Shown: positions 1 to 64,000 of the stretch, in pieces
Numbering within the stretch: position 1 is the stretch's first letter
Layout of the letters: the number at the start of each line of letters is the position of its first letter
Notes under the pieces: model-generated
Told to the model about the DNA's origin: nothing
Database searches by the model: none
What the model saw: the letters and a program-made list of their open reading frames with translations, nothing else
Assembly (NCBI GenBank): GCA_030583725.1
Contig: CP129472.1
Coordinates: 465,902 to 529,901, forward strand
DNA length: 64,000 nucleotides
Origin: a bacterium
GTDB taxonomy: Bacteria > Patescibacteriota > Microgenomatia > UBA8517
Direction of reading: 5' to 3'
Position numbers and translations under genes: made by a program

Positions 1-2943
1 TTATCCTCGACCATATGGGTCAGCTTTAGAATATAACCAACACCAACCACCGTATCTTCCTTAAATTCCTCACCGGTTCTACCATCAATTAACCTGGCCT
101 TACCATTTACTGGCAAGTTGGCTTTTTTAAGTTCATTTACCAAGTCATTCTCTGTAATATGATCAAATACTGGAAATGCTCCTCTTTCGTTATTCTTATG
201 AAGTGCCAAACCAAAGTGGGCCTCTAAAAGCTGTCCCAAGTTCATACGAGAAAGAATTGAAAGTGGAGAAATAATCACATCAACTGGTGTACCATCAGAA
301 AGATACGGCATATCAGATACGGACATTATTTTTGCAATGACACCCTTGTTACCATGTCTTCCTGCAATTTTGTCTCCCACAGTAATTTTTCTTATTTGAG
401 CTACTTTAACTATAATCTTCTCAATAACTCCAGGGCCCAAGTCATCACCCTTACTTCGGCTCAAAATATTTACACCAACCACAATACCTTTCTCTCCGTG
501 AGGAACACGAAGTGAAGTATCTCTAACTTCTCGTGCCTTTTCGCCAAAGATGGCCCTTAACAACCTCTCTTCTGACGTTAATTCAGTTTCACCCTTTGGT
601 GCAATTTTACCAACTAAGATATCATTTGGCCCAACTTCGGCACCAATTACAACGATTCCATCATCAGCCAAATTTGAAAGTTCAGATTCAGAAACATTTG
701 GAATATCCTTTGTTCTTTCTTCTGCTCCTAATTTTGTGTCCACTACCTCAGCATCATATTCCTCGATATGGATTGAGGTTAATAAGTCTTCTTTAACTAA
801 CCTCTCAGAAATTAAGATTGCGTCCTCAAATCCATAACCCCCAAAGGATGTATAGGCCACCATTAAGTTTCGACCAAGTGCCAATTCTCCGTCCTGACTA
901 GCGGGTCCATCGACCAGCAAATCTCCCTCGTTAACTTTGTCACCCGGTTTAACAACTACACGTTGATTGTAGCAGGTTGAATGAGCTGTTTTCTTAAATT
1001 TAACAAGTGAATAAACTTCTTTTTTGCCGTTTTCAATAATTTCAATATCTTCGTTGTTACTAATTTTTTCAAGATCCTCGATGGAGACCTTTTTATCCAG
1101 TTTTATTACTATTTTTTCATTGTCTGCATATTCAACAATACCACTATGCCTTGCCAAAATGTTTCTAATCATTGCTTTTGAAATCTCGGATTCCATGCCA
1201 GTTCCAACAACTGGAGCATCAGGTGCAACCAGTGGCACAGCCTGACATTGCATGTTAGAACCCATCAATGCCCTGTTTCCTTCATCGTGAGCCAAGAATG
1301 GAATTAATGAGGCAGAGGTACCCACCAACTGCCTTGGTGTAATATCTATGTAGTCAACTAAACTTGATGGACCTTCAACAAAGTTACCCATATGTCTTAG
1401 TGGAACTCTGGCGTCAGTTATATATCCATCTTTATCAATACCCACTCCTGAATGGGTAATATTATAAGTTTCTTCATCATCAGCCGTTAAGTAAACGATT
1501 TCATCTAGAATTTTTACCTTTTTACCTTTTTTTTCTACTTTTCTATAAGGTGATTCCAAAAATCCAAACTCATTAACTTTTGCATACAATGATAAATATG
1601 TGACCAAACCAATATTAGGACCCTCTGGGGACCTGACAGGATCTAACCTTCCGTATTGGGAAGAGTTTACGTCTCTAATTGAGAAGGATGCTCTTTCTTT
1701 ATTTATTCCACCAGAACCTAAAACAGAAACTCTTCTTAGATTATCAACTTCAGAAAGTGGGTTTGTGTCATCTAGAATTGTTGACAATTGATTACTTCTA
1801 AAAAATTCATTAAGTGATGAAATTAGTGGTCTGGCGTTAATTAAATTCGAAGGGAGTGGCCTGTCGTCAGCTGATATCAAGCTCATTTTCTCTTTAACTG
1901 ACCTCTCAAGCCTTAATAGTCCTATACGAAATGCGTTAACAGAAACCAACTCTCCAACTCTTCTTAATCTTCGATTTGAAAGATGGTCAATATCATCAAC
2001 TCTTCCTGTACCATTTTGTAAACCAATTAAATACGTAAGTGAAGCAGTGATATCTTTCAAGGTTAGAACGTTTGCAGACTTGTCAGTCCTTGAAAGAGGC
2101 AGTCTTTTTCCTATTTTGTATCTACCTACCTCACCTAAGTCATATCTTCTCTTGTCTAAAAACATATTCTCGAATAAATTTGTGGCGTTTTCAATTAAAA
2201 CAGGTTCACCAGGTCTTAATTTTCTATATATCTCAAGAAGTGCGTCATCTTTTCCTTTTGTGGCATCCTTTGCAAGTGTTGCCTCTATGTATTTATGATC
2301 TTTATCTATATCTACTTCTTTAAAGAAATTGATTATTTCATTTTCACTCTCTAACCCTAAAGCTTTCAAAAATACTGTTGCAAGAACTTTTTTTCTTCTA
2401 TCGATTCTTGCATATATCAAATCATTTTTGTTTGCCTCAAATTCAAGCCATGAACCATGGAGTGGTCTTACTTCTGCTTTGTGTAATAATCTACCTGAAG
2501 TTGGGTCTGCCTCTGCAGAAAAATAAATTCCAGGACTTCTGACAATTTGGTTAATAACAGCTCTCTCAATACCGTTTATGATAAATGTACCCCTAACAGT
2601 CATCTGTGGTAGTTCACCTAAAAACACTTCTTGGCTGACTTCTTTACCTGTTCTTTTATTAATTAATGTGGCTGTAATTTTTAATGGAGTTGCATATGTT
2701 AATCCTTTTTCTTGGGCATAACTTGCAGTGATTGAGGGTTTACCAAGTGAATAATCACCCAACGCTAATTGCCAATTCTTGCCAGTAAAGTCGTCGATCG
2801 GAGATATTGCTTGAAGTTCTTCACCTACACCTTTTTTTAAAAACCAATCCCAAGATTCTCTTTGAACTAATGTCAAATCAAGTTTAGGAAGGTTTTTTTC
2901 TACTTTCCCAAAATTTCGGCGCAAGTTAGTTTTTGATTTCATT
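1..2943 (-). CDS. rpoB: DNA-directed RNA polymerase beta subunit (partial, C-terminus beyond window start)
   Basis: Minus-strand translation from the ATG at 2943 begins MKSKTNLRRNFGKVEKNLPKLDLTLVQRESWDWFL. Near position 1 the same frame gives EDTVVGVGYILKLTHMVEDK, matching the conserved RpoB GYMYMLKLHHLVDDK region. The ORF has no stop inside the window, which is why it is missing from the ORF track. Confidence 0.9.
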
Positions 2944-2997
2944 AAGCTTAGGTGATAGGTGATACAAGATAAGCCTACGTAAGTAGACCTAATGGGG

Positions 2998-3025
2998 ATT
3001 ATATATAAATTTTGATAAGTGTCAA
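2998..3025 (-). promoter_or_regulatory. sigma70-like promoter for rpoB (TTGACA-16-TATAAT)
   Basis: Minus-strand reading: TTGACA (plus coordinates 3020-3025), a 16-nt spacer, then TATAAT (2998-3003). This sits about 50 nt upstream of the rpoB ATG and 11 nt past the mltG stop. Confidence 0.55.
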
Positions 3026-3035
3026 CAAGTAAAAA

Positions 3036-3989
3036 CTATCTTAAGTACCGATTAATATTTTGATTATGTTCATCTAGTGTTCTGGCATAATGAATCTTGC
3101 CACTATTGTCATGGATGTAATACCAGTATTCGCTCTCAACAGAATTAATTACAGCATTAATTGTAGACGCACCAGGATTTGCAATTGGTGCGGGGGGGAG
3201 TCCAAGATTCTTGTATGTATTAAAGGGTGACTCGATACCTTTATCTTGTGCATATGCAGGATCCCAATATTTATTGGTCAAGGATACATTTTTATATTTA
3301 ATATTATCTTTAGCATATTGCAGTGTTGCATCTATTTGTAACGGCCAACCGTTTTCTAATCTTTTATACAAAACTCCAGCAACTACTGGTTTTTCCTCAT
3401 TTGTAAACGTTTCTCTTTCCAAAAGGGAAGCCATGATAACCTGTTCTTTGGTTGCATTCTTTACTTTTTGGTCAAATGTTGTGGTTAATCTATTAACAAC
3501 CTGGGTAGCAGATGCTGACTTGGGAAATAAATAAGTATCGGGATAGAGATAACCTTCTTTACCTACGGTTAATCTTAAAAACTCGTCAATAAAATCTGTT
3601 TCCTTGTTTAAGACGATTGCAAACCTAATTGCAATTTCTTCACGTCTTAAACCCTCAGGAATAGTTACCCAAAATTCTGTCGGACCTTTCTTTAGTCTAT
3701 CAACCATTTCAACCAAACTTAGGTTTTGAGTAAGTTGGAACTCACCTGCTTGGATTTTATTTGTATTATTTGTCAGTTGCACATAGAACTTGAAAGCGAT
3801 ACCACTTCGTATAAGCTTGGCGCTTTCCAAGTTATTACCTATTTGGGCAACCGAAGAACCTTTGTTAATTAAAAAATCAACCTCACCACTATTATCAGAG
3901 ACTGGCAAAAGTAGACCCCTAAAGTAGAAAATAAAAACTGCAACAAGTACGAAAGGTAAAAGAATTACTGTAAGTAGTTTAAATTTCAT
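3036..3989 (-). CDS. mltG: endolytic murein transglycosylase MltG (YceG-like)
   Basis: Motifs YLYPDTYLF, LLERET and GLPPAPIANPG, plus an N-terminal transmembrane segment. The likely true start is the internal Met (MKFKLLTVILL); the track ORF extends to 4046. Confidence 0.8.
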   Translation of the reverse strand: MKFKLLTVILLPFVLVAVFIFYFRGLLLPVSDNSGEVDFLINKGSSVAQIGNNLESAKLIRSGIAFKFYVQLTNNTNKIQAGEFQLTQNLSLVEMVDRLKKGPTEFWVTIPEGLRREEIAIRFAIVLNKETDFIDEFLRLTVGKEGYLYPDTYLFPKSASATQVVNRLTTTFDQKVKNATKEQVIMASLLERETFTNEEKPVVAGVLYKRLENGWPLQIDATLQYAKDNIKYKNVSLTNKYWDPAYAQDKGIESPFNTYKNLGLPPAPIANPGASTINAVINSVESEYWYYIHDNSGKIHYARTLDEHNQNINRYLR

Positions 3990-4176
3990 TAAGAAGTGCA
4001 CGCCTATATTTTTTGGTTTTCTCATTATAAATATAAATCCTACCACACTTGCAAGTTACCATTGTCCCATACTTATGACTTTTACTTTCTGCGTTTGATA
4101 ATGAAACACCACAGCCAACACATTTGCCTTGTGACATTAACCAAGCCTGAATAGGAGCGATTACATTTTTAAGCAT
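3979..4176 (-). CDS. small zinc-ribbon protein (CxxC...CxC)
   Basis: The 65-aa ORF contains CVGCG and CKCG cysteine pairs. It sits between ruvX and mltG, like the small yrzB-type genes in the Firmicutes alaS-ruvX-mltG cluster. Confidence 0.4.
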   Translation of the reverse strand: MLKNVIAPIQAWLMSQGKCVGCGVSLSNAESKSHKYGTMVTCKCGRIYIYNEKTKKYRRALLNEI

Positions 4177-4534
4177 TGTCTAGATATGATTGTAACATAA
4201 TAGTTGCTGCAAATGCATCTTCCATCTCGCGTCGTTTTTTTCTACCCATACCCGATTGAATTGACATAACTTGGGCATCATGTGAACTTAGTGTTTCATC
4301 AAACGTTTCAGCTCTAAATTGTTTAGCAAACTCGTTTTGCTCCTTTGCCATTTCACCCTCTGAAATACCAACAACTACTTTTTCTATTTTTTGCTTTTCA
4401 ATTATCCTTTGAATGTGGGCAATCATTTTATCCCAATCTCTGTAGCGAATTACTTGATATGGTTCAGCAAGTTTGCCATCAGAAACAGCAAGACCTATTT
4501 TTCTTCTACCATAATCAATGCCTAAAAATTTCAT
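4169..4534 (-). CDS. ruvX: Holliday junction resolvase-like RuvX/YqgF
   Basis: The N-terminus FLGIDYGRRKIGLAVSD is the canonical YqgF/RuvX RNase H-fold motif. Length is 121 aa. Confidence 0.85.
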   Translation of the reverse strand: MKFLGIDYGRRKIGLAVSDGKLAEPYQVIRYRDWDKMIAHIQRIIEKQKIEKVVVGISEGEMAKEQNEFAKQFRAETFDETLSSHDAQVMSIQSGMGRKKRREMEDAFAATIMLQSYLDNA

Positions 4535-4554
4535 AATCTTTTTGTGGTTTGGTG

Positions 4555-5238
4555 TTAGCTTACCACTCTTGCCCTAACAATTAAACGTTTTGGATTTCTG
4601 GGGTCTCCTGGTGGGGTACAAGTTACCAGTGTTAAAAACGAATCAGAATTGTTTTGTTCTAAAATCTGAATGTCTGTTGGATATATTTCAAACAGTTCTT
4701 CAACTACAAAATCGTATGAAACACCATCAAATTTAACAAAAATCTGATCACCATTTTTTAAAGTAGGAAGTGTTGAGAATATCGCCATATAATTTTTAGG
4801 GTTATAGAAAATTGGTAGAATTGAATGACCGAAAATTACAGCATTGCCGTTTCTACCCGGCAGGGCTGTTCCAGGATACTGTACTAGGTGCTTGGACAAA
4901 TCTTCACCCCCGATTGCGACAATGGCATCTTCTATTTTTAGTTTCGGGATTGTAATTGTGTAAAAATCTACTTTTGACTCCTCAAAATCTTTTGTGTCAG
5001 CCGTAGGAAACCAGGTTGATGCTTTGGTATAGTCGGTGGGTTCTTTTGTTTCATCTTTTTTCTCTAATACTAAAGGGGATAGAAGGGTGGAATAAGATCT
5101 TGCATTGGTCAGTTGATAAACAACAATGGGCCAAATTGAAACAAACAATATAGTAAGCCCAAAAGCGCTTAATCCAAACGACAATAATTTAATAACTTTT
5201 CTTCTGTGACTAAAATTCATTTTTTTAAAGTAAATCAA
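4555..5238 (-). CDS. sortase (membrane-anchored cysteine transpeptidase)
   Basis: N-terminal transmembrane anchor. The TLVTCTP motif matches the sortase catalytic TLxTC signature, with a downstream Arg (RLIVRARV). Its stop abuts the start of the upstream gene (5238/5239). Confidence 0.75.
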   Translation of the reverse strand: MIYFKKMNFSHRRKVIKLLSFGLSAFGLTILFVSIWPIVVYQLTNARSYSTLLSPLVLEKKDETKEPTDYTKASTWFPTADTKDFEESKVDFYTITIPKLKIEDAIVAIGGEDLSKHLVQYPGTALPGRNGNAVIFGHSILPIFYNPKNYMAIFSTLPTLKNGDQIFVKFDGVSYDFVVEELFEIYPTDIQILEQNNSDSFLTLVTCTPPGDPRNPKRLIVRARVVS

Positions 5239-7302
5239 CTACTCTTCAACGGCAAAACTCACTGTCATTCTTTTGGGTATATGGGGAAGAGTTCCCAGCT
5301 TACCGGGGAATAACGGTTTTATTTTAAACTCTGCCTTAGTAAATCCTGTAATACTAGAGAAGTAGTCCTCGGCAAGTTCAGGGTATTTACCTGCTATTTT
5401 CTTTGCAATTTCACCCTCGTCTATGTCTGGTAACAGATTTGCCGTTACTCTTACATTAAAGAGGTCATCTTCAGCCATGATTTCGTATTCAATCTGATCA
5501 TCTTTTAGAACAAAATTCGTAGGAATCTTGTCATTTAGTATTTCTTTAGATTTGGCTAAGAGTTCATCTTTAGAAATGGATATAATTTTAACATCAAGTT
5601 TCAACGACAATTTGATAGATGTGGCCTCATCACCAACTTTATTACTAAACTGTTCGTCACGAGAAACAATTTCAACTGACGAGTCAATAAGTATCTGATT
5701 GGAATCAAGTTTTTGTGAAATTTGAGATTTTGCGTCATTTAGTAATTCTTCTGTTAACTCATCTAGTATTTTCTTTCTATCGCTTTCACTAACTGCCGAA
5801 ATTTGACGACTTGAACCACCACCAAAACCATCAAGGGAAATGGCATCAACCTCAGCTTTTGGATAATTCCCCACCTTAAATATCTCGTCTTTGGATATGT
5901 TATATTCTGAACCAATACTTCCCGCTTCCACCTCTATTTCTCCAGTTCCAGGATTTGATGGAGACAATGCACCAGAGATAGATGCTGAACTTAAAGTTAC
6001 AAATTTTAAATCTGACGAGGACAACAAAGTACTTCCCGCTGCTAAGTTGATAGGAAAGGCTGTGCCATTTTGAACCTTTACCTTACCTTTTGACTTTTCT
6101 CCAACAGTTTTTGTGCCAGTTGTAGAAATAGTTTTTTCACCACTGACGCTTATCTCATTTTCACTAGTCTTAATACTTGAATCTGACTGTATCTCTATAT
6201 TCTCCTCAATTTGTTTTGGTGAAACATATATGGTCACCACAGCTTTAGGTAAAAACCACCACAAAAGAAAACTTGCCACAACTAAAGTCAGGGCTCCGGA
6301 ACCCGCAACTACCAACATCTTGTTGTTTAAATTTAGTTTAGGCATTTTTATACTAGGCCTACTAAAAGTGGTTAGACCTTTAATTTTATTTTTTAAATCA
6401 GGAAGCTGTATTTTTTGGGTTATTGGAAGATCTGGTTCTTCTTTGACAAAACCCAACTCTTCAGCAGTCAGTTTATTAGGCTCTTGAATGTTTTCAACCT
6501 CTTCTGATTCCAAACTTTCAACAACTGTTTCATCAGGCAGTTGACTGTCTTCAACACCACCAACAGCCCCCAGTTCAGATCCACCAGCTAAGGCAACTGC
6601 AATTATCTTTTTCTCTGGGTCAAAAACTTCTATCTTTGGCGTATGGATAAACTTGCTTTGACCTACTTTTTCCCAATCCGAGTTGTTTAAAATTTCTTTA
6701 ACATCTTCTAGTTCTTGCTCTTTCTGGTTATACAAAACGATCCTAGAAGGAAAATTTTCAACTGTATCTTTTAATCTTGTGAGTCCTTCCATTAAATCAT
6801 CTTCCACCGAAACACTTCTTAAAACGTTTGTAACACCAGATAAAGTTCCCAAATTAAATATTGCAATTTCTATATTCTGGTCACTAAGTCCTAAGACTAA
6901 AGCATTAGTGTCGCCATGATCTTCACTTTTAAGAAAGTGGGAGATAGCTTCAGAAAGTACTACAAAACCAGAGGGAACAAGTGATAGCTTCTCACAAATT
7001 ACTTTTAACTCCTCAAGTTTTTCAGGTTTTATGTTTCCATCTTCTATCCAGTTGTTAGATAAACCGAATACCGTCCTACTGGGATCCATTGACTCTTCAG
7101 GTAAAAACTGTGAACAAGCGGATAGTGAAGTATCAATTGCTTCCAATAAATTGTCTTCCCAACGGGTTGGTGGAGATTTTGCGATAACTTCTACCTTACC
7201 ATCTTTTATTTGCCAGACGGCAGAAGTAATCCATTCCGGCTCAATTAAAAGAGCCCAAAAATTCTCTGTATTAGGTTTTTGTTTTTGAAGAAAGTCCAAC
7301 AT
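5239..7302 (-). CDS. hypothetical bitopic membrane protein (N-terminal cytoplasmic domain possibly FtsA/PilM-like, large S/T-rich ectodomain)
   Basis: 687 aa with a single transmembrane helix (MLVVAGSGALTLVVASFLLWWFL) near residue 340. The N-terminal roughly 250 aa (WALLIEPEWITSAVWQIKDGKVEVIAKSPP...) resemble the start of actin-fold FtsA/PilM-type proteins, but this assignment is tentative. The gene is tightly coupled to the sortase gene. Confidence 0.5.
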   Translation of the reverse strand: MLDFLQKQKPNTENFWALLIEPEWITSAVWQIKDGKVEVIAKSPPTRWEDNLLEAIDTSLSACSQFLPEESMDPSRTVFGLSNNWIEDGNIKPEKLEELKVICEKLSLVPSGFVVLSEAISHFLKSEDHGDTNALVLGLSDQNIEIAIFNLGTLSGVTNVLRSVSVEDDLMEGLTRLKDTVENFPSRIVLYNQKEQELEDVKEILNNSDWEKVGQSKFIHTPKIEVFDPEKKIIAVALAGGSELGAVGGVEDSQLPDETVVESLESEEVENIQEPNKLTAEELGFVKEEPDLPITQKIQLPDLKNKIKGLTTFSRPSIKMPKLNLNNKMLVVAGSGALTLVVASFLLWWFLPKAVVTIYVSPKQIEENIEIQSDSSIKTSENEISVSGEKTISTTGTKTVGEKSKGKVKVQNGTAFPINLAAGSTLLSSSDLKFVTLSSASISGALSPSNPGTGEIEVEAGSIGSEYNISKDEIFKVGNYPKAEVDAISLDGFGGGSSRQISAVSESDRKKILDELTEELLNDAKSQISQKLDSNQILIDSSVEIVSRDEQFSNKVGDEATSIKLSLKLDVKIISISKDELLAKSKEILNDKIPTNFVLKDDQIEYEIMAEDDLFNVRVTANLLPDIDEGEIAKKIAGKYPELAEDYFSSITGFTKAEFKIKPLFPGKLGTLPHIPKRMTVSFAVEE

Positions 7303-9001
7303 ATATTCTGATTACGCCGGAGCCAATTTTCTCCTGCTTAATCATTCTAACATTCCCAACAAGTTTTGTGCTAGTAACGTGAGGTCCACCACAAATTTCT
7401 CTTGAAAAATAGTCTTCATTTGAACCTATTGTGTACATTTTTACCTTTTCACCATATTTTTCAGCAAAAAAATGCAAGGCACCTTTTTCAATTGCATCTT
7501 CTGGAGTAGTCTCTATAAATGTAACAGGTAAGTCTTCATCAACCACACGATTGATTGTGTCAAAAACATTAGTTACCTGTTCCTCATTTAATTTTTCAGA
7601 ATATGAAAAGTCAAATCTAAGTCGGTCTTTCGTAATATGACTTCCTTTTTGAGAAACTACGTCACCCAAAACTTTACGAAGTGAGGAATGTAATAAATGT
7701 GTTGCTGTGTGTAATTTAGTTGTTTCTTCCGAAATGTCTTCAAGCCCACCTTTAAAAATTCCAGTTGAGAGACTTTTTGAAGCTGTTCTGTGTTTTTCAA
7801 ATTCATCACCAAATTCTTTTAAATCTACTTTTTGTCCTTTGTCGGTAAACAACTCAATCGTAAGTTCAAGTGGAAAACCATATGACTGATACAAGTCAAA
7901 AGCAATTTTACCTGTAATTTTTTTGACTTTTTTGATTTCTTTTAAACCATTATCCAGACTTACCTTAAACTTCTTTAATTCCTCCAAAATAACAGTATTC
8001 CTAATCACCTTGTCTACATCGGAAAATTTTATAGCCATTCTTCTTATTAGTCTTCTTAATATGTATCCGTGCATTTTATTTGAAGGAACTACACCAGCAT
8101 TAATTAATGCTTCTGATGCCCTTAAATGATCTGCAACTATTCTAAAATTCTTTTTCTCATCTTCATACTTTTTACCTGTAATTTTTTCCAACTTCATAAT
8201 TGTTGGCCAAAAGATATCAGTTTTAAAAACATCTGGGTCATTATTTAATGCAGCGGTTATTCTTTCCAGTCCACCACCGAAATCAACATTTTTTTGTGGA
8301 AGTTCTTCAAGACTTCCATCTTTCATCTTTTTGTACTGAATAAAGACTGAGTTACCAATTTCTAAAAACCTACCACAGTCACAATTTGGGTGGCATTTTT
8401 CACTTTTAAATTCACTATTTTCGTGTAATTTTAGCTTTTCTCCAAAGTCAAAAAATATTTCAGAGTCTGGTCCACCAATTTCACCTTCAGGCATTTCATC
8501 AGGTGTTCCGCTTCTACTCCACCAATTCTTTTTTACACCATATTCAAAAATGTGATTTTCAGAAACCCCCAGATCTTTCCAGATATTGAAACTTTCGGTG
8601 TCTTCTGGAACTGAGTCATTACCCTCAAAAACTGAAACATATAGCTTTGCTGGTGAAAGTTTTAATTCTTTTGTTAAAAATTCCCATACCCAAGGTAGCT
8701 GTTCCTCTTTAAAATAATCACCTAAACTCCAGTTGCCCAACATCTCAAAATAAGTGGTGTGTCTATTGTCCCCAACCTCTTCAATATCTTGAAGTCTAAT
8801 TGAAGGCTGGCTGTCAACTAGTCTGGTCCCGTCAGGATGTTTTTCTCCCATTAAATATGGAACTAGGGGTTGCATACCTGAACTTGTAAAAAGGGTTGTT
8901 GGATCTTTTTCTAAAACAAGTGGAGCAGGAGGAATTATTTTATGCCCCCTTTTTTCGAAGAAACGCAAATATTTTTCTCGGACTTGATTACTTGCAATCA
9001 T
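7271..9001 (-). CDS. alaS: alanyl-tRNA synthetase, short form lacking the C-Ala domain
   Basis: The N-terminus FFEKRGHKIIPPAPLV...DPTTLFTSSGMQ is the class II AlaRS catalytic core. The editing-domain HxxxH (HTATHLLH) and CGGPHV motifs are present. The protein ends after the editing domain at 576 aa. Confidence 0.9.
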   Translation of the reverse strand: MIASNQVREKYLRFFEKRGHKIIPPAPLVLEKDPTTLFTSSGMQPLVPYLMGEKHPDGTRLVDSQPSIRLQDIEEVGDNRHTTYFEMLGNWSLGDYFKEEQLPWVWEFLTKELKLSPAKLYVSVFEGNDSVPEDTESFNIWKDLGVSENHIFEYGVKKNWWSRSGTPDEMPEGEIGGPDSEIFFDFGEKLKLHENSEFKSEKCHPNCDCGRFLEIGNSVFIQYKKMKDGSLEELPQKNVDFGGGLERITAALNNDPDVFKTDIFWPTIMKLEKITGKKYEDEKKNFRIVADHLRASEALINAGVVPSNKMHGYILRRLIRRMAIKFSDVDKVIRNTVILEELKKFKVSLDNGLKEIKKVKKITGKIAFDLYQSYGFPLELTIELFTDKGQKVDLKEFGDEFEKHRTASKSLSTGIFKGGLEDISEETTKLHTATHLLHSSLRKVLGDVVSQKGSHITKDRLRFDFSYSEKLNEEQVTNVFDTINRVVDEDLPVTFIETTPEDAIEKGALHFFAEKYGEKVKMYTIGSNEDYFSREICGGPHVTSTKLVGNVRMIKQEKIGSGVIRIYVGLSSKTKT

Positions 9002-9023
9002 AAACTGAATTATATATCTAAAT

Positions 9024-9051
9024 TTGACACCTATCTAGCTGGGATTATAAT
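9024..9051 (+). promoter_or_regulatory. consensus sigma70 promoter (TTGACA-16-TATAAT) for small plus-strand ORF
   Basis: TTGACA at 9024-9029, a 16-nt spacer, TATAAT at 9046-9051. The first ATG (9063) lies about 12 nt downstream, so the transcript would be leaderless or nearly so. Confidence 0.55.
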
Positions 9052-9062
9052 AGTTGTATCAT

Positions 9063-9287
9063 ATGGAAACTTTAAAGGTACGTGGCATTATACTTAAAGA
9101 TGCAGCATACGCAAAGGCTTTGGAAGCTCAAGGCCTTATCAGCACCGAAGAACTTGAAAAAAAACTCCCAAATTTGGATCCTGGTACAATAGATTTGATA
9201 GGGGCGACCGATATGCGAAGGCGTAATTTACACAAGCCAATTATTCCTCAAGTAATACGTTTAATCCAGGGGTTTAGAAAAAAATAA
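9063..9287 (+). CDS. hypothetical small protein (74 aa from the first ATG)
   Basis: This is the only plus-strand ORF in a long minus-strand block and has a perfect promoter upstream. The track ORF starts at a TTG (9054) that lies inside the -10 region, so ATG 9063 is preferred. No recognisable domain. Confidence 0.35.
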   Translation: METLKVRGIILKDAAYAKALEAQGLISTEELEKKLPNLDPGTIDLIGATDMRRRNLHKPIIPQVIRLIQGFRKK

Positions 9288-9289
9288 AT

Positions 9290-9526
9290 CTATTCTTGTC
9301 CATGGGTAGTTATACTCTTATCTCTTTTAAACATTTCTGCAATTCCTGTTAATCTTTCAGGTCTTATGAGACCTCCACCCAAAACTGCATCTTCTAAAAT
9401 GGAGTTTAGTCTTTTGACTGATTTTCGTAAATCTAAAATTATAAAAACAACTTGTATACCAACTATCACCAACAAAACTGTTAAAGAGATAACTACTATA
9501 ACTAATAGTCTTTGTACTGAATCCAT
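9290..9526 (-). CDS. hypothetical small membrane protein
   Basis: 78 aa with an N-terminal hydrophobic helix (LLVIVVISLTVLLVIVGIQVVFIIL) and a charged C-terminus. Confidence 0.35.
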   Translation of the reverse strand: MDSVQRLLVIVVISLTVLLVIVGIQVVFIILDLRKSVKRLNSILEDAVLGGGLIRPERLTGIAEMFKRDKSITTHGQE

Positions 9527-9547
9527 ATTGTTATATTATACTATCGT

Positions 9548-10168
9548 TCATTCTACATTAATATTAACTATTTTTTCAGTTGTTTTTCCTGATCTTGAAA
9601 CAGCAATGAATTTTAAATTGTTGGTTTCAGGAGTTATCTGAAGTTCTGTTGCGAAATTGCCTTCTTGGTCAATTATTATTGGTTGGTTATTAATTGTTAA
9701 AAATACATCAGTTGTCGTTCTACCTGAAACTGAAACTTTATTATTTAAAACAACTCCATTATTTTTAGGAGAAAATATTTCTAAATTTGGTGGTTTTATA
9801 AATTTAAAATATTCAAAGCCCAAGTAACTTAAAACCATTAAGACCAATAACGTTACACCTAAACCAAAAGCGAGCTTTGGTGACCAAAAAAAATTGGTCT
9901 TAACGTCTGGTTTTGGATTAATTGGTAACTTTTGAGGCGGATAATCTCGTCTTAATATTGCATTGGCATTTTCTGGAGGAATGTCTAACATAATTGCCAA
10001 GTTTCTAACAAATCCTGAAACTACAGGAAATGCAGGTAATTTATCCCAAGCATTCTCTTCTATTAATTTTATAAACTCAATCTTAATCTTTGTCTCTCTT
10101 TCAATTTCACTTAAACTAATTTTTTTTAAGTTTCGAGCCGTTTTTAATATTTCCCCAATAGTGTTCAT
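9548..10168 (-). CDS. rodZ: RodZ-like cytoskeleton protein (XRE-type HTH plus transmembrane segment)
   Basis: The N-terminus IGEILKTARNLKKISLSEIERETKIKIEFIKLIEENAWDKLPAFPVVSGFVRNLA matches the RodZ helix-turn-helix domain. A single transmembrane segment is followed by an extracytoplasmic domain. Confidence 0.65.
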   Translation of the reverse strand: MNTIGEILKTARNLKKISLSEIERETKIKIEFIKLIEENAWDKLPAFPVVSGFVRNLAIMLDIPPENANAILRRDYPPQKLPINPKPDVKTNFFWSPKLAFGLGVTLLVLMVLSYLGFEYFKFIKPPNLEIFSPKNNGVVLNNKVSVSGRTTTDVFLTINNQPIIIDQEGNFATELQITPETNNLKFIAVSRSGKTTEKIVNINVE

Positions 10169-10186
10169 ATTTGTATAAAAAAACTT

Positions 10187-12277
10187 TTACTTACTAAATG
10201 AAGCCAAAAAGTCATCTGCATTTTTAATTAAAACTTCTCTCGGTTTTGATGAACCATCGGAGACTGCAACCACTCCAGCATCTTGAAGTTGGTCAATAAC
10301 ACGAGCAGCCCTAGCATATCCAATTGATAATTTTCTTTGCAATAAAGATGCAGACGCTCTATCGTATTGGCAAACCACCCTTACAGCTTCTGCAAAAAAG
10401 TCGTCTGTATCACCAGTTACACCTGGTACTGGAGCTTTTCCAGATTTGGTCATTGTTGTTACCTCTTCAGTATATTGAACAGGAACACCTTGATTTTTAA
10501 TAAAACTAACAAGACCTTTGATCTCAGCGTCATTTACAAAAGCACCCTGAATTCTTGCAGGTTTTGCCTGATCTGGTGGTAAATATAACATATCTCCCTT
10601 ACCTAATAGTTTTTCAGCACCTTGTGTATCTAATATAACCCTTGAATCAACTTGCGATGACACAGCAAACGCAATTCTAGTTGGAATGTTTGCTTTAATT
10701 AATCCCGTTATGACGTTAACCGACGGTCTTTGAGTTGCAAGTACCATATGTATTCCAACTGCACGACTCATTTGAGCAATTCTTGTAATTGCATCTTCAA
10801 CTTCAACTGGAGATAGAAGCATAATATCTGCCAACTCATCGATTAATAAAACAATGTAAGGTAGGGCTTGAAAGCCACTCATCTCATTATAACTATCTAT
10901 ATTTCTGGCCCCAGCCTGTGCAAACAACTTATATCTTCTGTCCATTTCTCTAGTTAGCCAACGAAGAGCTGATAAAACTTTATCTGAATCCACAATGACG
11001 GGGGACAATAAATGGGGTATTTCATTATAACCAGTTAGCTCAACCCTTTTAGGGTCAACCATAATAAATTTAACTTCAGACGGACTTGCCCTAAACAATA
11101 TTGATGCTAGAAAAGTGTTAACCGCAACAGATTTTCCAGAACCAGTTTGTCCTGCAATTAAAACGTGGGGCATTTTACCTATGTCTGCAATTACCGGCTT
11201 TCCTGAAACATCAAGGCCTAATGCAACTGTTAATTTTGATTTTCTATTATTCATCTCATCTGACTCTAAAATTCTCTTTAAAGGAACAAATTCTGGAGAT
11301 TTATTTGGAAGCTCTATACCAACCAAATTACGTCCTGGTATTGGAGCCTCGATTCTGATAGTCCCTGTTGGCGCAGAAAGTGCAAGTGCGAGGTCTCGCT
11401 CTAAAGCTGTAATTTTAGATAGCTTAGTACCAAGTGCAACTTGGATTGCATACTGTGTAACGGCAGGTCCCAAATTAACCTCTACAATGTTGGCTGAAAT
11501 TCCAAAAGATTCTAGTGTTTTTTCAATAATATCTGCATTTCCATTGATATCACCCCTATCAACCTTACCTAGAGCTTCATCAGATAATAAATCTAGGGAT
11601 GGATATTTCCAGATAGCATCTTCACCTTTAATGTTACTTACAATTTTTTCTTCTAGTGGTTCTTTTGGTGCTACTATATCTAGTTTTTCTGTAGAAGTTG
11701 AAACACTAGGACTGCTACCTGAAATTTTAAAGTCTTTTCTTGGCAGCATCTTACCCCCACCAGCAGAATTCTGTCCAAATATGTATGTTTTTATTGTGGA
11801 AAACATATGAGCCACATGTTTAAAAACTGCGTCAAATGAAGTATTAAACATAATTACAAAACCTGTGAGTAAAACTCCAAGAAAAATAATAATAGCTCCA
11901 ATCGGCGTAACTAAAGTAGAAACACCATCCCAAAAGACTAAACCCAAATTACCTGACCTCCCCATACCAGAAAGAGATAAAAACATTAACAACGAACCAA
12001 CAATGACATTGGGCTGTGAGATTGGAAGTTTTATTCTACTTAGTAAAAACGAAAAAGATAGAAATATAAAAGGCAAGAAAATTGTAGCAAAACCAAACAT
12101 CTCCATTATGATGTCGTTAAACCTTACAAGAACCAAACCACGCCTTGAAAAGGAAACTATGATAAGTAGAGCAACTGCAAGAAAAAATATTTGTGCAATT
12201 GTTGCAACAGTCTGAGGTTTAAGTTTTAGTTTATAAGCCCTCTTGTCTATCTTTCTCTTTTTGTGTTTCCTTGCCAT
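10187..12277 (-). CDS. ftsK: DNA translocase FtsK/SpoIIIE
   Basis: N-terminal transmembrane helices. Walker A motif GQTGSGKSVAVNT, an FtsK motor-domain signature (LLIDELADIM, VGIHMVLATQRPS) and a C-terminal gamma domain. Confidence 0.9.
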   Translation of the reverse strand: MARKHKKRKIDKRAYKLKLKPQTVATIAQIFFLAVALLIIVSFSRRGLVLVRFNDIIMEMFGFATIFLPFIFLSFSFLLSRIKLPISQPNVIVGSLLMFLSLSGMGRSGNLGLVFWDGVSTLVTPIGAIIIFLGVLLTGFVIMFNTSFDAVFKHVAHMFSTIKTYIFGQNSAGGGKMLPRKDFKISGSSPSVSTSTEKLDIVAPKEPLEEKIVSNIKGEDAIWKYPSLDLLSDEALGKVDRGDINGNADIIEKTLESFGISANIVEVNLGPAVTQYAIQVALGTKLSKITALERDLALALSAPTGTIRIEAPIPGRNLVGIELPNKSPEFVPLKRILESDEMNNRKSKLTVALGLDVSGKPVIADIGKMPHVLIAGQTGSGKSVAVNTFLASILFRASPSEVKFIMVDPKRVELTGYNEIPHLLSPVIVDSDKVLSALRWLTREMDRRYKLFAQAGARNIDSYNEMSGFQALPYIVLLIDELADIMLLSPVEVEDAITRIAQMSRAVGIHMVLATQRPSVNVITGLIKANIPTRIAFAVSSQVDSRVILDTQGAEKLLGKGDMLYLPPDQAKPARIQGAFVNDAEIKGLVSFIKNQGVPVQYTEEVTTMTKSGKAPVPGVTGDTDDFFAEAVRVVCQYDRASASLLQRKLSIGYARAARVIDQLQDAGVVAVSDGSSKPREVLIKNADDFLASFSK

Positions 12278-12329
12278 ATGATAATTACATCATATCAACT
12301 TTTACAATTTGTAGCTAGTTGAAAGATTA

Positions 12330-12623
12330 TTATTCTTTAGTGGAAGCACCTAATTTTTTTGCCAACCTTAGTAACCTCTTGGCTTTATTTTTTTCAAAAT
12401 CTCCAGCATTTGGTGCCTGGGCTTCTACTCCCTCGACAGACTTTATTACAACTTCCGCATCAGCAAGTTTTTTCTTCGCCTCACGCAAGGCGGCTTGCCT
12501 AATAACACCAATGATTTCATTTGGAGTTAGCTTTTCATCTGCTATGTGACTAACAAACTCACCTATCCCAACACCACTAAGATAGCCCAAAACCTTACTG
12601 CTAGGCACCTTCTCTTGTTTCAT
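12330..12623 (-). CDS. hypothetical protein
   Basis: 97-aa ORF between ftsK and rnj with a Lys/Ala-rich tail. No recognised motif. Confidence 0.35.
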   Translation of the reverse strand: MKQEKVPSSKVLGYLSGVGIGEFVSHIADEKLTPNEIIGVIRQAALREAKKKLADAEVVIKSVEGVEAQAPNAGDFEKNKAKRLLRLAKKLGASTKE

Positions 12624-12654
12624 GGGGCAATTTTAATCCAGAAGTCTATAACTG

Positions 12655-14298
12655 TCAAACTTCAACAACAATTGGAATAATCATAGGGCTTCGACCTGTT
12701 GTTTTGAAGAAATAACCTTCTAAAAATTTTATAGCGTCTTCTTTAATCTTTTTGGAGTTCAAATTACTGTGTGTTTTTAAGTGTTTCATCAGCCTTTGCA
12801 TTGCGTCATTTAAAAGCCCACCACTAATACCTTCAAACACAAATCCCTTAGTTACAATTTCTGGATTACCCAAGACCTTACCACTTTTAGTTGCTTTAAA
12901 AACTACAACTGCCATACCTTGCTTACCTAAAAGTGTTCTGTGTTCTAGGACAGTCTTTCCAATGTCCCCAATCCCCAAACCATGAACCATAACTTCTTTA
13001 ACTTTTACTTTTTGACCCCTTCTGGCTGTTCCATTTTCAAATTCTATAGAATCTCCAGGTTTTAATTTAAATACTTGAGATTTTTGCTTACCTGTTGAAA
13101 CTACAAGTTTTTCATATGAATGCATATGTTTTATAGTTCCACCTGTTGGTATAAAATATTTAGGTTTTGCTATATCAAAAAGCATTTTGATGTCTTCCTG
13201 TCCACCATGACCAGAAACATGTAAGCCTTCTTTTAAGTCATAATAGTGAACATCGACACCGCGGTCTATAAGTTCATCTATTATAAAATCTTGGCTCTCT
13301 TTTGAATAAGGTGGGGCAGGGTTTGCTGAAAAAATAAACATATCTCCATCAGAAATTGAAAATCTATCATCGTCGTCTGTAGCTAATCTGTAAACAGAAC
13401 TGCCAACTTGGCCATAACACCCAGCCACAATATATAATAGGTCTTTTGGATGCATTCTTTTGGCCTTTTTAAGATCTACAACTTGGCTATCCAAATATTT
13501 TAAATACCCAAGCTTATGTGCAGATTCTGTTTTTTGTTGAATAGATCTTCCAACAAAAACTACTTTTCTATTTAACTTAACTGCAACATTGATCATTTGT
13601 TGAAACCTGCCAATTGATGATGACATGGCACTCATAAATAGTGCGTTTTTGGCATTCTTAGCAATATTTAAAATTCTTTCTTCAACAGGAACAGCGCTTG
13701 GTGCAAATCCTGGTTCGTTTGACCCTAAACAATCAGAAATTAAACAAATCACATTACCCTCTGCAAGTTTTCTGGCCCTATCTAGGTCAAAAGAGTGACC
13801 GTCAACAGACTCTTGATCAATTTTGTGTTCAGGGACATGCATAATTTTCCCCTCTGGTGTTTCTATTGCAAAACCAACAGTGTCTGGAACCGAGTGAGTA
13901 ACTTTAAATGGAGATATCTTAAATGAACCTATTTGGAAAGTATCCATATCCGAATTGAAAGTATTGATTTTAAAGTCAGTAATTCTATTATCTCTAAATT
14001 TCTCTTTTAAAAATTCTGCAACCAGAGGAGCGCAGTAAATTGGTGCATTTACCTGTTTTAATAAAAATGGTAATGCTCCAATATGATCCTCATGGCCTTG
14101 AGACAAAACGATAGCTTTTAGTTTGTGTTTATTTTTAACAACATATGAAAAGTCTGGAATAACAAGGTCAACTCCAGGCATTTCTAAATCAGGAAAACCT
14201 ACACCACAATCAAGGATAAACATTTCATCCTTGTATTCGTAGACATTTAAGTTTTCTGTAACCCCTGTCGTTCCAGAGAGTGCTATGAAGCGTACCAT
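12655..14298 (-). CDS. rnj: ribonuclease J (metallo-beta-lactamase/beta-CASP)
   Basis: HEDHIGALP (the HxHxDH motif), the beta-CASP region and a C-terminal domain. Length is 547 aa. Confidence 0.85.
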   Translation of the reverse strand: MVRFIALSGTTGVTENLNVYEYKDEMFILDCGVGFPDLEMPGVDLVIPDFSYVVKNKHKLKAIVLSQGHEDHIGALPFLLKQVNAPIYCAPLVAEFLKEKFRDNRITDFKINTFNSDMDTFQIGSFKISPFKVTHSVPDTVGFAIETPEGKIMHVPEHKIDQESVDGHSFDLDRARKLAEGNVICLISDCLGSNEPGFAPSAVPVEERILNIAKNAKNALFMSAMSSSIGRFQQMINVAVKLNRKVVFVGRSIQQKTESAHKLGYLKYLDSQVVDLKKAKRMHPKDLLYIVAGCYGQVGSSVYRLATDDDDRFSISDGDMFIFSANPAPPYSKESQDFIIDELIDRGVDVHYYDLKEGLHVSGHGGQEDIKMLFDIAKPKYFIPTGGTIKHMHSYEKLVVSTGKQKSQVFKLKPGDSIEFENGTARRGQKVKVKEVMVHGLGIGDIGKTVLEHRTLLGKQGMAVVVFKATKSGKVLGNPEIVTKGFVFEGISGGLLNDAMQRLMKHLKTHSNLNSKKIKEDAIKFLEGYFFKTTGRSPMIIPIVVEV

Positions 14299-14324
14299 TT
14301 TTATAATTCTTAACCTATATCATA

Positions 14325-14924
14325 TCACGAAAAAATAATTATTCTTGTTAGAGTTTCTTTTAAAGCAAGAAAATCTTGTTTTTCTGCCTCTAGAATCTTC
14401 CCATTTCTTAAAGATGCTGCTGGATGATACATAGGTATAACAGTTATCTCTTTACTGTTCCACACAATATTGTGTTCTTTACCATGAACCTGAGATATGA
14501 ATACTTCAGGCAAAAACTTTGCCATGGAAAACCTGCCTAATGTAATTATCACTTTTGGGTCAATTATTTTAATAATCTCGTCTAAATACTTACCATAGCT
14601 TTCAATTTCATTAGGTAGTGGATCTCTGTTTTCTGGAGGTCTATGATGAACAATGTTTGTAATGAAAACTTTTTTTCGCTCGAGTCCTGCAAGTAATAGT
14701 AATTTATCCAACAATTTTCCCGCTTGACCAACGAAAGGCAAACCTTGTAGGTCTTCCTGTCTCCCTGGGCCCTCACCCACAAAAAGAATTTTTGCCTCAG
14801 TGTTCCCAGAACCAAAAACTAACTTATTTGCAATTTTTTTAAGTGGGAGGGTTTCATCCTTTTCCATTTCATCTTTAAGATTGTGGAGTTTTTTGTAATT
14901 ATTCATATTTAATACCAAAGTCAA
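14325..14924 (-). CDS. uracil-DNA glycosylase, family 4
   Basis: GEGPG and FVGQAGKLL motifs typical of family-4 UDG, plus an HPAASLRN-type C-terminal motif. Confidence 0.8.
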   Translation of the reverse strand: MTLVLNMNNYKKLHNLKDEMEKDETLPLKKIANKLVFGSGNTEAKILFVGEGPGRQEDLQGLPFVGQAGKLLDKLLLLAGLERKKVFITNIVHHRPPENRDPLPNEIESYGKYLDEIIKIIDPKVIITLGRFSMAKFLPEVFISQVHGKEHNIVWNSKEITVIPMYHPAASLRNGKILEAEKQDFLALKETLTRIIIFS

Positions 14925-15513
14925 TTAATTTTTCTTTGAAGTTAGTAAAGTTATCATACAGAAGTGTATTAAAACCCATTTTGCTTGCTTGAACTGTATT
15001 CTTTTCTCGATCATCTACGAATAAACTTTCCTCAGGGATTATCTTTGATCGATCTAATAATATTTGAAATATATCCTGATTTGGTTTTGAAACACCAACC
15101 TCACAAGAGGCAATAATCATTTCAAAAAAATTGTCTAGACCATATTTTTCCCTTTTAAACTCGTAACCCTCTTTGAATATGTTGGTTAAAGCAAGTATTT
15201 TGTATTTTCTCTTCAGATTCGGTAATATATCGTACGGTTCTAAAGTACGAGTCCTAGATTTGTATATTTTAAAAAGCTCTATCGACAAACCCCCATCTAC
15301 CTTTCCAGATATTTCTTTCTGAAAATTATCGTAAAACTGAAAAATTGTCATTCTTCCCTCTCCCACTTCGTGCCAGTATTTAACCCAAGCGTCATGAAGA
15401 ACTTGATCGGATACTCCATACCTTTCCTTTATTTCCTTATTATCAAACAAGACCCCAACGTCATCATCTGTTAGTACAACTCCACCAAAGTCAAGAACAA
15501 TATTTTTAATCAT
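14899..15513 (-). CDS. HAD-superfamily hydrolase
   Basis: The N-terminus IVLDFGGVVL is the HAD motif I DxG pattern. Length is 204 aa. Confidence 0.65.
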   Translation of the reverse strand: MIKNIVLDFGGVVLTDDDVGVLFDNKEIKERYGVSDQVLHDAWVKYWHEVGEGRMTIFQFYDNFQKEISGKVDGGLSIELFKIYKSRTRTLEPYDILPNLKRKYKILALTNIFKEGYEFKREKYGLDNFFEMIIASCEVGVSKPNQDIFQILLDRSKIIPEESLFVDDREKNTVQASKMGFNTLLYDNFTNFKEKLIDFGIKYE

Positions 15514-15935
15514 ATATTTATGAATTCTACCATTTTGGTTTTGGTATCAAAAATTGCAAAATTTATTCCATTTTCCAAAGCTCCAGGATTTATCATATTT
15601 CCTATCTGTCTTTGTTGATGGTTGTGTCCACAAAAAATAACATCAAATTTATCTTTATCTGTTTTTACTTTTTTAATATTATGGACTAAACCTATTTTAA
15701 TATTATCAATTTCAAGTTCTACAAATTCTTTAAAATCAAATCTTGGATCTATATCTGCATTACCCAAACAAGAATATAATGGAATACCACAATCTGTAAC
15801 TATTTTTATGCTGTCAAAGTTATACCAATCTCCAGTATGAATAACTGCAGAGGCATTAATTTTTTTTGCAAAGCCCATAACATGTTTTATATTTGCAATA
15901 TTTCCATGGGAGTCACCAATAATTAAAAGTTTCAC
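15510..15935 (-). CDS. metallophosphoesterase (YfcE-like)
   Basis: MKLLIIGDSHGN, GDWYN and GHNHQQ motifs of calcineurin-like phosphoesterases. Confidence 0.7.
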   Translation of the reverse strand: MKLLIIGDSHGNIANIKHVMGFAKKINASAVIHTGDWYNFDSIKIVTDCGIPLYSCLGNADIDPRFDFKEFVELEIDNIKIGLVHNIKKVKTDKDKFDVIFCGHNHQQRQIGNMINPGALENGINFAIFDTKTKMVEFINI

Positions 15936-15947
15936 AAAGTTATTCTA

Positions 15948-16997
15948 CTACAACGGAAGGAATTCTTTTACATTTGCAGTAGTGACATGAAATGTTGTTC
16001 CTTTTCCTTCAACAATTGCTCTTGCAACTTTTCTGACAACTCCGCCAATTGTTCTTTCCATTGTACGAATTCCAGCATCATATCCAAAAGGTCTGACTAG
16101 GTTTGCCCAAACTTCATCATCAATTTGTAGGGTTTCTGGGGTTAACCCTGCATCTTTTAAAGCTTTGGGGAAAACATATCTTTTTCCAATGGTTATTTTT
16201 TCTTCATCAGAATAGCTAGGCATCATAATTGGCTCAATTCTGTCCATAACTGCGGTTGAAATGTTTGTTGTATTGTTCGCTGTAGCTATAAAGATACACT
16301 CAGAAAGGTCAAATGGATAATCTATATAATGATCTGAAAACGCATGATTTTGCCCAGGGTCTAAAAGTTCAACCAACACACCCATAATAGAAGCTCTGCC
16401 CTGATCTGTTACCCTGTCAATTTCATCAAGAAGTATTACAGAGTTTTTAAATTGTGTATCTTTCATTGCTTTAATAATTTTTCCAGGTTCTGCTTCAGGA
16501 TGCATCTTGGACTGACCACGCAGGTCAAGAGGGTCTCCCATACCTCCAAATGGAATACGCGCTATTTTTCTTCCCAGGGCTTCAGCAATGGAAAAGGCAA
16601 TTGTTGTTTTTCCAGTACCTACAAGACCTACAAAGCAAAGAATTGGAGCACGATATATATCTTTTGCTTCTCCTTTTTCTTGTTTTAGTTTCATTACAGC
16701 CAAATATTCCAAAACCCTTGATTTAATATCTTCCAGACCATAGTGTTTTTCATCCAGGATTTTCTTGGCATTTACTAAATCTAAGTTGTCCTGTGATTTT
16801 TGAGTCCATGGCAGACTTGTAATCCAACCAATGTAACTATCCATTCTGTCATACTCAGGCAAGAATGTTGGAGAGTTAGTTAATTTTTTAAGTTGATCCA
16901 AACGTATAGAAACAGATTTTTTTAAATCTTCAGGTACAGAAGAACTGGCAACTTTAGTTGACAGAATATCAATTTCTTGAAAGGCAGTATCTGACAT
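15948..16997 (-). CDS. Lon-family AAA+ ATPase module without N-terminal or protease domains
   Basis: HYGLEDIKSRVLEYLAV..ILCFVGLVGTGKTT....LLDEIDRV aligns with the E. coli Lon ATPase (HYGLERVKDRILEYLAV..ILCLVGPPGVGKTS..LLDEIDKM). The ORF ends at the close of the AAA+ module. The next gene starts 12 nt later and is a phosphoesterase. Confidence 0.7.
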   Translation of the reverse strand: MSDTAFQEIDILSTKVASSSVPEDLKKSVSIRLDQLKKLTNSPTFLPEYDRMDSYIGWITSLPWTQKSQDNLDLVNAKKILDEKHYGLEDIKSRVLEYLAVMKLKQEKGEAKDIYRAPILCFVGLVGTGKTTIAFSIAEALGRKIARIPFGGMGDPLDLRGQSKMHPEAEPGKIIKAMKDTQFKNSVILLDEIDRVTDQGRASIMGVLVELLDPGQNHAFSDHYIDYPFDLSECIFIATANNTTNISTAVMDRIEPIMMPSYSDEEKITIGKRYVFPKALKDAGLTPETLQIDDEVWANLVRPFGYDAGIRTMERTIGGVVRKVARAIVEGKGTTFHVTTANVKEFLPL

Positions 16998-17072
16998 TAT
17001 TTAATTGTAACATTGAACCATAGAAAATTGAATGAGAATTGCAAATTGAAAGATTAAAAAATAGACGAAGTG

Positions 17073-19418
17073 TTATCTATCCCCGCCTTGATCAGTCTGA
17101 AAGTATCTTGAAGTTGGGAAATGAGGTCCACTGGATCTACCATTTTGGCCCCTGTCTCCACCTCTATCTACATTACCCCTGTCTCTGTTAAATCCACCAG
17201 TCCTTGGTCCTCTTGAAAATCCTCCTGATTGAGGTCTTCCACCTCTATCCCCACCACCTCTAAATCCTCCACTTTGTGGCCTTCCACCTCTGTCATTACC
17301 TCTATCCCCACCACTTCTTCTTTCTTCTTTTGGTTTGTCGGTTGCAGGATCCATTCTCATAGATAAATTTATTCTGCCCATTTCATCAACTTCTTTAACC
17401 CTGACTTGTACTTTTTGCCCAATTGTAACAACATCATTAGCGTCAGCTACATATCCTTCCGCCATATCTGAAACGTGAACCATTCCATCTTTTCCAGGTA
17501 AAATATTTACAAATGCTCCAAATGGCATAATTCTTACCACTTCACCTTCATAAATTTCACCAGATGTTGCCTCTTTACCCAATCCTTCAACATACTCAAT
17601 TGCCTTTGTAATTCCGTCTTTTTCAATCCCTGAAATTGCCACACTACCATCATCTTCAACATCAATGTGTGTCCCTGTATCTGCCATCAACTTCTTAATA
17701 GCTTTTCCTCCAGGACCAATTAATTCTCCAATCTTATCGACTGGAATTTTAACCATAGTAATCTTTGGTGCATACTTACTTACTTCAGCTCGAGGTTTAT
17801 CAATTGCAGAAACTACTGACTTGAGCATTTCTGCGCGTCCCGTTTTTGCCTGTTCAAGTGCCTTTTCTAAAATACTTGGTGTTAAAGTTAATGTTTTAAC
17901 ATCTAGTTGAATTGCAGTGATTCCTTTTTCTGTTCCAGCAACCTTAAAGTCCATATCGCCGTTAAAGTCCTCAATTCCCATAATGTCAGAGAGAATTGCA
18001 ACATCTTTTCCTTCAATAATTAAACCCATTGCAATTCCTGAAACAGGAGCCTTAATTGGAACTCCCGCATCCATTAAAGCTAGGGATGAACCACAAACAG
18101 ATGCCATTGAAGTTGAACCATTTGAACTCATAACTTCTGAAACAACACGAATTGCATATGGAAATACTTCTTCTGTTGGTAAAACCGGCATTAATGCTTT
18201 TTCAGCAAGAGCTCCATGACCTATTTCGCGTCTACCCACTCCACCAACTCTTCCCACTTCACCTGTAGTAAAAGGTGGCATTGAATAATGATGCATATAT
18301 CTTTTCTCTTGTTCACCTTCTGCCGTTTCTAGAAGTTGTCCCATCTGAGTTGAACCTAATGTAGCAATAGATAATACTTGTGTTTGACCTCTAGTAAATA
18401 GTCCTGAACCATGTGTTCTAGGTAAAAAACTGACCTCTGAGTTTAATTTTCTAATTTCTGTTAATTTTCTTCCGTCTGGTCTTATTCCTTTTTTCAAGAT
18501 TTGTTCCCTGATGTAATCTTTTTTAAGATGATCAATTATTTCAGTCACCCATTTTTTGTCTTCAATTTTTTCAAACTTTTCTGAAACTGCTTCAACTAAT
18601 AATTTAAACTCATCTGAAGATCCTTCATGGGTGGCCATATTTTTGACAAGTGCTGGTATCTGGTCTTTGACTAATTTCAATACTTCTTTTTCTAACTCTT
18701 TTGATGGTTTGTCTTCAACATAAGTATCTCTTGTAACCCCAACTTCTTTTGCAAAATCTTCAAGTGCAGAGTTAATTGTTTGAGCTTCATCAAATGCCAT
18801 TTTTACACCGTCAACAACTTGTTTTTCACTTACTTCTTTTGCTCCAGTTTCAATCATTAGAACTGCATCTTTAGTAGATGAAACAACTAAGTCTAAAATT
18901 GATTCTGAAAGTTCAGTATTTGTAGGATTTACAATGTATTTATCGTCTTTAAGCCCTAAATTAACAACCCCAACAGGACCAAGCCACGGAAGATTACTTG
19001 TGTGTACTGCGGCTGAAGCTGCAATAGCACCTACCATTGACGGCATATTTTCACCATCAACAGAAAGAACAGAAATAATTATCTGTACTTCTTTTTTATA
19101 AGTTTTTGGGAAGAGTGGTCTAATTGACCTATCAATAAGTCTTGCTACTAAAATTTCTTCATCTGTTGGTCGACCATCTCTTTTGACCCATCTTGATCCT
19201 TTAATTCTTCCACCTGCATATAATTTTTCTTGGTATTCAACAGATAATGGAAAATAATCTAGTTCTTGTTTTAATGGTGCTGATGTAACTGTTGCCAAAA
19301 CAACAGTCTCTCCCATTTTAACCAACACAGCACTATCCGCTTGTTCTGCTAGTACCCCTGTGGTTAATGTAATTTCTTTTCCACCTAATTTGAATGTCTT
19401 AACTAATCTTTTATTCAT
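17073..19418 (-). CDS. pnp: polynucleotide phosphorylase with C-terminal RGG/Gly-Arg-rich tail
   Basis: Two RNase PH domains, then KH and S1 domains. The last roughly 95 aa are Gly/Arg/Asp-rich (GGDRGNDRGGRPQSGGFRGGGDRGGRPQSGGF...). Confidence 0.9.
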   Translation of the reverse strand: MNKRLVKTFKLGGKEITLTTGVLAEQADSAVLVKMGETVVLATVTSAPLKQELDYFPLSVEYQEKLYAGGRIKGSRWVKRDGRPTDEEILVARLIDRSIRPLFPKTYKKEVQIIISVLSVDGENMPSMVGAIAASAAVHTSNLPWLGPVGVVNLGLKDDKYIVNPTNTELSESILDLVVSSTKDAVLMIETGAKEVSEKQVVDGVKMAFDEAQTINSALEDFAKEVGVTRDTYVEDKPSKELEKEVLKLVKDQIPALVKNMATHEGSSDEFKLLVEAVSEKFEKIEDKKWVTEIIDHLKKDYIREQILKKGIRPDGRKLTEIRKLNSEVSFLPRTHGSGLFTRGQTQVLSIATLGSTQMGQLLETAEGEQEKRYMHHYSMPPFTTGEVGRVGGVGRREIGHGALAEKALMPVLPTEEVFPYAIRVVSEVMSSNGSTSMASVCGSSLALMDAGVPIKAPVSGIAMGLIIEGKDVAILSDIMGIEDFNGDMDFKVAGTEKGITAIQLDVKTLTLTPSILEKALEQAKTGRAEMLKSVVSAIDKPRAEVSKYAPKITMVKIPVDKIGELIGPGGKAIKKLMADTGTHIDVEDDGSVAISGIEKDGITKAIEYVEGLGKEATSGEIYEGEVVRIMPFGAFVNILPGKDGMVHVSDMAEGYVADANDVVTIGQKVQVRVKEVDEMGRINLSMRMDPATDKPKEERRSGGDRGNDRGGRPQSGGFRGGGDRGGRPQSGGFSRGPRTGGFNRDRGNVDRGGDRGQNGRSSGPHFPTSRYFQTDQGGDR
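17076..17360 (-). repeat. tandem nucleotide/peptide repeats encoding the PNPase RGG tail
   Basis: The peptide DRGGRPQSGGF is duplicated. The nucleotide string ccttccacctct...atccccacc recurs. Confidence 0.5.
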
Positions 19419-19448
19419 TTAAACTATATTTTTCTCTAATTGAAGCTG

Positions 19449-19718
19449 TTACTTATTGAGACCAAGCTCTTTAATTAATGCTTTATATCTTATTTCGTCT
19501 TTCTTCGCCAAGTATGACAGAAGTCTTCTTCTTTTTGCAACCATTGAAAGTAAGCCACGTCTACTATGAACATCTTTTTTGTGTTCTTTTAAGTGTTCTG
19601 CAAGTTTGTTTATCTTGGTAGATAAAAGTGCAATTTGAATTTCTGGAGATCCAGTATCACCCTTTTCTCTTGCAAACTTTTTAATTAATTCTTTCTTCTC
19701 GTCAATTTTTAATGCCAT
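19449..19718 (-). CDS. rpsO: 30S ribosomal protein S15
   Basis: 89 aa with [26 protein letters not shown], the S15 signature. It lies immediately upstream of pnp, the classic rpsO-pnp pair. Confidence 0.9.
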
Positions 19719-19774
19719 ATTGTTCAGTCATGTATGGTCAAAGCATTATTGCCTCACCATCATCGAATATTTGT

Positions 19775-19803
19775 ATTATATCAGGCAAGTTTAGATTTTA
19801 CAA
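19775..19803 (-). promoter_or_regulatory. putative rpsO promoter (TTGTAA-17-TATAAT) with leader of about 60 nt
   Basis: Minus-strand reading: TTGTAA (plus coordinates 19798-19803), a 17-nt spacer, then TATAAT (19775-19780). Confidence 0.4.
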
Positions 19804-20017
19804 AGGGGAATTAAGATTTATATATAAGATTGCATACAATCTTGGCCTTTTTCTTAATCTCACTTATCACAAATTCTCTAATTGTAACTTGTGTAAACGG
19901 TTTGGATCCTGCTGGGGGCATTTGTTCCATTATTTTTAGGATCCACATCTCTTCGATATATGAAATGACCAGTAGATATTTCTACTTTTTCCCATTTGTT
20001 GTTTTCAGTTGTCATAA

Positions 20018-20947
20018 TTAACTTAAACTAGTTCCCGTAAAAATCTTTGGTTCAGACCATGCGGCTGGAATTTCTTGGTTTAATTCCATTTCTGCTTCTT
20101 CTGGTGTCATTTGTTTTCCTTTGGAGGCCTCTGCAAAAATAGGTTCTGGTGTCTTACTAATTGTTTGTACTTGAGCAAAAGGTTTATTTGGTATTGATCC
20201 ATTTGGATAATTTTTGGCAGGAATAATTTTTGGCATTCTTTTTCCACCAAGTTTAAGGAGTTCTGCAACAATTTCAAACGTCTCCGCTGTTACCTCACTA
20301 CTTTGAAAACCCTTACTTTGTTCTTCAATGCCGATAAGTAAGTTTGTGGCAATGTCTTGGTCAACTACTAATGCACTTTCTTTGATTAAACTAGCAACAA
20401 TTTCTGAAGTGGAAGATGCAGGCCTTGCATATGACAAAACAGACAAGTCACTTGAAGTTATTTCTAAAAGTCTTGTCCCTATATGAACCATTTTTGTCTT
20501 TTGTAACTCTTCTCTTTTTGTTTCTGGAAAGTGTGAGTCATTAGCCCCACCCATTAAAATTACTAGATCTCCAGATACTCCAGAATAGTCAACTTTAACC
20601 TGCTCTACTGTGGGAGAGTTAAAACCTGATTTTGGACTAATTGTTAACTTAAATTGTCCATTATTGATGTCATAACTAACTTTATCCACACTATTGGCAT
20701 CATAATTAACAAGGCTAATATCTAAGTTTTTACTACCTATATCTGAAGCTATTTTATCAACACCAACCAACCTTGAAAATTCTGCGGTCATTGGGGCAGA
20801 ACAGGCGATCACGGCCTTTTTACCAGAGGCATTGAGTGATAAATACAACGAAAGGGCACCTGAAACCTGATCTAAAAATGGTTTATTTGGCAACAAAATT
20901 AAAATTTCGTTGGCAGAAGTTATAAGTGAAGTAAAACTATTTTCCAT
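20018..20947 (-). CDS. DHH/DHHA1-family-like protein with degenerate catalytic motifs (NrnA-like position after infB)
   Basis: 309 aa. Motif-I-like LPNKPFLDQVSGALSLYLSL and GGANDSHF resemble the NrnA DHH motifs, but the canonical Asp/His residues are replaced. Confidence 0.4.
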   Translation of the reverse strand: MENSFTSLITSANEILILLPNKPFLDQVSGALSLYLSLNASGKKAVIACSAPMTAEFSRLVGVDKIASDIGSKNLDISLVNYDANSVDKVSYDINNGQFKLTISPKSGFNSPTVEQVKVDYSGVSGDLVILMGGANDSHFPETKREELQKTKMVHIGTRLLEITSSDLSVLSYARPASSTSEIVASLIKESALVVDQDIATNLLIGIEEQSKGFQSSEVTAETFEIVAELLKLGGKRMPKIIPAKNYPNGSIPNKPFAQVQTISKTPEPIFAEASKGKQMTPEEAEMELNQEIPAAWSEPKIFTGTSLS

Positions 20948-22328
20948 CTCTCTTTAGGGCTACTATAGCATCTCCTGCCTGAAAATCAAGTTGTGGAGCA
21001 AAGAATATTCCACATTCTTCCCCCTGTGATACGCCAGGAACCTCAATCTTTTGTTTTTTTATCGAAATAATTTTAACTTTTCCAATTTCTTTTTCATCCC
21101 TCATTAACCTCGTGTCAGACGTTTTTTCAATTCTTCCTGATAGGACCTTGCACCCTGCAACTCTTTTACCATCAAATGGAAAGTCAGCCAGAATTTGAGC
21201 CTTTCCTAACACCTCAACCATACCACTTTTTACAATGTCCGTCAGCCTTTGCAAAAGCTCGTAAATTACGTCAAACCTCTCCAACCTAACACCATCAAGT
21301 TCGGCTAACTTTTTAACACTTGATGAAATCTTACTTTCAAAAACATAGATTGATGCGCCATTTGCCTTCGCGTTTAACACATCTGACTCAGTAACATCAC
21401 CAACAGTTGATTCTATAACTGCAAATTCTTGTGGGATTGATGATACTAAAGCCTCCAATGACCCTGCATTATTTGCTTTTAAGTAAATAGGGGTTTTAGA
21501 TTTATCGATCTGACTCCTATGGTTTGAGGTTTCGTTATTTTTATTTACTTCTTTATCTGTTATTACAGCTCCAACTTCAGGCAAACCTTCAAAACCCAGA
21601 ATTCTTACGGGTTCACCAGGTAATACTTCCTTAACAGGTTTGTTTTTATCATCAAAAAGACCCTTAACCCTGCCTTTAGCCAAGTCTGAATAAATATCTT
21701 TACCAACACTTAATTTTCCATTTCTAACAACAGCTGAAACCATATTTCCACCCTTTTCTTTAGAGGTTTCTATGACCACTGCCTCTAATTCCATTTCACT
21801 ATCACCCTCAATAATACTCACTTCTGCTAGAAGATTGATTAAGTCCAATAAGTCAGTTAGTTTTTCATTTTTCTTTGCCGAAACCCCTATGTATGGAACT
21901 TGACCACCACGGCCTTCAAAGAAAATTCCTTCTTTTTCAAGTTCTGCTAAAGCTGTTTCAATTGTTGAAGTTGGTAGGTCAGTTTTTGTTAAAACTACGA
22001 TAAATGGAATTTTGGTTTCGTTAATTAAATCTATTGCTTCTTTGGTTTGAGGTTTAATTCCACCAGTTGAATCCAAAATTAAAAGTGCAATGTCAGCTAA
22101 TTTTGACCCACGAGATCTCATATTTGAAAAGACTGCATGACCTGGAGTGTCTATAAAGGTTATTTTTTTACCATCTTTAGTAGTAACGACAGAAGCACCG
22201 ATTGACTGAGTTATGCCACCAGCTTCTCCTGAAGTAACGTTGGTTTGTCTTAATGCATCAAGAAGTGAAGTCTTACCGTGATCTACGTGCCCCAAAACTA
22301 CTACTATTGGTTGTCTTTTTGTTTTCAT
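20937..22328 (-). CDS. infB: translation initiation factor IF-2, minimal form starting at the G domain
   Basis: The protein begins VVVLGHVDHGKTSLLDAL, which is the G1 motif. DTPGH, the NKxD-type motif TKTD and C-terminal beta-barrel domains are present. Length is 463 aa. Confidence 0.85.
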   Translation of the reverse strand: MKTKRQPIVVVLGHVDHGKTSLLDALRQTNVTSGEAGGITQSIGASVVTTKDGKKITFIDTPGHAVFSNMRSRGSKLADIALLILDSTGGIKPQTKEAIDLINETKIPFIVVLTKTDLPTSTIETALAELEKEGIFFEGRGGQVPYIGVSAKKNEKLTDLLDLINLLAEVSIIEGDSEMELEAVVIETSKEKGGNMVSAVVRNGKLSVGKDIYSDLAKGRVKGLFDDKNKPVKEVLPGEPVRILGFEGLPEVGAVITDKEVNKNNETSNHRSQIDKSKTPIYLKANNAGSLEALVSSIPQEFAVIESTVGDVTESDVLNAKANGASIYVFESKISSSVKKLAELDGVRLERFDVIYELLQRLTDIVKSGMVEVLGKAQILADFPFDGKRVAGCKVLSGRIEKTSDTRLMRDEKEIGKVKIISIKKQKIEVPGVSQGEECGIFFAPQLDFQAGDAIVALKRDGK

Positions 22329-22358
22329 ATATTTTTGTTCTTAAGCTACTTGTTTGTA

Positions 22359-23429
22359 TCATTCTTGTGATTTTTCAGGTAACTCATCTTCTAGTTTTTG
22401 ATCTGATTGTGTATCTTCAGTAACATTTTCTTTAATCTCTACACTATCTATTTCATTGATAGGTTCAGCGGGTGCTCCTAAAATTTCAATTTTATATCCA
22501 GTCAATTTACTAGCCAAACGTACATTCTGGCCATCTTTACCAATAGCTAGTGATAATTGGTCATCTGGAGCTGTAACTGTTGCTTCTAGAGTCTTTTTAG
22601 ATACTTTTACTTTCAAGTTCTCTGCAGGAGCCAAAGCTAATTTAATCAACTCTGCGGGATCATCATTCCATGGGATAACATCAACCCTTTCCCCACCCAG
22701 TTCATTGGTAACTGCTTGAACCCTAACACCCTTTTGACCAACACAACTTCCGACTGGATCAATTCCCGCTTGAGCTGAATAAACTGCAATTTTTGTTCTT
22801 ACTCCAGCTTCTCTTGAAATTAATTTTATTTCAACAGAGTTAGCACCAATTTCTGGAACCTCTCTTGCAAAGAGCTTAACTACGAACTGACTGTCACTAC
22901 GAGAAAGAATGATTTCCTTGCCCTTAATTGTTTCTCTGATGTCTTTAAGTAAAAAGGTAAGCCTTTGACCTAATGACAATCTTTCTGAAGGAACCCTTTC
23001 TTCTGCAGGCATGAAACCTTCTGTCCTACCAATATCAACTCTAACATTGGGACCATCAAAACGAAGTACAATCCCAGAGACTAATGAGCCAACTTTACCC
23101 GTGAATTCTTCCATAATTACTCCTCTTTCAGCTTCTCTAATTTTTTGATGAATTACTTGTTTTGCAGTTTGTGCAGCAATTCTTCCAAAACCAGGAGGGG
23201 TTACATCTTTCCCATCCACCAAAACTTTTGCACCACCATCCAAAGAATCGATTTGTGCGTCCATTACTACTTCTTCTGGGTATTCAATTCCAGCTTCTTT
23301 CTGATCACGTCTAAAAGCTGCAATTATTGCTTGTTTAATAGCATCTAGAATAACAGAAGCATCAAGCCCTCTTTCTTGAGCTATTGCCTTTAGAGCTTGG
23401 TTAAATTCTGTTCTTGGTTGATTATTCAT
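22359..23429 (-). CDS. nusA: transcription termination/antitermination factor NusA
   Basis: N-terminal domain, an S1 domain and two KH domains. The N-terminus FNQALKAIAQERGLDASVILDAIKQAI is typical of NusA. Confidence 0.85.
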   Translation of the reverse strand: MNNQPRTEFNQALKAIAQERGLDASVILDAIKQAIIAAFRRDQKEAGIEYPEEVVMDAQIDSLDGGAKVLVDGKDVTPPGFGRIAAQTAKQVIHQKIREAERGVIMEEFTGKVGSLVSGIVLRFDGPNVRVDIGRTEGFMPAEERVPSERLSLGQRLTFLLKDIRETIKGKEIILSRSDSQFVVKLFAREVPEIGANSVEIKLISREAGVRTKIAVYSAQAGIDPVGSCVGQKGVRVQAVTNELGGERVDVIPWNDDPAELIKLALAPAENLKVKVSKKTLEATVTAPDDQLSLAIGKDGQNVRLASKLTGYKIEILGAPAEPINEIDSVEIKENVTEDTQSDQKLEDELPEKSQE

Positions 23430-23462
23430 AGCTATTTTTTACTTGGTCAATTTTATATTTTA

Positions 23463-23487
23463 ACAAAAATGGCGGGTTATCCCCACC
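23463..23487 (-). terminator. intrinsic terminator after the Nudix gene, upstream of nusA
   Basis: Minus-strand RNA: GGUGGG-GAUAA-CCCGCC (a 6-bp GC stem with one G-U pair) followed by AUUUUUGUUA. Confidence 0.5.
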
Positions 23488-23554
23488 AGAATTGAAGTTT
23501 ACAACATCACGGAGATTTAATCAATCTAAAATTATGGATTTTATAGTTATTCTT

Positions 23555-24061
23555 CTATTGTAGATCAATTAATTTTCTTGCTTCCTCTAAAAAAGCCAGA
23601 TCACGCTGTTGTATAAACCAACCTTCGTAGTCTTTAGGTTTGTCATTTTTTAAAATCTTGATTGCTTCATCCAACGTAAACCATGACATTTCAAAACCTT
23701 CACTCACCTCACCTTTGTCAAAATGTGGTTTTCCTTTTTTAATAACTTTTCCAATGTAACAATATGAAGTTTGAAGTTGAAACCATTCAAATTTAGATCT
23801 ATATTCAGTAATCTTACCCAATTCTTTTTCAATCTTGGCCATACATCCTGATTCTTCATAAACTTCTCTGACTAAAGCTTCGGTCTTACTTTCTCCTTTT
23901 TCAATTCCACCCCCTGGTATTTTATGGTAATTCATCTTTGATGCAAAAACCACAGGAGTTAAACCGTTTTTATCCAACAAAACCGCCCTAACTGCAAATC
24001 TTTTCTTTACAGATTTACTTTTTAACAATGGTGCATCTTCAATATGTTTTATTAGTTTCAT
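23555..24061 (-). CDS. NUDIX hydrolase
   Basis: Nudix box GGGIEKGESKTEALVREVYEESG. Confidence 0.75.
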   Translation of the reverse strand: MKLIKHIEDAPLLKSKSVKKRFAVRAVLLDKNGLTPVVFASKMNYHKIPGGGIEKGESKTEALVREVYEESGCMAKIEKELGKITEYRSKFEWFQLQTSYCYIGKVIKKGKPHFDKGEVSEGFEMSWFTLDEAIKILKNDKPKDYEGWFIQQRDLAFLEEARKLIDLQ

Positions 24062-24095
24062 GATATTTTAGATAATATATTGGCCAAAAAGGAAA

Positions 24096-24998
24096 TTATA
24101 ATCCTTCTTCTTTCAAATCATCAATTATTCTTTTTTGTGTTCTGTTTAGTTTTTCTGGAACTAGTATATTTATTTTTACATATTGGTCACCTTTTTGTTT
24201 GTGATGTGGATTTGTAGCGCCTTGCCCCTTTAATCTAATCATTGTTCCAGATGCAGTCCCATTTCTTATTTTTATTTTTACTTCCTTATCAATAGTTGGA
24301 ACTTTAATAGTCCCACCCAAAACAGCCATTGAGTAGGGAATTGTTACATTTATATGGATATCATCCCCATCTCTTTCAAAAAATTCATGAGGTGTTACAT
24401 TTACTGATAAAGTAAAGTCGCCAAAGTTAATTTTTGTACCTTCATCAACTCCTGCAGGAATTTTAATTTTTCTTAATCTTCCCTCTATATCAAATTCTTT
24501 TTCTACACCCTTTACTGCTTCCATGAAAGTAAGCTTGACTGAATACCTTGGTATCTGTCTTACTCTTTGGCCACCAAAGGGGTTTCCACCACCAAAAAAA
24601 CTTTCAAAAATATCAAATGGGTCTCCAAAATCTACGTTACCAAAGGGGTTCCCACCCTGAGCACCGAAGGGCTGACCACCGCTTGACGACCAAGTATATG
24701 TAAATGGTGAACCTTGCCCTGCTCCCGCAAATGGATTTCCACCCCTTGACCCCATTCCACCTGGGGAAAATGCATCATGGCCATAGTTGTCATATGCACT
24801 CTTTTTATTAGAATCAGAAAGAACTTGATATGCTTCATTTATTTCTTTGAATTTTTTTTCTGCTTCTTCTTTGTCAGCACCTTGATGTCTATCAGGATGC
24901 CACTCCAAAGCTTTTTTTCTGTATGCATTTTTAATTTCTTGGCCACTGGAAGTTTTAGTTACTCCAAGTAAATCATAGTAATCATTTTTTGTAGCCAT
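24096..24998 (-). CDS. dnaJ: DnaJ-family co-chaperone lacking the zinc-finger domain (class B/CbpA-like)
   Basis: J domain (DYYDLLGV...HPD), a Gly/Phe-rich region and a C-terminal substrate-binding domain. No CxxCxGxG repeats. Confidence 0.8.
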
Positions 24999-25016
24999 TG
25001 GCTTATTCTACTCTAG

Positions 25017-25202
25017 CTAATTGAATTTAGGAAGGATTCTTAAAAAAAATTTCTTTATTTTTTCATCTAATGTGTATGCCGGATAACTTTCCATAAGAGT
25101 TGTGTAGTCAATATCCCCCGAAACCCACAACTTTAATTTATTTTTCCATATTATTCGTTGAGGGTCTTCTGGAACTAATTGTGCCTTAGTTTCTATCGTC
25201 AT
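25017..25202 (-). CDS. hypothetical 61-aa protein wedged between dnaK and dnaJ
   Basis: Its ATG overlaps the dnaK TGA stop (ATGA). The SD-like GAAGGGGAAG lies 9 nt upstream. The ORF ends 18 nt before dnaJ. Confidence 0.35.
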
Positions 25203-27112
25203 TCAACAACTTCCCCTTCTTCAACTTTTGAATCATTCTTTTTCTTCTTTTCATCGGTTTTTTCTTCCTCTTTTGGTTCTTCTGCCGCTGGCTGACCATC
25301 TCCTGCTGGTGGTGCTTGATTAGCATACATTGCTTGCCCTACTTCAGACAAAGTTTCTGAAAGTTCTTTTGTTTTTGCTTCTAAGTCCTCTTTTGATCCA
25401 GTTTCAAGAACCTCTTTTAGTGCTTTGATTTTTTCTTGTACTTTCTCTACTGCTTCCTTTGGAGCTTTGTCTCCTGCATCTTTAATTGCTTTTTCTGCCA
25501 TGACAATTGTTGAGTCTGCAGTATTTTTAGCTTTAATGGTTTCTGCTTTCTTTTCGTCTTCTGCCTTATTTTTCTCTGCATCTTCTTGTGCTTTTTTAAC
25601 TTCTTCATCTGTTAGCCCAACAGAACCTGTAATTTTAATATTTTGTGTTTTTCCAGTTGCTTTATCTTTTGCGGTTACTGTTAAAATTCCATTTGCATCG
25701 AGGTCAAACATAACTTCAATCTGTGGCACACCTCTTGGAGATGGTGGAATACCATCAAGTACAAATCTTCCAAGAGCTTTGTTGTCATTTGAAAGTGGTC
25801 TTTCTCCTTGGGTTATGTGAATTTCAACTTGTGTTTGATTATCAGCTGCAGTTGAGAAAACTTCAGTCTTTGATGTTGGGACAGTTGTGTTTCTTGGAAT
25901 CATTGGTGTTGCAACTCCACCCATTGTTTCAATAGCTAAAGTTAATGGAGTAACATCTAAAAGAAGGATATCTTTAACATCTCCAGCTAAAACTCCCGCT
26001 TGAATTGCAGCTCCAATTGCAACCACTTCATCAGGATTTACTGACTTGTTTGGTTCTTTACCAAAGAATTTCTTTACTTCTTCTTGAACTTTTGGCATTC
26101 TAGTCATTCCACCAACCATAATTACTTCATTAATGTCAGATGCTTTAAGACCTGCGTCTTTTAATGCATCTTCAACTGGTTTAATAGTTTTTTGGATTAG
26201 TTCTTCAACAATTGCTTCTAACTTTGCCCTTGTTAACTTCATTGTTAAATGAAGAGGTTGGCCATCTTTTTGAGTTATATATGGCTGATTAATTTCAATT
26301 TCCTCAGAAGCTGTTAATTCAATTTTTGCCTTTTCTGCAGCATCTCTTACTCTTTGTAGTGCTTGCTTATCAAGCCTTAAGTCCATTGAATTTTCTTTTT
26401 TGAATTCCTCTGCAATATAGTCAACTATCTTTTCGTCAAAATCATCACCACCTAAGTGTGTATCACCATTTGTGGATTTAACTTCAAAAACTCCATCTCC
26501 AAGCTCTAAAATAGAAATATCAAAAGTGCCACCTCCTAAATCATATACTGCTATCTTTTCTGCCTTTTTCTTGTCTAGGCCGTAAGCGAGCGCAGCCGCT
26601 GTAGGCTCATTGATTATTCTTTCTACTGTTAGTCCCGCGATTTCACCTGCTTGTTTTGTAGCTTGCCTTTGTGAATCATCGAAATATGCAGGGACTGTGA
26701 TAACTGCACGATCTACTGTTTCTCCCAAATACTTTTCTGCATCTTTTTTAAGTTTCATTAAAACACGAGCTGAAATTTCTTGTGGGGTATAGACTTTGCC
26801 ATCAATCTCAACGTCAGCCATACCACCTTTACCTGAAACGATTTTGTAAGAAACCATTTTTTGAGTTCTGGTAACTTCCTTGTCTTCAAACCTTCTACCC
26901 ATCAACCTCTTAACAGAAGAAATAGTGTTAGTTGGGTTTAGAATCATCTGACGCTTGGCAACATCACCAACTAAACCCTTTGCAATCTCAATTACTGAAG
27001 GTGTAGTATTTTTTCCAGTATCAGAAGCACTAATAACCTTAGGGCTACCACCCTCCATTACTGCTACACAACTATTTGTTGTTCCTAGATCTATACCGAT
27101 TATTTTTGACAT
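25199..27112 (-). CDS. dnaK: molecular chaperone DnaK (Hsp70)
   Basis: [22 protein letters not shown] and the rest of the full Hsp70 signature set. Acidic C-terminal tail. Confidence 0.95.
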
Positions 27113-27116
27113 ATTA

Positions 27117-27599
27117 TTATGCTTCCTCCTTCTTTATGAATTTAAAGACTTTTACTCTTGCATGTCTTACGGTAGTGCCGTCTTGGTATTTCCAACCAGA
27201 TTGCACAACTTCTGAGATACTATTATCGTCCAATTCTTTGTCAGTTTCAACTACCTCTGTCACCTCACTTGTTAATTCGTTAAATTGATCTCCAACTTGA
27301 ATTTTTATTTCTTCAAAACCTTCTTCTTTTGCTAAGGTTTCAAGCTGGCCAATAATTATTGATATGCCACCATCTTTGAGGTGTTCCTGTGCTTGTTTTA
27401 AGTTGTCAACTATTGGCAATATTTTAGTCATAAAAGAAATGCTTGACAGTTTATACATTGTACCCCTTTCTTCTTCCGTCCTCTTTTGTAAATTAGAATA
27501 GTCTGCCATTGCTCTCGCAAGTTGGTTCTTCATAGCATCAAACTCTTCATTATTTATCTTTTTATCATTTGTTTTTTTAGTATTCATTTTCTTAATCAT
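27117..27599 (-). CDS. grpE: nucleotide exchange factor GrpE
   Basis: Coiled-coil N-terminus and a C-terminal beta-domain. Position between hrcA and dnaK. Confidence 0.85.
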
Positions 27600-28318
27600 T
27601 GCATTATTTCCTCTAACATGTTTCTATAATATCTTATCATTGGTACAACCGTAGAATAAGACTGTCTTACAGGTCCAATTACTCCTATTGCGCCATTTTT
27701 ATTTTTAACCTTAAAATGAGCAGCAACAATCCCCACAGGTAAGTTTCTTAATCCCATATCTTCTGCAAACAAGACATCGTATGTCGTCTCAATTGGGAAC
27801 CTATTAAAGAAAAAGTCCATTAATACTTCATCCTCGTCAATAAAATCAAATAACGAGGTGCAAGATCTAACGTCACCAAACTCTGGATATGTAAAAATGT
27901 TTGAATAACCAGCCTGCCAAACAGAACCATCTTCAGTTGCAGCAATTGCCATACTACCTGTCCTATCTGCTAGAGAATGTGTTAGTTCGTCTAAAAATTT
28001 GTTTAAGTTTTCTCTTTCGTCCCAAACCTCTTCTTTGGCCTTAACTTCATCTGCTAAGCTCATTTGTTTTTCTTCCATCAACTGATCTACATAGAATTTC
28101 ATTGCTCCTGACGTTGGAATTCTTCCTGCTGAAGTGTGGGGTTGTTTTAAAAATCCAGACTTTGTAAGAAGATTCATCTCATTCCTAATGGTAGCGGGGG
28201 AAACACCTAGGTTATATTTTTTTTCTAACTGACTAGAACCAACAGGTTCTGCTGTCTCTATATACTCATCAATTAAAGCCTTTAGTATCTGTGTTTGCCT
28301 TGCACTAAGTGAGTTCAT
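27596..28318 (-). CDS. hrcA: heat-inducible transcription repressor HrcA (short form)
   Basis: The N-terminus LSARQTQILKALIDEYIETAEPVGSSQL is the HrcA winged-helix signature. A CIRCE operator lies immediately upstream. Confidence 0.8.
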   Translation of the reverse strand: MNSLSARQTQILKALIDEYIETAEPVGSSQLEKKYNLGVSPATIRNEMNLLTKSGFLKQPHTSAGRIPTSGAMKFYVDQLMEEKQMSLADEVKAKEEVWDERENLNKFLDELTHSLADRTGSMAIAATEDGSVWQAGYSNIFTYPEFGDVRSCTSLFDFIDEDEVLMDFFFNRFPIETTYDVLFAEDMGLRNLPVGIVAAHFKVKNKNGAIGVIGPVRQSYSTVVPMIRYYRNMLEEIMQ

Positions 28319-28319
28319 C

Positions 28320-28346
28320 TTAGCAGTAATATAACAAGAGTGCCAA
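28320..28346. promoter_or_regulatory. CIRCE-like HrcA operator (TTAGCAGTA-N9-GAGTGCCAA)
   Basis: Matches the CIRCE consensus TTAGCACTC-N9-GAGTGCTAA at 15 of 18 arm positions. It begins 2 nt upstream of the hrcA ATG. Confidence 0.6.
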
Positions 28347-28356
28347 CAGTTGTCAA
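28328..28356 (-). promoter_or_regulatory. sigma70 promoter for hrcA operon overlapping CIRCE (TTGACA-17-TATATT)
   Basis: Minus-strand reading: TTGACA (plus 28351-28356), a 17-nt spacer, TATATT (plus 28328-28333, inside the CIRCE spacer). The ATG lies 10 nt after the -10 box. Confidence 0.55.
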
Positions 28357-28360
28357 GAGG

Positions 28361-28759
28361 TTAATTTGGGTATATCAAGAGGTTTGGAATACGTGAGAAG
28401 TGGTTAGTGTTCCTTGTAATCAAAGTTATATTGTTAACCATTGCTGTTGCACCAATTATCAAATCAAAATCTTCAAGCCTTGTGCCCTTTTTCTCTAAGT
28501 CTATTTTTAAATCAAGAAATTTATCTGCAATTTTTAAATCAAGATCAAGTATTTTTATATCTAACTCAATTATAAAATTTGTAAATTGTTTAGTTGCCTT
28601 AGTGGGGTCTTTTAATTTTCTAATTCCATATGTTATTTCAGACCAATTGATAATGCTCATAAAAAGACCTTCTTTTGAAATACTAATGATTGAAGAAAGA
28701 TAATCACTTTTATTATTTAAGTGATCAATAATTACATCGCTATCAAGTAATAGCCCCAT
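28361..28759 (-). CDS. PIN-domain toxin (VapC-like)
   Basis: The N-terminus LLLDSDVIIDHL and the distribution of acidic residues fit a PIN fold. It lies immediately downstream of an antitoxin gene. Confidence 0.65.
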   Translation of the reverse strand: MGLLLDSDVIIDHLNNKSDYLSSIISISKEGLFMSIINWSEITYGIRKLKDPTKATKQFTNFIIELDIKILDLDLKIADKFLDLKIDLEKKGTRLEDFDLIIGATAMVNNITLITRNTNHFSRIPNLLIYPN

Positions 28760-28764
28760 CTTGT

Positions 28765-29037
28765 TTAATCAATAAAATTAAATTTTTTCCTAAAACTCTT
28801 TGCATTTTTTTCTATCACTTTTAATTCTTTTTTATCCCACACACCCGCATATTTAGCCATAATTTCAGATCTAGAAGGAGAACTTGTTGCTGGAGCCACC
28901 ACTTTAATAATTTTAATCATGGGTTTACCCATTTTTTCAACAATTATTTCATAATCGTTATAATAAGCGAGGTTCATCAACTCACCAAAATTCTTTCTAG
29001 CCTCATATGCAGATATTGTTTTTAAATTCTTCAACAT
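28765..29037 (-). CDS. Phd/YefM-family antitoxin
   Basis: ISAYEARKNFGELMNLAYYNDYEIIVEK matches the Phd/YefM N-terminal fold. A 5-nt gap separates it from the PIN gene. Confidence 0.6.
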   Translation of the reverse strand: MLKNLKTISAYEARKNFGELMNLAYYNDYEIIVEKMGKPMIKIIKVVAPATSSPSRSEIMAKYAGVWDKKELKVIEKNAKSFRKKFNFID

Positions 29038-29038
29038 A

Positions 29039-29066
29039 ACTAGTCAAATTGTACAATTTGACTAGT
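29039..29066. promoter_or_regulatory. 28-bp perfect palindrome, putative toxin-antitoxin operator
   Basis: ACTAGTCAAATTGT|ACAATTTGACTAGT begins 2 nt upstream of the antitoxin ATG. It overlaps the -10 box (TACAAT) of a TTGACA-17-TACAAT promoter; the -35 box is at plus 29071-29076. Confidence 0.6.
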
Positions 29067-29089
29067 TGGTTGTCAAGTATTTTTTAAAA

Positions 29090-30796
29090 TTAGGGAGTTA
29101 CTTCATCTGTCATTGCAGTTGAATATTTTTGACCCAAAACCATTCTGCGAAACAGGTTGATAAAAATATCCAGCTCTTTAGACTTCAAAATTTTTAAAGT
29201 TAGGATATAAACAATGGTACCAATTAGTCCTACTATTATGGTTAATATAAGTAAGTTAACTGCGTACCTAGTGTCTAATACAAACCGGTCAAAAGGAAGG
29301 TCAAGGTTCGTTATGAAAGACAACTTCTTAATCCAAACAGACTTATCAAAAAACTTCAAAATAAAATACATTGTAGAACCTGAAACTAACCCACCTATAA
29401 TTGATTTTAAAATTGGCAAATAGAGGGCTGTGTTTAAACCATTGTGAATTCGTCTAGTAATTAAAATGAAGAGAATAACAGATTGAATAATCATAGAAAT
29501 TGAAAAGGCTAAAGCCAAACTCCAAACAGGTAGTTTATAAACTATAACTAGGATGTAATTTAGTAAGATATTAAACAATAAAGTTACGACTGAGACCTTA
29601 ACTGGTGTTCTTGTATCACTCAATGCATAAAAACTTCTGGCCAAGATTGAATTGGCCGCTTGGGAAAAAATGCCAATTGCAAATGCAGAAACCACCAACG
29701 AAGTTTGAACTGTAGCATCCCAAGTAAAAATATCTGTTCCAAAAATCAATCGAACAACAGGAATTCTAGCAACAACCAAAAAAGCAACTATGGGCATCAT
29801 CAAAAACACCACTTGATTTAAAGTTTGATACAGAGTCTTTTTAAAAGCTGGGATGTCATCGGCCTGAGCTGAAAGGGTTGGGAGCGCCGCTTTGGCAATA
29901 GATGTACCAAATAGGCCCACAGGGAGAAGTTGGATTGAATTACCAAATGTAAAATACGTATAAGCAGGGACTGATATTAGAGATGCAAACGTAAGCTCAA
30001 CAAATTTAGCAACCTGCAAAAAAGAGACTTCAATAATTCTCGGTAGTGAAAGTCTGGCAATTTTTTTAACATCGTTTGTGATCTTTAAGCTTCTGCTGAA
30101 CCTAAATCCTAACTTATAGGCAAGTGGTAATTGAATTGAAAAATGCAAAATTGATCCCAAAACTACACCGATTGCTGGTGCATATAGACCATATTTATTT
30201 GAAAAAACCACAGTTGCTATAATTATTCCAAGATTGTAAAAAAGTGGCGCTAAGGCAGGTACAAAAAAACGTTTTGATGATTCTAAAACAGCAGTCAAGA
30301 CATAGGAGATAACAAAAAATCCCTGTGCTATAAATAAAATTCGCGCAAAGTTGGCAATTAAATTTTGGTCATCTGGACTAAAACCTGGAGTTAGCCATTT
30401 ATAAATTAAGGGAGCGAATATAACAACTATCGATGCAAGAGTCAAAAAGATAAGTCCTCCCCAATTAGCAACAACACCGGCAACTCTCCAAGCTCTACTT
30501 TTTGATATTTTTAATGTTTTTGTAAAAACTGGTATAAAAGCTGAAGCAAATGTGCCAAAAACCAAAACTTCAAATATTGTGTCTGGCAACCTAAAAGCTG
30601 CAAAGAACAAGCTCAAGTCTTGAGGCATAAAATAATGAGCCAACACTCTTTGGCGAACCAACCCCAAGAGTCTTGAAACAACAATCATTATCATGATTAA
30701 TGTTGCAGCAGATAAAACAGAGTTCTGTTGCTCAGTAAGCAATGATTTGAATTTATTGAAAAAGGATTTTAATTTTGTTGGGATTGTTAATTTCAT
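29090..30796 (-). CDS. murJ: lipid II flippase MurJ (MviN)
   Basis: 568 aa and polytopic. The N-terminus SRLLGLVRQRVLAHYFMPQDLSLFFAAFRLPDTIFEV is the MurJ signature. Confidence 0.85.
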   Translation of the reverse strand: MKLTIPTKLKSFFNKFKSLLTEQQNSVLSAATLIMIMIVVSRLLGLVRQRVLAHYFMPQDLSLFFAAFRLPDTIFEVLVFGTFASAFIPVFTKTLKISKSRAWRVAGVVANWGGLIFLTLASIVVIFAPLIYKWLTPGFSPDDQNLIANFARILFIAQGFFVISYVLTAVLESSKRFFVPALAPLFYNLGIIIATVVFSNKYGLYAPAIGVVLGSILHFSIQLPLAYKLGFRFSRSLKITNDVKKIARLSLPRIIEVSFLQVAKFVELTFASLISVPAYTYFTFGNSIQLLPVGLFGTSIAKAALPTLSAQADDIPAFKKTLYQTLNQVVFLMMPIVAFLVVARIPVVRLIFGTDIFTWDATVQTSLVVSAFAIGIFSQAANSILARSFYALSDTRTPVKVSVVTLLFNILLNYILVIVYKLPVWSLALAFSISMIIQSVILFILITRRIHNGLNTALYLPILKSIIGGLVSGSTMYFILKFFDKSVWIKKLSFITNLDLPFDRFVLDTRYAVNLLILTIIVGLIGTIVYILTLKILKSKELDIFINLFRRMVLGQKYSTAMTDEVTP

Positions 30797-30821
30797 TTTT
30801 TTTGATTATACTACCCACATG
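30785..30821. promoter_or_regulatory. back-to-back divergent promoters for murJ and rpsT in a 22-bp intergenic gap
   Basis: Plus strand: TTGTTA (30785-30790), a 16-nt spacer, TATACT (30807-30812), then the rpsT ATG at 30819. Minus strand: TATAAT lies 8 nt before the murJ ATG. Confidence 0.4.
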
Positions 30822-31085
30822 CCAGTAACAAAAACAGCCAAAAGAGCTTTGAGGGGTTCAAAGAGGAAAGAAATTGTTAATAAAATTACACTTTCTGGAC
30901 TTGAAATTGCTGTAAAAAAAGCAAAAAAGTCAAAGGATTTAAAGTCAATTCAGAAAGCTACTTCACTTACAGACCGAGCAGCAAAAGAAAACACCATTCA
31001 CAAAAATAAAGCTGGTCGAATTAAGTCACAACTTGCTAAGTTGATGCCAGCAAAACTTCAAACTCTTTCAAAAAAGAACAAATAA
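30819..31085 (+). CDS. rpsT: 30S ribosomal protein S20
   Basis: MPVTKTAKRALRGSKRKEIVNKI... is an S20-type basic N-terminus. Length is 88 aa counted from the internal Met of the track ORF. Confidence 0.8.
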   Translation: MPVTKTAKRALRGSKRKEIVNKITLSGLEIAVKKAKKSKDLKSIQKATSLTDRAAKENTIHKNKAGRIKSQLAKLMPAKLQTLSKKNK

Positions 31086-31100
31086 TGCTAAATTGGGTAT

Positions 31101-31664
31101 ATGCCCATTAATAAGTCCAAAATAATTAATTTACTTCCTAATGATGATTTTCAGAGTACTACTTTTGGTAGGATACTAAAATGGGCGCTGTCCTCGTTCC
31201 GATTTATGGTTATCGTCACTGAACTAATAGTGATGTCTGCATTTTTATCTAGATTTTGGCTAGACGCCAGAAACTCAGACCTGAATGAAGAACTAAATGT
31301 GAGCATGGCTCAAGTCAACGCATACCAAGATGTGGAGCAAGAATTTAGGCTTTATCAAAACCAGCTTCAGGTTGCAAATACTCTATATTTGGATGGAAAA
31401 AACAGTGAATTAATTCAAAAAATTACAAACGTACTTCCAAACGACTTAATTGTTTCATCTATACAACTAACTGGTGAGGACCTCCAAATTAAAGCGGTTT
31501 CTTTTTCAGAACAAGCTGTTGCCCAGTTTTTAGTAAATCTTGAGGGTCTTGAAATATTTGATAAGGTTGAATTATCTCAAGTGGCCTCGAGTATCGAAAA
31601 CAGCTTTGTCACCACGTTCACTATTAGTGCAAAGTACAAACAAAAAACAGGAGGGTTAAACTAA
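31101..31664 (+). CDS. pilN: type IV pilus assembly protein PilN-like
   Basis: The N-terminus INLLP is the PilN hallmark. A single transmembrane segment and a coiled-coil periplasmic domain follow. Confidence 0.65.
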   Translation: MPINKSKIINLLPNDDFQSTTFGRILKWALSSFRFMVIVTELIVMSAFLSRFWLDARNSDLNEELNVSMAQVNAYQDVEQEFRLYQNQLQVANTLYLDGKNSELIQKITNVLPNDLIVSSIQLTGEDLQIKAVSFSEQAVAQFLVNLEGLEIFDKVELSQVASSIENSFVTTFTISAKYKQKTGGLN

Positions 31665-31665
31665 T

Positions 31666-32331
31666 ATGGCACAAGGATGGAGGAGAGACTACTCAAGATA
31701 TAAGGGATTCTTTTTAAATATACTAAATATTTATAAATCCAAACCAACATTGATAGTATATTTGGAAATTATTCTGTCTTTAACAACAATTATAGTGTTT
31801 TCTATCTTTGCCATTAAACCTACGGTTTTGACCATAATTGAACTTAATAACGAAATAGGAAACAAAGAAAGTGTAATTGTCTCTCTAAACCAGAAGATTG
31901 GAAACCTAAAAACAGCATCTTTAGTTTTACAAAACCAGTCCTCAAGATTAAATTTAATTGATCAAGCCGTGCCAAAATCTGCAAACCTTGAAACAGTAAT
32001 TGATCAGGTGGAGAAATTGGCAGCTACCCATCAGGTAGGAATATTAAATATTGCTTCAACAGACTTGTTTCTCTCGGGTGCATCAAGCAAAAAGGCAAAG
32101 GCAGGAGATTTAAAAGCTTTACCTGGTGAAGTGAATGAGCTTAATTTAACAATTTCGGTGACAGGTAGCTATCAAGACCTTTTAAACTTTTTGAAATCTA
32201 TAGAAAACTTAAGACGTCCTATAAAAATAGATACCTTTGTCATCAATGCAACTAACTCATCTGATAGTACTAGGGTTATTGTATTGACACTTACAGGTAG
32301 ATTGCCATTTATCAATCAATCTAAAATATAA
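31666..32331 (+). CDS. pilO: PilO-like pilus assembly protein
   Basis: Bitopic protein with a coiled coil directly after pilN (2-nt gap). The PilO assignment rests on architecture and position. Confidence 0.5.
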   Translation: MAQGWRRDYSRYKGFFLNILNIYKSKPTLIVYLEIILSLTTIIVFSIFAIKPTVLTIIELNNEIGNKESVIVSLNQKIGNLKTASLVLQNQSSRLNLIDQAVPKSANLETVIDQVEKLAATHQVGILNIASTDLFLSGASSKKAKAGDLKALPGEVNELNLTISVTGSYQDLLNFLKSIENLRRPIKIDTFVINATNSSDSTRVIVLTLTGRLPFINQSKI

Positions 32332-32333
32332 AA

Positions 32334-32537
32334 ATGCAAAAAAGTAAATTACCAAGTCTAGTTATATTATTAATACTGACACTAATTACAGTTGTGTTCT
32401 GGATTGTGTTTACTGTTTATAGAACATACATCACAGATGACACCAATGTGAATGTTCCAAGAGAGGTACTACTCCCACTTTCACCAACCCTTAACGAAAG
32501 TACTATTGAAGTTTTGGAATCTAAAATATACCCTTAA
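32334..32537 (+). CDS. small membrane protein with KLPS N-terminal motif
   Basis: 67 aa with an N-terminal hydrophobic helix. The N-terminus MQKSKLPSLVILL resembles that of the next gene (MIKKYKLPTIIGIVVL). Confidence 0.35.
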   Translation: MQKSKLPSLVILLILTLITVVFWIVFTVYRTYITDDTNVNVPREVLLPLSPTLNESTIEVLESKIYP

Positions 32538-32542
32538 AAAGA

Positions 32543-33871
32543 ATGATTAAAAAGTATAAATTACCCACCATAATTGGCATTGTGGTTTTGATTTTTGGAA
32601 TTATTGCTGGAGTTTTTCTAATAAACTCAAGGCAAGTTTTTAAGTTAGGCGCAAACATAGATGCCATTCCTAAAAATGTTAGGTTTACAAACATAACTAA
32701 CTCAAGCTTCACTGTAACTTGGACTACAGATATTGAAAGCACTGGGTTTGTCAAATGGGGAACCAGTGAGCTAACTCTTAGTAAAGTGGCACTTGGCGAA
32801 GGAATTGGAAAAAACTTTGTCCACTCTGCCACAATAATGGGTATAAACCCAAACACAAAAATTTATTTAAAAATAAATTCTAACAGCAATGACTATGACA
32901 ATAATGGTATTCCTTGGCAAGAAACAACAGAAAATATTGTAACAACCTCAGACCAAAATTTAATTGCTTCAGGAAATATTTTAAAACCAGATGCATCAAC
33001 ACCCGCGGTTTCAATTGTTTATTTAACAATTAATGGAATCGTGCTTTCTGCTATTTCATCACAAGGAGGATCATATGTAATACCAATATCAACCTACATA
33101 TCAAACCTACCAGATACCACCCCCATTGAAATATCTGTTCAGGGTGGTCAAAACTCGCTAGCCCAAGCTGTAATTTACCCCAAATATATTAAATCTGTCC
33201 CAACCATTGTACTAGGAAGAACATATGATTTTAGAACTTTGCAAGAGGATATGTCAGGAAACTTACCAGAAAGTAATCTGACCGTTCCTGAGTCTGTAGA
33301 AGTTTCATCAAGATTTGAAGTTACAAAGTCAGAAACTACAAAAACTGTTGATAATGTCCTAGTTGAATCAATTGAAGAAGGGGAAATTATAACAACAGTT
33401 AATCCAGAATTCTTTGGTTCTGGACCAAAAAACACAGAAATTGAAGTAATCGTTGAATCAGAAATGCAATCACAAACAATTACCGTTTCTTCAAATGGAA
33501 GTTGGAAGTGGAGTCCTCCAAATGACCTAGCACCTGGAGAACATAAACTCACTGTTAAATGGAGAGACGCTTCTGGAATTTTAAGAACTATCACAAGAAC
33601 TTTTGTAGTTAGTGCAGCAGAAGGGCCTGCTTTTGAAGCAACACCATCGGCATCCTTAAGTCCTAGTCCAACATCTACAGCTATTGCTACAACTGTTGCA
33701 TCACCTACTGCCAGCTCATCATCAACGCCAATTTCAGCAACACCCACAGCAACACTTCCACCAACACCAGAAACTGGAAGCTTGACAGCTACCATTGGCT
33801 TATTCATAATGGGTATAGGAATACTTTTGTCATCTATTTTTATTTGGAACAAACAATATGCCCAAGGATAA
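32543..33871 (+). CDS. cell-surface protein: N-terminal signal/anchor, FN3-like domain, S/T/P-rich stalk, C-terminal PETG plus transmembrane sorting signal
   Basis: FTVTWTTD, a fibronectin-III-like strand. The C-terminus is ...SPSPTSTAIATTVASPTASSSSTPISATPTATLPPTPETGSLTATIGLFIMGIGILLSSIFIWNKQYAQG: a motif, a hydrophobic helix and a short basic tail. Confidence 0.6.
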   Translation: MIKKYKLPTIIGIVVLIFGIIAGVFLINSRQVFKLGANIDAIPKNVRFTNITNSSFTVTWTTDIESTGFVKWGTSELTLSKVALGEGIGKNFVHSATIMGINPNTKIYLKINSNSNDYDNNGIPWQETTENIVTTSDQNLIASGNILKPDASTPAVSIVYLTINGIVLSAISSQGGSYVIPISTYISNLPDTTPIEISVQGGQNSLAQAVIYPKYIKSVPTIVLGRTYDFRTLQEDMSGNLPESNLTVPESVEVSSRFEVTKSETTKTVDNVLVESIEEGEIITTVNPEFFGSGPKNTEIEVIVESEMQSQTITVSSNGSWKWSPPNDLAPGEHKLTVKWRDASGILRTITRTFVVSAAEGPAFEATPSASLSPSPTSTAIATTVASPTASSSSTPISATPTATLPPTPETGSLTATIGLFIMGIGILLSSIFIWNKQYAQG

Positions 33872-35039
33872 TAATCAAACTCAAAATCCACAGAATAATA
33901 CTGTACCAGTAGCTGATGATATGCCACCAGTAATGATTGAGGATACTTCCCCACCAATGGTTGATACAATTGGACAACCACCGATAAACAACACACCAAC
34001 ACCAACTGCATCTCCTACTACTGACACAGGTTCAGCAGCACCTAGTGATGATATTGTAATGCCATCAGTAGTAACCTCAGGACCAAATGCAAAAGGACCC
34101 TCTAAAAAATTTGGTGGGGGGAAAGTAATTGCAACAATTCTTGGTTTATTCCTCTTAATTGGGGGGGTTGGGGCAGGAACATATCTAGTCCAACAAAATC
34201 AAGATATTAGGGAAAAAGCGTCTTTAGAGTCTGAATATGAAGAGTGTAGAAGAGAAAGTGGAACCCAAGTGTGTAATTGTCGTGTCTACGGAAATTGTAC
34301 CAGACCAGATGCGCACACCGACCCACAAACACCATGGGTAACCGCACCACCTAGTGGGGGCAACACTGAATCCACTTGTCAGTCAAATGGTGGGTATTGG
34401 TGTGATGAAGTTAGTGAATATCCATCGAACAATCTAATACCTGGGTTTTGTAATACATCAGGCCAAACTTGTGGTAATGTTGCTGCCAGTTTAGGTTACA
34501 CAATTAGGATAGGTGAAGGTATGCCTGGCACGTATACTGGAGGATGGTACTGTAGAGTCGGAGTAAATGGATATACTGGAGGACCATGTTTGCAATCCAA
34601 TTCGGTTCCTGGATCATCTCCATACTCACAACCTCCAAATTGTTTCTGTGGAACCATACAGATTGATGGTGGTAATTATGACGGAACATATGTTAGTTCT
34701 TGTGGCTGTGACGACGATAGCGAACCACCAGCAACAACACCTTCAATAACTGCCAAATGCCAAGATGTAAAAGCATATGATGAAAAATGGGCACCATTAA
34801 CATCTGCGCAATTGTCTCAATTAAAAACTGGTGACGATGTTAACTTCTGTGTAACAGGATCTGCAAGTTCTGGATCATTTAATAAAGCTAGATTTACAAT
34901 TAACACTGTTCAACAAGCAGAAACAACAACAATTAGACCAACAAGCCCTGACTATTGCCAAAGTTACACAATTCCTGCTGGAGTTACAACCTTTAATGTG
35001 ACAGCTCAAATAAACCATACGTCATTGGGTTGGAAATAA
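33858..35039 (+). CDS. cysteine-rich extracytoplasmic protein with Pro/Thr-rich N-terminal region and single transmembrane segment
   Basis: 393 aa. The first 90 aa are P/T/N-rich, followed by a transmembrane segment (VIATILGLFLLIGGVGAGTYLV). About 19 Cys are spread over the ectodomain (CNCRVYGNC, CQSNGGYWC, CFCG, CGCDDD...). Confidence 0.55.
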   Translation: MPKDNNQTQNPQNNTVPVADDMPPVMIEDTSPPMVDTIGQPPINNTPTPTASPTTDTGSAAPSDDIVMPSVVTSGPNAKGPSKKFGGGKVIATILGLFLLIGGVGAGTYLVQQNQDIREKASLESEYEECRRESGTQVCNCRVYGNCTRPDAHTDPQTPWVTAPPSGGNTESTCQSNGGYWCDEVSEYPSNNLIPGFCNTSGQTCGNVAASLGYTIRIGEGMPGTYTGGWYCRVGVNGYTGGPCLQSNSVPGSSPYSQPPNCFCGTIQIDGGNYDGTYVSSCGCDDDSEPPATTPSITAKCQDVKAYDEKWAPLTSAQLSQLKTGDDVNFCVTGSASSGSFNKARFTINTVQQAETTTIRPTSPDYCQSYTIPAGVTTFNVTAQINHTSLGWK

Positions 35040-35052
35040 TAGTGATAAATAT

Positions 35053-35643
35053 ATGAAAAATAAATTTACAATGATAGGGATAGTCTTAACAACATTAATC
35101 TTAGCTGGTGTTGCCATATTTACAGCACTTAGACTATATGAAACAAGAGACACAGCTGTTGCACCAAACGTACCATCAAGTAGACCTGCTGCTCAAGTTC
35201 AGCCAACTGAGCAAGCATCAAGTTGTAATTTAAGTTTTACTATCCAAACGTCAACGGCTACACCTACAGCCACTGGGTCAGCAACACCAACTGCAACAGG
35301 ATCAGCAACTCCTACGGCTACTGCAACAGCAACTTCCACAGCAACCGCTACTGCTACAGCTTCACCTGTTCCACTATGTAATAGTAGTTGTACATCAAAC
35401 ACTCAGTGTCCAAGTGGCTTGATGTGTTACATCCCAAGTGGAGCAACAGCTGGAAATTGTAGAAACACTCAATGTCTATCATCAACCAACTGTGTTTGTT
35501 CTACAGTTACAGCCTCACCAAGTACTACTGCTACTACATCCTCAGAACCAACACTTCCAGAAGTTGGTACAACATGGCCAACAATACTTGGTACAGCTGT
35601 TGGAATATTAATCTTAATTGGAAGTTTGCTTCTAGCTTTATAA
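35053..35643 (+). CDS. surface protein: signal/anchor, TPTATGSA tandem repeats, Cys-rich module, C-terminal LPEVG plus hydrophobic helix
   Basis: The C-terminus is ...SEPTLPEVGTTWPTILGTAVGILILIGSLLLAL. There are 10 Cys in CxxxC-type spacing. The T/A/P-rich linker repeats. Confidence 0.55.
   Translation: MKNKFTMIGIVLTTLILAGVAIFTALRLYETRDTAVAPNVPSSRPAAQVQPTEQASSCNLSFTIQTSTATPTATGSATPTATGSATPTATATATSTATATATASPVPLCNSSCTSNTQCPSGLMCYIPSGATAGNCRNTQCLSSTNCVCSTVTASPSTTATTSSEPTLPEVGTTWPTILGTAVGILILIGSLLLAL
35256..35366 (+). repeat. in-frame tandem repeats encoding (TPTATGSA)n / TATA-rich linker
   Basis: acacctacagccactgggtcagca and acaccaactgcaacaggatcagca are repeated, followed by gctactgcaacagca variants. 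Confidence 0.5.
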
Positions 35644-35690
35644 CTTCTTGGATTTGTAAGATTCTAGTTCTTAAATTTGTTTCCTTACAA

Positions 35691-38096
35691 TTATCTCCAA
35701 GAGTTAAACCAATAATAACTTTCGTCTAGCCAAACTGGAATTCTTAATCCCGTCCAGTGAGGGTAAAAATAAATAAATAATATAAAACTAACCCCAAAGA
35801 AGTAAGGGATTATTTTGGGATAACGACGAAGAACAAATCCACTAGCGATAGCTAAAAATGGAATCGATGGGAGGTAGTGATATAAAAACATAATCCTAGG
35901 ACTGGCCAGCCAAGGAATAAAAAAAATCAAATAACTAAACACCACAAAACCCAACTTCTTGTTCTTTTCTATATATGAAATTGCAATTGATAAAATTATA
36001 GAAAATAGACCAAACCAAAAAACGATTGGGTTACCCAAGGCATAAATCTTTGCAACCTGGTCATCAATCACCTTTCCGTCATATAAATATAAAGGTCTTA
36101 CAAGTAAGGGCCAAGACCAAGCAGGTGACGTATAAGGGTGCTGGGCTTCAAGATTTGTATGGTACCACCACATTTGCTTTTGGACCTCAATAAATTGTCC
36201 CCAAGTGTGTCCAGTTTTAAACATCAAGCCATAACTTGCTACATAAATTGCCAGTGGAATAACCAAGAAAGAAAGATATGAATAAGAAATTTTCTTTCTA
36301 AACACAAAATGAGAAATAAATATAATTGGTAATGTATAAATAGCTGACCACTTAGAAGCAATTGCCAAACCAAAAACTACTGCTGACATAAAATTCCTAT
36401 TTTTTGCAAAAAGATATACGGACAACAACGAGAAGAACAATACATAGACATCATTCATTCCCATCCTGCTTAGGACTAAAGGCAAGCCTTCTAAACTAAA
36501 CACGCCAGCAGATAAAATACCAACCAGCCTGTCTTTGAAAATTAAGACAGACAATAAATATATTAAATAGATTGATAAAGTCCCCAATACTGCCTGAGGA
36601 ATTCTCCAACCAAAAGAATTTTCACCAAATAACTTCATTCCTAAAGTCATACCTAATTTTGAAAGAGGTGGATGTGTCCATTCATATGCAAATCCCTCGG
36701 GGTGTGGATTCCACCACTCCCAGGCTTTTGGGTCATTATGTAGTACTAATTTTGCCGTAAATGAATGATAAATCTCATCAAAGTACATTTCTTTAATGCT
36801 CCCCAGCGAATATATTCTCGAGGCAAAACTGAAAACTAAAATTATGACAAGTAAAATTTTGGTTTTTTTAACTGATATGTCTGATGTTTCAAACACTTTG
36901 GTAAAACTATTTCTTTTAAAATTAACATTCAAGCTATATTTAAATTTTTTAAAGATTGCGGTGATAGACAATAACAATAGTGAAATGTTGGTGACAATGA
37001 AAAACTTAATTAGAAAGGGATTAAATACTTCTTTAAAGTTTTTTGATATCCACTGAAAAGCATAGTATAAATTGGCAAGATAAGTTACAGACAACCCACC
37101 ATAAACAACAAGTAATATTGGTGCATTTACAGAGGCTACAACTAGGGGAGCAAAAACTGGCAATAAATGTCTTTCGTGAATTCTTGTTAGAAACAAAAAA
37201 GTAATAAGTAGAGAAAGACTCGCAATCAGGTATTCTCCATTTGCAGTTCTCTTTTTATAAACAACCAAGGTAACTAACGTAACCAAAATAATTGACACTC
37301 CCAAACCTATCCATACTGTTATATTATCCGGCCTCCAAAACCCAAAAAGACCCCAAAAAGAAAATGCATTTACTGAACCATATGGATACTGGCCAGATGA
37401 AATAGAGAATCTTTCCAAGATAAAATCAATTAGGTTGGACTTGTTGTTAAATGGTATAAACCCTAAGACAAAAACAGACAACCCCACGACAGAATAGTTA
37501 AGATATTCAACTAGTTTCTTTCTCTGAGTAATGAACAGGTACAAAATGGCGGGTAAAACAAAGGCTGCTTGTGGTTTGACTAAGGTACCCAGTGCTAAAG
37601 CAACTGCAGAGACAAACAGATTTTTTGAAAACATATATATAGCAAAAAGAGAGAATAGCGCAGTTAAACTATCAACTTGACCCCAAAGTGACGAGTTTGC
37701 AAAAACAGCTGGATTAAAAAGATATAGAGCTGATGCCATAAGAGCTATTTTTTTCCCCTTAATTTCATTTACTATTCTGTAGATTAGATAACCTGTTAAA
37801 ACGTCAGAAATAATGGCTGGAAACTTAAAAATAACAATTTGGAGTTCTGGTAAAAATAAATTTATCTTGGCTAGTAAAAACAAAACATAAAGGTAGCCAG
37901 GGAAATAATCGGACCAACTGTTATAAAAGTTTTTAAAACCTGAGTCTGACAAAGAGTTGCCCCAGGCAACAAAAGTTCCATAGTCTAATTCTAGTGTTCC
38001 GAAGTTGGCTAAAAAAATTCTAAAAACTAAAGCAGAAAAAAAGACCATTAAGATGTTAAAATCTAAAGAATGAAAGTAGTTTTTAAGTTTTTGCAT
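35691..38096 (-). CDS. polytopic GT-C glycosyltransferase, apparent fusion of two GT-C modules (C-terminal module PMT/GT39-like with DE motif)
   Basis: 801 aa with more than 20 predicted transmembrane helices. The second module starts near residue 405; YFDEIYH sits just after its first transmembrane segment, as in PMT/ArnT-type enzymes. Confidence 0.65.
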   Translation of the reverse strand: MQKLKNYFHSLDFNILMVFFSALVFRIFLANFGTLELDYGTFVAWGNSLSDSGFKNFYNSWSDYFPGYLYVLFLLAKINLFLPELQIVIFKFPAIISDVLTGYLIYRIVNEIKGKKIALMASALYLFNPAVFANSSLWGQVDSLTALFSLFAIYMFSKNLFVSAVALALGTLVKPQAAFVLPAILYLFITQRKKLVEYLNYSVVGLSVFVLGFIPFNNKSNLIDFILERFSISSGQYPYGSVNAFSFWGLFGFWRPDNITVWIGLGVSIILVTLVTLVVYKKRTANGEYLIASLSLLITFLFLTRIHERHLLPVFAPLVVASVNAPILLVVYGGLSVTYLANLYYAFQWISKNFKEVFNPFLIKFFIVTNISLLLLSITAIFKKFKYSLNVNFKRNSFTKVFETSDISVKKTKILLVIILVFSFASRIYSLGSIKEMYFDEIYHSFTAKLVLHNDPKAWEWWNPHPEGFAYEWTHPPLSKLGMTLGMKLFGENSFGWRIPQAVLGTLSIYLIYLLSVLIFKDRLVGILSAGVFSLEGLPLVLSRMGMNDVYVLFFSLLSVYLFAKNRNFMSAVVFGLAIASKWSAIYTLPIIFISHFVFRKKISYSYLSFLVIPLAIYVASYGLMFKTGHTWGQFIEVQKQMWWYHTNLEAQHPYTSPAWSWPLLVRPLYLYDGKVIDDQVAKIYALGNPIVFWFGLFSIILSIAISYIEKNKKLGFVVFSYLIFFIPWLASPRIMFLYHYLPSIPFLAIASGFVLRRYPKIIPYFFGVSFILFIYFYPHWTGLRIPVWLDESYYWFNSWR

Positions 38097-39233
38097 ATAT
38101 TAGTCCCTGTTTTACTTTTTATTGGAACTTTTCTAATTTATAAAAATATCTATTCTGAACCAAGAAACTGGTATGACCACTATTTATACCTAACAAAGTC
38201 AATTATCGTGGGTAAGGTGGACATACCTGACCTGCCATCATTTTATCACGACAAGATAGAATTTGAAGGTAGAAATTACATACCTTTCCCCCCAGGTGCA
38301 TCGTTTTTACTCGTTCCTTTTGTATTACTAAAAAACGATATAACACAACAAGTAGTCTCTATTTTAATAGGGGCATTAAATGTATCCCTAATTTATTTTC
38401 TGTTAATGCATTTTACATCAAGGATAAACTCAGTACTTCTTTCATTATTCTTTGCATTTGGCACAGTAGCTTTTTGGTCATCTATCGTTGGAACAACTTG
38501 GTTTTTTGCCCATACTGTTGCCATATTCTTTATTTTAATATCATTAATATTCCATTTTAAAAAGTTGCATTTTATTTCCGGAGTTTTTTTTGCACTTGCT
38601 GCTTTGACAAGAATACCAATTATCTTAGCTGGACTATTTTTCCTTCTGGAACTGCTTAAACAAAAAAAGAAACTTGCCATATTCTTACTTGGTGCTTTTG
38701 TTTTTGTACCCATCTATTTGGGATACAACTGGATGAGGTTTGGAAATGTTTTTGAGAACGGGTACAAGCAAGTATATCAGCAATACAAGGACTCTAGCTT
38801 AAAATATTCTACTGGAAACAACTTTGGTTACTTCAATATTAAAAATGTTCCACTTCATTTATATACCTTTCTAGTTATGCCCCCTGACGTAAAAATATTA
38901 GATGGAAACATAACCGATCTTAAACCCTCGCCATTTGGAATGGGTATCATTTTTACTTCACCTTTGTTATTACTTGTCTTGTGGCCCAAGTTTAAAAATA
39001 AGATTGAAAGAAGTTCATATCTTTCTGCAATATTATGTTCATTGCCAGGTTTGTTACATTACTCTCAAGGGTGGGTGCAATTTGGCTACAGGTTTGTTTT
39101 AGATTTTATTGTTTTTCTTATGATTGTCTTAAGTCTTCGTTTTAAATTAAATATTTTTAACCTTGCCCTAATTATTATTTCTGTTATCGTTAATTTTTGG
39201 GGAGTATTATGGGCAATTCAATTAGGTTGGTAA
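38070..39233 (+). CDS. GT-C-type membrane glycosyltransferase (paralog A)
   Basis: 387 aa and polytopic. The C-terminal QFGYRFVLDF motif is shared with the next gene. Confidence 0.55.
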   Translation: MKVVFKFLHILVPVLLFIGTFLIYKNIYSEPRNWYDHYLYLTKSIIVGKVDIPDLPSFYHDKIEFEGRNYIPFPPGASFLLVPFVLLKNDITQQVVSILIGALNVSLIYFLLMHFTSRINSVLLSLFFAFGTVAFWSSIVGTTWFFAHTVAIFFILISLIFHFKKLHFISGVFFALAALTRIPIILAGLFFLLELLKQKKKLAIFLLGAFVFVPIYLGYNWMRFGNVFENGYKQVYQQYKDSSLKYSTGNNFGYFNIKNVPLHLYTFLVMPPDVKILDGNITDLKPSPFGMGIIFTSPLLLLVLWPKFKNKIERSSYLSAILCSLPGLLHYSQGWVQFGYRFVLDFIVFLMIVLSLRFKLNIFNLALIIISVIVNFWGVLWAIQLGW

Positions 39234-40396
39234 TTATGCGTCATAGAATTAAGTTGATAATATTATTATTAGCAATTGGATTATTTATAATTTATCTTTT
39301 CACCTCAGGAGGGAACACACCATTTAACCACTTTGTGTTATTGGCTGATGCTTTTTTAAAGGGTAACTTTTTTGTTGAGGGCATATACCCTTGGATTGAA
39401 AAAGCACCACTTGATGAGTATAGGTTTTTTATAGTTAATCCACCAATGCCTGCAATTTTACTAATCCCGTTTGTCAAAATATGGAGTTTAAATTTCCCAC
39501 AGCATATTTTTGCACACATAATTGGGGTTTTACTTACTGTTTCCACGTTTTATATGTCGATGATAATTAAAAAAGATTTAAGACTTGCAATTTGGTCAGC
39601 AATATTAATCGGTTTGGGAAGTATTGTCTGGTTTCTTTCAAGCGTTGGATCTGTCTGGTACTTAGGCCAAATAACAATGGCCCTATTTCTAACCTTATTA
39701 ATAAATGAGGCCTTAGTTAAAAAAAGACCTATTGTTATGGGAATCTTGTTGGGATGTGCCTATTTATCAAGAGTTCATTTGATACTAACCTTTCCAATAT
39801 TTGCTTATATACTTTGGCAAAAAAATAAGAGGTTAAATTCAATTTTTTACTTTGGTTTGACTTTTTCATTATTTTTTTTCTTTGACATGTTTTACAACTT
39901 TAGTAGATATGGTTCGTTTTTCAACCAAGGATACTTTTTAATTCCAGGAACTGAAAATGAACCATGGTTTGCAAAAGGCATTATGCATCCAAGTTATATT
40001 TTGGAGGACTTAAAAATAGCGTTTTTGGCAATGCCAAAAGTTATAAGTGAATTCCCATACATTCGTCCTTCGTGGGCAGGTATGGCAATATGGCTTACTA
40101 CTCCAGCCTTTATTTTTGCCTTTGGTGCAAAATGGAAAGATTTAACCACCAAGCTATTTAGCCTAGCGATTCTTTTAATATTTATAGTAGTGGGAATCCA
40201 CGGAGGAACGGGGTTTGCCCAATTTGGATATAGATTTGCAGTAGATTTTTATCCCTTTCTAACCTTTCTAACTATTAAGGGTGTTGCAAATTATGATGGT
40301 CCCAAGAAAATCCACTGGATACTATTGTTCGTGGGTATACTAGTCAATTTTTGGGGAGTTGTTTGGATTAATAAGTTTGGGTGGGTTGGGTGGTAA
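39197..40396 (+). CDS. GT-C-type membrane glycosyltransferase (paralog B)
   Basis: 399 aa and polytopic. FAQFGYRFAVDF parallels the paralog A motif. The first-loop sequence IEKAPLDEYRFFIVNPPMPAILLIPF is similar to FEGRNYIPFPPGASFLLVPF in paralog A. Confidence 0.55.
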   Translation: MGSIMGNSIRLVIMRHRIKLIILLLAIGLFIIYLFTSGGNTPFNHFVLLADAFLKGNFFVEGIYPWIEKAPLDEYRFFIVNPPMPAILLIPFVKIWSLNFPQHIFAHIIGVLLTVSTFYMSMIIKKDLRLAIWSAILIGLGSIVWFLSSVGSVWYLGQITMALFLTLLINEALVKKRPIVMGILLGCAYLSRVHLILTFPIFAYILWQKNKRLNSIFYFGLTFSLFFFFDMFYNFSRYGSFFNQGYFLIPGTENEPWFAKGIMHPSYILEDLKIAFLAMPKVISEFPYIRPSWAGMAIWLTTPAFIFAFGAKWKDLTTKLFSLAILLIFIVVGIHGGTGFAQFGYRFAVDFYPFLTFLTIKGVANYDGPKKIHWILLFVGILVNFWGVVWINKFGWVGW

Positions 40397-41315
40397 CCAG
40401 AAGCTCTTGTTTAAGCCAATTTTGAAACTCTATCCAAGAACCAGATGAGGGCAGAAATACATATTGTCTATCATATCTTCTGTCATCCTGAGAAACAGTA
40501 AACATCTCTTCAGGTATGGATAAGAATTTGACGCTATCCCTTGCATCGTAGACAAATTTTATCAAAGCTATTGACCTATCAAAACTAATGTCGGTTTCAA
40601 GATGAGAGAGAACTGTATTATAGACACCCCGAACAACTTTAAAATCTAAAAATACTTTCCAAGATAACATTTTTTCTTTTATGGCTGATATTACATTTTG
40701 TTGTCTTTTTTCTCTGGCAAGCTCAGATCCCTCATCCAAAACTGCATTTCTACTTCTTACAAACTTTAGGGCAGTTTCACCATCCATAATTTGTTTTCCC
40801 TCAGTAAACTGCACTGTTTCGTATCTGCATGCGTAGGTACGATCTCCGTCACACAAATCATTTTCTTTGCCAGCAATCGGGTACTTTTCATCAACAAAAG
40901 ATTTATCAACATCAACCTCAATTCCACCCACTACGTCTATTAAATCCGTAAAGAGGGTAAAGTCTACGACTAGAAAATTGTCAGGAGTAAAACCCGTAAC
41001 CGACTTGACACTTTCTCCCGCCATTTCAAAACCACCATAGTGATAAGCAGTATTTAGTTTTGCTCTAATTGCAGTTATCCATATGTCTCGAGGTAAAGAC
41101 AAGACACCAACTGATTTATTATCACTATCAAAGTGGACCACCATTATTGTATCTGTCAAGTTGGGTGCAATATGTCCCTCACCTCCTTTACCTAGAATCA
41201 AAATTGTTTGATTGTCTGTTACTTTTGGTAGACTTTTAAAGGTAAAGTATCCAGCAAGGGTAGTTGAAACTACCATAATCAACAGAAATAGGAGAACAAA
41301 TTTAAAGACCCGCAT
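40368..41315 (-). CDS. LytR-CpsA-Psr (LCP) family glycopolymer phosphotransferase
   Basis: N-terminal transmembrane segment. ILILGKGG...DTIMVVHFD....LSLPRDIWI matches the LCP core. Confidence 0.75.
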   Translation of the reverse strand: MRVFKFVLLFLLIMVVSTTLAGYFTFKSLPKVTDNQTILILGKGGEGHIAPNLTDTIMVVHFDSDNKSVGVLSLPRDIWITAIRAKLNTAYHYGGFEMAGESVKSVTGFTPDNFLVVDFTLFTDLIDVVGGIEVDVDKSFVDEKYPIAGKENDLCDGDRTYACRYETVQFTEGKQIMDGETALKFVRSRNAVLDEGSELAREKRQQNVISAIKEKMLSWKVFLDFKVVRGVYNTVLSHLETDISFDRSIALIKFVYDARDSVKFLSIPEEMFTVSQDDRRYDRQYVFLPSSGSWIEFQNWLKQELLVTTQPTQTY

Positions 41316-41353
41316 GTTAATATTGTATTTGCTTAAAGTAAGATATACAAGTT

Positions 41354-43183
41354 ATGGATAATTTAAATAAACAGCAGATTGAGGCGGTGGAATATGTAAA
41401 CGGTCCACTATTGGTACTTGCTGGCGCAGGTTCAGGAAAGACCAAAGTTTTAACACATAGGGTAATACATTTAATTAACAAAAAACTTGTTAATCCAGAA
41501 AACTGTCTCCTTTTAACTTTTACCAACAAGGCCGCCAAAGAGATGAATGAAAGGATGGGTGATATTAATTTGGGGTTTGCTGGTACTTTTCATGGTTTTA
41601 GTGTTAGGGTTCTCCGAGCTGATGGTAAAGCCATTGGGATTGATCAAAACTTTTTAATATATGATGACAATGACCAAAAGGACTTGATTAAAGATATTGT
41701 TAATAAATTAAATATCAAGGATTCTGTTAAACCTGCTTCTATTCTTTACTCTATAAGTGAAATAAAAAACCAGATGCTTACTCCAAGCAGTTATGCAGAA
41801 ATTGCTGTTGGTGATTTTGGTAGAACAGTTGCAGATGTTTACTTTGAATATGAAAAAAAGTTAAAAGAAATAAATGCATTAGATTTTGATGATTTGTTAA
41901 TAAAAACAGTTTTGCTTTTTGAAGTTCCTGAAGTTATCAATAAGTGGAGAAATAGAATTAAACAAATATTTGTTGATGAATGGCAAGACACCAATAAAAT
42001 ACAGTATAGGCTAATTAGACTGTTGGACGGCAATAGGGGAATTGTTACTGCTGTGGGTGATAGTAGTCAATCGATTTACAGTTGGCGTGGCGCAGATTAT
42101 AGAAACATAAATCTATTAATTAAAGACTATCCCCAGATAAAAGTTGTTAATTTGGAGCAAAACTACCGCAGTACACAAAACATCTTGGAAGCTGCAAATT
42201 CTGTAATATCAAAAAACACCAGTCATCCAATTTTGAAACTTTGGACAGAAAAGGGATTGGGTGAAAAGATATCGATTTACTCCGCAAGGAGCGGTTTTGA
42301 TGAAGCAGAATACCTATCTCGAGAAATTACAAGAACTGTCAAGGTCGGTAAAAACAAATACTTAGACATTGCAGTTTTATATAGAACAAATGCACAATCC
42401 CGTGTCATAGAAGAAGCCTTGTTACATTCTGGAATTCCATACACATTAATCGGCGGTGTAAGGTTCTATGACCGAAAAGAAATTAAGGACATACTTTCAT
42501 ACCTTAGGTTAATTGCCAATCCTAAGGATATAGTTTCTCAAAAAAGAGCTCTGGCATTAGGCAAGCGTAGGTTTGAAAAATTTCAAAGTATTAATGTTGA
42601 TACAGAAACACATACAACTCTTGAAATAATGGATATTATCCTTGCAAAAACTGAGTACTTAACTAAGTTCAAGGAGGTTGACCCAGAAGACGCAGAACGT
42701 TTGGAAAACATAAAGGAGTTTAGATCTGTTGCCATTGAGTTTCCAAATATATATGACTTTTTGGAAAATACAGCCCTAGTCGAAGCTGGCTCAAACAAAA
42801 ATAGTAATAAAAATGCTATTACACTAATGACTCTTCACTCAGCAAAAGGTTTAGAATTTCCAATTGTTTTTATGGTTGGAATGGAAGAAGGATTGTTTCC
42901 TCATTCAAGATCACTTTGGGAAAAAGATCAAATGGAGGAAGAAAGAAGGCTTTGTTATGTTGGAATAACCAGAGCCAAAGAAGTACTATATATGACCTAT
43001 GCCAGTAAACGACTTTTTTACGGTGAAACATCTTCTAACTCACCAAGCAGGTTTTTGTCAGACATACCTGAAGAATTGTTAAATGGTAGAATCGAAACGG
43101 TTGCAGGAAATAGTGATAATGATTCACAAATCAGCGATAATGACCTTAATTTCGATGATATACTAGATAAGTATTTAAAATGA
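41354..43183 (+). CDS. UvrD/PcrA-family ATP-dependent DNA helicase (short)
   Basis: Walker A AGAGSGKTKVLT, motifs DEWQDTN and VGDSSQSIYSWRGA. Length is 609 aa. Confidence 0.85.
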   Translation: MDNLNKQQIEAVEYVNGPLLVLAGAGSGKTKVLTHRVIHLINKKLVNPENCLLLTFTNKAAKEMNERMGDINLGFAGTFHGFSVRVLRADGKAIGIDQNFLIYDDNDQKDLIKDIVNKLNIKDSVKPASILYSISEIKNQMLTPSSYAEIAVGDFGRTVADVYFEYEKKLKEINALDFDDLLIKTVLLFEVPEVINKWRNRIKQIFVDEWQDTNKIQYRLIRLLDGNRGIVTAVGDSSQSIYSWRGADYRNINLLIKDYPQIKVVNLEQNYRSTQNILEAANSVISKNTSHPILKLWTEKGLGEKISIYSARSGFDEAEYLSREITRTVKVGKNKYLDIAVLYRTNAQSRVIEEALLHSGIPYTLIGGVRFYDRKEIKDILSYLRLIANPKDIVSQKRALALGKRRFEKFQSINVDTETHTTLEIMDIILAKTEYLTKFKEVDPEDAERLENIKEFRSVAIEFPNIYDFLENTALVEAGSNKNSNKNAITLMTLHSAKGLEFPIVFMVGMEEGLFPHSRSLWEKDQMEEERRLCYVGITRAKEVLYMTYASKRLFYGETSSNSPSRFLSDIPEELLNGRIETVAGNSDNDSQISDNDLNFDDILDKYLK

Positions 43184-44079
43184 TGGACAAGCATCCACTA
43201 CAAACCAGAGAATGGGGAGAGTTTAGGAGAGAGTGGGGGAATATTGTTGAATTTTCAAAAGCTGGACTTATTATATTTAGTAAAATTCCACACACCAATT
43301 ACACAATTGGAACATTAATACGAGGAGAAAAACCCACAAAGACAGACTTGGACACAATTCAAAAAGAATCAGAAAAGCATAATGCCATCTTTGTAAAACT
43401 TGAGCCAAATGTGTTATGGGAAAAGAAACTAGAAAGCAGTTTTCGGGAGTGGGGACTTGTTCAAGGTAAAACACTATTTACCCCAACTTCTTTTTGGATA
43501 GATCTAAAATTAAGTGAAGATGAACTATTGAAGTCATTTACAAGTAAAACTAGGTATAACATAAGGTTGGCACAAAGATATGGCATAGAAGTCAAAATAG
43601 ACAACAGTGACGAGGCTTTTGAAAAATATTTAAAATTGACAGAAGAAACAAACAAAAGACAAGGATTTTACTCACACACACCAAAATATCACAAGCTAAT
43701 GTGGAAGCACTTAAAGAGAAGTGTTGCAAACTTAATGACTGCAACATACAACAACGAGATAGTTTCTACCTGGATTTTGTTTAACAACAAGGACTTCCTT
43801 TACTATCCATATGGGGCTTCAACTAATAAATACAAAGAGATTATGGCCAATAATCTAATGATGTGGGAGGCAATAAGGTTTGGTAAAGTCAAAGGTTTAA
43901 AAACGTTTGACTTGTGGGGCAGGGAAATTGGTACAGGCTTTACTAGATTTAAGGAAGGATATAACCCAAAAGTTGTTGAGTTTGTTGGTAGTTGGGACTT
44001 GGTGGTTAATAGACCAGTATATTTCCTATATAGAATCCTTGAAAAAATTAGATGGTTTATACTTCGCCTTAAAAAATGA
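43180..44079 (+). CDS. FemAB-family peptidyl-transferase (peptidoglycan interpeptide bridge formation), half-size
   Basis: N-terminus ...TREWGEFRREWG, and the FemAB-like central region YNIRLAQRYGIEV. 4-nt overlap with the neighbouring gene. Confidence 0.6.
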   Translation: MMDKHPLQTREWGEFRREWGNIVEFSKAGLIIFSKIPHTNYTIGTLIRGEKPTKTDLDTIQKESEKHNAIFVKLEPNVLWEKKLESSFREWGLVQGKTLFTPTSFWIDLKLSEDELLKSFTSKTRYNIRLAQRYGIEVKIDNSDEAFEKYLKLTEETNKRQGFYSHTPKYHKLMWKHLKRSVANLMTATYNNEIVSTWILFNNKDFLYYPYGASTNKYKEIMANNLMMWEAIRFGKVKGLKTFDLWGREIGTGFTRFKEGYNPKVVEFVGSWDLVVNRPVYFLYRILEKIRWFILRLKK

Positions 44080-44978
44080 TTGCTAAAAAACAATATCTTC
44101 AAGATATAAGACAATCAGAAAACTATGCAAGATACTTAGAATCACAAGGATGGATTGTAGAGAGAATAAACAATATTAACTATTTTATTAAAAAGATTCC
44201 ATTTTTAGGCTCAGTTTTGAAGATCCAAAGGCCTAAAAAGATTGATTTTGGGGTAATAACAAACATAGAAAAAAAATATAGAGTATTTCAAACAATAATT
44301 GAGCCCGATTTAGCCTTCACCAACAGCTTCGTTTCTTACCATAGTTTATTACTACAAAATAGATTTAGATTGTCAAAAAATCCATTTTTACCTTCAAAAA
44401 CTATACACATAGATTTAATACAAAGTAGAGACCAGATTTTCCGTAATTTTTCGAAAGATTGTAAATACTCAATCAGAAAAGGGGAGGGGTTAGAGATTAA
44501 AAAATGCTCAACCCCCGATGAAATTAAATCTTTTCATAATGCATGGAAAAAGTCTGCAAACTTTAACCGGTATGTACCAAGTATCGAGACGCTCGTAAAT
44601 TTAAACCGAAGTTTCCCACAATCCAAGTCTCTATTCCTTACGTCGCACAATAAATCTGGCAGTATTATAGGGGGAGCGATTTTCACGGTCTCTTTACACG
44701 GTGTATCTAACTATATCACACATTATTGGCAAGGTTTTACTAATAAGGAAGGACGCACTTCCCTCTCCCAGTACTCTCTTCTCTATCAAGGTATACTATG
44801 GGGTAAAAAGATGGGTTGTAAAGTTTTTGATTTTGAAGGTATATATGATGAGCGCTTCCCAAATAAATCATGGCTCGGCTTTACCCACTTTAAAAAACAG
44901 TTTGGTGGAAAAGAAGTCCTCTACCCTGGATGTTATAGCCGATTTCGGATATATAACTTATTTCGGTTTTGGAAATAA
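44076..44978 (+). CDS. FemAB-family paralog
   Basis: Second 300-aa protein with the same architecture, including YSIRKGEGLEIK, as an acyl-transferase-fold tandem partner. Confidence 0.5.
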   Translation: MIAKKQYLQDIRQSENYARYLESQGWIVERINNINYFIKKIPFLGSVLKIQRPKKIDFGVITNIEKKYRVFQTIIEPDLAFTNSFVSYHSLLLQNRFRLSKNPFLPSKTIHIDLIQSRDQIFRNFSKDCKYSIRKGEGLEIKKCSTPDEIKSFHNAWKKSANFNRYVPSIETLVNLNRSFPQSKSLFLTSHNKSGSIIGGAIFTVSLHGVSNYITHYWQGFTNKEGRTSLSQYSLLYQGILWGKKMGCKVFDFEGIYDERFPNKSWLGFTHFKKQFGGKEVLYPGCYSRFRIYNLFRFWK

Positions 44979-45009
44979 GGATATATACTAAATTCAGGCT
45001 ACCTAGCTC

Positions 45010-47877
45010 TTAATCCTTACCACAAAACATTGAATACTCACAACCTTGTTGGCAAAAATAGCCATTACTGCATTTGAAGTCACTACTTTCAATTTCTTTC
45101 TTTATTTCAAATATTTCACTTTTAACTTTTTCTATTTGTTCTTCTGTTCTGGTTGATGAAATTTTCTCTTGGTTATCAAAGTAATAGAGTGAAAGTATTA
45201 TGTCTTTCAAATCTTTTTTGTAATTTTCAGACATTGCCAAGGCATATATTGATAACTGTAGATTATTATCTACTTCTTTCTGTGTTGGCAATGTTGCTCC
45301 TGTTTTGTAATCTATTATTTCCAACTTCCCGTTGGGTAAGACGTCTACCCTATCAATTGTTCCTTTAATTTTTAAGTCATTAAACAACTTAAGTGTAAAT
45401 TTTTCTTCCAGTAATTCAGGTACAATATTTTTATTAAAAGAATTTTTAAAATATCCCAACAAATATCCTTTGCCTTTATTATAGAATTCTTCTTTATGTT
45501 TTTTGTTTAAAAAACCTTCTTCTATCCAGTTGTCTTTATATATTCTTAAAACATCACTCTTTGACACATCTAATCCATTTTTAACAGACGTATAGATATC
45601 TTTCAAGGTATTATGTATAGATAAACCAAAAGAGGCAGAAGCATTTTGAGGAGTGGGAATTTTATATATATATTTTAATTTATAATGAAGTGGGCAATTT
45701 TGAAACGTTTCAATGTGACTAACAGAAAGATACTCTACTTTATGAGATGGTTTTGGTGATAATTTCTCTATTACACTCTTTTTGGCATATGGCTCAAGTT
45801 TTTTTTCAGTCAAAATGTTGTCTATAGCCTCCAACTGAGGATAATCAAGCGCTTCTAATACAAATGGTGATATTTTCTTTTTTCTCTTGCCGTCGTTATA
45901 TAAATCACTATATGTTAGATAAAGTCTTTCTTTGGCCCGCGTCATACCAACATAGAAAAGTCTTCTTTCCTCCTGAATATGAAAATCTCCCGACGGTAGT
46001 TCTTCTTTAATCAAATCATCTGGTATCGGCAATATTTCTGATCTGTTTCTACTTGGGAATCTATCTGAAACCAGACTCACCATAAAAACCACAGGAAACT
46101 CTAAGCCTTTTGCTGAATGAACAGTTAGAATATTCACTGCGTTATTCTCTTGCCACTGGGTGTTTGAAACCTGAGGACTTTCTCCTACTTCTAATAGGAG
46201 CTTTATGTAGTCAACAACTTCATATAGTTTTGCTTTTGGGTTTTCATTCTCATACTCTTTAATTCTTTTGAAAAAAAGTGAAATGTTATTAGCTATTACG
46301 ACGTCCCCACTCTCAATTGTTTTTGCATATATGCCAACTTCATTAATAAACTCATATAAAATCTCTCCAGCTGATTTTGTATTTATGTCACTTAAATGTT
46401 TACTTATAAGTTCAGTAACTTTATTAAAATCCTTATCCTTTAATATTTCTTCAAAAAGTGATGTACTCTTTCTCTTCGATTGGCTCAAAAGAAGTGTCAA
46501 TTTGACAGGCTTAAAGTCAAATAGATTGCAGGTTAAAAGCCTAAACAAACTTCCCGTATCTTCGGGGTCATATAGCACTTTAAGGTAAGAAATTAGGTCA
46601 ACTATTTCCTGTCTTTCAAATAGTTTGCTTGGGCCTAAGAATTGATGTGGAATACCCATTCTTTCAAACTCTCTAATAAAAATATCGGCATGGTTGTTGG
46701 CACGGACTAAAATAGCAACATCTTTGTATAGAAGTTGTTGTTTACTATCACTTATTAATGTTTCAATTTCTTTTGCAACTGCCTCCGCCTCACTAGAATC
46801 TTGTTGAGTGTGGATGACTCTAATTTCCTTTCCCTTTGTACTCATTTTAGATACTAGCTTCTTGTCGATCTTTAACTTAGCCTCTAGTGTATATGGGTCG
46901 TTATTTTTGATAAGTCTATATGCTCCATCAAGTATCTTTTGTGTAGATCTGTAGTTTTCATTTAATGTAACTGTGGCTATGTTTTTAAAGTCCTCCTTAA
47001 ATTGCAGTATGTTAGATATAGAGGCGCCACGGAAGCGATAAATAGATTGATTATCATCGCCTACAACAGTTATATTTCTTGACTTCTGAACCAATTTTTT
47101 GACCAATTCATTTTGGGTATAATTAGTATCTTGATATTCGTCAACCAAAACATATTTAAACTTTTCCTGGTATTTAAGTAGTATGTTTGGTCTACTATTA
47201 AATAGCTCTAACGTCTTTGACACTAGATCTCCAAAATCAAACTTTGCACTTTTAAGTTTTAGTTCGCTGTACTCCATATAAACAGTCGCCAGTTCTATCC
47301 ACTTTTGTCCTTCTAGTCGTCCCACTTCATCTCCCTTAGTTTTTAATGCTTTTAATTTTGAGTTTGCCCATTTGAGGTATTCTGTTGGGCTAATTGCTTC
47401 GTCTTGCAATCTACCTATATGTCTTAATATTTCTTCAATAAACTTGTTCGGATTACCTAAAGGTTTAAAGTAGTCCAGACTAAAGTTAAATAAATTTCTC
47501 TTAAAAAGATCTATACTTTCTGCTGTGGTCATCAACTTATAATTTGTGGGGATGCCAATATGAAGTCCTTCTTGTCTTAAGATTTGATCACAAAAAGAAT
47601 GAAACGTTGTTATCCAGATATCACCATATGACAAAGGCATAATCTCGTCCACTCTGGTTTCCATCTCAAGGGCCGCCTTTTCAGTAAAAGTTAAGGCTAA
47701 AATTTCTTCAGGTTTTGCTAATCCTTTTTGAATTAAATACTTAATTCTTTCTGTTATAACCGTTGTTTTTCCTGTTCCTGCGCCAGCAATGATTAACAAA
47801 GGACCTTTTTTATGTTTTATTGCCCTAAGTTGATTTTTGTTTAACTTTTTCTCACGCATACAATGAGATTGTAACAC
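45010..47877 (-). CDS. UvrD-like helicase fused to C-terminal PD-(D/E)xK Cas4/AddB-like Fe-S nuclease domain
   Basis: Walker A AGAGTGKTTV, motifs DEYQDTN and VGDDNQSIYRFRGA. The C-terminus carries DRVD...DYKTG and a four-Cys cluster (CPLHY...CSNGYFCQQGC). Confidence 0.8.
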   Translation of the reverse strand: MLQSHCMREKKLNKNQLRAIKHKKGPLLIIAGAGTGKTTVITERIKYLIQKGLAKPEEILALTFTEKAALEMETRVDEIMPLSYGDIWITTFHSFCDQILRQEGLHIGIPTNYKLMTTAESIDLFKRNLFNFSLDYFKPLGNPNKFIEEILRHIGRLQDEAISPTEYLKWANSKLKALKTKGDEVGRLEGQKWIELATVYMEYSELKLKSAKFDFGDLVSKTLELFNSRPNILLKYQEKFKYVLVDEYQDTNYTQNELVKKLVQKSRNITVVGDDNQSIYRFRGASISNILQFKEDFKNIATVTLNENYRSTQKILDGAYRLIKNNDPYTLEAKLKIDKKLVSKMSTKGKEIRVIHTQQDSSEAEAVAKEIETLISDSKQQLLYKDVAILVRANNHADIFIREFERMGIPHQFLGPSKLFERQEIVDLISYLKVLYDPEDTGSLFRLLTCNLFDFKPVKLTLLLSQSKRKSTSLFEEILKDKDFNKVTELISKHLSDINTKSAGEILYEFINEVGIYAKTIESGDVVIANNISLFFKRIKEYENENPKAKLYEVVDYIKLLLEVGESPQVSNTQWQENNAVNILTVHSAKGLEFPVVFMVSLVSDRFPSRNRSEILPIPDDLIKEELPSGDFHIQEERRLFYVGMTRAKERLYLTYSDLYNDGKRKKKISPFVLEALDYPQLEAIDNILTEKKLEPYAKKSVIEKLSPKPSHKVEYLSVSHIETFQNCPLHYKLKYIYKIPTPQNASASFGLSIHNTLKDIYTSVKNGLDVSKSDVLRIYKDNWIEEGFLNKKHKEEFYNKGKGYLLGYFKNSFNKNIVPELLEEKFTLKLFNDLKIKGTIDRVDVLPNGKLEIIDYKTGATLPTQKEVDNNLQLSIYALAMSENYKKDLKDIILSLYYFDNQEKISSTRTEEQIEKVKSEIFEIKKEIESSDFKCSNGYFCQQGCEYSMFCGKD

Positions 47878-47908
47878 GAAGAAATAATTCCATCTTACAA
47901 AATATATT

Positions 47909-48466
47909 TTATTCTTTGCCCAAAACTGAACTCACTACATCTTTAGGCAATGAAACTGCTGACATAAGTGCTTTTCTGACCGAACCTCCGACTTCCGATC
48001 CAATTGCATCTGCTGTTTGCACAGCACTGACAACTGCAGCTTTCGTCCCTTCTGAAACGTCTTGACCTAAACCAGTCAAGCTTTCAACTACACCTTCAAT
48101 GGCAGAAACTGCAATTACTCCTGCATCTTCACCAAGATCACTTGCACCTTTAACTGCCCCAGACACTGCCTTAGCCCCTGCTGATATAACGTCACCACCT
48201 ACTTCTGACACTCCAGAAACTACTGATGAAACCGAGACCTTGGCAATACTCACCACTGCTACTCCCGTGTTTTGAACTGAAACCATTGCAGCTTCTACTA
48301 CATCAGAAGCACTATCTAAAGTTGTTGACCCCACTTCGGAAACATTTTTAAGTGTTCCAACAATTTGGTTTTTAACTGCATCACGAAGCGCTGTTACGAC
48401 ATCATCTGCACCTTTAATTGTTGCAACCAAAGTGTCCTTTAACTCTGTTACTACTTGAGAAATCAT
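47909..48466 (-). CDS. low-complexity Val/Ala/Ser/Gly-rich acidic protein built from ~22-residue repeats
   Basis: 185 aa with five to six repeats containing SEVGG...VSAV. Strong SD AAGGGGGTGA 8 nt upstream of the ATG. Locally GC-enriched coding sequence. Confidence 0.45.
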   Translation of the reverse strand: MISQVVTELKDTLVATIKGADDVVTALRDAVKNQIVGTLKNVSEVGSTTLDSASDVVEAAMVSVQNTGVAVVSIAKVSVSSVVSGVSEVGGDVISAGAKAVSGAVKGASDLGEDAGVIAVSAIEGVVESLTGLGQDVSEGTKAAVVSAVQTADAIGSEVGGSVRKALMSAVSLPKDVVSSVLGKE

Positions 48467-48542
48467 ATATAAATCACCCCCTTTGACATACTACCCACCT
48501 TAGCAATTTTTAAACACGTTTGTCAAACTTTTTTGGTAGAAG

Positions 48543-49469
48543 CTATGATAATTTGTTCTTGGTTACAGTTTCAAAATTCTGTGTATTCTCAATTTTATTT
48601 CCCAAATTAGTAAATGCTGAATACACATTGCTCATCATGTTTGTTGCATTTACTAAATGTTTTTGTAGTACCCCTAAATTTTCTTCTACTTTCCCATAGT
48701 CTTTTTTAATGGCGCGCAATGAAGATAATATTTCTTTTGCTTGTTTCTCTATCTTTTGACCCTCAAAGCTCATTAATATTGCTTTTATGTATGCATAAAA
48801 AGTGGTTGGAGACACAGGAAGTATTCTTTTTTCTCCTGCGTAATCAAAAAGGTTTTGGTTATTAACCACCTCATAATATACAGACTCACTAGGTATATAC
48901 ATTAGAGCGTAGTCTAGGGTTCCTTCATCAACTAGAATATATTTTTTTGAAATATCGTCTATATGTTTTCTAACATCTCTCTCAAAATCTTTCTCTGCTA
49001 GTTTTTTAGTTGACTCATCACCATCGCCCGACATTCTACGAAAGCTTTCCATTGGAAATTTTGAATCAACTGGTATTATGCCTGACGATGTTTTGATGGC
49101 AGCATCTACTTTTTCACCACTTTTGAATGTGTGTTGAAGCAAAAATGATGCCTGTGGTAAAAACTGCTTTAAGAGTTCTTTTAAAACTTGCTCCCCTATG
49201 TTACCTCTTAATTTAGGTGAGGAAAGAAATTGTTGTAGTTCCTTCATTCCCCTACCTATCTCACTAAACTCCCCTATGTTTCTTTGAACTCCGGCTATAA
49301 CTCTCGTTGCATTATCCAACCTTTGATTAAAACTGTCTGATTGTTTTTCAAGCCTTTGATTTGTCATCTTTAAGTATTCCAACAGTTCAGGTGAAGATTT
49401 AGGTTTTGTAACTAAAAAAAGGAGAAATAGAAGTACAATTAGTATTATAATCAAAAGTAGGGTTTCCAT
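48543..49469 (-). CDS. rmuC: DNA recombination protein RmuC
   Basis: N-terminal transmembrane segment and coiled coil. LRGNIGEQVLKELL and IIPVDSKFPMESF match RmuC family motifs. Confidence 0.75.
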   Translation of the reverse strand: METLLLIIILIVLLFLLFLVTKPKSSPELLEYLKMTNQRLEKQSDSFNQRLDNATRVIAGVQRNIGEFSEIGRGMKELQQFLSSPKLRGNIGEQVLKELLKQFLPQASFLLQHTFKSGEKVDAAIKTSSGIIPVDSKFPMESFRRMSGDGDESTKKLAEKDFERDVRKHIDDISKKYILVDEGTLDYALMYIPSESVYYEVVNNQNLFDYAGEKRILPVSPTTFYAYIKAILMSFEGQKIEKQAKEILSSLRAIKKDYGKVEENLGVLQKHLVNATNMMSNVYSAFTNLGNKIENTQNFETVTKNKLS

Positions 49470-49489
49470 ACTATAATTCTAATTTAGAA

Positions 49490-49825
49490 ATGAAGAAAGA
49501 GCAAAGAAATAAGTTAATACTAAAAAGAAAGAACTTCCTGCCAACTCTTGTTCTGATTTTCGTTTTACTGTTTTCTATTGCAGGACTTATCTACTTTACA
49601 GACCCTAGTCCTTTTTTAATCTTTCTTTTTTTTGTTTTGTTTTTCGCCTTTTCTTTTTTTGTGTTTGCCCTACTTCTTGCAAACACAAAAAGAGCAATTC
49701 TAATTTCAACCATTTTCACCATCTTTTTGTTGCTAATTTTTTATGGAGTTGGTAACATACTTAACCTTTTGTTGTTAATTGGCATAGGTGTAGTAGTTGA
49801 AATATATGCGCGTTTCAAAAAATGA
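49490..49825 (+). CDS. hypothetical small membrane protein
   Basis: 111 aa with three hydrophobic helices and a Phe-rich region. Confidence 0.3.
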   Translation: MKKEQRNKLILKRKNFLPTLVLIFVLLFSIAGLIYFTDPSPFLIFLFFVLFFAFSFFVFALLLANTKRAILISTIFTIFLLLIFYGVGNILNLLLLIGIGVVVEIYARFKK

Positions 49826-50168
49826 GTTAAATAAAAGTTTAAAGAAAGAGGTTATAAATACTTTCCTGCAAACCCTTGACGACCTCAAAAACAAGAGCGA
49901 AAAAGAAACCTTCCTGACGGACTTCTTTAATCAAAATGAGCTTGAAACTTACTCAAAGAGACTAGCTATTATTTACTGGCTTTCAAAAAAAAGAAGTTAT
50001 CAAAATATAAAAACAAATTTAAAAGTATCATCAGCAACCGTTGCAACAGTTGAAAAATTAATGAATAAAAAAGGTATAGAACTAGCAATTACAAAAATGG
50101 CAGCTGAAGAATGGGCAAATGTCTGGAGCGAAAAAATCAAAAGGCTGGGCACTAGGACTAGAAACTAG
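49797..50168 (+). CDS. YerC/YecD (TrpR-like) DNA-binding protein
   Basis: ...KRLAIIYWLSKKRSYQNIKTNLKVSSATVATVEK matches the TrpR-like HTH of the YerC/YecD family. Confidence 0.5.
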   Translation: MKYMRVSKNELNKSLKKEVINTFLQTLDDLKNKSEKETFLTDFFNQNELETYSKRLAIIYWLSKKRSYQNIKTNLKVSSATVATVEKLMNKKGIELAITKMAAEEWANVWSEKIKRLGTRTRN

Positions 50169-50182
50169 TATAATACCGTTAA

Positions 50183-51610
50183 ATGGACAAAAAATATTAC
50201 ATTACATGCGCAATCCCATACACCAATAGCAGACCCCACGTGGGACATGCCTTAGAATTTGTACAAGGTGACATTTTGGCTAGATACCATAGGCTCTTAG
50301 GAGAAAATGTTATTTTGCTTTCAGGTGGGGATGAAAATGCGTTAAAGAACGTTCAAGCAGCCGAAAATGCTGGTGTTCCCGTACAAGAATTTGTAGATAA
50401 AAACAACAAACTCTTTGAGGAACTCGTCACAAACCTAAACTGTAAATTTGATATATGGCAAAAAGGAAGTGATAAAGAAAAACACTTCCCTTCTTCTCAA
50501 AAACTTTGGCAATTATGCGACAAGGCCGGAGATATATATGAAAAAGAATATTCAGGTCTTTATTGTGTTGGTTGCGAAACATTCTACGAAAAGGAGGAGT
50601 TAAATGAAAACGGGGAATGTTTTGAACATATTGGTAAAAAACTTGAACAAGTAAAAGAAAAAAACTATTTCTTCAAGCTGTCAAAATACCAAGACAAGCT
50701 AATTAAACTAATTAAGAGTGATGAATTAAGAATTACTCCAATGGAGAGAAAAAACGAAGTTCTATCATTTCTTAAAGAACCGCTTCAAGACATTTCAATC
50801 TCAAGAAGCAATGAAAGGGCAAAAAATTGGGGTGTTCCTGTGCCAGACGATCCAAATCAAAAAATTTATGTTTGGTTTGATGCTTTGAACTTGTATCAAT
50901 CAGGTATCGGTTTTGGCTGGGATGAAGAAAAGTATAATAAATATTGGCCAGCAGATTGCCATGTAATAGGAAAAGGTATATCACGGTTTCACGCTGTCTA
51001 TTGGCCTGCGTTTTTAATGTCTGCAAATCTAGAATTACCAAGGGAGCTATTTATCCACGGCTATTTTACAATAAACGGACAAAAGATGAGTAAAACTTTA
51101 GGAAATGTAATTGACCCAAATGAAATGATTAAAAAATATGGCGCTGACGCACTGAGATATTATTTCTTGGCCAAATTCTCACCGTTTACAGATGGGGATT
51201 TCTCAGAAGAGAAGTTAAAAGATGTCTACAATGCCGATCTTGCAAATGGTTTAGGTAATCTAGTCTCTAGAGTTGCCAAACTTTGTGAAACTTCAAACTT
51301 TAGCTTTACATCAAAAGAAACAAATATCTACCCTGAAGTGTCAAAAGCTATTGAGGAATATAGGTTTGACGTTGCAATGAAATTTATTTTGGAAAAAGTA
51401 AGCCAAATAGATCAAGATATTAATAAAAGTGAGGTTTGGAAATTAAAAGGAATAGAACTTAAAAAGAAACTGCAATACTACCTAGAAGAGATTGCAGAAA
51501 TTGCATTAAACTTAAAACCATTTTTACCTGAAACTGTTGATAAAATTGTCAAAGTTTTTGGTGGTCCAGTAATTAAGATGCAGGAACCGTTATTCCCCAG
51601 AATCAAATAA
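50183..51610 (+). CDS. metG: methionyl-tRNA synthetase (short, catalytic plus anticodon-binding domains only)
   Basis: PYTNSRPHVGHALE is the HIGH-class motif. KMSKTLGNVIDP is the KMSKS motif. Confidence 0.85.
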   Translation: MDKKYYITCAIPYTNSRPHVGHALEFVQGDILARYHRLLGENVILLSGGDENALKNVQAAENAGVPVQEFVDKNNKLFEELVTNLNCKFDIWQKGSDKEKHFPSSQKLWQLCDKAGDIYEKEYSGLYCVGCETFYEKEELNENGECFEHIGKKLEQVKEKNYFFKLSKYQDKLIKLIKSDELRITPMERKNEVLSFLKEPLQDISISRSNERAKNWGVPVPDDPNQKIYVWFDALNLYQSGIGFGWDEEKYNKYWPADCHVIGKGISRFHAVYWPAFLMSANLELPRELFIHGYFTINGQKMSKTLGNVIDPNEMIKKYGADALRYYFLAKFSPFTDGDFSEEKLKDVYNADLANGLGNLVSRVAKLCETSNFSFTSKETNIYPEVSKAIEEYRFDVAMKFILEKVSQIDQDINKSEVWKLKGIELKKKLQYYLEEIAEIALNLKPFLPETVDKIVKVFGGPVIKMQEPLFPRIK

Positions 51611-51612
51611 CA

Positions 51613-53106
51613 ATGTTTAGAAAATGGATCATCAAAAATGAAAAAAAGGTCTTGAGATTTTTTGAGATTCTACCAGGATTTTTTTCTTGGAATATGATAC
51701 TTCTTCCCTACTGGGGAATATTTGTGTTTCCAAATGCTGTTGCATATTTTGTCCTTCTTTTTAACGTCTATTGGTTTTATCAGTCTTTTTTGATTGCTGT
51801 CACTTCTTTTATCTCACACACCAAAATTCAGGCATATATAAAGTATGACTGGGTAAGTGACTTGAAATCATTTCCAGACTGGGAAAAAGTACACAATGTA
51901 ATTATCATTCCTACTTACAAGGAACCTTTGCATATTCTAGAGAGGACTATAGATTCCTTGATTAAACAGACACTACCAACACAGATGTTAAGTGTTGTTA
52001 TCGCGATGGAACAAAAAGAAGAAAAAAAGGAGCGTGACTTAAAATTTAATACTCTTTACTCAAAGTTTGGTAAAAATTTTAAAAATTTTGTGCAGACAGT
52101 ACACAAATTAAAACATGGTGAAGTTATAGGAAAGGCATCAAATGAACGACACGCGGCTATTTGGTTCAAAAAACACCATCTGGGCAAAGACAAACTAGAT
52201 ATCAATTACTTAACAGTGACAAGTTGTGACGCAGATCACAAATATCATCCCAACCATTTTGCTTGTCTGTCATTCAAGTTTTTAGATTCTCCAACTAGGT
52301 ATAGACAATTTTGGCAACCGGCTGTAATGTTTTACAATAATATCTGGGAGTTGCCAGCAATCACAAGAGTTCCAAACACATTTGGTTCAATTTGGAATTT
52401 ATCACAACTTCCAAGAAAAGATAGGCTCATTAACGCCCAAAACTATTCCCTCTCATTTAAACTTCTGGACGAAGTTGGTTATTGGGATGCAAACAGAATT
52501 CCAGAGGATTGGGGTATTTTTTTCAAGGCTTACTACAAAGTTAAGGGAGGACTTGAGGTTGAACCAATTTACTTACCACTTCATGCTGATGCGGCACAGT
52601 CCACGTCTCATTGGAAAACCATGAAAAATCAATATGAACAATACAGAAGATGGGCATGGGGAACATCAGATGACTCTTGGATTATCAAAAACTATTTAGT
52701 GGATAGAGATATTCCCTTTTGGGATAAAACAACTAGGCTTATGCATGTTATTTGGTCACATTTTATGTGGCCTGTTAACTGGTTTATTATAACCATCGGA
52801 TTGACGTTACCGACACTAATTAATCCTGCTTTTGGTAGAACAGCACTTGGTTTTATGGTTCCAAAGCTCTCTTCCATAATACTAACCCTTTCACTTAGTT
52901 TTTTCTTTGTATTGTTTTTTGTTGATAATATTTATAAACCGAAAAGGCCTGAGGGGTTGTCAGTTTGGCGCTCTATTCTTGCTCCCTTTGAATTTATTTT
53001 GATGCCTATTGCGGGTTTCTTCTTTTCAGCTCTTCCAGGTCTTGACGCACACACAAGACTAATGCTTGGAAAATATATTGAGTACAAAGTAACAGAGAAG
53101 GTATAA
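51613..53106 (+). CDS. membrane-embedded processive GT2 glycosyltransferase (cellulose/chitin/hyaluronan-synthase-like)
   Basis: DxD motif (TSCDADHK), QYRRW, and transmembrane helices at both ends. Confidence 0.7.
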   Translation: MFRKWIIKNEKKVLRFFEILPGFFSWNMILLPYWGIFVFPNAVAYFVLLFNVYWFYQSFLIAVTSFISHTKIQAYIKYDWVSDLKSFPDWEKVHNVIIIPTYKEPLHILERTIDSLIKQTLPTQMLSVVIAMEQKEEKKERDLKFNTLYSKFGKNFKNFVQTVHKLKHGEVIGKASNERHAAIWFKKHHLGKDKLDINYLTVTSCDADHKYHPNHFACLSFKFLDSPTRYRQFWQPAVMFYNNIWELPAITRVPNTFGSIWNLSQLPRKDRLINAQNYSLSFKLLDEVGYWDANRIPEDWGIFFKAYYKVKGGLEVEPIYLPLHADAAQSTSHWKTMKNQYEQYRRWAWGTSDDSWIIKNYLVDRDIPFWDKTTRLMHVIWSHFMWPVNWFIITIGLTLPTLINPAFGRTALGFMVPKLSSIILTLSLSFFFVLFFVDNIYKPKRPEGLSVWRSILAPFEFILMPIAGFFFSALPGLDAHTRLMLGKYIEYKVTEKV

Positions 53107-53108
53107 AA

Positions 53109-54062
53109 CTAGTTTTTGTAATATTCAATTGTGTTCTTGAGGCCTTCTTCTAAATTAACTTTTGGTTCCCAACCTAAAATTTCTTTTGCCTTTGTTATGT
53201 CGGGGCATCTTTGCATTGGGTCGTCAGGTCTAAATTCTTTACTATGAATAACCTCCGAAGTAGAATTTGTTAATTCAATAACTTTTTTTGACAGATCACT
53301 GATTGTAAATTCGTCAGGATTGCCTAAATTAAATATTTCTCCTTTGGTGTCCTCGAAAAACATTGCCTTCTTAATACCATCAACTAAGTCGGTTACATAA
53401 CAAAAGGATCTTGTCTGGCTTCCATCACCATCAATCTTGATTTCTTCATTCTTCAATGCCCAGTTTATGAAATTACTTACCACCCTTCCGTCGTCTCTTT
53501 GCATATTTGGTCCATATGTATTAAATATTCTAACTATCCTTGCATCCAGATCATACTTATGTAAATAAACATAGACAGCAGTTTCTGCAAATCTTTTACT
53601 TTCATCGTAACAAGATCTTGGCCCAAATGTGTTTACATTCCCCCAATATGTTTCTTTTTGTGGATGCTCTAATGGGTCTCCATATATTTCAGACGTCGAG
53701 GCAATTAAAACTTTAGATTTTTGTTTACTCGCTAGATTCAAAATATTTAGAGTTCCTTGAGAATTAACCAAAAGTGTTTCTTCGGGGTGATTCTGATAGT
53801 CAATTGGTGAGGCCGGTGAGGCAAGATGGAAAATATAGTTAACATTTTCTAATTCTTCAATATTCTCTAAATGCTGACATATGTCAGCTTCAACAAATTC
53901 AAAGTTTGGATTTGAAAGCAGGTCTTCTATGTTTTTTTTGCTACCAGTAATTAGATTGTCAAAACAGGTAACTTGATACCCGTCTTCAAGTAGAGATTTA
54001 CATAGGTGTGACCCAATAAACCCGCACCCCCCAGTGACCAAGACCTTTTGTATATTATCCAT
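53109..54062 (-). CDS. UDP-glucuronate decarboxylase (UDP-xylose synthase, SDR family)
   Basis: VLVTGGCGFIGSHL and the NLITGSKKNIEDL...NFEFVEADI pattern, plus a YxxxK-type motif (YDESK), as in UXS/ArnA decarboxylases. Confidence 0.8.
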   Translation of the reverse strand: MDNIQKVLVTGGCGFIGSHLCKSLLEDGYQVTCFDNLITGSKKNIEDLLSNPNFEFVEADICQHLENIEELENVNYIFHLASPASPIDYQNHPEETLLVNSQGTLNILNLASKQKSKVLIASTSEIYGDPLEHPQKETYWGNVNTFGPRSCYDESKRFAETAVYVYLHKYDLDARIVRIFNTYGPNMQRDDGRVVSNFINWALKNEEIKIDGDGSQTRSFCYVTDLVDGIKKAMFFEDTKGEIFNLGNPDEFTISDLSKKVIELTNSTSEVIHSKEFRPDDPMQRCPDITKAKEILGWEPKVNLEEGLKNTIEYYKN

Positions 54063-54108
54063 ATATATTTGATTTTATAGTTTCTCTATTCAAGTTTGCT
54101 ACTTCGTA

Positions 54109-55668
54109 GTGAATCCTTCACCACCTGTAACTAAAATGTTTTGCATATGTTATGATTATAACAGTATGGCGATGTGGAACAAAATAATCCTACCGCTTTG
54201 GAACAAACTAATATCAATTATTGATACTCCCCTTTGGCTTGAGATTTTCTTTGTAGTTATTCTACTACTTAGAATCCCTTCATTTTTTGAACCATACTAT
54301 TACGGTGATGAAATGATTTACCTAACTCTTGGAGAAGGCGTTAGACAAGGAGTTGAGCTATACTCTGGTCTGCACGACAACAAACCACCACTACTCTATT
54401 TGACCGCTGCCATCTCAGGAAATCTTTTCGTTTTTAAAGTATTACTTGCTGGTTTTAACCTTCTTTCTATTTATCTATTTTGGAAATTAGTCAAAAACTT
54501 ATTCCCTCAAAAGGAAAGGCTTCACAAAATAGGTACAATTATATTTGGTATCTTCTCAACCCTGCCACTTCTTGAGGGTAATATAGCCAATGCAGAAAAC
54601 TTCATGATGGTACCAATATTACTTGCCTTTATATATGTATTTACTAAAAAGGACAACTTTAGGAATATGTTTTTAATAGGAATTCTCTTTTCCCTAGCTT
54701 CACTTTATAAAATTGTAGCTGCTTTTGACATAATGGGTTTAATAGCATTCTGGCTAATATTCACCAAAAAGGGTGACTTTATAAACTTATTTAAGAAAAT
54801 AATATACCTGTCTCTTGGTTTTTTGGTCCCAATACTTTTAACCTTTGCTTGGTACTACTTTAAAGGTGCATTTTCAGAATACCTAGTAGCTGCCTACTTA
54901 CAAAATTTTGGCTACTTAAGTAGTTGGAAAAGATCATCTGAAGAAATACCTTTTCTAGTTAAAAATGGTCCACTACTTATTCGGTTTGGATTAATGATTT
55001 TAGGATTTGTAGTTCTTTGGTTTTTAAGGAATAAACTTTCTAAGCAATTTGTTTTCGTTTCAAGTTGGTTGTTGGCAACTCTTTTTGCAGTATCTTTGTC
55101 TGAACGACCTTACCCACACTATTTTTTACAATCACTTGCCCCAACAACTATTCTTTTGGCCATGCTTTTTACTCTTAAAAGTATTGAGCAAAGTTTTACT
55201 ATTATCCCACTTACTTTGGCTTTTTTTGTTCCTTACTACTTTAAGTTTTGGTATTATCCTACAATTCCCTATTACGAAAGGTTTATAAAATTTGCAACCA
55301 TGCAAACTGAGAGGACCGAATATTTTAATCAATTTTCGAGTGAAGTTTCTAATAATTATAAGATTGCAGATTTTCTAACCAAATCAGCCTCTAAGGATGA
55401 TCGGGTCTTTGTCTGGAGCGGTGACTCAGCTGCCATATATTCACTATCAAGACGGCTTCCACCAACAAAATATGTAGCTGATTACCACTTTATGGACTTT
55501 TCAACCGAAGAAAGAACAATACTAGAACTCACAAACGCTATGCCTAAATTTGTAGTAATTACCCCAAACTCAAAACCGTTTAAATCTCTAGATGTGTTTT
55601 TGGACCAAAACTATTATATAATCTCTGAAGTTGGTTCATCACAAATATGGCTCTACTTGAACAAATAA
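54109..55668 (+). CDS. GT39/GT83-type GT-C glycosyltransferase (PMT/ArnT-like)
   Basis: Polytopic. YYGDEMIYL, a DE motif, sits in the first loop. The probable true start is the internal Met near 54169 (MAMWNK). Confidence 0.65.
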   Translation: MNPSPPVTKMFCICYDYNSMAMWNKIILPLWNKLISIIDTPLWLEIFFVVILLLRIPSFFEPYYYGDEMIYLTLGEGVRQGVELYSGLHDNKPPLLYLTAAISGNLFVFKVLLAGFNLLSIYLFWKLVKNLFPQKERLHKIGTIIFGIFSTLPLLEGNIANAENFMMVPILLAFIYVFTKKDNFRNMFLIGILFSLASLYKIVAAFDIMGLIAFWLIFTKKGDFINLFKKIIYLSLGFLVPILLTFAWYYFKGAFSEYLVAAYLQNFGYLSSWKRSSEEIPFLVKNGPLLIRFGLMILGFVVLWFLRNKLSKQFVFVSSWLLATLFAVSLSERPYPHYFLQSLAPTTILLAMLFTLKSIEQSFTIIPLTLAFFVPYYFKFWYYPTIPYYERFIKFATMQTERTEYFNQFSSEVSNNYKIADFLTKSASKDDRVFVWSGDSAAIYSLSRRLPPTKYVADYHFMDFSTEERTILELTNAMPKFVVITPNSKPFKSLDVFLDQNYYIISEVGSSQIWLYLNK

Positions 55669-56006
55669 AAGAAACTTCTGTCCCATTGAAGTCTCTTTTC
55701 GTGACTTCTTTCATTGTAAATTGTGTATTTATTCTTATTAGTCTAGTTTCGACTGTTATTCTTCCCCCCGAGATACCTCTCTTTTTTGGATTACCTAAAA
55801 GTACTAGCCAATTAGCTGCTAACTATATGATATTAGTCCCCTCGCTAATTTCAACTTTTTTGGTAACGGCAAACTTTATAATAGCATTAAAAGTTAGTGG
55901 CCAATATATTAAAAAGATATTAGCCTTTACCTCTGTTTCAGTTACTATTCTAAATGTGATTGCTACCTCCAAAATAGTATTTTTAGTTGGATCTTTTGCA
56001 AATTAA
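55647..56006 (+). CDS. small 4-transmembrane membrane protein (GtrA/SMR-like, possible lipid-linked sugar flippase subunit)
   Basis: 119 aa with four hydrophobic helices. It lies between the GT-C gene and the WecA-like gene. Assignment is by architecture only. Confidence 0.3.
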   Translation: MALLEQIKETSVPLKSLFVTSFIVNCVFILISLVSTVILPPEIPLFFGLPKSTSQLAANYMILVPSLISTFLVTANFIIALKVSGQYIKKILAFTSVSVTILNVIATSKIVFLVGSFAN

Positions 56007-57032
56007 ATGGGTACAATTAATCTTTTTTTTACACCCCTACTCACGGCTTTTTTAATATCAGCCTTAGTTACTCCTGTTGTAATTATATATGCCAAAAAAC
56101 TTGGTATTATGGATGACCCAAGAAAAACTAACCATCCAAAAGTAATCCACACGAAGCCAATCCCAAGAGGTGGGGGTATTCCAGTTTTTATCGCAATATT
56201 TATTGCTTCACTTATCTTTATTCCTATAGACAAACATATTGTCTCGATTTTAATCGGAGCGGGAATCGTTTTTGTGATGGGTCATCTTGATGATAAATAT
56301 AATTTAAATCCATATCTTAGATTGGCTTTGGGATTTTTGGCAGCCTACATTCCTGTATCTCAAGGTATTGGAATTAGTTTTTTAACTAACCCTTTTGGTG
56401 GCATTATTGACCTGTCTAACCCACTTTTTTCTAATGTATTCGCCCTTCTTTGGATTGTTTTTATGATGAATGTGGTCAATATGGGCGCCAAAGGAATTGA
56501 TGGCCAATTGTCAGGTGTAACAGTAATTTCTGCTTTAACCATAACCGCACTCTCGTTTTCCTACTTTACCGATACAACCCAATGGCCTGTTATTCTTTTA
56601 ACCGGCATCACCGCAGGTGCTTTTTTGGGTTTTTTTCTTTGGCACAAGTTTCCACAAAAAATTATGCCAGGGTATGGTGGTTCAACTCTGGCGGGATATA
56701 TGTTAGCCATAGCATCAATACTGTCAACAACTAAGGTGGGAACATTGATAGTAGTTTTAGGTGTACCCCTTATTGATACAGGGTACACAATAATGCGCAG
56801 AATAATGTCAGGAAAGTCTCCTGTTTGGGGTGACAGAGGGCATCTACACCACAGACTCCTAGACTATGGTTTAAGCAAGAAACAGGTTTCACAGGTTTAC
56901 TGGTCACTCACAGCGATACTTGGAATTCTGGCTCTCAATTTGAATAGCACATACAAGTTGTATACAATCATTGGTGTAATACTGGTTGTGGGCGGTTTAA
57001 TATTATTTTTAACCAGAAAGAAGAATGACTAA
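56007..57032 (+). CDS. polyprenyl-phosphate N-acetylhexosamine-1-phosphate transferase (WecA/TagO/MraY family)
   Basis: Motifs HLDDKYNL and NVVNMGAKGIDGQLSG (NxxNxxDGIDGL). Ten or more transmembrane helices. Confidence 0.75.
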   Translation: MGTINLFFTPLLTAFLISALVTPVVIIYAKKLGIMDDPRKTNHPKVIHTKPIPRGGGIPVFIAIFIASLIFIPIDKHIVSILIGAGIVFVMGHLDDKYNLNPYLRLALGFLAAYIPVSQGIGISFLTNPFGGIIDLSNPLFSNVFALLWIVFMMNVVNMGAKGIDGQLSGVTVISALTITALSFSYFTDTTQWPVILLTGITAGAFLGFFLWHKFPQKIMPGYGGSTLAGYMLAIASILSTTKVGTLIVVLGVPLIDTGYTIMRRIMSGKSPVWGDRGHLHHRLLDYGLSKKQVSQVYWSLTAILGILALNLNSTYKLYTIIGVILVVGGLILFLTRKKND

Positions 57033-57984
57033 CTTAATTTGGCAGGCGATGAACACAGCTAAAGAGGCTATAAGAGTGGCGAGGCCTATCCATTGGGTCA
57101 AAAATTTTGCGCTTTTTGCAGCTATTTTTTTAACAGGCACATTGTTTGAAAAGGGCTTGTTGGCAAATGTGATTATCTCATTTATCTCTTTCTCACTAGC
57201 CACCTCCGCAACATATATTTTTAACGACATAATGGATGCTAAAAGAGATGTTCTTCATCCTCACAAAAAGAATCGGCCAATAGCATCAGGAAAGTTACCT
57301 CTTAATTTGGCAATTTTTGAAATGCTAATCCTACTGTTTGTTTCTTTGGTTATAGCTGAAGCATTAAACCATTTGTTTTTTGTACTTTTGGTTTTCTACT
57401 TAAGTATGCAGGTCTTATACAGCTTAGGTTTGAAAAATATTCACGTAATTGATATTTTAATTATTGCCACGGGTTTTATTTTAAGGGTTTATGCAGGAGC
57501 CCTGGTAATAGATGCACATCTTTCCGTCTGGTTTTTGCTTTGTGTAGTCTCAGCCTCACTATTTTTGGCGGCAGGTAAAAGAAGGTCTGAAATAAATTTA
57601 TCCAATGCAGAAGATGGTAGAACACGCTTAAGTCTTTCTAAGTACTCGAGAGAGCTTCTAAACAGCTATGTAACAATGTTTGGTAATGCCACATGGATGA
57701 GTTGGGGTTTGTACACATTTTATGAAAGTCCAAGAGCTTCTCTGGACTTTTGGCTTTTATTGGCCGAGGTTTCAAAAGCAACAACTGTTAACAAGTTGAT
57801 GATGGCAACAATCCCTTTAGTAATTTTTGGCATTATGAGATACCAAGTTCTAATTTTTGAAGGTAAGTCAGAAGCTCCAGAAAAACTTTTCTTGTCAGAC
57901 AAGGCCCTCATCATTTCAATTAGTCTTTGGGTAGGATTTGTTTACTTCATCCTCTATTCAGGAGTATCAGTTAGGGGAATTTAG
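57025..57984 (+). CDS. UbiA-family prenyltransferase resembling decaprenyl-phosphate phosphoribosyltransferase (DPPR synthase)
   Basis: NDIMDAKRD matches the NDxxDxxxD motif. Polytopic and about 320 aa, the typical size of DPPR synthases. Confidence 0.65.
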   Translation: MTNLIWQAMNTAKEAIRVARPIHWVKNFALFAAIFLTGTLFEKGLLANVIISFISFSLATSATYIFNDIMDAKRDVLHPHKKNRPIASGKLPLNLAIFEMLILLFVSLVIAEALNHLFFVLLVFYLSMQVLYSLGLKNIHVIDILIIATGFILRVYAGALVIDAHLSVWFLLCVVSASLFLAAGKRRSEINLSNAEDGRTRLSLSKYSRELLNSYVTMFGNATWMSWGLYTFYESPRASLDFWLLLAEVSKATTVNKLMMATIPLVIFGIMRYQVLIFEGKSEAPEKLFLSDKALIISISLWVGFVYFILYSGVSVRGI

Positions 57985-58824
57985 CTTTGTCACAAATTCT
58001 GCACTAACCCAGCCTGCTTGCGATTCGCCTTCAGTGCCTACAAATTCTATTTTGTACCAAATTCCATTTTCATCTATTTCTAAAATTTCATACTCCTCAT
58101 CTGGCTTAACTTGTCCAATTTCTGGAAATCCTGTATTAGCTCCACTTCTGACCCTTAAAAATCCTATATCTGTTTGGTTAACCTTGATTTTACCTAGGCC
58201 CTCTATGTCTGTACTACCAGACAATTCTTCAATTATTTGTGACTCAACAACGTCTGATTTTGCAAGCTTAACTGAGGCTGTTAATTTGTATCCTGCATAG
58301 ACCCTAATTGGTAAAGACTTTTCAAGATATTTATCAGACGAAACAATTAAGTTGTGGTCCCCAGCTGGCATTTTTACACGTAGGGGTGTGTAACCAACAA
58401 TTTTATTGTCAACAATAACTTGTGCATTATCAGGTACAGACACAACCGTGATATATGACTCTGATCCTCCCAGTTTCTCAAATGAAACAACTACCCCACT
58501 TGAAAATTCCTCAACGTCTTTAAATGTTCTTTTGACAATTGTTCTTACTCCTGAAGTTAAGTTTATTTTGGTTTCATAGTCATCTAAAATAATCCCAGTA
58601 TCAATAGGTTTAACCCTTAAGGTTATTTCACCTGCACTTAAGTTTGCTTCGTATGGCGTTCTTCCCACCTCTTGTTCATTTATGTAAACAATAGACTCAG
58701 GATCAGCTTCAACTAGAATTCCTGACTCTTGATCTTTAAATAGACCCAAAAAAGACAACCCCCCATACCCAACAACTAATATACCTAAAAGCGCAAGGAA
58801 TATGCTTATCAATTTCTTTTTCAT
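57967..58824 (-). CDS. secreted/anchored protein with two PEGA domains and C-terminal SH3b domain
   Basis: Signal/anchor sequence and two PEGA-like repeats (VYINEQEVGRTPYEANLSAGEITLRV and VIVDNKIVGYTPLRVKMPAGDHNLIV). The C-terminus LRVRSGANTGFPEIGQVKPDEEYEILEIDENGIWYKIEF..GWVSAEFV is SH3b-like. Confidence 0.6.
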   Translation of the reverse strand: MKKKLISIFLALLGILVVGYGGLSFLGLFKDQESGILVEADPESIVYINEQEVGRTPYEANLSAGEITLRVKPIDTGIILDDYETKINLTSGVRTIVKRTFKDVEEFSSGVVVSFEKLGGSESYITVVSVPDNAQVIVDNKIVGYTPLRVKMPAGDHNLIVSSDKYLEKSLPIRVYAGYKLTASVKLAKSDVVESQIIEELSGSTDIEGLGKIKVNQTDIGFLRVRSGANTGFPEIGQVKPDEEYEILEIDENGIWYKIEFVGTEGESQAGWVSAEFVTKLNSPN

Positions 58825-58891
58825 TCATCTAATATTATCACGAGCCAAGCTCGTTACAAGTCTAGCTTCTTAATTATTTTTAAAAAAACAC

Positions 58892-58920
58892 TTGACAAAG
58901 AAAATTAAAATTATTATTAT
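58892..58920 (+). promoter_or_regulatory. sigma70 promoter for hsp20 (TTGACA-17-TATTAT)
   Basis: TTGACA at 58892-58897 and TATTAT at 58915-58920. Confidence 0.55.
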
Positions 58921-58924
58921 TTAC

Positions 58925-58951
58925 TTGGCACTCAGTTACATAGAGTGATAA
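58925..58951. promoter_or_regulatory. CIRCE element upstream of hsp20 (TTGGCACTC-N9-GAGTGATAA)
   Basis: Inverted repeat closely matching the CIRCE consensus. It lies between the -10 box and the AGGAGG RBS at 58962-58967. Confidence 0.65.
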
Positions 58952-58982
58952 TAGAAATGAAAGGAGGTGGTAATAAAAAAAT

Positions 58983-59357
58983 ATGCAACTTGTAAGATTT
59001 GAACCATTTAGAAGTTTATTAGACGATAGCTTTGCAATGCCTTCCTTGCAAAAAGGGCTTAAGATCCATGAGACTGATAAGTCCATTATTGTTGAGGCGG
59101 TTGTTGCAGGTGTACCCAAAAAGGACGTAGAAATTGATATTGAAGACGGTGTACTCACCATTAAAGCAGAAGTCAAAGAAGAGACAGAAACAAAGAATGA
59201 GTATAAGTCATCTTCATACCAATATTACTACACCACTGCACTATCAGGGGGTCAATGGGATAAGGCAGAAGCGGTTGTTAATGATGGAGTAGTTAAAATA
59301 GATATTCCAAAGACCGAAAGCTCAAGACCAAGAAAAATTACGGTCAAGGCTAATTAA
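58983..59357 (+). CDS. small heat shock protein Hsp20 (alpha-crystallin domain)
   Basis: IHETDKSIIVEAVVAGVPKKDVEIDIEDGVLTIKAE and VKIDIPK form an alpha-crystallin-domain signature. Confidence 0.85.
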   Translation: MQLVRFEPFRSLLDDSFAMPSLQKGLKIHETDKSIIVEAVVAGVPKKDVEIDIEDGVLTIKAEVKEETETKNEYKSSSYQYYYTTALSGGQWDKAEAVVNDGVVKIDIPKTESSRPRKITVKAN

Positions 59358-59360
59358 AGC

Positions 59361-59386
59361 GTAGCCATATGATACAATATGGCTAC
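59361..59386 (+). other. perfect 10-bp inverted repeat hairpin between hsp20 and tRNA-Cys
   Basis: GTAGCCATAT-gataca-ATATGGCTAC. It ends 1 nt before the first nucleotide of the tRNA, and no U-tract follows. Confidence 0.5.
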
Positions 59387-59387
59387 T

Positions 59388-59459
59388 GATCCGGTGGCCA
59401 AGTGGTAAGGCGAGAGTCTGCAAAACTCTTATTCGCGGGTTCGATTCCCGCCCGGATCT
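59388..59459 (+). tRNA. tRNA-Cys (anticodon GCA)
   Basis: Manual fold: acceptor GATCCGG/CCGGATC, U8, a 3-bp D stem with GG in the loop, anticodon stem AGAGT/ACTCT, anticodon loop CU-GCA-AA, T arm GCGGG-TTCGATT-CCCGC, discriminator U. CCA is not encoded. Confidence 0.85.
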
Positions 59460-59531
59460 CATTTTTATTTACTTTTAAAATACCCCATATTATTTGACTT
59501 TTGGGCTTTTCATATGTTAGAATAAGCACAT

Positions 59532-59563
59532 CTCGCAAGATTATTGCGGGATTTTTGTTTTTT
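59532..59563 (+). terminator. intrinsic terminator after tRNA-Cys
   Basis: RNA CUCGCAA-GAUUA-UUGCGGG (a 7-bp stem with one G-U pair) followed by AUUUUUGUUUUUU. Confidence 0.6.
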
Positions 59564-59579
59564 ACCCGAAGGGGGAAAT

Positions 59580-60257
59580 ATGCAAAAACTAACCCTACAT
59601 CTGCCTAATTATCGCCTTGCCGTGGAATATCGGCTAATTAAAAGGCGTAAATCTGCTTTGGATGAGCCTATCATCCCAACCCAAAAGAGGCTAAATATCA
59701 AATACCATGTTGGTGGCTACACACACAAGCTGTTTAGATACATCTTTGAGCACAAAACAGTTAAAAAGCTTCTAGGCACAAACATAGCCTTGATGCTTAT
59801 TGCATCCTCTTTCTTGCCTTCTGTTTCATATGGAGATATGACCGATGAGGCTGTTGTTTCTGTTCTTGAATCTAGTACACCCATACACACAACAGTTGCA
59901 ATACAAAATCCTGTTGAAAATATGAGAATTACACAAACTTATAAGTTTTTCCATCCAGCAATTGACTTAGATGGTGAAACTGGAGACCATATAAAGCCTA
60001 TTAAAAAGGGTCAAGTTGATACTGTAATTCATTCTACTGTTGGATATGGTAAACATATTATTATTGACCATGGTAGCAACTTAAAGTCTTTGTATGCCCA
60101 TTTATCCAAAATTAACGTTGTTGAAGGTCAGGAAGTAACAACTGACACAGTAATCGGTGAAATGGGAGCAACTGGAAGATCTTTTGGAGACCATTTACAT
60201 TTAGAAGTAAGAGATAGGGGTGTACCTATAAACCCACTTTCAGTCTTGCCGAGATAA
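59580..60257 (+). CDS. M23-family peptidoglycan metalloendopeptidase (LytM-like)
   Basis: HPAIDLDG, YGKHIIIDHG and GDHLHLEV form the M23 HxxxD/HxH zinc site. The start is set at ATG 59580, which has the AAGGGGGAAAT RBS; the track ORF begins upstream at a non-ATG codon. Confidence 0.8.
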   Translation: MQKLTLHLPNYRLAVEYRLIKRRKSALDEPIIPTQKRLNIKYHVGGYTHKLFRYIFEHKTVKKLLGTNIALMLIASSFLPSVSYGDMTDEAVVSVLESSTPIHTTVAIQNPVENMRITQTYKFFHPAIDLDGETGDHIKPIKKGQVDTVIHSTVGYGKHIIIDHGSNLKSLYAHLSKINVVEGQEVTTDTVIGEMGATGRSFGDHLHLEVRDRGVPINPLSVLPR

Positions 60258-60668
60258 ATGATCTTCAACTAGGGTTAACACTTGCTGAGAAATGGGGTGT
60301 TTACATAATTGTTTTGCCATTTTGAGACTGGTGCGTAAGTGCTTATTTCGCATCTCAACATTATTTAATTTACCTTCCCACTCCGTAACCAAAAATATAT
60401 GTCTAAAATTAACAGTATCTTTGTCCTCATTCCGAATAACTCCAATTTGTTCGAACTTCGTTGGTGTTGCTCCATATTCTTCGTTCATCTCACGCTTTAA
60501 CGCACTCACATATGTTTCGCCTTTTTCACAACTACCGCCTGGAACTATTGTGTAGCCAAAATACTTGTCCTTAGGTTCTATTCTTTCCTCTAATTGAATT
60601 TGACCATCCCAAATTACAAAAATTACACTGAACTTCTCTATTCTCAGTTTTTCTAGATTTTCCTTCAT
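60240..60668 (-). CDS. NUDIX hydrolase
   Basis: Nudix box GGSCEKGETYVSALKREMNEEYG. Confidence 0.7.
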   Translation of the reverse strand: MKENLEKLRIEKFSVIFVIWDGQIQLEERIEPKDKYFGYTIVPGGSCEKGETYVSALKREMNEEYGATPTKFEQIGVIRNEDKDTVNFRHIFLVTEWEGKLNNVEMRNKHLRTSLKMAKQLCKHPISQQVLTLVEDHLSRQD

Positions 60669-60689
60669 AGAAGGAAATGTACCACAAAA

Positions 60690-61295
60690 TTATCTATTTT
60701 CAAGTGATCTCCATAGATACCAACAGGCTAATGTTCTATAAGGCTTCCAGTTCTTTTCCGCAAAGTTTGCAGATTTTATCTTGTCCCATTTCTTGCCAGT
60801 TACTTTTTCAAAACCTTTTTTAATACCTAGATCATCTATTGGAAAGATGTCAGGTCGCCCAAGTGAAAACATTAAAAACATTTCTGCAGTCCATCTTCCA
60901 ATTCCTTTAACTTTAATTAATTCTGTTATTACCTCTTCATCAGTTAGTTTGTTCAAATTCATAATCCGTAATTCATTATTCATAATTCTATTTGAAAGAT
61001 CTTTCAAATATGTAGCTTTCTGCCACGACAAGCCACAGTCTCTTAATTCTTGATCAGTTTTGGATAATATACTTTCTGGAGTAACCTTAACAAGCAAAGT
61101 CTTAACTCTTCCAAATATTGTTTTTGCAGCCTTACCTGACAATTGTTGAGAGCAAATTGCATCAACCAAATCTTCAAAATATTTTAATTTTGAAATTGGT
61201 TTAATAGTACAACTTCCCCACTTTTTAACTAATGGCCCTATAAATTTGTCTTTTTGATGTTTGTTTTCAGCCTCTTCCCAAAGTTTATTTTTCAT
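60690..61295 (-). CDS. HhH-GPD DNA glycosylase (AlkA/3-methyladenine glycosylase II-like)
   Basis: LIKVKGIGRWTAEMFLMFSLGRPDIFPIDDLGI is the HhH-GPD motif with the catalytic Asp. Confidence 0.75.
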   Translation of the reverse strand: MKNKLWEEAENKHQKDKFIGPLVKKWGSCTIKPISKLKYFEDLVDAICSQQLSGKAAKTIFGRVKTLLVKVTPESILSKTDQELRDCGLSWQKATYLKDLSNRIMNNELRIMNLNKLTDEEVITELIKVKGIGRWTAEMFLMFSLGRPDIFPIDDLGIKKGFEKVTGKKWDKIKSANFAEKNWKPYRTLACWYLWRSLENR

Positions 61296-61635
61296 TTAAA
61301 ATTTTTTCTCCCAACGGGGACATGCTAGATATTATTTTAAACCCTGAAAGCATAATTGGGTTATCAACGATATAGACTGTTTCGTTATTGTAGTTAAAAA
61401 CTATTTTTTCGCCTTTTAAGTCAATTTCTTTTTTTAAAGAAAGAATTGTTTCATATTTTTGTCTTGTTAATTCTGCTGTGCCTTGTGAGTGAAACCTATC
61501 CCCAGCTTGAGAATGTGAAGTGAGCGCCGTTTGTGCTATTTCCTGCGCAGAGATCTTAGCCAATTCATAGTACTTCTTAGCTTTTGCAAGTTCTAAAATA
61601 ACAGATTCGTCTAGTTTATTAAAACAATTTCTCAT
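61285..61635 (-). CDS. mini GreA/GreB-family protein (C-terminal FKBP-like domain, short N-terminus)
   Basis: The C-terminus IVDNPIMLSGFKIISSMSPLGEKILNEK matches the GreA ISxxSPLGxALLGK motif. Total length is 116 aa. Confidence 0.5.
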   Translation of the reverse strand: MRNCFNKLDESVILELAKAKKYYELAKISAQEIAQTALTSHSQAGDRFHSQGTAELTRQKYETILSLKKEIDLKGEKIVFNYNNETVYIVDNPIMLSGFKIISSMSPLGEKILNEK

Positions 61636-61698
61636 TAAAAATTAACTTTATAAAACTGTCACAAAAAACTTAACTACTGATCAAAAGATTTGAAGAAA

Positions 61699-61959
61699 CT
61701 ATGGCTTAGTAATTTCCTGTCGTTTTCTAATGGCTTCAGCTTCAATTTGATCTTCCGTATATCCTACTTTTTTGGCAAGATCATACCATGTTTGTTCCCA
61801 ACGATTTCTTGGTACACCTATATCTGAAGCAATTTCAAGAAGCGCTTCTTCCAACGGATTCTTTTTAGTAGGGGGCTGCGGCCTTTTAAATTCAATTGTC
61901 ATAACAACTTTATATACCCACCAAACGACACTGTCAAGTTTGAAAATTGCAGATTGCAA
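61699..61959 (-). CDS. hypothetical small protein downstream of groEL
   Basis: 86-aa ORF, or 67 aa from the internal Met. No motif recognised. Confidence 0.3.
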   Translation of the reverse strand: MQSAIFKLDSVVWWVYKVVMTIEFKRPQPPTKKNPLEEALLEIASDIGVPRNRWEQTWYDLAKKVGYTEDQIEAEAIRKRQEITKP

Positions 61960-61982
61960 ATTGAAAATTCCACAAAGTGGGC

Positions 61983-63614
61983 TTAATAATCCATTCCCAT
62001 ACCACCTTGTGGCATTTGAGGAGCTGGGGTAACAGGCTCAGGTAGGCTTGTAACTAGCCCTTCAGTAGTCACTACAGTCTTTGCTACTGAAGCTGCGTTT
62101 TCTAGAGCTGATCTTGTTACTTTTACAGGATCAACTATTCCCATTTTTGTTAGTGATCCAAATTCACCTGTTAGGGCATTGTAGCCAAAATCTCTATCTT
62201 TTGAAGCAAGGATCTTCTTTAATACTTTGTCTTGATCATCTCCTGCGTTTTTAACTAACCATTTAAATGGTTCTTCAAGTGACTCAAAAACAATGTCTGC
62301 ACCTAATTTTTCATCTCCCTCAAGTTTTAGATTCTTAATTACTTCTCTTGACCTTAATATTGCTGTTTCTCCCCCTGGAACAATTCCTTCTTCAACAGCT
62401 GCCTTTGTGGCTCCAACTGCATCTTTTACTCTTTCTTTCTTTTCATTTAATTCTATCTCTGTCGCAGCACCAACATTAATTTGTGCAACTCCTCCAACTA
62501 ATTTTGCAAGTCTTTCTTGTAATTTTTCCTTGTCATAATCTGAATCACTTGCTTTAATTTGGGATTTTAAAAGATTTGACCTTTTACTGATTACGTCCTT
62601 GTCTCCTTTTCCTCCTATAATTCTTGCATTATCTTTATCTGCCCAAACTTTTTCAGCTTGTCCTAAATCTGTCATCTCAATTGATTCAAAATTCCTACCT
62701 GTATCTTCTGATATAACTGTTCCTCCTGTTAATACTGCAATATCTTCTAACATCTCTTTTCTTCTGTCACCAAATCCTGGAGCTTTAATAGCTAGAACAT
62801 TAAATGATCCTCTTAATTTATTTACAACTAATGTGGCTAGAGCTTCGCCTTCAATCTCATCTGCAATAATTACTAAGTTTTTGCTAACTTTTACAAATTT
62901 TTCTAAAAATGGTAGCAATTCTTGGATGGAAGTTATTTTTTTATCAGTCAATAATATATATGGATTTTCAATTTCTGATTCCATCTTGGCAGGATCTGTA
63001 ACAAAATATGGAGAAGCATAACCCTTGTCAAATTCCATACCTTCTTTGTATTCGATATCAATCGTAAAACCTTTACCCTCTTCAACTGTTACAACACCAT
63101 CACGGCCAACTTTATCCAAAGCTTCTGCAATCTTCTCACCAATCTCAGCGTCCCCAGCTGAAATTGTTGCAACTTGTTTTATTTCTTCGTGACTTTTAAT
63201 GGGCTTTGCAGCTTTTTTAAGATCTGCCACAACTGCAACAACTGCTTTTTCAATTCCTTTTTTAAGGATCATTGGATTACTTCCACTTTCATCAACCAAT
63301 TTCATACCTTTTGCGGTCATTACCTGAGCTAAAAGTGTTGAGGTTGTTGTTCCATCACCCGCATTGTCATTAGTTTTACTTGAAGCTTCTTTTACAAGTT
63401 GTGCACCCATATTTTCAAATGGATCTGGTAAATCAATTTCTTTTGCGACAGATACACCATCATGAACTATGTTTGGAGCTCCCCACTTTTTATCCAATGC
63501 AATGTTTCTTCCTTTGGGGCCAAGTGTTGTAACCACAGCTTTGGCAACCAAATCAATACCAACCATTAAGGCGGTCCTTGCGTCTTTCCCAAATTTTAAT
63601 TGTTTTGCAGCCAT
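61983..63614 (-). CDS. groL: chaperonin GroEL
   Basis: [13 protein letters not shown]...the full GroEL signature and a C-terminal GGM repeat (GGMGMDY). Confidence 0.95.
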
Positions 63615-63641
63615 AATATTATATATCCAAGTAACCGAAGT

Positions 63642-63944
63642 TCAGGCTTCGACAGCCAGAACATCGTCGAACTTCACAAATAAATATTCTTTGTTTTCGA
63701 TTTTGACTTCATTCCCACCCCATTTTTTATACAATACTGTTTCTCCTACTTTAGCTGGAGATTCTTTTTTACAGGAACCATCTTTACAATCACAAACTTC
63801 TGCTGAGCCCACAGCAATAACTTTACCCATTTGTGGTTTTTCTCCAGTTGTTTCTGGCAAATAAATACCCGATGAGGTTTTGACCTCTTTTTCTAGAGGT
63901 TCTATTAATAAATATCCTGAAGTTGGTTTTAAATTAACTTTCAT
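63642..63944 (-). CDS. groS: co-chaperonin GroES
   Basis: 100 aa with the mobile-loop and GroES signatures (LKPTSGYLLIEPLE...VGDTVLY-type). Confidence 0.9.
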   Translation of the reverse strand: MKVNLKPTSGYLLIEPLEKEVKTSSGIYLPETTGEKPQMGKVIAVGSAEVCDCKDGSCKKESPAKVGETVLYKKWGGNEVKIENKEYLFVKFDDVLAVEA

Positions 63945-63955
63945 ATTACTTCTCT

Positions 63956-64000
63956 ATTTTATGCATAGAATACGTTGTGTCAAGAGGCAATTTAGCAATA
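63956..64000 (-). promoter_or_regulatory. groES promoter (TTGACA-16-TAAAAT) with partial CIRCE arm at the window edge
   Basis: Minus-strand reading: TTGACA (plus 63978-63983), a 16-nt spacer, TAAAAT (plus 63956-63961), then the ATG 11 nt later. Plus-strand TTAGCAATA at 63992-64000 looks like a CIRCE half-site cut off by the end of the window. Confidence 0.4.

Follow-up and report, generated by a model that had tools for sequence, protein, structure and literature searches.

A sortase and a membrane protein with a baseplate J-like outer domain in a conserved gene string of the Microgenomates group

Introduction

Sortases are among the few envelope enzymes that are enriched in bacteria of the CPR. 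The sortase family is reported to be near-ubiquitous in Microgenomates and patchy elsewhere in the CPR (PMC6744442), a distribution that matches the one seen here for X, a 687-aa bitopic protein encoded directly beside a sortase gene. With the sortases that serve Gram-positive bacteria in housekeeping or in pilus assembly (classes A, C, D and E) this enzyme shares its fold (PF04203/TIGR01076), an N-terminal membrane anchor and the invariant catalytic residues His, Cys and Arg. The sortase of our locus differs from them in scoring far under the class cutoffs, in having an additional, lineage-conserved D-x-T...W-F motif and in its genomic setting, which is not beside genes for pilins or LPXTG proteins but within a housekeeping string behind alaS, with a unique partner gene.

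That partner, X, can be compared with several described groups of proteins. In GspL and in the PilM–PilN pair, as in X, a cytoplasmic actin-like domain is joined or bound via one transmembrane (TM) helix to an extracytoplasmic domain, and the actin-like domain of GspL is likewise devoid of ATPase motifs. X has, however, no sequence match to the PilM, PilN or GspL families, its outer domain is baseplate-J-like and not of the PilN, PilO or GspL type, and no pilus or secretion genes lie near it. FtsA has the same actin-like fold, and the neighbourhood of X has an envelope and division theme (ftsK, a rodZ-like gene and mltG), but the N-terminal domain of X is only ~240 aa long and has no DxG phosphate loops, its gene is not in a dcw cluster, and it is tethered by a genuine TM helix and carries a large ectodomain, whereas FtsA uses an amphipathic helix. 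The baseplate wedge J family (Mu gp47, T4 gp6, XkdT and the T6SS protein TssF) is alike in fold and domain order over the 336-aa ectodomain of X, which in contrast is part of a cellular, exported and membrane-tethered protein, is fused to an actin-like domain and has no contractile-system genes around it.

The gene order around the pair also has a described counterpart. In Bacillus subtilis the genes alaS–yrzL–yrrK(ruvX)–yrzB–yrrL(mltG) share one orientation and are interspersed with small genes, as at the present locus, and alaS lies just beyond yrrK and yrrL. The first-pass annotation of this DNA had compared the locus with that cluster, and the comparison holds, yrrL and yrrK being BSU27370 and BSU27390, respectively (PMC3814617). 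The two clusters differ in that here X and the sortase fill the alaS–ruvX interval and a zinc-ribbon gene fills the ruvX–mltG interval, and in that the CPR string extends upstream to a rodZ-like gene, ftsK and rnj, and downstream to rpoB.

The alaS-to-mltG locus

The locus lies on the minus strand of the 64-kb window, by which we mean the whole stretch of DNA that was analysed. The first gene of the putative unit is alaS (7271..9001), encoding a short-form alanine–tRNA ligase of 576 aa (NF002436, 594.3 bits against a cutoff of 529; also PF01411 and PF07973). It is followed by the open reading frame of X (5239..7302), the sortase gene (4555..5220), ruvX/yqgF (4169..4534, 121 aa; PF03652, 91.7 bits; TIGR00250, 53.3 against 43.25), zn65 (3979..4176), whose product is a 65-aa zinc-ribbon protein of the CxxC...CxC kind, and mltG/yceG (3036..4046; PF02618, 241 bits; TIGR00247, 194.9 against 103.4). 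The last encodes an endolytic transglycosylase with a TM segment predicted at its N-terminus, and translation of this gene probably begins at one of two later ATG codons, 4025 or 3989. Gene calls and family profile matches bear out the identities and the order of these genes as they were first annotated. Upstream of alaS, also on the minus strand, lie p78 (9290..9526), encoding a TM protein, and two genes assigned from Pfam, one for a RodZ-like HTH_25 protein (9548..10168) and ftsK (10187..12277); downstream of mltG, rpoB opens near 2944 and continues off the window edge. The pair is thus flanked by RodZ-like, FtsK and MltG genes.

Neighbouring genes of the locus overlap or are separated by gaps of ≤20 nt, which agrees with the close packing described earlier; the sortase–ruvX gap is 20 nt and the overlap of ruvX and zn65 is 8 nt. 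The TAG stop of X is directly followed by a TTG at 5238, which would serve as an alternative sortase start abutting that stop, but the ATG at 5220, which gives the 221-aa protein P0268, is more likely than the start of the 4555–5238 reading frame. Translational coupling, which had been claimed for the pair, is a reasonable inference for alaS and X, where the X ATG lies 32 nt within the 3' end of alaS. X and the sortase abut, with an 18-nt spacer that has no obvious Shine–Dalgarno sequence.

A consensus scan located a promoter-like site just upstream of alaS (9009..9037, minus strand; TAGATA-17-TATAAT, 10/12, a pattern match only) and a perfect TTGACA-16-TATAAT site (12/12; 2998..3025, minus strand) between mltG and rpoB, the second of which probably opens the next transcription unit. 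Strong promoter-like sites bracket the co-oriented genes from alaS to mltG, and in the interval itself the scan found no 12/12 promoter match and no convincing terminator. We suggest that one transcript, starting at the promoter upstream of alaS, probably covers the genes from alaS to mltG. X and the sortase would hence be produced constitutively, at the same time as MltG, the glycan-strand terminase, and a tRNA synthetase that is essential.

Conservation of the gene order

The locus was initially placed in a Firmicutes frame, which proved mistaken, since the relatives of X are all from Woese-, Pace- and Amesbacteria of the Microgenomates group and the host is thus a CPR bacterium. We compared 85 related loci, made up of 76 species-level representatives and 9 more distant ones. 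The order alaS–X–sortase is kept wherever the contig allows, with two exceptions: a Woesebacteria contig (L004) that reads alaS–X–ruvX with no sortase between, and a locus (L071) in which an SDR gene is inserted between X and the sortase. The co-orientation and proximity of alaS, ruvX and mltG are kept in 76 loci, as is the order of p78, the RodZ-like gene and ftsK upstream, and ruvX–(zn65)–mltG–rpoB usually stands downstream of the pair, with rpoB also following mltG in L075 and L080. The small gene zn65 is found at the same position in ~65/76 loci (55–89% identity); it has no family match in Pfam or NCBIfam and is specific to the Microgenomates lineage here. Even where X is only 25–30% identical the order alaS–X–sortase persists, as in Pacebacteria (L075), in the Amesbacteria-type L084 and in L077, L079–L081 and L083. 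Because the pair is fixed across Woese-, Pace- and Amesbacteria at such divergence of X, its origin lies at the base of the group.

Among the junctions of the string that between X and the sortase is the tightest, with an estimated median gap of −14 nt (≤50 nt in 67/74 loci); insertions gather at p78/alaS (>300 nt in 18/65 loci) and at ruvX/zn65 (10/65). The pair also remains intact where its downstream context has changed, as in L077, in which three opposite-strand genes precede ruvX, and in L081, in which HD and HrcA genes follow the sortase. The recurrence of this gene order is far beyond chance, and the comparison establishes rnj–ftsK–rodZ-like–p78–alaS–X–sortase–ruvX–zn65–mltG, followed by rpoB, as an ancient, vertically inherited gene string.

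The pair had been described in the first-pass annotation as inserted into the alaS–ruvX–mltG cluster, implying a recent event, and the naming of some X homologs as baseplate J/gp47 family proteins, together with the phage baseplates that X matches in fold, could suggest a mobile element or a prophage remnant. We consider any such origin extremely improbable. In relatives (76 + 9 loci) the pair is at the same locus and not at unrelated ones, and no mobile-element scars were found at its flanks, where repeats are only short, imperfect and at chance level and where GC content is even across the region (0.35–0.38); together these rule out a recent insertion or mobile element. A prophage remnant is ruled out by the absence of tail, baseplate or other phage genes nearby and of any match when 50,697 phage records were searched with X by tblastn, and the fusion of the J-like domain to a TM helix and an actin-like domain argues further against it. 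Nor is there support for an anti-phage defence system, PADLOC giving no matches.

Architecture of X

X is identical to protein P0001 (QY322_02685), encoded on an 841,695-bp contig of an uncultured bacterium, and belongs to an uncharacterised, lineage-specific family of the Microgenomates group, with 3922 cluster representatives (50% identity) at E≤1e-3 and 1026 at E≤1e-30; in some sources its homologs carry the name 'baseplate J/gp47 family protein'. A metagenome scan with the single X protein recovered one locus. Searches of Pfam and NCBIfam gave no match above threshold, and comparison with the PDB by sequence, using either the single sequence or a profile, gave nothing meaningful. One hydrophobic segment is present, at about residues 328–352, in agreement with the single-pass topology first proposed.

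The N-terminal domain (residues 9–251; 6550..7278, minus strand) is predicted to be cytoplasmic and, in an AF2 model with pLDDT of about 86–94, has a two-lobed actin-like (ASKHA) fold that is closest to PilM and FtsA. Foldseek against the PDB gave PilM (5eoy/5eox) as the top match, with E about 2e-8, and further matches to Ppx/GppA, MecR2, FtsA (7q6i) and 3wt0; the Pfam and NCBIfam models of PilM, FtsA and MreB gave no match to X even at E≤1. Loop motifs were placed by hand from the strand positions of the model, and across 30 homologs the loops read LLIE21PEW (phosphate-1) and VVG138xSxE (phosphate-2), DxG nucleotide-binding loops being absent from all of them. An adenosine-type motif, LAGGSE, is kept, and the alignment of residues 9–251 has 41 invariant columns. 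Judged from these alignments the nucleotide-binding loops are degenerate and the usual ATP-binding motifs are missing.

A predicted disordered, acidic linker follows (residues 252–326; 6325..6549, minus strand), with pLDDT <50 and 15 Asp/Glu against 9 Lys/Arg residues. Although homologs average only 36% identity to the window protein over this stretch, they all keep G284 and F285 of its conserved LGF motif. The single TM helix, predicted at residues 327–351 (6250..6324, minus strand; 327–350 in the AF2 model), has a Kyte–Doolittle peak of 2.25 at residues 328–360 and a Lys/Arg-rich stretch on its N-terminal side, consistent with an orientation in which the N-terminus is inside and the C-terminus outside the cell.

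The remainder of the protein (residues 352–687; 5242..6249, minus strand) is a predicted extracytoplasmic domain of the baseplate-J/gp47-like type (AF2 pLDDT 86.9), which opens with a barrel (residues 352–503; 5794..6249, minus strand) that is the best-conserved region of X. In Foldseek searches of the PDB the domain matched baseplate chains of phi812 (9euf_I, 1e-5), XM1 (7kh1), diffocin (8v3w) and phiCD508, with a Foldseek probability of 1.00 against these four and Mu; the barrel superposes on Mu 9ki1 over 100 columns with an rmsd of 3.2 Å and 25% identity, and matches in BFVD are named 'Baseplate J like protein'. By sequence, PF04865 (Baseplate_J) scores 13.6 bits with the X of the window, under its cutoff of 21.1, and gives weak matches at E≤1 in 28/30 homologs (best E 9.9e-7), with phrog_6 matches in 17/30. 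The outer half of X thus resembles phage baseplate J/gp47 on the basis of modelled fold similarity and sub-threshold sequence matches. A literature search found no description of the X family or of the X–sortase pair, and the combination of an actin-like fold, a TM helix and a baseplate-J-like fold was found described nowhere.

The sortase

The enzyme is recognised clearly at the family level (PF04203, 88.7 against 26.6 bits; TIGR01076, 55.7 against 39.35), but with the NCBIfam models for classes A–F every score is under the cutoff (C, 60.7 against 160; E, 43.8 against 160; D, 40.1 against 165; F, 27.8 against 166), and it fits no defined class. Among solved structures its best matches belong to classes C, D and A, with E values of 1e-10 to 1e-6. 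The catalytic residues H132 (FGHS), C201 (LVTC) and R212 are invariant in 17 orthologs, distant ones included, and the same holds among the 17 for the motif D63-x-T65...W70-F71, which lies upstream of the catalytic core. A TM segment is predicted at residues 8–38, preceded by HRRK, from which we predict that the enzyme is anchored in the membrane at its N-terminus and exposes its catalytic domain on the cell exterior. No substrate with a C-terminal sorting signal was found among the open reading frames of the 64-kb window. The CPR 'Pam' pilus operon is a different locus from that of the pair.

What the pair may do

The reading that we prefer, tentatively and at somewhat less than even odds, is that X is a membrane scaffold that works with a housekeeping sortase and is co-expressed with alaS and mltG. 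The J-like domain, on the outer face of the membrane, would dock, position or regulate the sortase or its substrates, and the actin-like domain with the linker motif may, by analogy with GspL and PilM–PilN, couple the outer scaffold to an intracellular partner. The X ectodomain and the catalytic domain of the sortase are predicted to be on the same, outer side of the membrane, and once the species signal is removed the barrel of X has the catalytic domain of the sortase as its best inter-protein partner, and the reverse is also true (partial r 0.39–0.41). Among 140 inter-protein domain pairs this co-variation ranks near the 94th percentile, is not an outlier and is suggestive only. Also in favour of the scaffold are the deep conservation of the pair, its tight junction and the promoter-like sites around the unit; counting against it are the missing sortase of L004, the SDR gene of L071, the 64-kb window in which no sortase substrate was found, and a J-like assignment that draws on fold and sub-threshold matches. 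Binding of the RodZ HTH to the actin-like domain of X, on the analogy of RodZ and MreB, was considered and set aside: its partial Mantel r is 0.43, yet the signal is non-specific, the N-terminal domain of X co-varying equally with ftsK and rnj segments in an all-against-all control. That surface-protein anchoring here is constitutive and tied to wall growth, as the first-pass annotation suggested, is plausible.

Adjacency itself says little about function, since conservation is just as strong across all 10 genes of the string. The neighbourhood of X and the sortase would be explained almost as well as by a scaffold if gene order had simply become frozen in a reduced genome, with X working independently, for example as a scaffold of the elongasome, the divisome or a pilus platform through its actin-like domain; we think this possible, at perhaps one chance in three. 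The alaS–X junction is as invariant as that of X and the sortase within a string conserved from rnj to mltG, L004 keeps X without an adjacent sortase, and the co-variation is not significant against the all-pairs null; the likeness of the N-terminal domain to PilM and FtsA and the RodZ-like, FtsK and MltG neighbours suit an independent role as well. Weighing against it are the tightness of the X–sortase junction and its survival in changed downstream contexts, the reciprocal best co-variation of barrel and catalytic domain, and the predicted location of both on the outside of the cell. It is much less probable, indeed doubtful to the point of being improbable, that the sortase processes X itself or serves to attach it, X being either a substrate or a nucleophile-bearing anchor for linking other proteins. 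Besides the adjacency of the genes, X has a conserved C-terminal loop, KPxLPGKLGTLPH, with L672-P673 invariant, in an exposed region of lower confidence; the loop, however, has no conserved Thr-Gly of LPXTG-type signals, reads LPSDQ at the motif in a Pacebacteria homolog and runs into a structural beta-strand instead of a hydrophobic tail with a charged end, and X has a membrane anchor already, in the form of its own helix. A classical sortase substrate, with LPXTG followed by a hydrophobic tail, is unlikely.

The scaffold reading could be taken further. X and the sortase may form a previously unrecognised, Microgenomates-wide surface-assembly module, in which the J-like ectodomain oligomerises as an outer-face platform, wired through the membrane to the degenerate actin-like domain, and the sortase uses it to build or anchor some surface structure, for instance an attachment fibre or wall-linked adhesin, at sites of wall synthesis. 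Taken jointly, these proposals are unlikely, at roughly one chance in eight.

Implications

X is a concrete candidate for a sortase partner in the CPR, from a large and well-conserved family, and its gene lies within a housekeeping string whose expression is probably constant. A true link between X and the sortase would offer a route into surface building by uncultured, host-dependent bacteria; even without one, the analysis puts right a taxonomic misreading and documents, for comparative genomics of the CPR, a gene string that is deeply conserved. Should the surface-assembly module prove true, it would be a case of a phage baseplate fold recruited by cells, here ultra-small and episymbiotic bacteria, to build their envelope.

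Organisation of the locus

The locus consists of six closely packed genes (3036-9001), all on the minus strand. The first is alaS (7271-9001), which encodes a short form of 576 aa (NF002436, 594 bits; cutoff 529), and it is followed by gene X (5239-7302), a 687-aa ORF with no Pfam or NCBIfam match in the family scans. A sortase gene (4555-5238; PF04203, 88.7 bits; TIGR01076 above cutoff) and ruvX (4169-4534; PF03652, 91.7 bits) come next, and then zn65 (3979-4176), encoding a 65-aa CxxC...CxC zinc ribbon that also has no match in the family scans, lies between ruvX and mltG (3036-4046; PF02618, 241 bits; TIGR00247 above cutoff). The 3′ end of alaS overlaps X, the ATG of which is 32 nt inside alaS. 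A TTG lies directly 3′ of the X TAG stop and the sortase ATG is 18 nt further on, a start that places the sortase at 4555-5220 and fits the annotated 221-aa protein (P0268) and the N-termini of orthologues. Sortase and ruvX are 20 nt apart, there is an 8-nt overlap between ruvX and zn65, and zn65 abuts or overlaps mltG. The first-pass annotation had thus described the sequence correctly as regards the genes, their tight junctions and the single hydrophobic segment of X, and its comparison with the Bacillus subtilis cluster is valid as a comparison, yrrL being BSU27370 and yrrK BSU27390 (PMC3814617). In that cluster the ruvX-mltG interval is occupied by yrzB rather than zn65, the latter being kept in place, with 55-89% identity, in about 65 of the 76 related loci.

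A consensus scan found no overall excess of promoter-like sites, and 12/12 matches were confined to the two intergenic regions on either side of this set of genes. One is a perfect TTGACA-16-TATAAT on the minus strand (2998-3025), directly after mltG and before rpoB, which starts at ~2944 and runs on the same strand beyond the window edge (1-2944). The other is a perfect sigma-70 consensus match on the plus strand (9024-9051), divergent from alaS, and a 10/12 site on the minus strand (9009-9037) lies just upstream of alaS itself. As evidence of pattern only, this is consistent with one transcription unit of ~6 kb running from alaS to mltG. Downstream of the predicted divergent promoter is a 74-aa ORF (9063-9287, plus strand) with no homologue in the 76 related loci; it is located in the junction between alaS and p78, an upstream gene for a TM protein, where insertions recur throughout the group.

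Lineage and conservation of gene order

X is identical to 'QY322_02685 [bacterium]', encoded on an 841,695-bp contig, and its relatives carry Patescibacteria or Microgenomates annotation. When GTDB species were scanned with one genome each, 76 loci were recovered, nearly all from Woesebacteria/Microgenomates plus one from Pacebacteria, and Candidatus Amesbacteria is the source of one more distant X cluster representative. The Firmicutes setting first proposed for this locus was therefore wrong. Elsewhere the window encodes PNPase, DnaK, MurJ, UvrD helicases, MetRS, GroEL and one tRNA at a GC content of ~35%, which fits a small housekeeping genome. Within a UvrD-type helicase ORF (41354-43183) there is a match to Rfam RF03531, 'C. 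difficile sRNA included into helicase gene' (42913-43008, plus strand; 67.5 bits against a gathering threshold of 65.2), which most likely reflects conserved coding sequence and not an sRNA. Many of the GTDB species-representative records (L002, L010, L013, L014 and others) are titled 'uncultured Gammaproteobacteria bacterium' and one is titled Alphaproteobacteria. These loci have the Woesebacteria-type gene string with 40-59% protein identity, and because they have sequence and gene order in common with Woesebacteria the taxonomy of these records appears to be wrong.

When the window proteins were compared with the 76 loci by tblastn, the order rnj-ftsK-rodZ-like-p78-alaS-X-sortase-ruvX-zn65-mltG was present wherever the contig was long enough. 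Estimated intergenic distances were shortest at the X-sortase junction (median -14 nt; ≤50 nt in 67/74 loci), followed by sortase-ruvX (1 nt), alaS-X (10 nt), ruvX-zn65 (38 nt; >300 nt in 10/65) and p78-alaS (44 nt; >300 nt in 18/65). The only insertion seen between X and the sortase is a 230-aa short-chain dehydrogenase gene in L071 (12182-12874). The RodZ-like gene (9548-10168, minus strand), which all loci have kept on the upstream side of alaS, encodes a RodZ-type HTH_25 domain and one TM segment, with a Glucodextran_B-like beta-sandwich replacing the usual RodZ C-terminal domain.

The alaS-X-sortase string is kept even at distant loci where X has just 25-30% identity to the window protein, namely the Pacebacteria locus L075, the Logan/ENA contigs L077, L079-L081 and L083, and the Amesbacteria-type L084 (L078 has the same context as L077, and L082 is too short for neighbours). 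The ruvX-(zn65)-mltG-rpoB string is usually kept there too, with mltG-rpoB adjacency seen in L075 and L080; in L077 three opposite-strand genes separate sortase from ruvX, and in L081 the sortase is followed by HD and HrcA genes. The pair had been described as inserted into the cluster. Relatives hold it at the same place between alaS and ruvX, and in the window it has neither flanking repeats nor a compositional step; a recent insertion is therefore ruled out, and the pair was already present in the ancestor of the group and has been passed on vertically.

Architecture of protein X

Only one segment of X is hydrophobic (~328-352), and its N-terminal flank is rich in Lys/Arg. An AlphaFold2 model from a 30-sequence alignment (mean pLDDT 79.8) contains two well-predicted halves, separated by disorder (252-326) and a helix (327-350). 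The linker is acidic and variable, yet G284-F285 of its LGF motif is invariant. Residues 9-251 adopt an actin-like/ASKHA fold in the model, the best Foldseek PDB match being Pseudomonas aeruginosa PilM (E ~2e-8), with Ppx/GppA, MecR2, small ASKHA proteins and FtsA ranking lower. Nucleotide-binding loops were located via strand order in the model; across 30 homologues the phosphate-1 (LLIE21PEW) and phosphate-2 (VVG138xSxE) loops lack DxG, and a LAGGSE adenosine-type motif is retained. From this we infer a probable non-catalytic scaffold domain, and its 41 invariant positions indicate strong constraint.

The ectodomain (352-687), modelled on its own (pLDDT 86.9), matches baseplate wedge J/gp47 proteins of phi812, XM1, Mu, A-1(L), diffocin and phiCD508. 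Full-length comparisons over ~340 columns give low TM-scores, consistent with differing domain orientations, and the barrel superposes well over ~100 residues with an rmsd of ~3 Å and up to 25% identity. Pfam Baseplate_J matches 28/30 homologues weakly (13.6 bits on the window protein, below the 21.1 cutoff), 17/30 match phrog_6 'baseplate wedge subunit', and tblastn against 50,697 phage records gave no match. The barrel (352-503) is the best-conserved part of X, with a mean identity to the window protein of 65%. At E≤1e-3 the family numbers 3922 representatives of 50%-identity clusters, and at E≤1e-30 it numbers 1026; of the best 150, most have a length of ~700 aa and are matched in both halves, and about ten are shorter fragments. 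We found no description of it in the literature.

The sortase and its relationship to X

A single TM segment lies at the N-terminus of the sortase, and all 17 orthologues, distant ones included, keep His132, Cys201 and Arg212 unchanged. Every class-specific model scores below cutoff, and the nearest relatives of solved structure belong to classes C, D and A, with modest E-values. A D63-x-T65...W70-F71 motif, ~25 residues N-terminal to the catalytic core, is invariant in 17/17 aligned orthologues, including those of 34-45% identity, and might serve as a lid or for docking. The 64-kb window contains no gene for a candidate substrate.

The anatomy and evolutionary history of the locus are well supported. 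As to function, we tentatively favour a reading in which X serves as a transmembrane scaffold in the manner of GspL or PilM-PilN, with a J-like ectodomain that works with a housekeeping sortase and is co-expressed with alaS and mltG. The X-sortase junction is the tightest and most persistent of the string, the X ectodomain and the sortase catalytic domain are both predicted to lie outside the cell, and the lineage distributions of the two families match. A mirror-tree test on 51 taxa, with species signal (rnj, ftsK, alaS) regressed out, put the partial r between X barrel and sortase catalytic domain at 0.41 (permutation p 0.0005), and that of the X N-domain and C-terminal subdomain with the sortase at ~0. 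In an all-against-all control (18 protein segments, 140 pairs) barrel and sortase were each the other's best inter-protein partner (r 0.39) and ranked ninth of 140, at about the 94th percentile, so that their co-variation is suggestive and not significant. In the same control a link between the X N-domain and the RodZ HTH (0.43-0.48) was rejected as non-specific, because segments of ftsK and rnj co-vary with the X N-domain to the same degree.

The main rival, which we regard as only slightly less likely, is that X acts independently of the sortase and that their adjacency is inherited gene order. Conservation of alaS-X, and of the entire string, equals that of X-sortase, so that a frozen gene order has to be taken seriously as the alternative. 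X also persists without an adjacent sortase in L004, a short Woesebacteria contig (1-3083) with alaS-X-ruvX and an X-ruvX spacing of ~11 nt, which is either a natural variant or an assembly artefact. The putative constitutive anchoring tied to wall growth that the first-pass annotation suggested is compatible with the results, and what is new is a sortase locus with a new, lineage-wide candidate partner.

What the first reader, a model, noticed from the sequence alone, without database searches (positions are those of the whole stretch)
5239..7302. Large bitopic protein with possible actin-fold cytoplasmic domain, coupled to sortase
The N-terminal roughly 250 residues begin like FtsA/PilM-type ASKHA proteins (hydrophobic dipeptide, Leu-Ile-Glu, then Lys-Asp-Gly-Lys-Val). 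One transmembrane helix follows, and then a roughly 340-aa Ser/Thr-rich ectodomain. The combination of a cytoplasmic scaffold domain with an ectodomain and a co-encoded sortase has no obvious described counterpart. It could couple a cytoskeletal element to surface-protein display, or it could be the missing PilM-like partner of PilN.
Basis: inference. Interest (0 to 1): 0.6.

Follow-up and report, generated by a model that had tools for sequence, protein, structure and literature searches.

The report
Actin-fold membrane protein beside sortase

Summary
The ORF (5239-7302, minus strand, 687 aa) is real. Its N-terminal domain finds more than 1,200 relatives (50%-identity clusters), nearly all of the listed ones full length; every named relative is from Microgenomates (Woese-, Gottesman-, Shapirobacteria).

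Residues 13-246 form a minimal ASKHA (actin/PilM/FtsA/Ppx) fold. No sequence method detects it, and it has no extra subdomains. The three glycine-rich nucleotide-binding loops are absent family-wide, so it is probably a pseudo-ATPase scaffold.

An acidic disordered linker follows, carrying a conserved [DE][LF]GF motif, and then one N-in transmembrane helix. The ectodomain is not a Ser/Thr-rich stalk. It is a well-folded homologue of phage baseplate protein J (Mu gp47 / T4 gp6), yet it lies among housekeeping genes and was not found on viral contigs.

A sortase lies directly downstream in 77 of 80 informative loci, often overlapping, including relatives with 24-36% identity. The truncated alaS upstream is equally constant, so a functional link to sortase is likely but unproven.

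The idea that this is the missing PilM for PilN is not supported. The best reading is a lineage-specific transmembrane scaffold for sortase. The function has not been tested and the architecture has not been described.

The parts
5239..7302 (-). Whole gene 'X' (687 aa + stop): a bitopic membrane protein whose named relatives are all from Microgenomates
   Evidence: ORF list. 100% identical to an NCBI protein, with 451 full-length homologues. 1,242 representatives at 50% identity, nearly all 670-820 aa.
6565..7266 (-). Cytoplasmic minimal ASKHA-fold domain (residues 13-246) with degenerate nucleotide-binding loops
   Evidence: AF2 model: pLDDT 88.2, pTM 0.84, two beta3-alpha-beta-alpha-beta-alpha halves. 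Foldseek against PDB: best matches PilM at E 2e-9, then Ppx/GppA and FtsA. Column frequencies in 318 members show no DxG, DxGGG or GG loops. No Pfam, NCBIfam or PDB sequence hit.
6319..6564 (-). Acidic, variable, predicted-disordered cytoplasmic linker (residues 247-328)
   Evidence: pLDDT below 50 from residue 255. Length and sequence are variable in the alignment. Composition: 13.6% E and 10.2% K.
6445..6462 (-). Conserved short linear motif [DE][LF]GF (E281-V286) inside the linker
   Evidence: G284 is 92% and F285 is 93% conserved among 318 members, while the flanking columns are mostly gaps or variable.
6250..6318 (-). Single transmembrane helix (residues 329-351), N-in / C-out
   Evidence: Hydropathy maximum. 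One peak in 264 of 318 members. Net charge +3.2 before and +1.2 after the helix. Helical in the AF2 model.
5242..6249 (-). Folded extracellular module (residues 352-687) homologous to phage baseplate protein J / gp47 / gp6
   Evidence: AF2 pLDDT 87.6. Foldseek PDB top matches are baseplate wedge proteins of cyanophage A-1(L), XM1, phi812, diffocin and Mu, E 3e-6 to 1e-4 over about 340 columns. The named matches among the top BFVD hits are almost all baseplate J or wedge proteins.
5815..6102 (-). Baseplate-J barrel core (residues 401-496), the part recognisable by sequence
   Evidence: Pfam PF04865 has E 0.041 in this protein. 28 of 31 aligned relatives hit it at E<=0.01, best 1e-6. Local Foldseek matches cover about 105-120 aa at rmsd 3-4 A and about 20% identity.
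4555..5238 (-). Sortase with an N-terminal membrane anchor. Its start abuts X's stop; NCBI calls the start 18 nt further in.
   Evidence: Pfam Sortase E 3e-25. Below the cut-off of every NCBIfam sortase class; class C scores best at 60.7 bits against a cut-off of 160. His (GHS), Cys (TLVTC) and Arg (RLIVRA) are readable in the translation. Directly downstream of X in 77 of 80 informative loci.
7271..9001 (-). Truncated alanyl-tRNA synthetase (576 aa). Its 3' end overlaps the start of X by 32 nt. It is the first gene of the apparent alaS-X-srt-ruvX-mltG transcription unit.
   Evidence: ORF list. Pfam tRNA-synt_2c + tRNA_SAD in orthologous loci. Directly upstream of X in 79 of 82 loci. A promoter-like site at 9037-9009 (10 of 12 matches) is only a consensus match.
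3036..4534 (-). ruvX (4169-4534) and mltG/yceG (3036-4046), the downstream members of the cluster
   Evidence: Pfam YceG E 2e-71. RuvX and YceG are annotated in the syntenic loci. tblastn synteny.

Best explanation
Shown:
- X is a bitopic membrane protein whose named relatives are all from Microgenomates.
- Inside the cell it carries a stripped-down ASKHA (actin/PilM/FtsA-type) domain made only of the two RNase-H-like core halves. Its canonical phosphate-1, phosphate-2 and adenosine loops are not conserved.
- The same domain keeps a set of nearly invariant polar residues: D57, E118, R162, S163, D169, E172, R176, R187, H220 and E243.
- A disordered acidic linker with a conserved [DE][LF]GF motif leads to one N-in transmembrane helix.
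- Outside the cell there is a complete, folded baseplate-J (gp47/gp6-like) module.
- The gene is embedded in the housekeeping cluster alaS-X-sortase-ruvX-mltG. Its stop typically overlaps or abuts the sortase start.

Inferred:
- X is a non-enzymatic transmembrane scaffold or adaptor that works with the co-transcribed sortase.
- The J-like ectodomain comes from a protein family that builds dimers and six-fold rings. It would sit on the same side of the membrane as the sortase catalytic domain and would position, cluster or gate the enzyme or its substrates at the wall.
- The pseudo-ASKHA domain and the GF motif would dock the complex to a cytoplasmic partner or to each other. This would couple surface-protein anchoring to an intracellular cue such as the site of wall growth or division.

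The logic resembles GspL or PilM-PilN, where an actin-fold domain that is not an ATPase transmits across the membrane.
For: - Fold: AF2 model with pLDDT 88 and pTM 0.84. 584 Foldseek PDB matches at E<=1e-3; the listed ones are nearly all ASKHA proteins, headed by PilM, Ppx/GppA and FtsA.
- Degenerate ATP site: among 318 members the phosphate-1 position is E in 61% with no following Gly, phosphate-2 has only G138 at 66%, and the adenosine loop reads N/D-G/Q-K.
- Conserved polar residues and the GF motif.
- Topology: positive-inside charge bias and a single TM peak.
- Ectodomain: AF2 pLDDT 87.6. Baseplate J or wedge proteins head both the PDB and BFVD searches. Pfam Baseplate_J is hit in 28 of 31 members.
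- Not phage-borne or defence-linked: no PHROG or PADLOC hit, none on IMG/VR contigs, housekeeping neighbours.
- Partnership: sortase is directly downstream in 77 of 80 informative loci with a median gap of -9 nt. It is kept in 7 of 7 relatives at 24-36% identity, even where ruvX/mltG are displaced (L083, L087) or a gene is inserted before X (L081).
- Wall context: the window also encodes FemAB-family enzymes, an LCP enzyme and MurJ, so a Gram-positive-type wall that sortase could use is plausible.
Against: - The whole 12-gene neighbourhood (RNase J-ftsK-rodZ-like-alaS-X-srt-ruvX-mltG-rpoBC) is syntenic across the class. alaS-X adjacency (79 of 82) is as constant as X-sortase adjacency. Adjacency alone therefore does not prove a functional link.
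- One short contig (L008) has X followed directly by ruvX with no sortase.
- No sortase substrate (LPXTG-type signal) was found in the window. X itself has no sorting signal.
- No interaction, localisation or oligomer prediction could be run.
- Loss of the glycine loops does not strictly exclude binding of a nucleotide or another ligand. The many invariant charged residues could equally indicate an enzyme.
Confidence: 0.4

Rival explanations
1. X is a divisome or elongasome component, for example a membrane-tethered FtsA/MreB surrogate or an FtsA-FtsQ-like fusion. It would organise wall synthesis, and the sortase would simply be a neighbour in a conserved housekeeping cluster.
For: FtsA is among the best structural matches. 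ftsK, a RodZ-like HTH_25 protein and mltG lie in the same conserved cluster. alaS-X adjacency is as conserved as X-sortase adjacency.
Against: X has no 1C or 2B subdomains and no ATP loops. It has no Pfam FtsA, MreB or FtsQ/POTRA signal. The ectodomain is baseplate-J-like, not POTRA. X and the sortase are the two lineage-specific insertions into an alaS-ruvX-mltG arrangement that, from general knowledge, is widespread, and they often overlap.
Confidence: 0.2
2. X is the PilM-like partner of the PilN/PilO pair at 31101-32331, forming a type IV pilus alignment complex.
For: PilM is the top Foldseek match (E 2e-9). PilN in the window has the canonical N-terminal INLLP PilM-binding motif, and no pilM lies next to it; rpsT does.
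Against: - The model has only the two core halves. From the secondary-structure order, it has no insert equivalent to the subdomain that forms PilM's peptide groove.
- Ppx/GppA and FtsA score almost as well as PilM.
- There is no Pfam PilM hit at E<=1 and no hhalign signal to PilN or PilO.
- X is itself membrane-anchored, lies 24 kb away on the other strand, and is fixed next to alaS and sortase in about 80 genomes.
- A Microgenomates genome is reported to have an ordinary pilM inside its pilus locus (PMC7143001).
Confidence: 0.04
3. X is a substrate or acceptor rather than a scaffold. The sortase would ligate surface proteins or pilins onto a lysine of X's ectodomain (an 'NYPK' motif reminiscent of the YPKN pilin motif), making X a membrane-anchored base for a covalent surface polymer.
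For: The N479-Y-P-K482 motif is invariant in the Woesebacteria subgroup. The best, though sub-threshold, NCBIfam sortase match is class C, the pilus polymerases.
Against: Across 318 members, K482 and P481 are each conserved in only 56%. The distant members that still keep the sortase lack the motif. No pilin-like or LPXTG genes lie in the conserved neighbourhood. The sortase has no recognisable class C features and falls below every class cut-off.
Confidence: 0.08
4. The cytoplasmic domain is an active ASKHA enzyme (a kinase, phosphatase or ATPase with a non-canonical site). X would then be a transmembrane signalling or energy-coupling protein.
For: The cytoplasmic domain holds ten nearly invariant charged or polar residues, including E118 at the position of the catalytic Glu that follows strand 5 in Hsp70/MreB-type ASKHA proteins (the mapping is by inference). 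Ppx/GppA phosphatases are among the top structural matches.
Against: All three glycine-rich loops that hold the phosphates and adenosine are missing family-wide. There is no sequence similarity to any ASKHA enzyme family.
Confidence: 0.12
5. X is a domesticated or remnant phage or contractile-injection-system baseplate protein, or a phage-related defence or receptor element, as the NCBI name 'baseplate J/gp47 family protein' implies.
For: Pfam Baseplate_J hits in most members. Foldseek matches are to phage and diffocin baseplates.
Against: No tail, sheath, gpW, gpI or other phage genes lie in any of about 87 loci. The position among alaS/ruvX/mltG/rpoB is fixed. There is no PHROG or PADLOC hit and no relative on IMG/VR contigs. 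Phage J proteins (from general knowledge) are soluble virion proteins, whereas X has a TM helix and a cytoplasmic domain.
Confidence: 0.04

Closest known systems
GspL / PilM-PilN type assembly-platform proteins (type II secretion and type IV pili)
   Same: The architectural logic is shared. A cytoplasmic actin-fold (ASKHA-like) domain that serves as a docking module rather than a hydrolase is connected through one transmembrane segment to an extracytoplasmic domain. PilM is the best structural match of X's N-terminal domain.
   Different: X lacks the inserted subdomain of PilM and GspL. It has no sequence-level similarity to them. Its outer domain is baseplate-J-like rather than the ferredoxin-like PilN/GspL fold. 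It is linked to a sortase and housekeeping genes, not to pilus or secretion ATPases.
Phage baseplate protein J (Mu gp47, P2 gpJ, T4 gp6; Pfam PF04865)
   Same: The ectodomain aligns over about 340 columns with complete J-like wedge proteins. It shares the barrel core at about 20% identity and rmsd 3-4 A. Pfam recognises the barrel in 28 of 31 relatives.
   Different: X is membrane-anchored and fused to a cytoplasmic domain. It is encoded in a housekeeping operon with no other tail or baseplate genes, and it is absent from viral contigs. The overall domain arrangement differs (TM-score about 0.2).
FtsA (bacterial actin of the divisome)
   Same: ASKHA fold (TMq up to 0.56), membrane association, and neighbouring envelope and division genes (ftsK, rodZ-like, mltG).
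   Different: X has no 1C or 2B subdomains and no ATP-binding loops. It has an integral TM helix plus a large ectodomain instead of a C-terminal amphipathic helix. It is not next to ftsZ or ftsQ.
Minimal ASKHA proteins of about 250 aa (e.g. BT_3980 / PDB 3hrg; BcrAD/BadFG-type activators such as MbdQ)
   Same: Similar size and a core-only architecture. The TM-scores are balanced in both directions (0.50/0.52), with the lowest rmsd among the matches at 5-7 A.
   Different: Those proteins are soluble, and where they have been studied they bind nucleotides. X is the cytoplasmic head of a bitopic protein with degenerate loops.

Membership tests
ASKHA superfamily (actin/Hsp70/sugar kinase fold) | Two RNase-H-like halves, each beta3-alpha-beta-alpha-beta-alpha, with a cleft between them | tested here: met
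   The AF2 secondary-structure order shows exactly this pattern twice. There are 584 Foldseek PDB matches at E<=1e-3, and the listed ones are nearly all ASKHA proteins.
ASKHA superfamily (actin/Hsp70/sugar kinase fold) | Phosphate-1 (DxG), phosphate-2 (DxGxGT) and adenosine (GG) nucleotide-binding loops | tested here: not met
   Column frequencies in 318 members show no conserved Asp-x-Gly after strand 1, only G138 (66%) in hairpin 2, and N/D-G/Q-K in place of GG. The mapping of motifs to strands is by secondary-structure order, not by a superposition.
PilM (type IV pilus assembly, Pfam PF11104) | Sequence match to the family profile | tested here: not met
   There is no Pfam or NCBIfam hit in the N-terminal 350 residues, even at E<=1. 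A family profile against PDB sequences finds no PilM.
PilM (type IV pilus assembly, Pfam PF11104) | Extra subdomain forming the groove that binds the PilN N-terminal INLLP peptide | tested here: not met
   The model has 254 structured residues with no insertion between the core elements. The Foldseek alignments with the ~350-residue PilM chains run to 334-376 columns, gaps included, against a 270-residue query, so roughly 100 PilM residues have no counterpart. No complex prediction could be run.
PilM (type IV pilus assembly, Pfam PF11104) | Genomic linkage to pilN/pilO/pilB/pilC | tested here: not met
   pilN/pilO lie at 31101-32331 on the + strand, 24 kb away. In about 87 loci X is flanked by alaS and sortase.
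FtsA | 1C subdomain, C-terminal amphipathic membrane helix, linkage to ftsQ/ftsZ | tested here: not met
   X has no insertions, an integral TM helix plus an ectodomain, and no ftsZ or ftsQ among its neighbours.
GspL-type bitopic platform proteins | Cytoplasmic actin-like domain + one TM helix + extracytoplasmic domain | tested here: met
   The domain order is established. This shows shared architecture only.
GspL-type bitopic platform proteins | Homology to GspL and linkage to GspE/GspM secretion genes | tested here: not met
   GspL is not among the top 50 structural matches. There is no Pfam T2SS hit and no secretion genes in the neighbourhood.
Baseplate J / gp47 / gp6 (Pfam PF04865) | J-type barrel domain and overall colinearity with J proteins | tested here: met
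   Pfam is hit in 28 of 31 members, best E 1e-6. This protein itself scores E 0.041, below the cut-off. Foldseek against PDB and BFVD gives E down to 2e-7.
Baseplate J / gp47 / gp6 (Pfam PF04865) | Part of a phage tail or contractile-injection gene cluster, with gpW/gpI partners | tested here: not met
   No such genes occur in any locus. There is no PHROG hit and no relative on viral contigs.
Sortase substrates (cell-wall sorting signal proteins) | C-terminal LPXTG-like motif + hydrophobic segment + basic tail | tested here: not met
   X ends '...GTLPHIPKRMTVSFAVEE' with no terminal hydrophobic segment. The conserved element there is [LF]-P-[HR] (P673 99%), not LPXTG.
Anti-phage defence systems (PADLOC) | Match to a known defence protein model | tested here: not met
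   No PADLOC hit for X.

The most novel reading that the evidence does not exclude
X and its sortase would form a previously unrecognised envelope machine specific to Microgenomates. An exapted phage-baseplate wedge module would assemble into a ring or platform on the outer face of the membrane to organise sortase-mediated surface display, possibly the structures these ultra-small bacteria use to attach to hosts. A nucleotide-blind actin-fold domain and a [DE][LF]GF peptide would control it from the cytoplasm. This would be the first case of a baseplate-J module recruited into a housekeeping cell-envelope protein. It would also be the first dedicated transmembrane partner of a sortase with an actin-fold cytoplasmic domain.
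Probability: 0.25. Interest if true: 0.8.

Novelty: new variant of a known kind. Interest (0 to 1): 0.55.

Why it matters
Microgenomates are abundant, uncultured, ultra-small bacteria, and almost nothing is known about their envelope biology. This protein is a core gene that is fixed in position across the class. It joins three things not previously seen together: an actin-fold domain, a phage-baseplate module and a sortase partner.

If the pairing is functional, it gives a concrete handle on how these organisms organise surface-protein anchoring. It would also be a clear example of a phage structural module exapted for a cellular role. In addition, it corrects a misleading database name ('baseplate J/gp47 family protein') that suggests a prophage gene.

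Tried and rejected
- **Sequence searches for the N-terminal domain found nothing.** This covers Pfam and NCBIfam at E<=1, phmmer and a family profile against PDB sequences, and hhalign against the window's DnaK, PilN and PilO. Only structure prediction revealed the fold.
- **Phage or defence origin rejected.** There is no meaningful PHROG hit, no PADLOC hit, and no relative on IMG/VR viral contigs.
- **X as a sortase substrate rejected.** X has no sorting signal. A scan of all window ORFs for LPXTG-type signals found only one spurious hit.
- **Pilin-like 'NYPK' lysine.** It is conserved in only 56% of the family, so it is kept only as a low-probability rival.
- **Insertions between X and sortase.** In L033 the insert is a 1,440-aa ORF with no assigned function. 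In L074 it is a 230-aa ORF that reads like a short-chain dehydrogenase; no family scan was run on it. Neither gave a functional clue.
- **The sortase homologue search was uninformative.** It returned only close Woesebacteria relatives (65-81% identity), so it could not show whether the pairing extends beyond the class.
- **Literature searches.** Four queries found no description of the family.
Full report
**1. The observation**

It runs from 5239 to 7302 on the minus strand and encodes 687 aa. It is identical to an NCBI protein annotated 'hypothetical protein QY322_02685' on an 841,695-bp contig.

- The quoted strings are in the translation: F-W-A-L-L-I-E21 and K33-D-G-K-V.
- There is one strongly hydrophobic segment, residues 329-351.
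- A gene whose product matches Pfam Sortase (E 3e-25) begins where the ORF ends.
- The gene is clearly real. A database search returned 451 homologues, and the 120 listed align over essentially the full length.
- A search of 1.84 billion cluster representatives with only the first 300 residues found 1,242 hits. Nearly all are 670-820 aa long, so the domain combination is fixed.
- 'Ser/Thr-rich' is only weakly true. S+T is 18.4% in the ectodomain against 12.8% in the N-terminal domain.

**2. The cytoplasmic domain**

No sequence method recognises the domain. Pfam and NCBIfam give nothing at E<=1. Neither the protein nor a 68-sequence family profile finds a solved structure by sequence.

AlphaFold2 with that alignment gives a confident model of residues 1-270 (pLDDT 88.2, pTM 0.84). 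Its secondary-structure order is beta-beta-beta-alpha-beta-alpha-beta-alpha, twice, which is the signature of the ASKHA fold.

Foldseek against the PDB returns 584 matches at E<=1e-3, and the listed ones are nearly all ASKHA proteins:
- *Pseudomonas* PilM is best (E 2e-9, TM-score on the query up to 0.57).
- Ppx/GppA, FtsA, ROK/MecR2, BT_3980 and benzoyl-CoA-reductase-type subunits follow closely.

The domain is a minimal core of about 235 residues, without the extra subdomains that PilM, FtsA or actin insert into the core.

**3. ATP-binding motifs**

I mapped the three canonical loops by strand order and tabulated 318 full-length family members.
- After strand 1 there is no Asp-x-Gly. E21 occurs in 61%, followed by Pro/Glu.
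- The second hairpin has only G138, at 66%, instead of DxGxGT.
- The loop after strand 4' reads N/D-G/Q-K instead of Gly-Gly.

The canonical nucleotide site is not conserved. Even so, the cytoplasmic domain carries most of the family's invariant polar residues: D57, E118, R162, S163, D169, E172, R176, R187, H220 and E243 are each at least 93% conserved. The ectodomain's invariant positions are mostly Gly, Pro and Ala.

I read this as a conserved binding surface on a pseudo-ATPase. A non-canonical enzyme cannot be excluded.

**4. Linker and membrane topology**

- Residues 247-328 are acidic, variable in length and predicted disordered.
- They contain a short motif, [DE][LF]GF, that is conserved in 92-93% of members. 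This is typical of a docking peptide.
- 264 of 318 members show one hydrophobic peak. The 15 residues before it carry a net charge of +3.2, against +1.2 after it.
- The N-terminus is therefore cytoplasmic and the C-terminal 336 residues are outside. That is the same side as the catalytic domain of the N-terminally anchored sortase.

**5. The ectodomain**

AlphaFold2 gives a confident model (pLDDT 87.6).

- Foldseek against the PDB is headed by baseplate wedge proteins of the J/gp47/gp6 type: cyanophage A-1(L), XM1, phi812, diffocin and Mu. E-values run from 3e-6 to 1e-4 over about 340 columns.
- Against predicted viral structures, the named matches among the top hits are almost all baseplate J or wedge proteins.
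- Global TM-scores are low (about 0.2) because the domains are arranged differently.
- The barrel core superposes at 3-4 A with about 20% identity.
- Pfam Baseplate_J is matched by 28 of 31 aligned relatives, best E 1e-6. This explains the NCBI name 'baseplate J/gp47 family protein' given to some relatives.

The protein is nevertheless not phage-borne. It has no PHROG or PADLOC hit and no relative on IMG/VR contigs. No tail genes occur in any locus examined.

**6. Genomic context and distribution**

76 loci from GTDB species representatives were retrieved. All with informative titles are Woesebacteria, Microgenomates or Patescibacteria. Some carry evidently generic titles.

- These loci share the order RNase J - ftsK - rodZ-like - alaS - X - sortase - ruvX - mltG.
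- Counting all loci, the sortase starts within 200 nt of X's end in 76 of 79 informative cases, with a median extrapolated gap of -9 nt.
- One of the three apparent exceptions (L083) is adjacent according to its gene calls.
- The real exceptions are two insertions (L033, L074) and one short contig where ruvX follows X directly (L008).
- Seven relatives at only 24-36% identity, including Gottesmanbacteria and Shapirobacteria, all keep alaS-X-sortase. This holds even where ruvX and mltG are pushed away (L083, L087) or a NUDIX gene separates alaS from X (L081).

The caveat is that alaS-X adjacency (79 of 82) is just as constant, and the whole region is syntenic. Adjacency therefore supports a functional X-sortase link but does not prove it. 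Two points favour the link. X and the sortase are the two lineage-specific genes sitting inside an alaS-ruvX-mltG arrangement that, from general knowledge, is widespread. Both also place their main domains outside the membrane.

**7. The PilN idea**

The window does encode PilN (31101-31664) and PilO (31666-32331), preceded by rpsT rather than pilM. PilN has a textbook N-terminal 'INLLP' motif. Even so, X is a poor candidate for its partner:
- it lacks the subdomain that forms PilM's peptide groove;
- it has no profile similarity to PilM;
- it is itself membrane-anchored;
- it is 24 kb away on the other strand;
- its conserved neighbours are alaS and sortase.

A published Microgenomates genome reports an ordinary pilM within its pilus locus (PMC7143001). 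A canonical pilM elsewhere in this genome is therefore the simpler explanation. I could not read beyond the window to confirm this.

**8. Most likely mechanism**

The anatomy and context above are shown. What follows is inferred.

X is a transmembrane scaffold for the sortase. Its baseplate-J-like ectodomain belongs to a family that builds dimers and six-fold rings in phage baseplates (general knowledge). It would cluster or position the sortase, or its substrates, at the wall. The nucleotide-blind actin-fold domain and the GF peptide would dock to a cytoplasmic partner or to each other. This would tie anchoring to an internal cue such as the site of wall growth.

The window also encodes FemAB-family enzymes, an LCP enzyme and MurJ. 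This is consistent with a Gram-positive-type wall that a sortase could use. I give this model about 0.4.

Rival explanations:
- a divisome or elongasome role with the sortase as a bystander (0.2);
- a non-canonical enzyme or signalling domain (0.12);
- X as a covalent acceptor through its NYPK lysine (0.08; the motif is only 56% conserved);
- a PilM substitute (0.04);
- a phage remnant (0.04).

**9. Comparison with known systems, and novelty**

The closest logical analogue is GspL, or the PilM-PilN pair: an actin-fold cytoplasmic domain, one TM helix and an outer domain. X fails the membership tests for PilM, FtsA and GspL on sequence, subdomains and context. It fails the contextual test for baseplate J. 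Four literature searches found no description of the family.

I therefore rate it as a new variant of a known kind (bitopic platform proteins with an actin-fold cytoplasmic head). Its domain combination has not been described, and its function is untested.

Interest is moderate to high for people working on the CPR envelope or on sortases. It is limited by the absence of any direct functional evidence and by the ambiguity of synteny in a highly syntenic region.

Noticed in passing
window 31101-32331 (+), with 30693-31085 upstream: pilN and pilO follow rpsT directly, with no pilM beside them. The PilN N-terminus 'MPINKSKIINLLPNDD' carries the canonical PilM-binding INLLP motif. The 30693-31085 ORF contains an S20-like sequence, 'MPVTKTAKRALRGSKRK...'. 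The canonical pilM must lie outside the window, if it exists.
   Followed up: partly
window 5419-5442 (-), residues 621-628 of X: The ectodomain contains 'ANLLPDID' (N622 invariant in the 31-sequence alignment A1, P625 at least 93% conserved family-wide). It resembles PilN's cytoplasmic 'INLLPNDD' motif. hhalign picks it up as the only, non-significant, match (Prob 0.2). It is probably chance, and it lies on the wrong side of the membrane.
   Followed up: partly
window 7271-9001 (-): The alanyl-tRNA synthetase is only 576 aa, and its orthologues in the class are 570-623 aa. This is shorter than the roughly 870 aa typical of bacterial AlaRS (general knowledge), so it appears to lack the C-terminal domain. 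Its last 32 nt overlap the start of X.
   Followed up: no
window 9548-10168 (-): A RodZ-like protein with an N-terminal HTH_25 domain, a TM helix and a C-terminal Glucodextran_B-like beta domain. It is conserved next to ftsK in every syntenic locus. It is a candidate cytoplasmic or membrane partner for X's actin-fold domain, by analogy with MreB-RodZ. This was not tested.
   Followed up: no
window 40368-41315 (-), 43180-44978 (+), 29090-30796 (-): An LCP (LytR-CpsA-Psr) enzyme, two tandem FemAB-family genes and MurJ. Together they indicate a Gram-positive-type wall with peptide cross-bridges, which is the usual sortase acceptor.
   Followed up: no
window 35691-38096 (-): An 801-aa membrane protein that combines GT87-like and PMT (protein O-mannosyltransferase) family matches. 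It may be a fused double glycosyltransferase.
   Followed up: no
window 1-28000 versus 28000-44000: GC skew is strongly negative (-0.1 to -0.25) where genes run on the minus strand, and close to zero or positive after about 28 kb where the gene orientation changes. This recalls the strand-composition disparity reported for a Microgenomates genome (PMC7143001).
   Followed up: no
L033 8261-12583: In one relative, a 1,440-aa ORF with no transmembrane segment evident by eye and no assigned function is inserted between X and the sortase. In L074 the insert is a 230-aa ORF that looks like a short-chain dehydrogenase (no family scan run). Neither suggests a function.
   Followed up: partly
L001 11093-11290 and the equivalent position in L003, L004, L081-L087: A conserved 65-68-aa ORF lies between ruvX and mltG in most relatives. 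In this window only 122 nt separate the two genes, so the small ORF appears to be absent here.
   Followed up: no
window 5857-5868 (-), residues 479-482 of X: An 'NYPK' motif in the ectodomain is invariant in Woesebacteria and resembles the YPKN lysine motif of sortase-polymerised pilins. Across the whole family, P481 and K482 are each conserved in only 56%.
   Followed up: yes

Follow-up and report, generated by a model that had tools for sequence, protein, structure and literature searches.

The gene analysed here, sLon, lies on the reverse strand of a 64-kb window (the whole stretch of 64,000 nucleotides that was analysed) and runs from an ATG start codon to a TAG stop codon at positions 15948-15950. 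It is located in a series of genes with the order hrcA-grpE-dnaK-dnaJ-nusA-infB-x-rpsO-pnp-sLon-phosphoesterase-UDG-RNase J-FtsK, and this order was repeated in four contigs carrying a 74%-identical sLon homologue. The positions of sLon, of its domains and motifs, and of its neighbors are collected in Table 1. As described in a first-pass annotation of the same DNA, the gene that follows sLon encodes a phosphoesterase and is separated from it by 12 nt. A scan for promoters and terminators returned counts equal to the shuffled expectation.

Table 1. Location of sLon, its domains and motifs, and neighboring genes in the 64-kb window
Feature	Coordinates	Strand	Remarks
pnp (PNPase, 781 aa), conserved upstream neighbor	17073..19418	-	ends 75 nt before the sLon ATG
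sLon CDS, complete, 349 aa	15948..16997	-	LonA-type three-helix bundle plus AAA+ module; without N domain and without S16 protease domain
Three-helix bundle, aa 1-62 (helices 4-17, 23-38, 45-60)	16812..16997	-	equals LonA NTD3H; from alignment to E. coli Lon 245-310 and AF2 secondary structure
AAA+ alpha/beta nucleotide-binding subdomain, aa 120-258	16224..16640	-	Pfam PF00004, 1.1e-16
Walker A GLVGTGKT, aa 124-131	16605..16628	-	K130/T131 invariant
Pore loop 1, rewritten, RGQSKMHPEAEPGK, aa 160-173	16479..16520	-	canonical RGHRRTY(I/V)GAMPG(R/K)
Walker B VILLDEID, aa 187-194	16416..16439	-	D191/E192 invariant
Pore-loop-2 region, diverged, RVTDQGRASIMGV, aa 195-207	16377..16415	-	canonical K(M)SSDFRGDPASA
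Sensor-1 Asn242 (E. coli N473)	16272..16274	-	invariant
Arginine finger Arg253 (E. coli R484)	16239..16241	-	invariant
Lon-type lid (alpha) subdomain, aa 281-332	16002..16157	-	Pfam PF22667, 1.8e-12; contains sensor-2 Arg311
Sensor-2 Arg311 (E. coli R542)	16065-16067	-	invariant
Metallophos_2 (YfcE-like phosphoesterase, 141 aa), conserved downstream neighbor	15510..15935	-	begins 12 nt past the sLon stop
RNase J	12655..14298	-	three genes downstream of sLon

The sLon protein spans the equivalent of residues ~245-579 of E. coli Lon, and its C-terminus falls exactly at the boundary between the lid and the protease domain, confirming the earlier observation that the ORF stops where a protease domain should begin. 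Pfam recognized the AAA and Lon_lid domains listed in Table 1 and no other domain. The curated models for the LonA protease matched in part: TIGR00763 ('lon') aligned over model positions 255-569 of 795 only, scoring 330.4 bits against a cutoff of 608, and NF008053 scored 240 bits against a cutoff of 891, which places the whole-protein scores of sLon below the equivalog cutoff for LonA. Its top relatives in the PDB were the AAA+ regions of LonA proteins, namely B. subtilis 3m6a (1.6e-77) and E. coli Lon 245-565. An AF2 model of the monomer (mean pLDDT 72.9, with low confidence exactly in the pore loops) superposed on the AAA+ modules of LONP1, Y. pestis Lon and E. coli Lon with a TM of ~0.74. 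Within the three-helix bundle, residues Y55, I56 and W58 are invariant; Y55 and W58 align with Y294 and W297 of the E. coli Lon bundle, whose role was treated by Shin et al. (PMC7239648). We regard it as almost certain that sLon is a LonA-derived AAA+ ATPase. Among the Lon sequence blocks quoted in the first-pass annotation, HYGLE, ILCFVG, GKT and LLDEID are all present, but the last of them continues as LLDEIDR and not as LLDEIDK.

Two other assignments were considered and discarded. A conserved EFLP sequence at the C-terminus of sLon was scrutinized as a possible HbYX-like docking motif, but it is the end of the Lon lid helix and is comparable to the canonical D(Y/F)LG. A defence-system protein such as BrxL was also rejected: the PADLOC hits were weak and of a generic AAA kind (the best was DolB, 1.6e-08), no stretch passed alone, and the genomic context is one of housekeeping genes.

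The missing domains were sought by two routes. When E. coli Lon was compared with the whole 64-kb window by tblastn, residues 245-579 gave the only match; the motif numbering of the query agrees with PMC9569914. Profile HMMs were then built from 106 Lon protease domains (Lon_C) and 75 Lon N domains and used, with filters off, to search every stop-to-stop ORF with a length of 40 aa or more in the six frames of the window and of 21 related loci. Neither profile found anything better than E=1 in any of these sequences. The intergenic gaps on the two sides of sLon are only 75 and 12 nt long and therefore leave no room for relic domains. A frameshifted or nearby protease relic was accordingly rejected, as was the idea that a frameshift in the downstream sequence restores a protease domain, since there was no Lon_C signal in any frame. 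The principal claim of the first-pass annotation, that this is a stand-alone Lon AAA+ module without the N-terminal substrate domain and without the S16 protease domain, is thus borne out concordantly by Pfam, TIGR00763, the PDB matches, tblastn and the HMMs.

A chain that ends precisely at the boundary of the A and P domains, with its ATPase residues and arginine finger intact, could belong to a split Lon, an option also raised in the first-pass annotation. In such a system the sLon ring would sit on an S16 or other peptidase ring whose gene lies elsewhere in the genome, in the manner of ClpX/ClpP or HslU/HslV; AAA+ proteases that divide ATPase and peptidase between different subunits are well established (PMC9569914). 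However, no protease partner was found in the 64-kb window, nor in the roughly 10 kb examined around sLon at the 21 profile-searched loci, and no Lon_C gene was present among the called genes at six further loci (L022-L027). Pfam analysis of the larger ORFs of the window likewise found no ClpP, HslV, FtsH or S16 peptidase. The Lon family as a whole is also patchy in CPR bacteria: it is recorded in 911 genomes, whereas universal families reach about 1985 (Meheust et al. 2019, Suppl. Data 1). When the Lon_C domain of a probable CPR Lon (P0194) was used as a seed, the homology search gave canonical-Lon fragments only, and look-ups of the clusters of canonical Lon representatives yielded no CPR names. 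From the lack of a partner gene in the window and at these loci, the patchiness of the Lon family, and the results on the pore loops and the wider clade given below, we consider a split Lon fairly unlikely.

Every residue required for ATP binding and hydrolysis is present in sLon. The protein has a Lon-type AAA+ module with a lid and carries the equivalents of the set K362, D423/E424, N473, R484 and R542 (E. coli Lon numbering for K362, E424, N473, R484 and R542 from PMC9569914). K130, T131, D191, E192, N242, R253 and R311 were found in 121/121 aligned family sequences; the integrity of the Walker B and sensor residues, singled out earlier as a point to be checked, is thereby established for the family. 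The Walker A motif shows one distinct difference, a clade-specific GL where the canonical sequence has GPPG. Because the arginine finger Arg253 acts in trans, an oligomeric ATPase site is implied, and we infer from the residues present that sLon forms a ring with ATPase activity. LonA AAA+ fragments separated from the P domain are poor at both oligomerisation and ATP hydrolysis, so that a ring made of sLon alone cannot be taken for granted.

A search of 5.8 billion proteins gave 7412 hits, of which the best 120 clusters were used for comparisons of length and identity. The proteins in these clusters are 73-93% identical to sLon and 348-349 aa long, with one exception of 370 aa, and Lon_C is absent from all 120. 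Comparison with 10 orthologues by the Nei-Gojobori method gave dN/dS values of 0.05-0.09, with synonymous sites near saturation. In a scan of one genome per species, 17 sLon loci were identified, including one in the complete genome CP011214.1 of Ca. Woesebacteria GW2011_GWF1_31_35; these were mainly labelled Woesebacteria, Microgenomates or Patescibacteria, and a few had other labels. In the databases the proteins are named 'ATP-dependent Lon protease', 'Lon protease' or 'AAA family ATPase'.

The absence of two of the three LonA domains might at first sight suggest a decay product, that is, a functionless truncated remnant of lon, or an artefact of assembly, and decay was among the options listed in the first-pass annotation. 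The comparison with orthologs recommended there speaks for the opposite: length is near-constant, dN/dS is 0.05-0.09 and the motifs are intact. The signs of a pseudogene (relaxed selection, frameshifts, variable truncation and degraded motifs) are not seen in sLon. Near-saturated synonymous sites at this low dN/dS, a length of 348-349 aa in all but one of the best 120 clusters and in many independent assemblies, one of them a complete genome, invariant catalytic residues, and gaps too short to hold relics refute decay and leave either version of this explanation with a negligible probability.

The clade-specific substitutions of sLon are concentrated in pore loops 1 and 2. When Y. pestis Lon is bound to a substrate, the polypeptide is gripped by a pincer made up of Y398 and I399; the I399A substitution blocks degradation with little effect on ATPase activity, and R395 and R396 are held by E458 (PMC7239648). 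The aromatic-hydrophobic-Gly motif of a processive AAA+ unfoldase or translocase, which in Lon is Y398-I399-G400, is absent from sLon. Where canonical Lon has RGHRRTY(I/V)GAMPG, sLon has RGQSKMHPEAEPG, and the canonical core RRTY-I/V-G-A-M is replaced by S-K-M-H-P-E-A-E, which varies hardly at all within the family. In individual terms, Tyr398 is replaced by His166, Ile399 by Pro167, Gly400 by Glu168 and Met402 by Glu170. Position 398 is His in 120/121 family sequences, Pro, Ala or Ser is found at position 399, and the change from Gly to Glu at position 400 was seen in 121/121. The residue equivalent to R395 is Ser; Asp226, which aligns with E458, is invariant. The second pore loop, residues 428-434 in EcLonA (PMC9569914), lies in the diverged region given in Table 1.

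In an alignment of 35 sequences, 17/23 columns of the segment from aa 151 to 173 were invariant, as compared with 148/349 (42%) over the whole protein, which argues that pore loop 1 is still under selection. Both pore loops of sLon have a conserved, acidic, non-aromatic sequence and, to judge from these alignments, are re-purposed and not relaxed. The loss across the clade of the translocating motif that a protease-feeding motor needs argues further against a split Lon. It also weakens the suggestion in the first-pass annotation that the protein may be an ATP-dependent unfoldase; that annotation did not remark on pore loop 1, in which the Tyr-Ile/Val-Gly grip has become His-Pro-Glu. Since the gripping loops are rewritten, sLon probably performs an ATP-driven job other than ordinary protein degradation.

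A wider clade was identified by an exhaustive HMMER search of representatives at 50% identity. This search found further proteins of 348 to 669 aa that have neither a P nor an N domain, among them P0125, P0127, P0135, P0139, P0141, P0143-P0148, P0155, P0163, P0166, P0167 and P0195. Common features of the clade are the Walker A sequence GLxGxGKT, a pore loop 1 that ends in (D/E)-A-E-P-G, and a chain that ends at the lid boundary. In 25 wider-clade sequences, the equivalents of the ATPase catalytic residues from K130 to R311 were found in 24-25; G400 is replaced by D or E in 21 and M402 by E in 20. The position of the Tyr is variable in the same sequences and may be H, R, F, S, E, Q, N, D or K. 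Phe is kept at this position in P0135, P0141 and P0145, so some threading ability may persist in the wider clade. No P domain was found in any clade member among the best 150 representatives at 50% identity, a result that again counts against a split Lon. Some sLon homologues have long Gln/Pro-rich low-complexity N-terminal extensions. The extensions of the longer members were examined as possible degenerate N or P domains and rejected as such, being low-complexity sequences rich in Gln, Pro, Ser and Asn with no Pfam, Lon_N or Lon_C signal. A homology search seeded with the deepest member, P0167, recovered forms of 344-372 aa on contigs of up to 855 kb, with matches named Woesebacteria, Woykebacteria or Microgenomates.

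When 168 Lon AAA+ modules were arranged in a neighbour-joining tree, the 19 protease-less ones were monophyletic with no canonical member inside the group, a test that is partly circular in that these 19 short-type modules had been picked by their signature. This position bears on the possibility that sLon is an accessory or regulatory subunit that co-assembles with full-length LonA in mixed hexamers, or caps it as a stacked ring, and so tunes the choice of substrate. Natural Lons with two or three tandem AAA+ modules before a single protease domain exist, and some of the extra modules have degenerate pore loops; extra Lon AAA+ rings can therefore be useful. Some probable CPR bacteria do encode a full-length Lon, as in the context of P0194. 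However, no full-length Lon was present in the sLon-bearing sequence examined, comprising the 64-kb window and 21 related loci. Moreover, the identity of sLon to canonical modules is only ~40% and it falls in a clade of its own, and the tandem Lons belong to organisms of other kinds and include no module with the full sLon signature. An accessory subunit of this kind seems improbable.

The explanation that we favour, to which we assign a probability of roughly one half as a whole, is that sLon is a LonA-derived ring ATPase that has been uncoupled from proteolysis and re-specialised as a remodeller, and is not a canonical unfoldase. The gene would on this account be functional and vertically inherited in Candidatus Woesebacteria and in other Microgenomates related to them (Patescibacteria/CPR), bacteria that are tiny and uncultivated. 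Two domains, the S16 protease and the N-terminal one for substrate recognition, would have been lost permanently, whereas the three-helix bundle of the NTD, the nucleotide-binding subdomain and the Lon lid are retained. The protein would still form a ring and hydrolyse ATP, but would have given up the use of a Tyr-Ile pincer, as in Lon, to thread polypeptides into a chamber for degradation. It would act instead on particular clients as a protease-independent, chaperone-like remodelling ATPase. The acidic pore suggests that these clients may be basic, and they could include RNA-decay enzymes encoded nearby.

When the contexts of sLon at the six further loci were compared, genes for RNA-decay enzymes were found repeatedly. 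The order is PNPase-sLon-RNase J-x-FtsK at L025 and DUF3352-sLon-RNase J at L027, and RNase J thus directly adjoins sLon in two divergent lineages. At L023, rpsO-pnp is followed by four genes and then by sLon-pilM...FtsK; L022 has M16-M16-phosphoesterase (reverse)-sLon-M23; groEL-groES are divergent from sLon at L024; and L026 shows no recognisable pattern. A conserved partnership with the adjacent metallophosphoesterase was considered and set aside, as the enzyme beside the divergent sLon at L022 is unrelated in sequence. In the PNPase of the window, Pfam domains stop at aa 688 and are followed by an Arg/Gly-rich tail of ~90 aa (nt ~17076-17351) ending ...GPHFPTSR.... This tail is present where pnp adjoins sLon and absent where pnp stands apart from it (L023).

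From these observations a more specific role can be proposed, in which sLon would be dedicated to the ATP-driven remodelling of the RNA-decay machinery of CPR bacteria. Its acidic, non-aromatic pore (His-Pro-Glu-Ala-Glu) would engage disordered tails rich in Arg and Gly, such as that of PNPase, and sLon might then regulate a complex or condensate of PNPase and RNase J or drive its assembly or disassembly. Hints in this direction are the location of sLon between pnp and rnj (L025) or right upstream of rnj (L027), its location in Woesebacteria right after pnp with rnj a few genes downstream, the distribution of the PNPase tail, and the Gln/Pro-rich N-terminal extensions of some homologues. A frame of pnp...rnj...ftsK is found also in Firmicutes (B. 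subtilis) and Actinobacteria (M. tuberculosis). The context of sLon, including its link to RNA-decay genes, may thus be a legacy of ancestral gene order instead of an operon with a function. We hold the dedicated role to be a long shot.

The same neighbors, being nucleic-acid enzymes (pnp, UDG, RNase J and FtsK), could point instead to a nucleic-acid-associated ATPase, in which the DNA or RNA binding described for the ATPase/alpha domain of LonA would be kept and the target would be the nucleoid or RNA in place of proteins; PDB entry 6n2i, the AAA+ domain of E. coli Lon, was deposited as 'DNA-binding ATP-dependent protease La'. However, the pore loops have gained two acidic residues per subunit, a change unfavourable for the threading of nucleic acid, Pfam detects no nucleic-acid-binding domain in sLon, and here too the order of the genes may be inherited from an ancestor without having a function. 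We think such an activity quite doubtful.

A search of the accessible literature found no paper tying Lon to CPR, Patescibacteria or Woesebacteria, and no description of a protease-less Lon or of a clade of them. The sLon clade, widespread and under strong purifying selection, would provide a natural experiment on what a Lon AAA+ ring can do without proteolysis. It bears on how protein or RNA-protein quality control is carried out with a minimal tool set in CPR genomes of about 0.8 Mb. It should be noted that genes labelled 'ATP-dependent Lon protease' or 'AAA family ATPase' in this group are not proteases, which is a warning for annotation. For a specialist in AAA+ proteins sLon would be a mild surprise, and one from which testable predictions follow.

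In comparison with the LonA proteases (E. coli Lon, B. subtilis LonA 3m6a, Y. pestis Lon 6on2 and human LONP1), sLon has the NTD3H, the AAA+ alpha/beta subdomain and the Lon lid in common, at 34-38% identity and a TM of 0.7-0.76, with Walker A and B, the sensor-1 Asn, the arginine finger and the sensor-2 Arg at the same positions. It differs in lacking the LON substrate-binding N domain (PF02190) and the S16 Ser-Lys protease domain (PF05362), in the replacement of Tyr-Ile/Val-Gly by His-Pro-Glu and of the flanking Arg-Arg by Ser-Lys in pore loop 1, in a diverged pore loop 2, and in a Walker A of GLxGxGKT in place of GPPGxGKT. Thus sLon departs from LonA in four defining characters: the N domain, the P domain, the equivalog score and the pore-loop motif. 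Other AAA+ protease lineages have been retained for their ATPase without proteolysis, as illustrated by chloroplast FtsHi and by proteolytically inactive yeast Pim1/Lon, which acts in complex assembly. FtsHi and inactive Pim1, however, still have a protease domain, though a dead one, together with pore loops of the canonical type, whereas in sLon the domain is deleted and the loops are rewritten. Non-aromatic pore loops like those of sLon occur in the ATP-binding ring modules p97 D1 and NSF D2, but each of these makes up one of the two rings of a classical-clade protein, and sLon is a single, separately encoded module of the HCLR clade, to which Lon belongs. Within the Lon family itself, LonB/LonBA and LonC resemble sLon in being variants of the Lon architecture with one activity altered or lost, but they differ from it in that, as in all of the recognised subfamilies A, B, C and BA, the A and P domains are found in one chain (PMC9569914). 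LonC of Meiothermus taiwanensis (PMC3391209) has kept its protease and has an AAA-like domain that is dead as an ATPase, and sLon is its mirror image.

The PNPase encoded by pnp, upstream of the gene for the protease-less Lon-type AAA+ ATPase (sLon), ends in a low-complexity tail rich in Arg and Gly. This tail begins after the S1 domain, the last Pfam domain stopping at residue 688 of 781, and a conserved motif, SGPHFPTSR, lies at its end. A tail resembling it was found in the divergent lineage represented by L025. In L023, the PNPase (697 aa) is without the Arg/Gly-rich tail, and pnp and the sLon gene are not adjacent. On the other side of the window's sLon gene, a HAD-family hydrolase gene overlaps both of its neighbors by a few nucleotides; it is missing from the matching position in L001-L004, the loci whose sLon homologue is 74% identical.

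Features discussed in the text, with their locations
Feature	Location	Strand	Remark
Arg/Gly-rich low-complexity PNPase tail	window 17073-17351	-	last ~90 aa of the pnp product
PNPase with such a tail, further loci	L001 7593-9956; L007; L012; L025 1-2376		
HAD-family hydrolase gene	window 14899-15513	-	flanked by phosphoesterase and UDG genes
sLon homologues with extensions	P0141 / P0272 (L025 2471-4582), P0125, P0135, P0145, P0195, P0166		
Tandem-module Lon proteases	among P0121-P0140, P0150-P0162, P0186, P0219, P0257		not in window
DNA polymerase III alpha gene	L028 1488-5928		called in pieces
UvrD-family helicase / RmuC / FemAB region	window 41354-43183 (+), 45010-47877 (-), 48543-49469 (-)		
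Sizeable ORFs	window 20018-20947 (-), 5239-7302 (-), 33858-35643 (+), 38070-40396 (+), 51613-53106 (+)		

Several contigs that carry sLon have unexpected taxon labels. Four MAGs (L005, L008, L009 and L012) are labelled 'uncultured Gammaproteobacteria' and the L021 record 'Candidatus Nanoarchaeia archaeon', yet their sLon sequences are 85-93% identical to the Woesebacteria gene; all five are probably CPR contigs that were mis-binned or mislabelled. On L028, the contig that encodes the full-length Lon P0194, gene calling splits the DNA polymerase III alpha gene into pieces of 549, 142 and 769 aa, and many genes lack a Pfam hit. These split calls and Pfam-less genes may reflect an alternative genetic code, similar to that of Gracilibacteria/Absconditabacteria, read with code 11.

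Elsewhere in the window, an RmuC gene lies near two UvrD-family helicase genes, one of which is fused to a PD-(D/E)XK nuclease (AddA/AddB-like); FemAB-family genes are located between members of this group. Several sizeable window ORFs (196-687 aa) had no Pfam match. One of them, the 309-aa ORF between infB and rpsO, the usual site of rbfA/truB, is syntenic with a 305-aa gene in L001 that is likewise unannotated.

The search for Lon AAA+ proteins also returned Lon proteases (900-1700 aa) in which two or three Lon-type AAA+ modules stand in tandem. Every module consists of AAA plus Lon_lid, and the proteins have a single Lon_C after the modules and no recognizable Lon N domain; the N-termini of several of these proteases are signal-peptide-like or TM-like, and in some of the modules the pore loops are degenerate. 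The gene for one such protein, P0123, was called on a bacterial contig of 283 kb. Among the sLon homologues themselves, several bear long low-complexity extensions, which are rich either in Gln and Pro, reaching ~325 aa, or in Ser and Asn. No domain match was found in these extensions, which are reminiscent of prion-like or condensate-forming regions.
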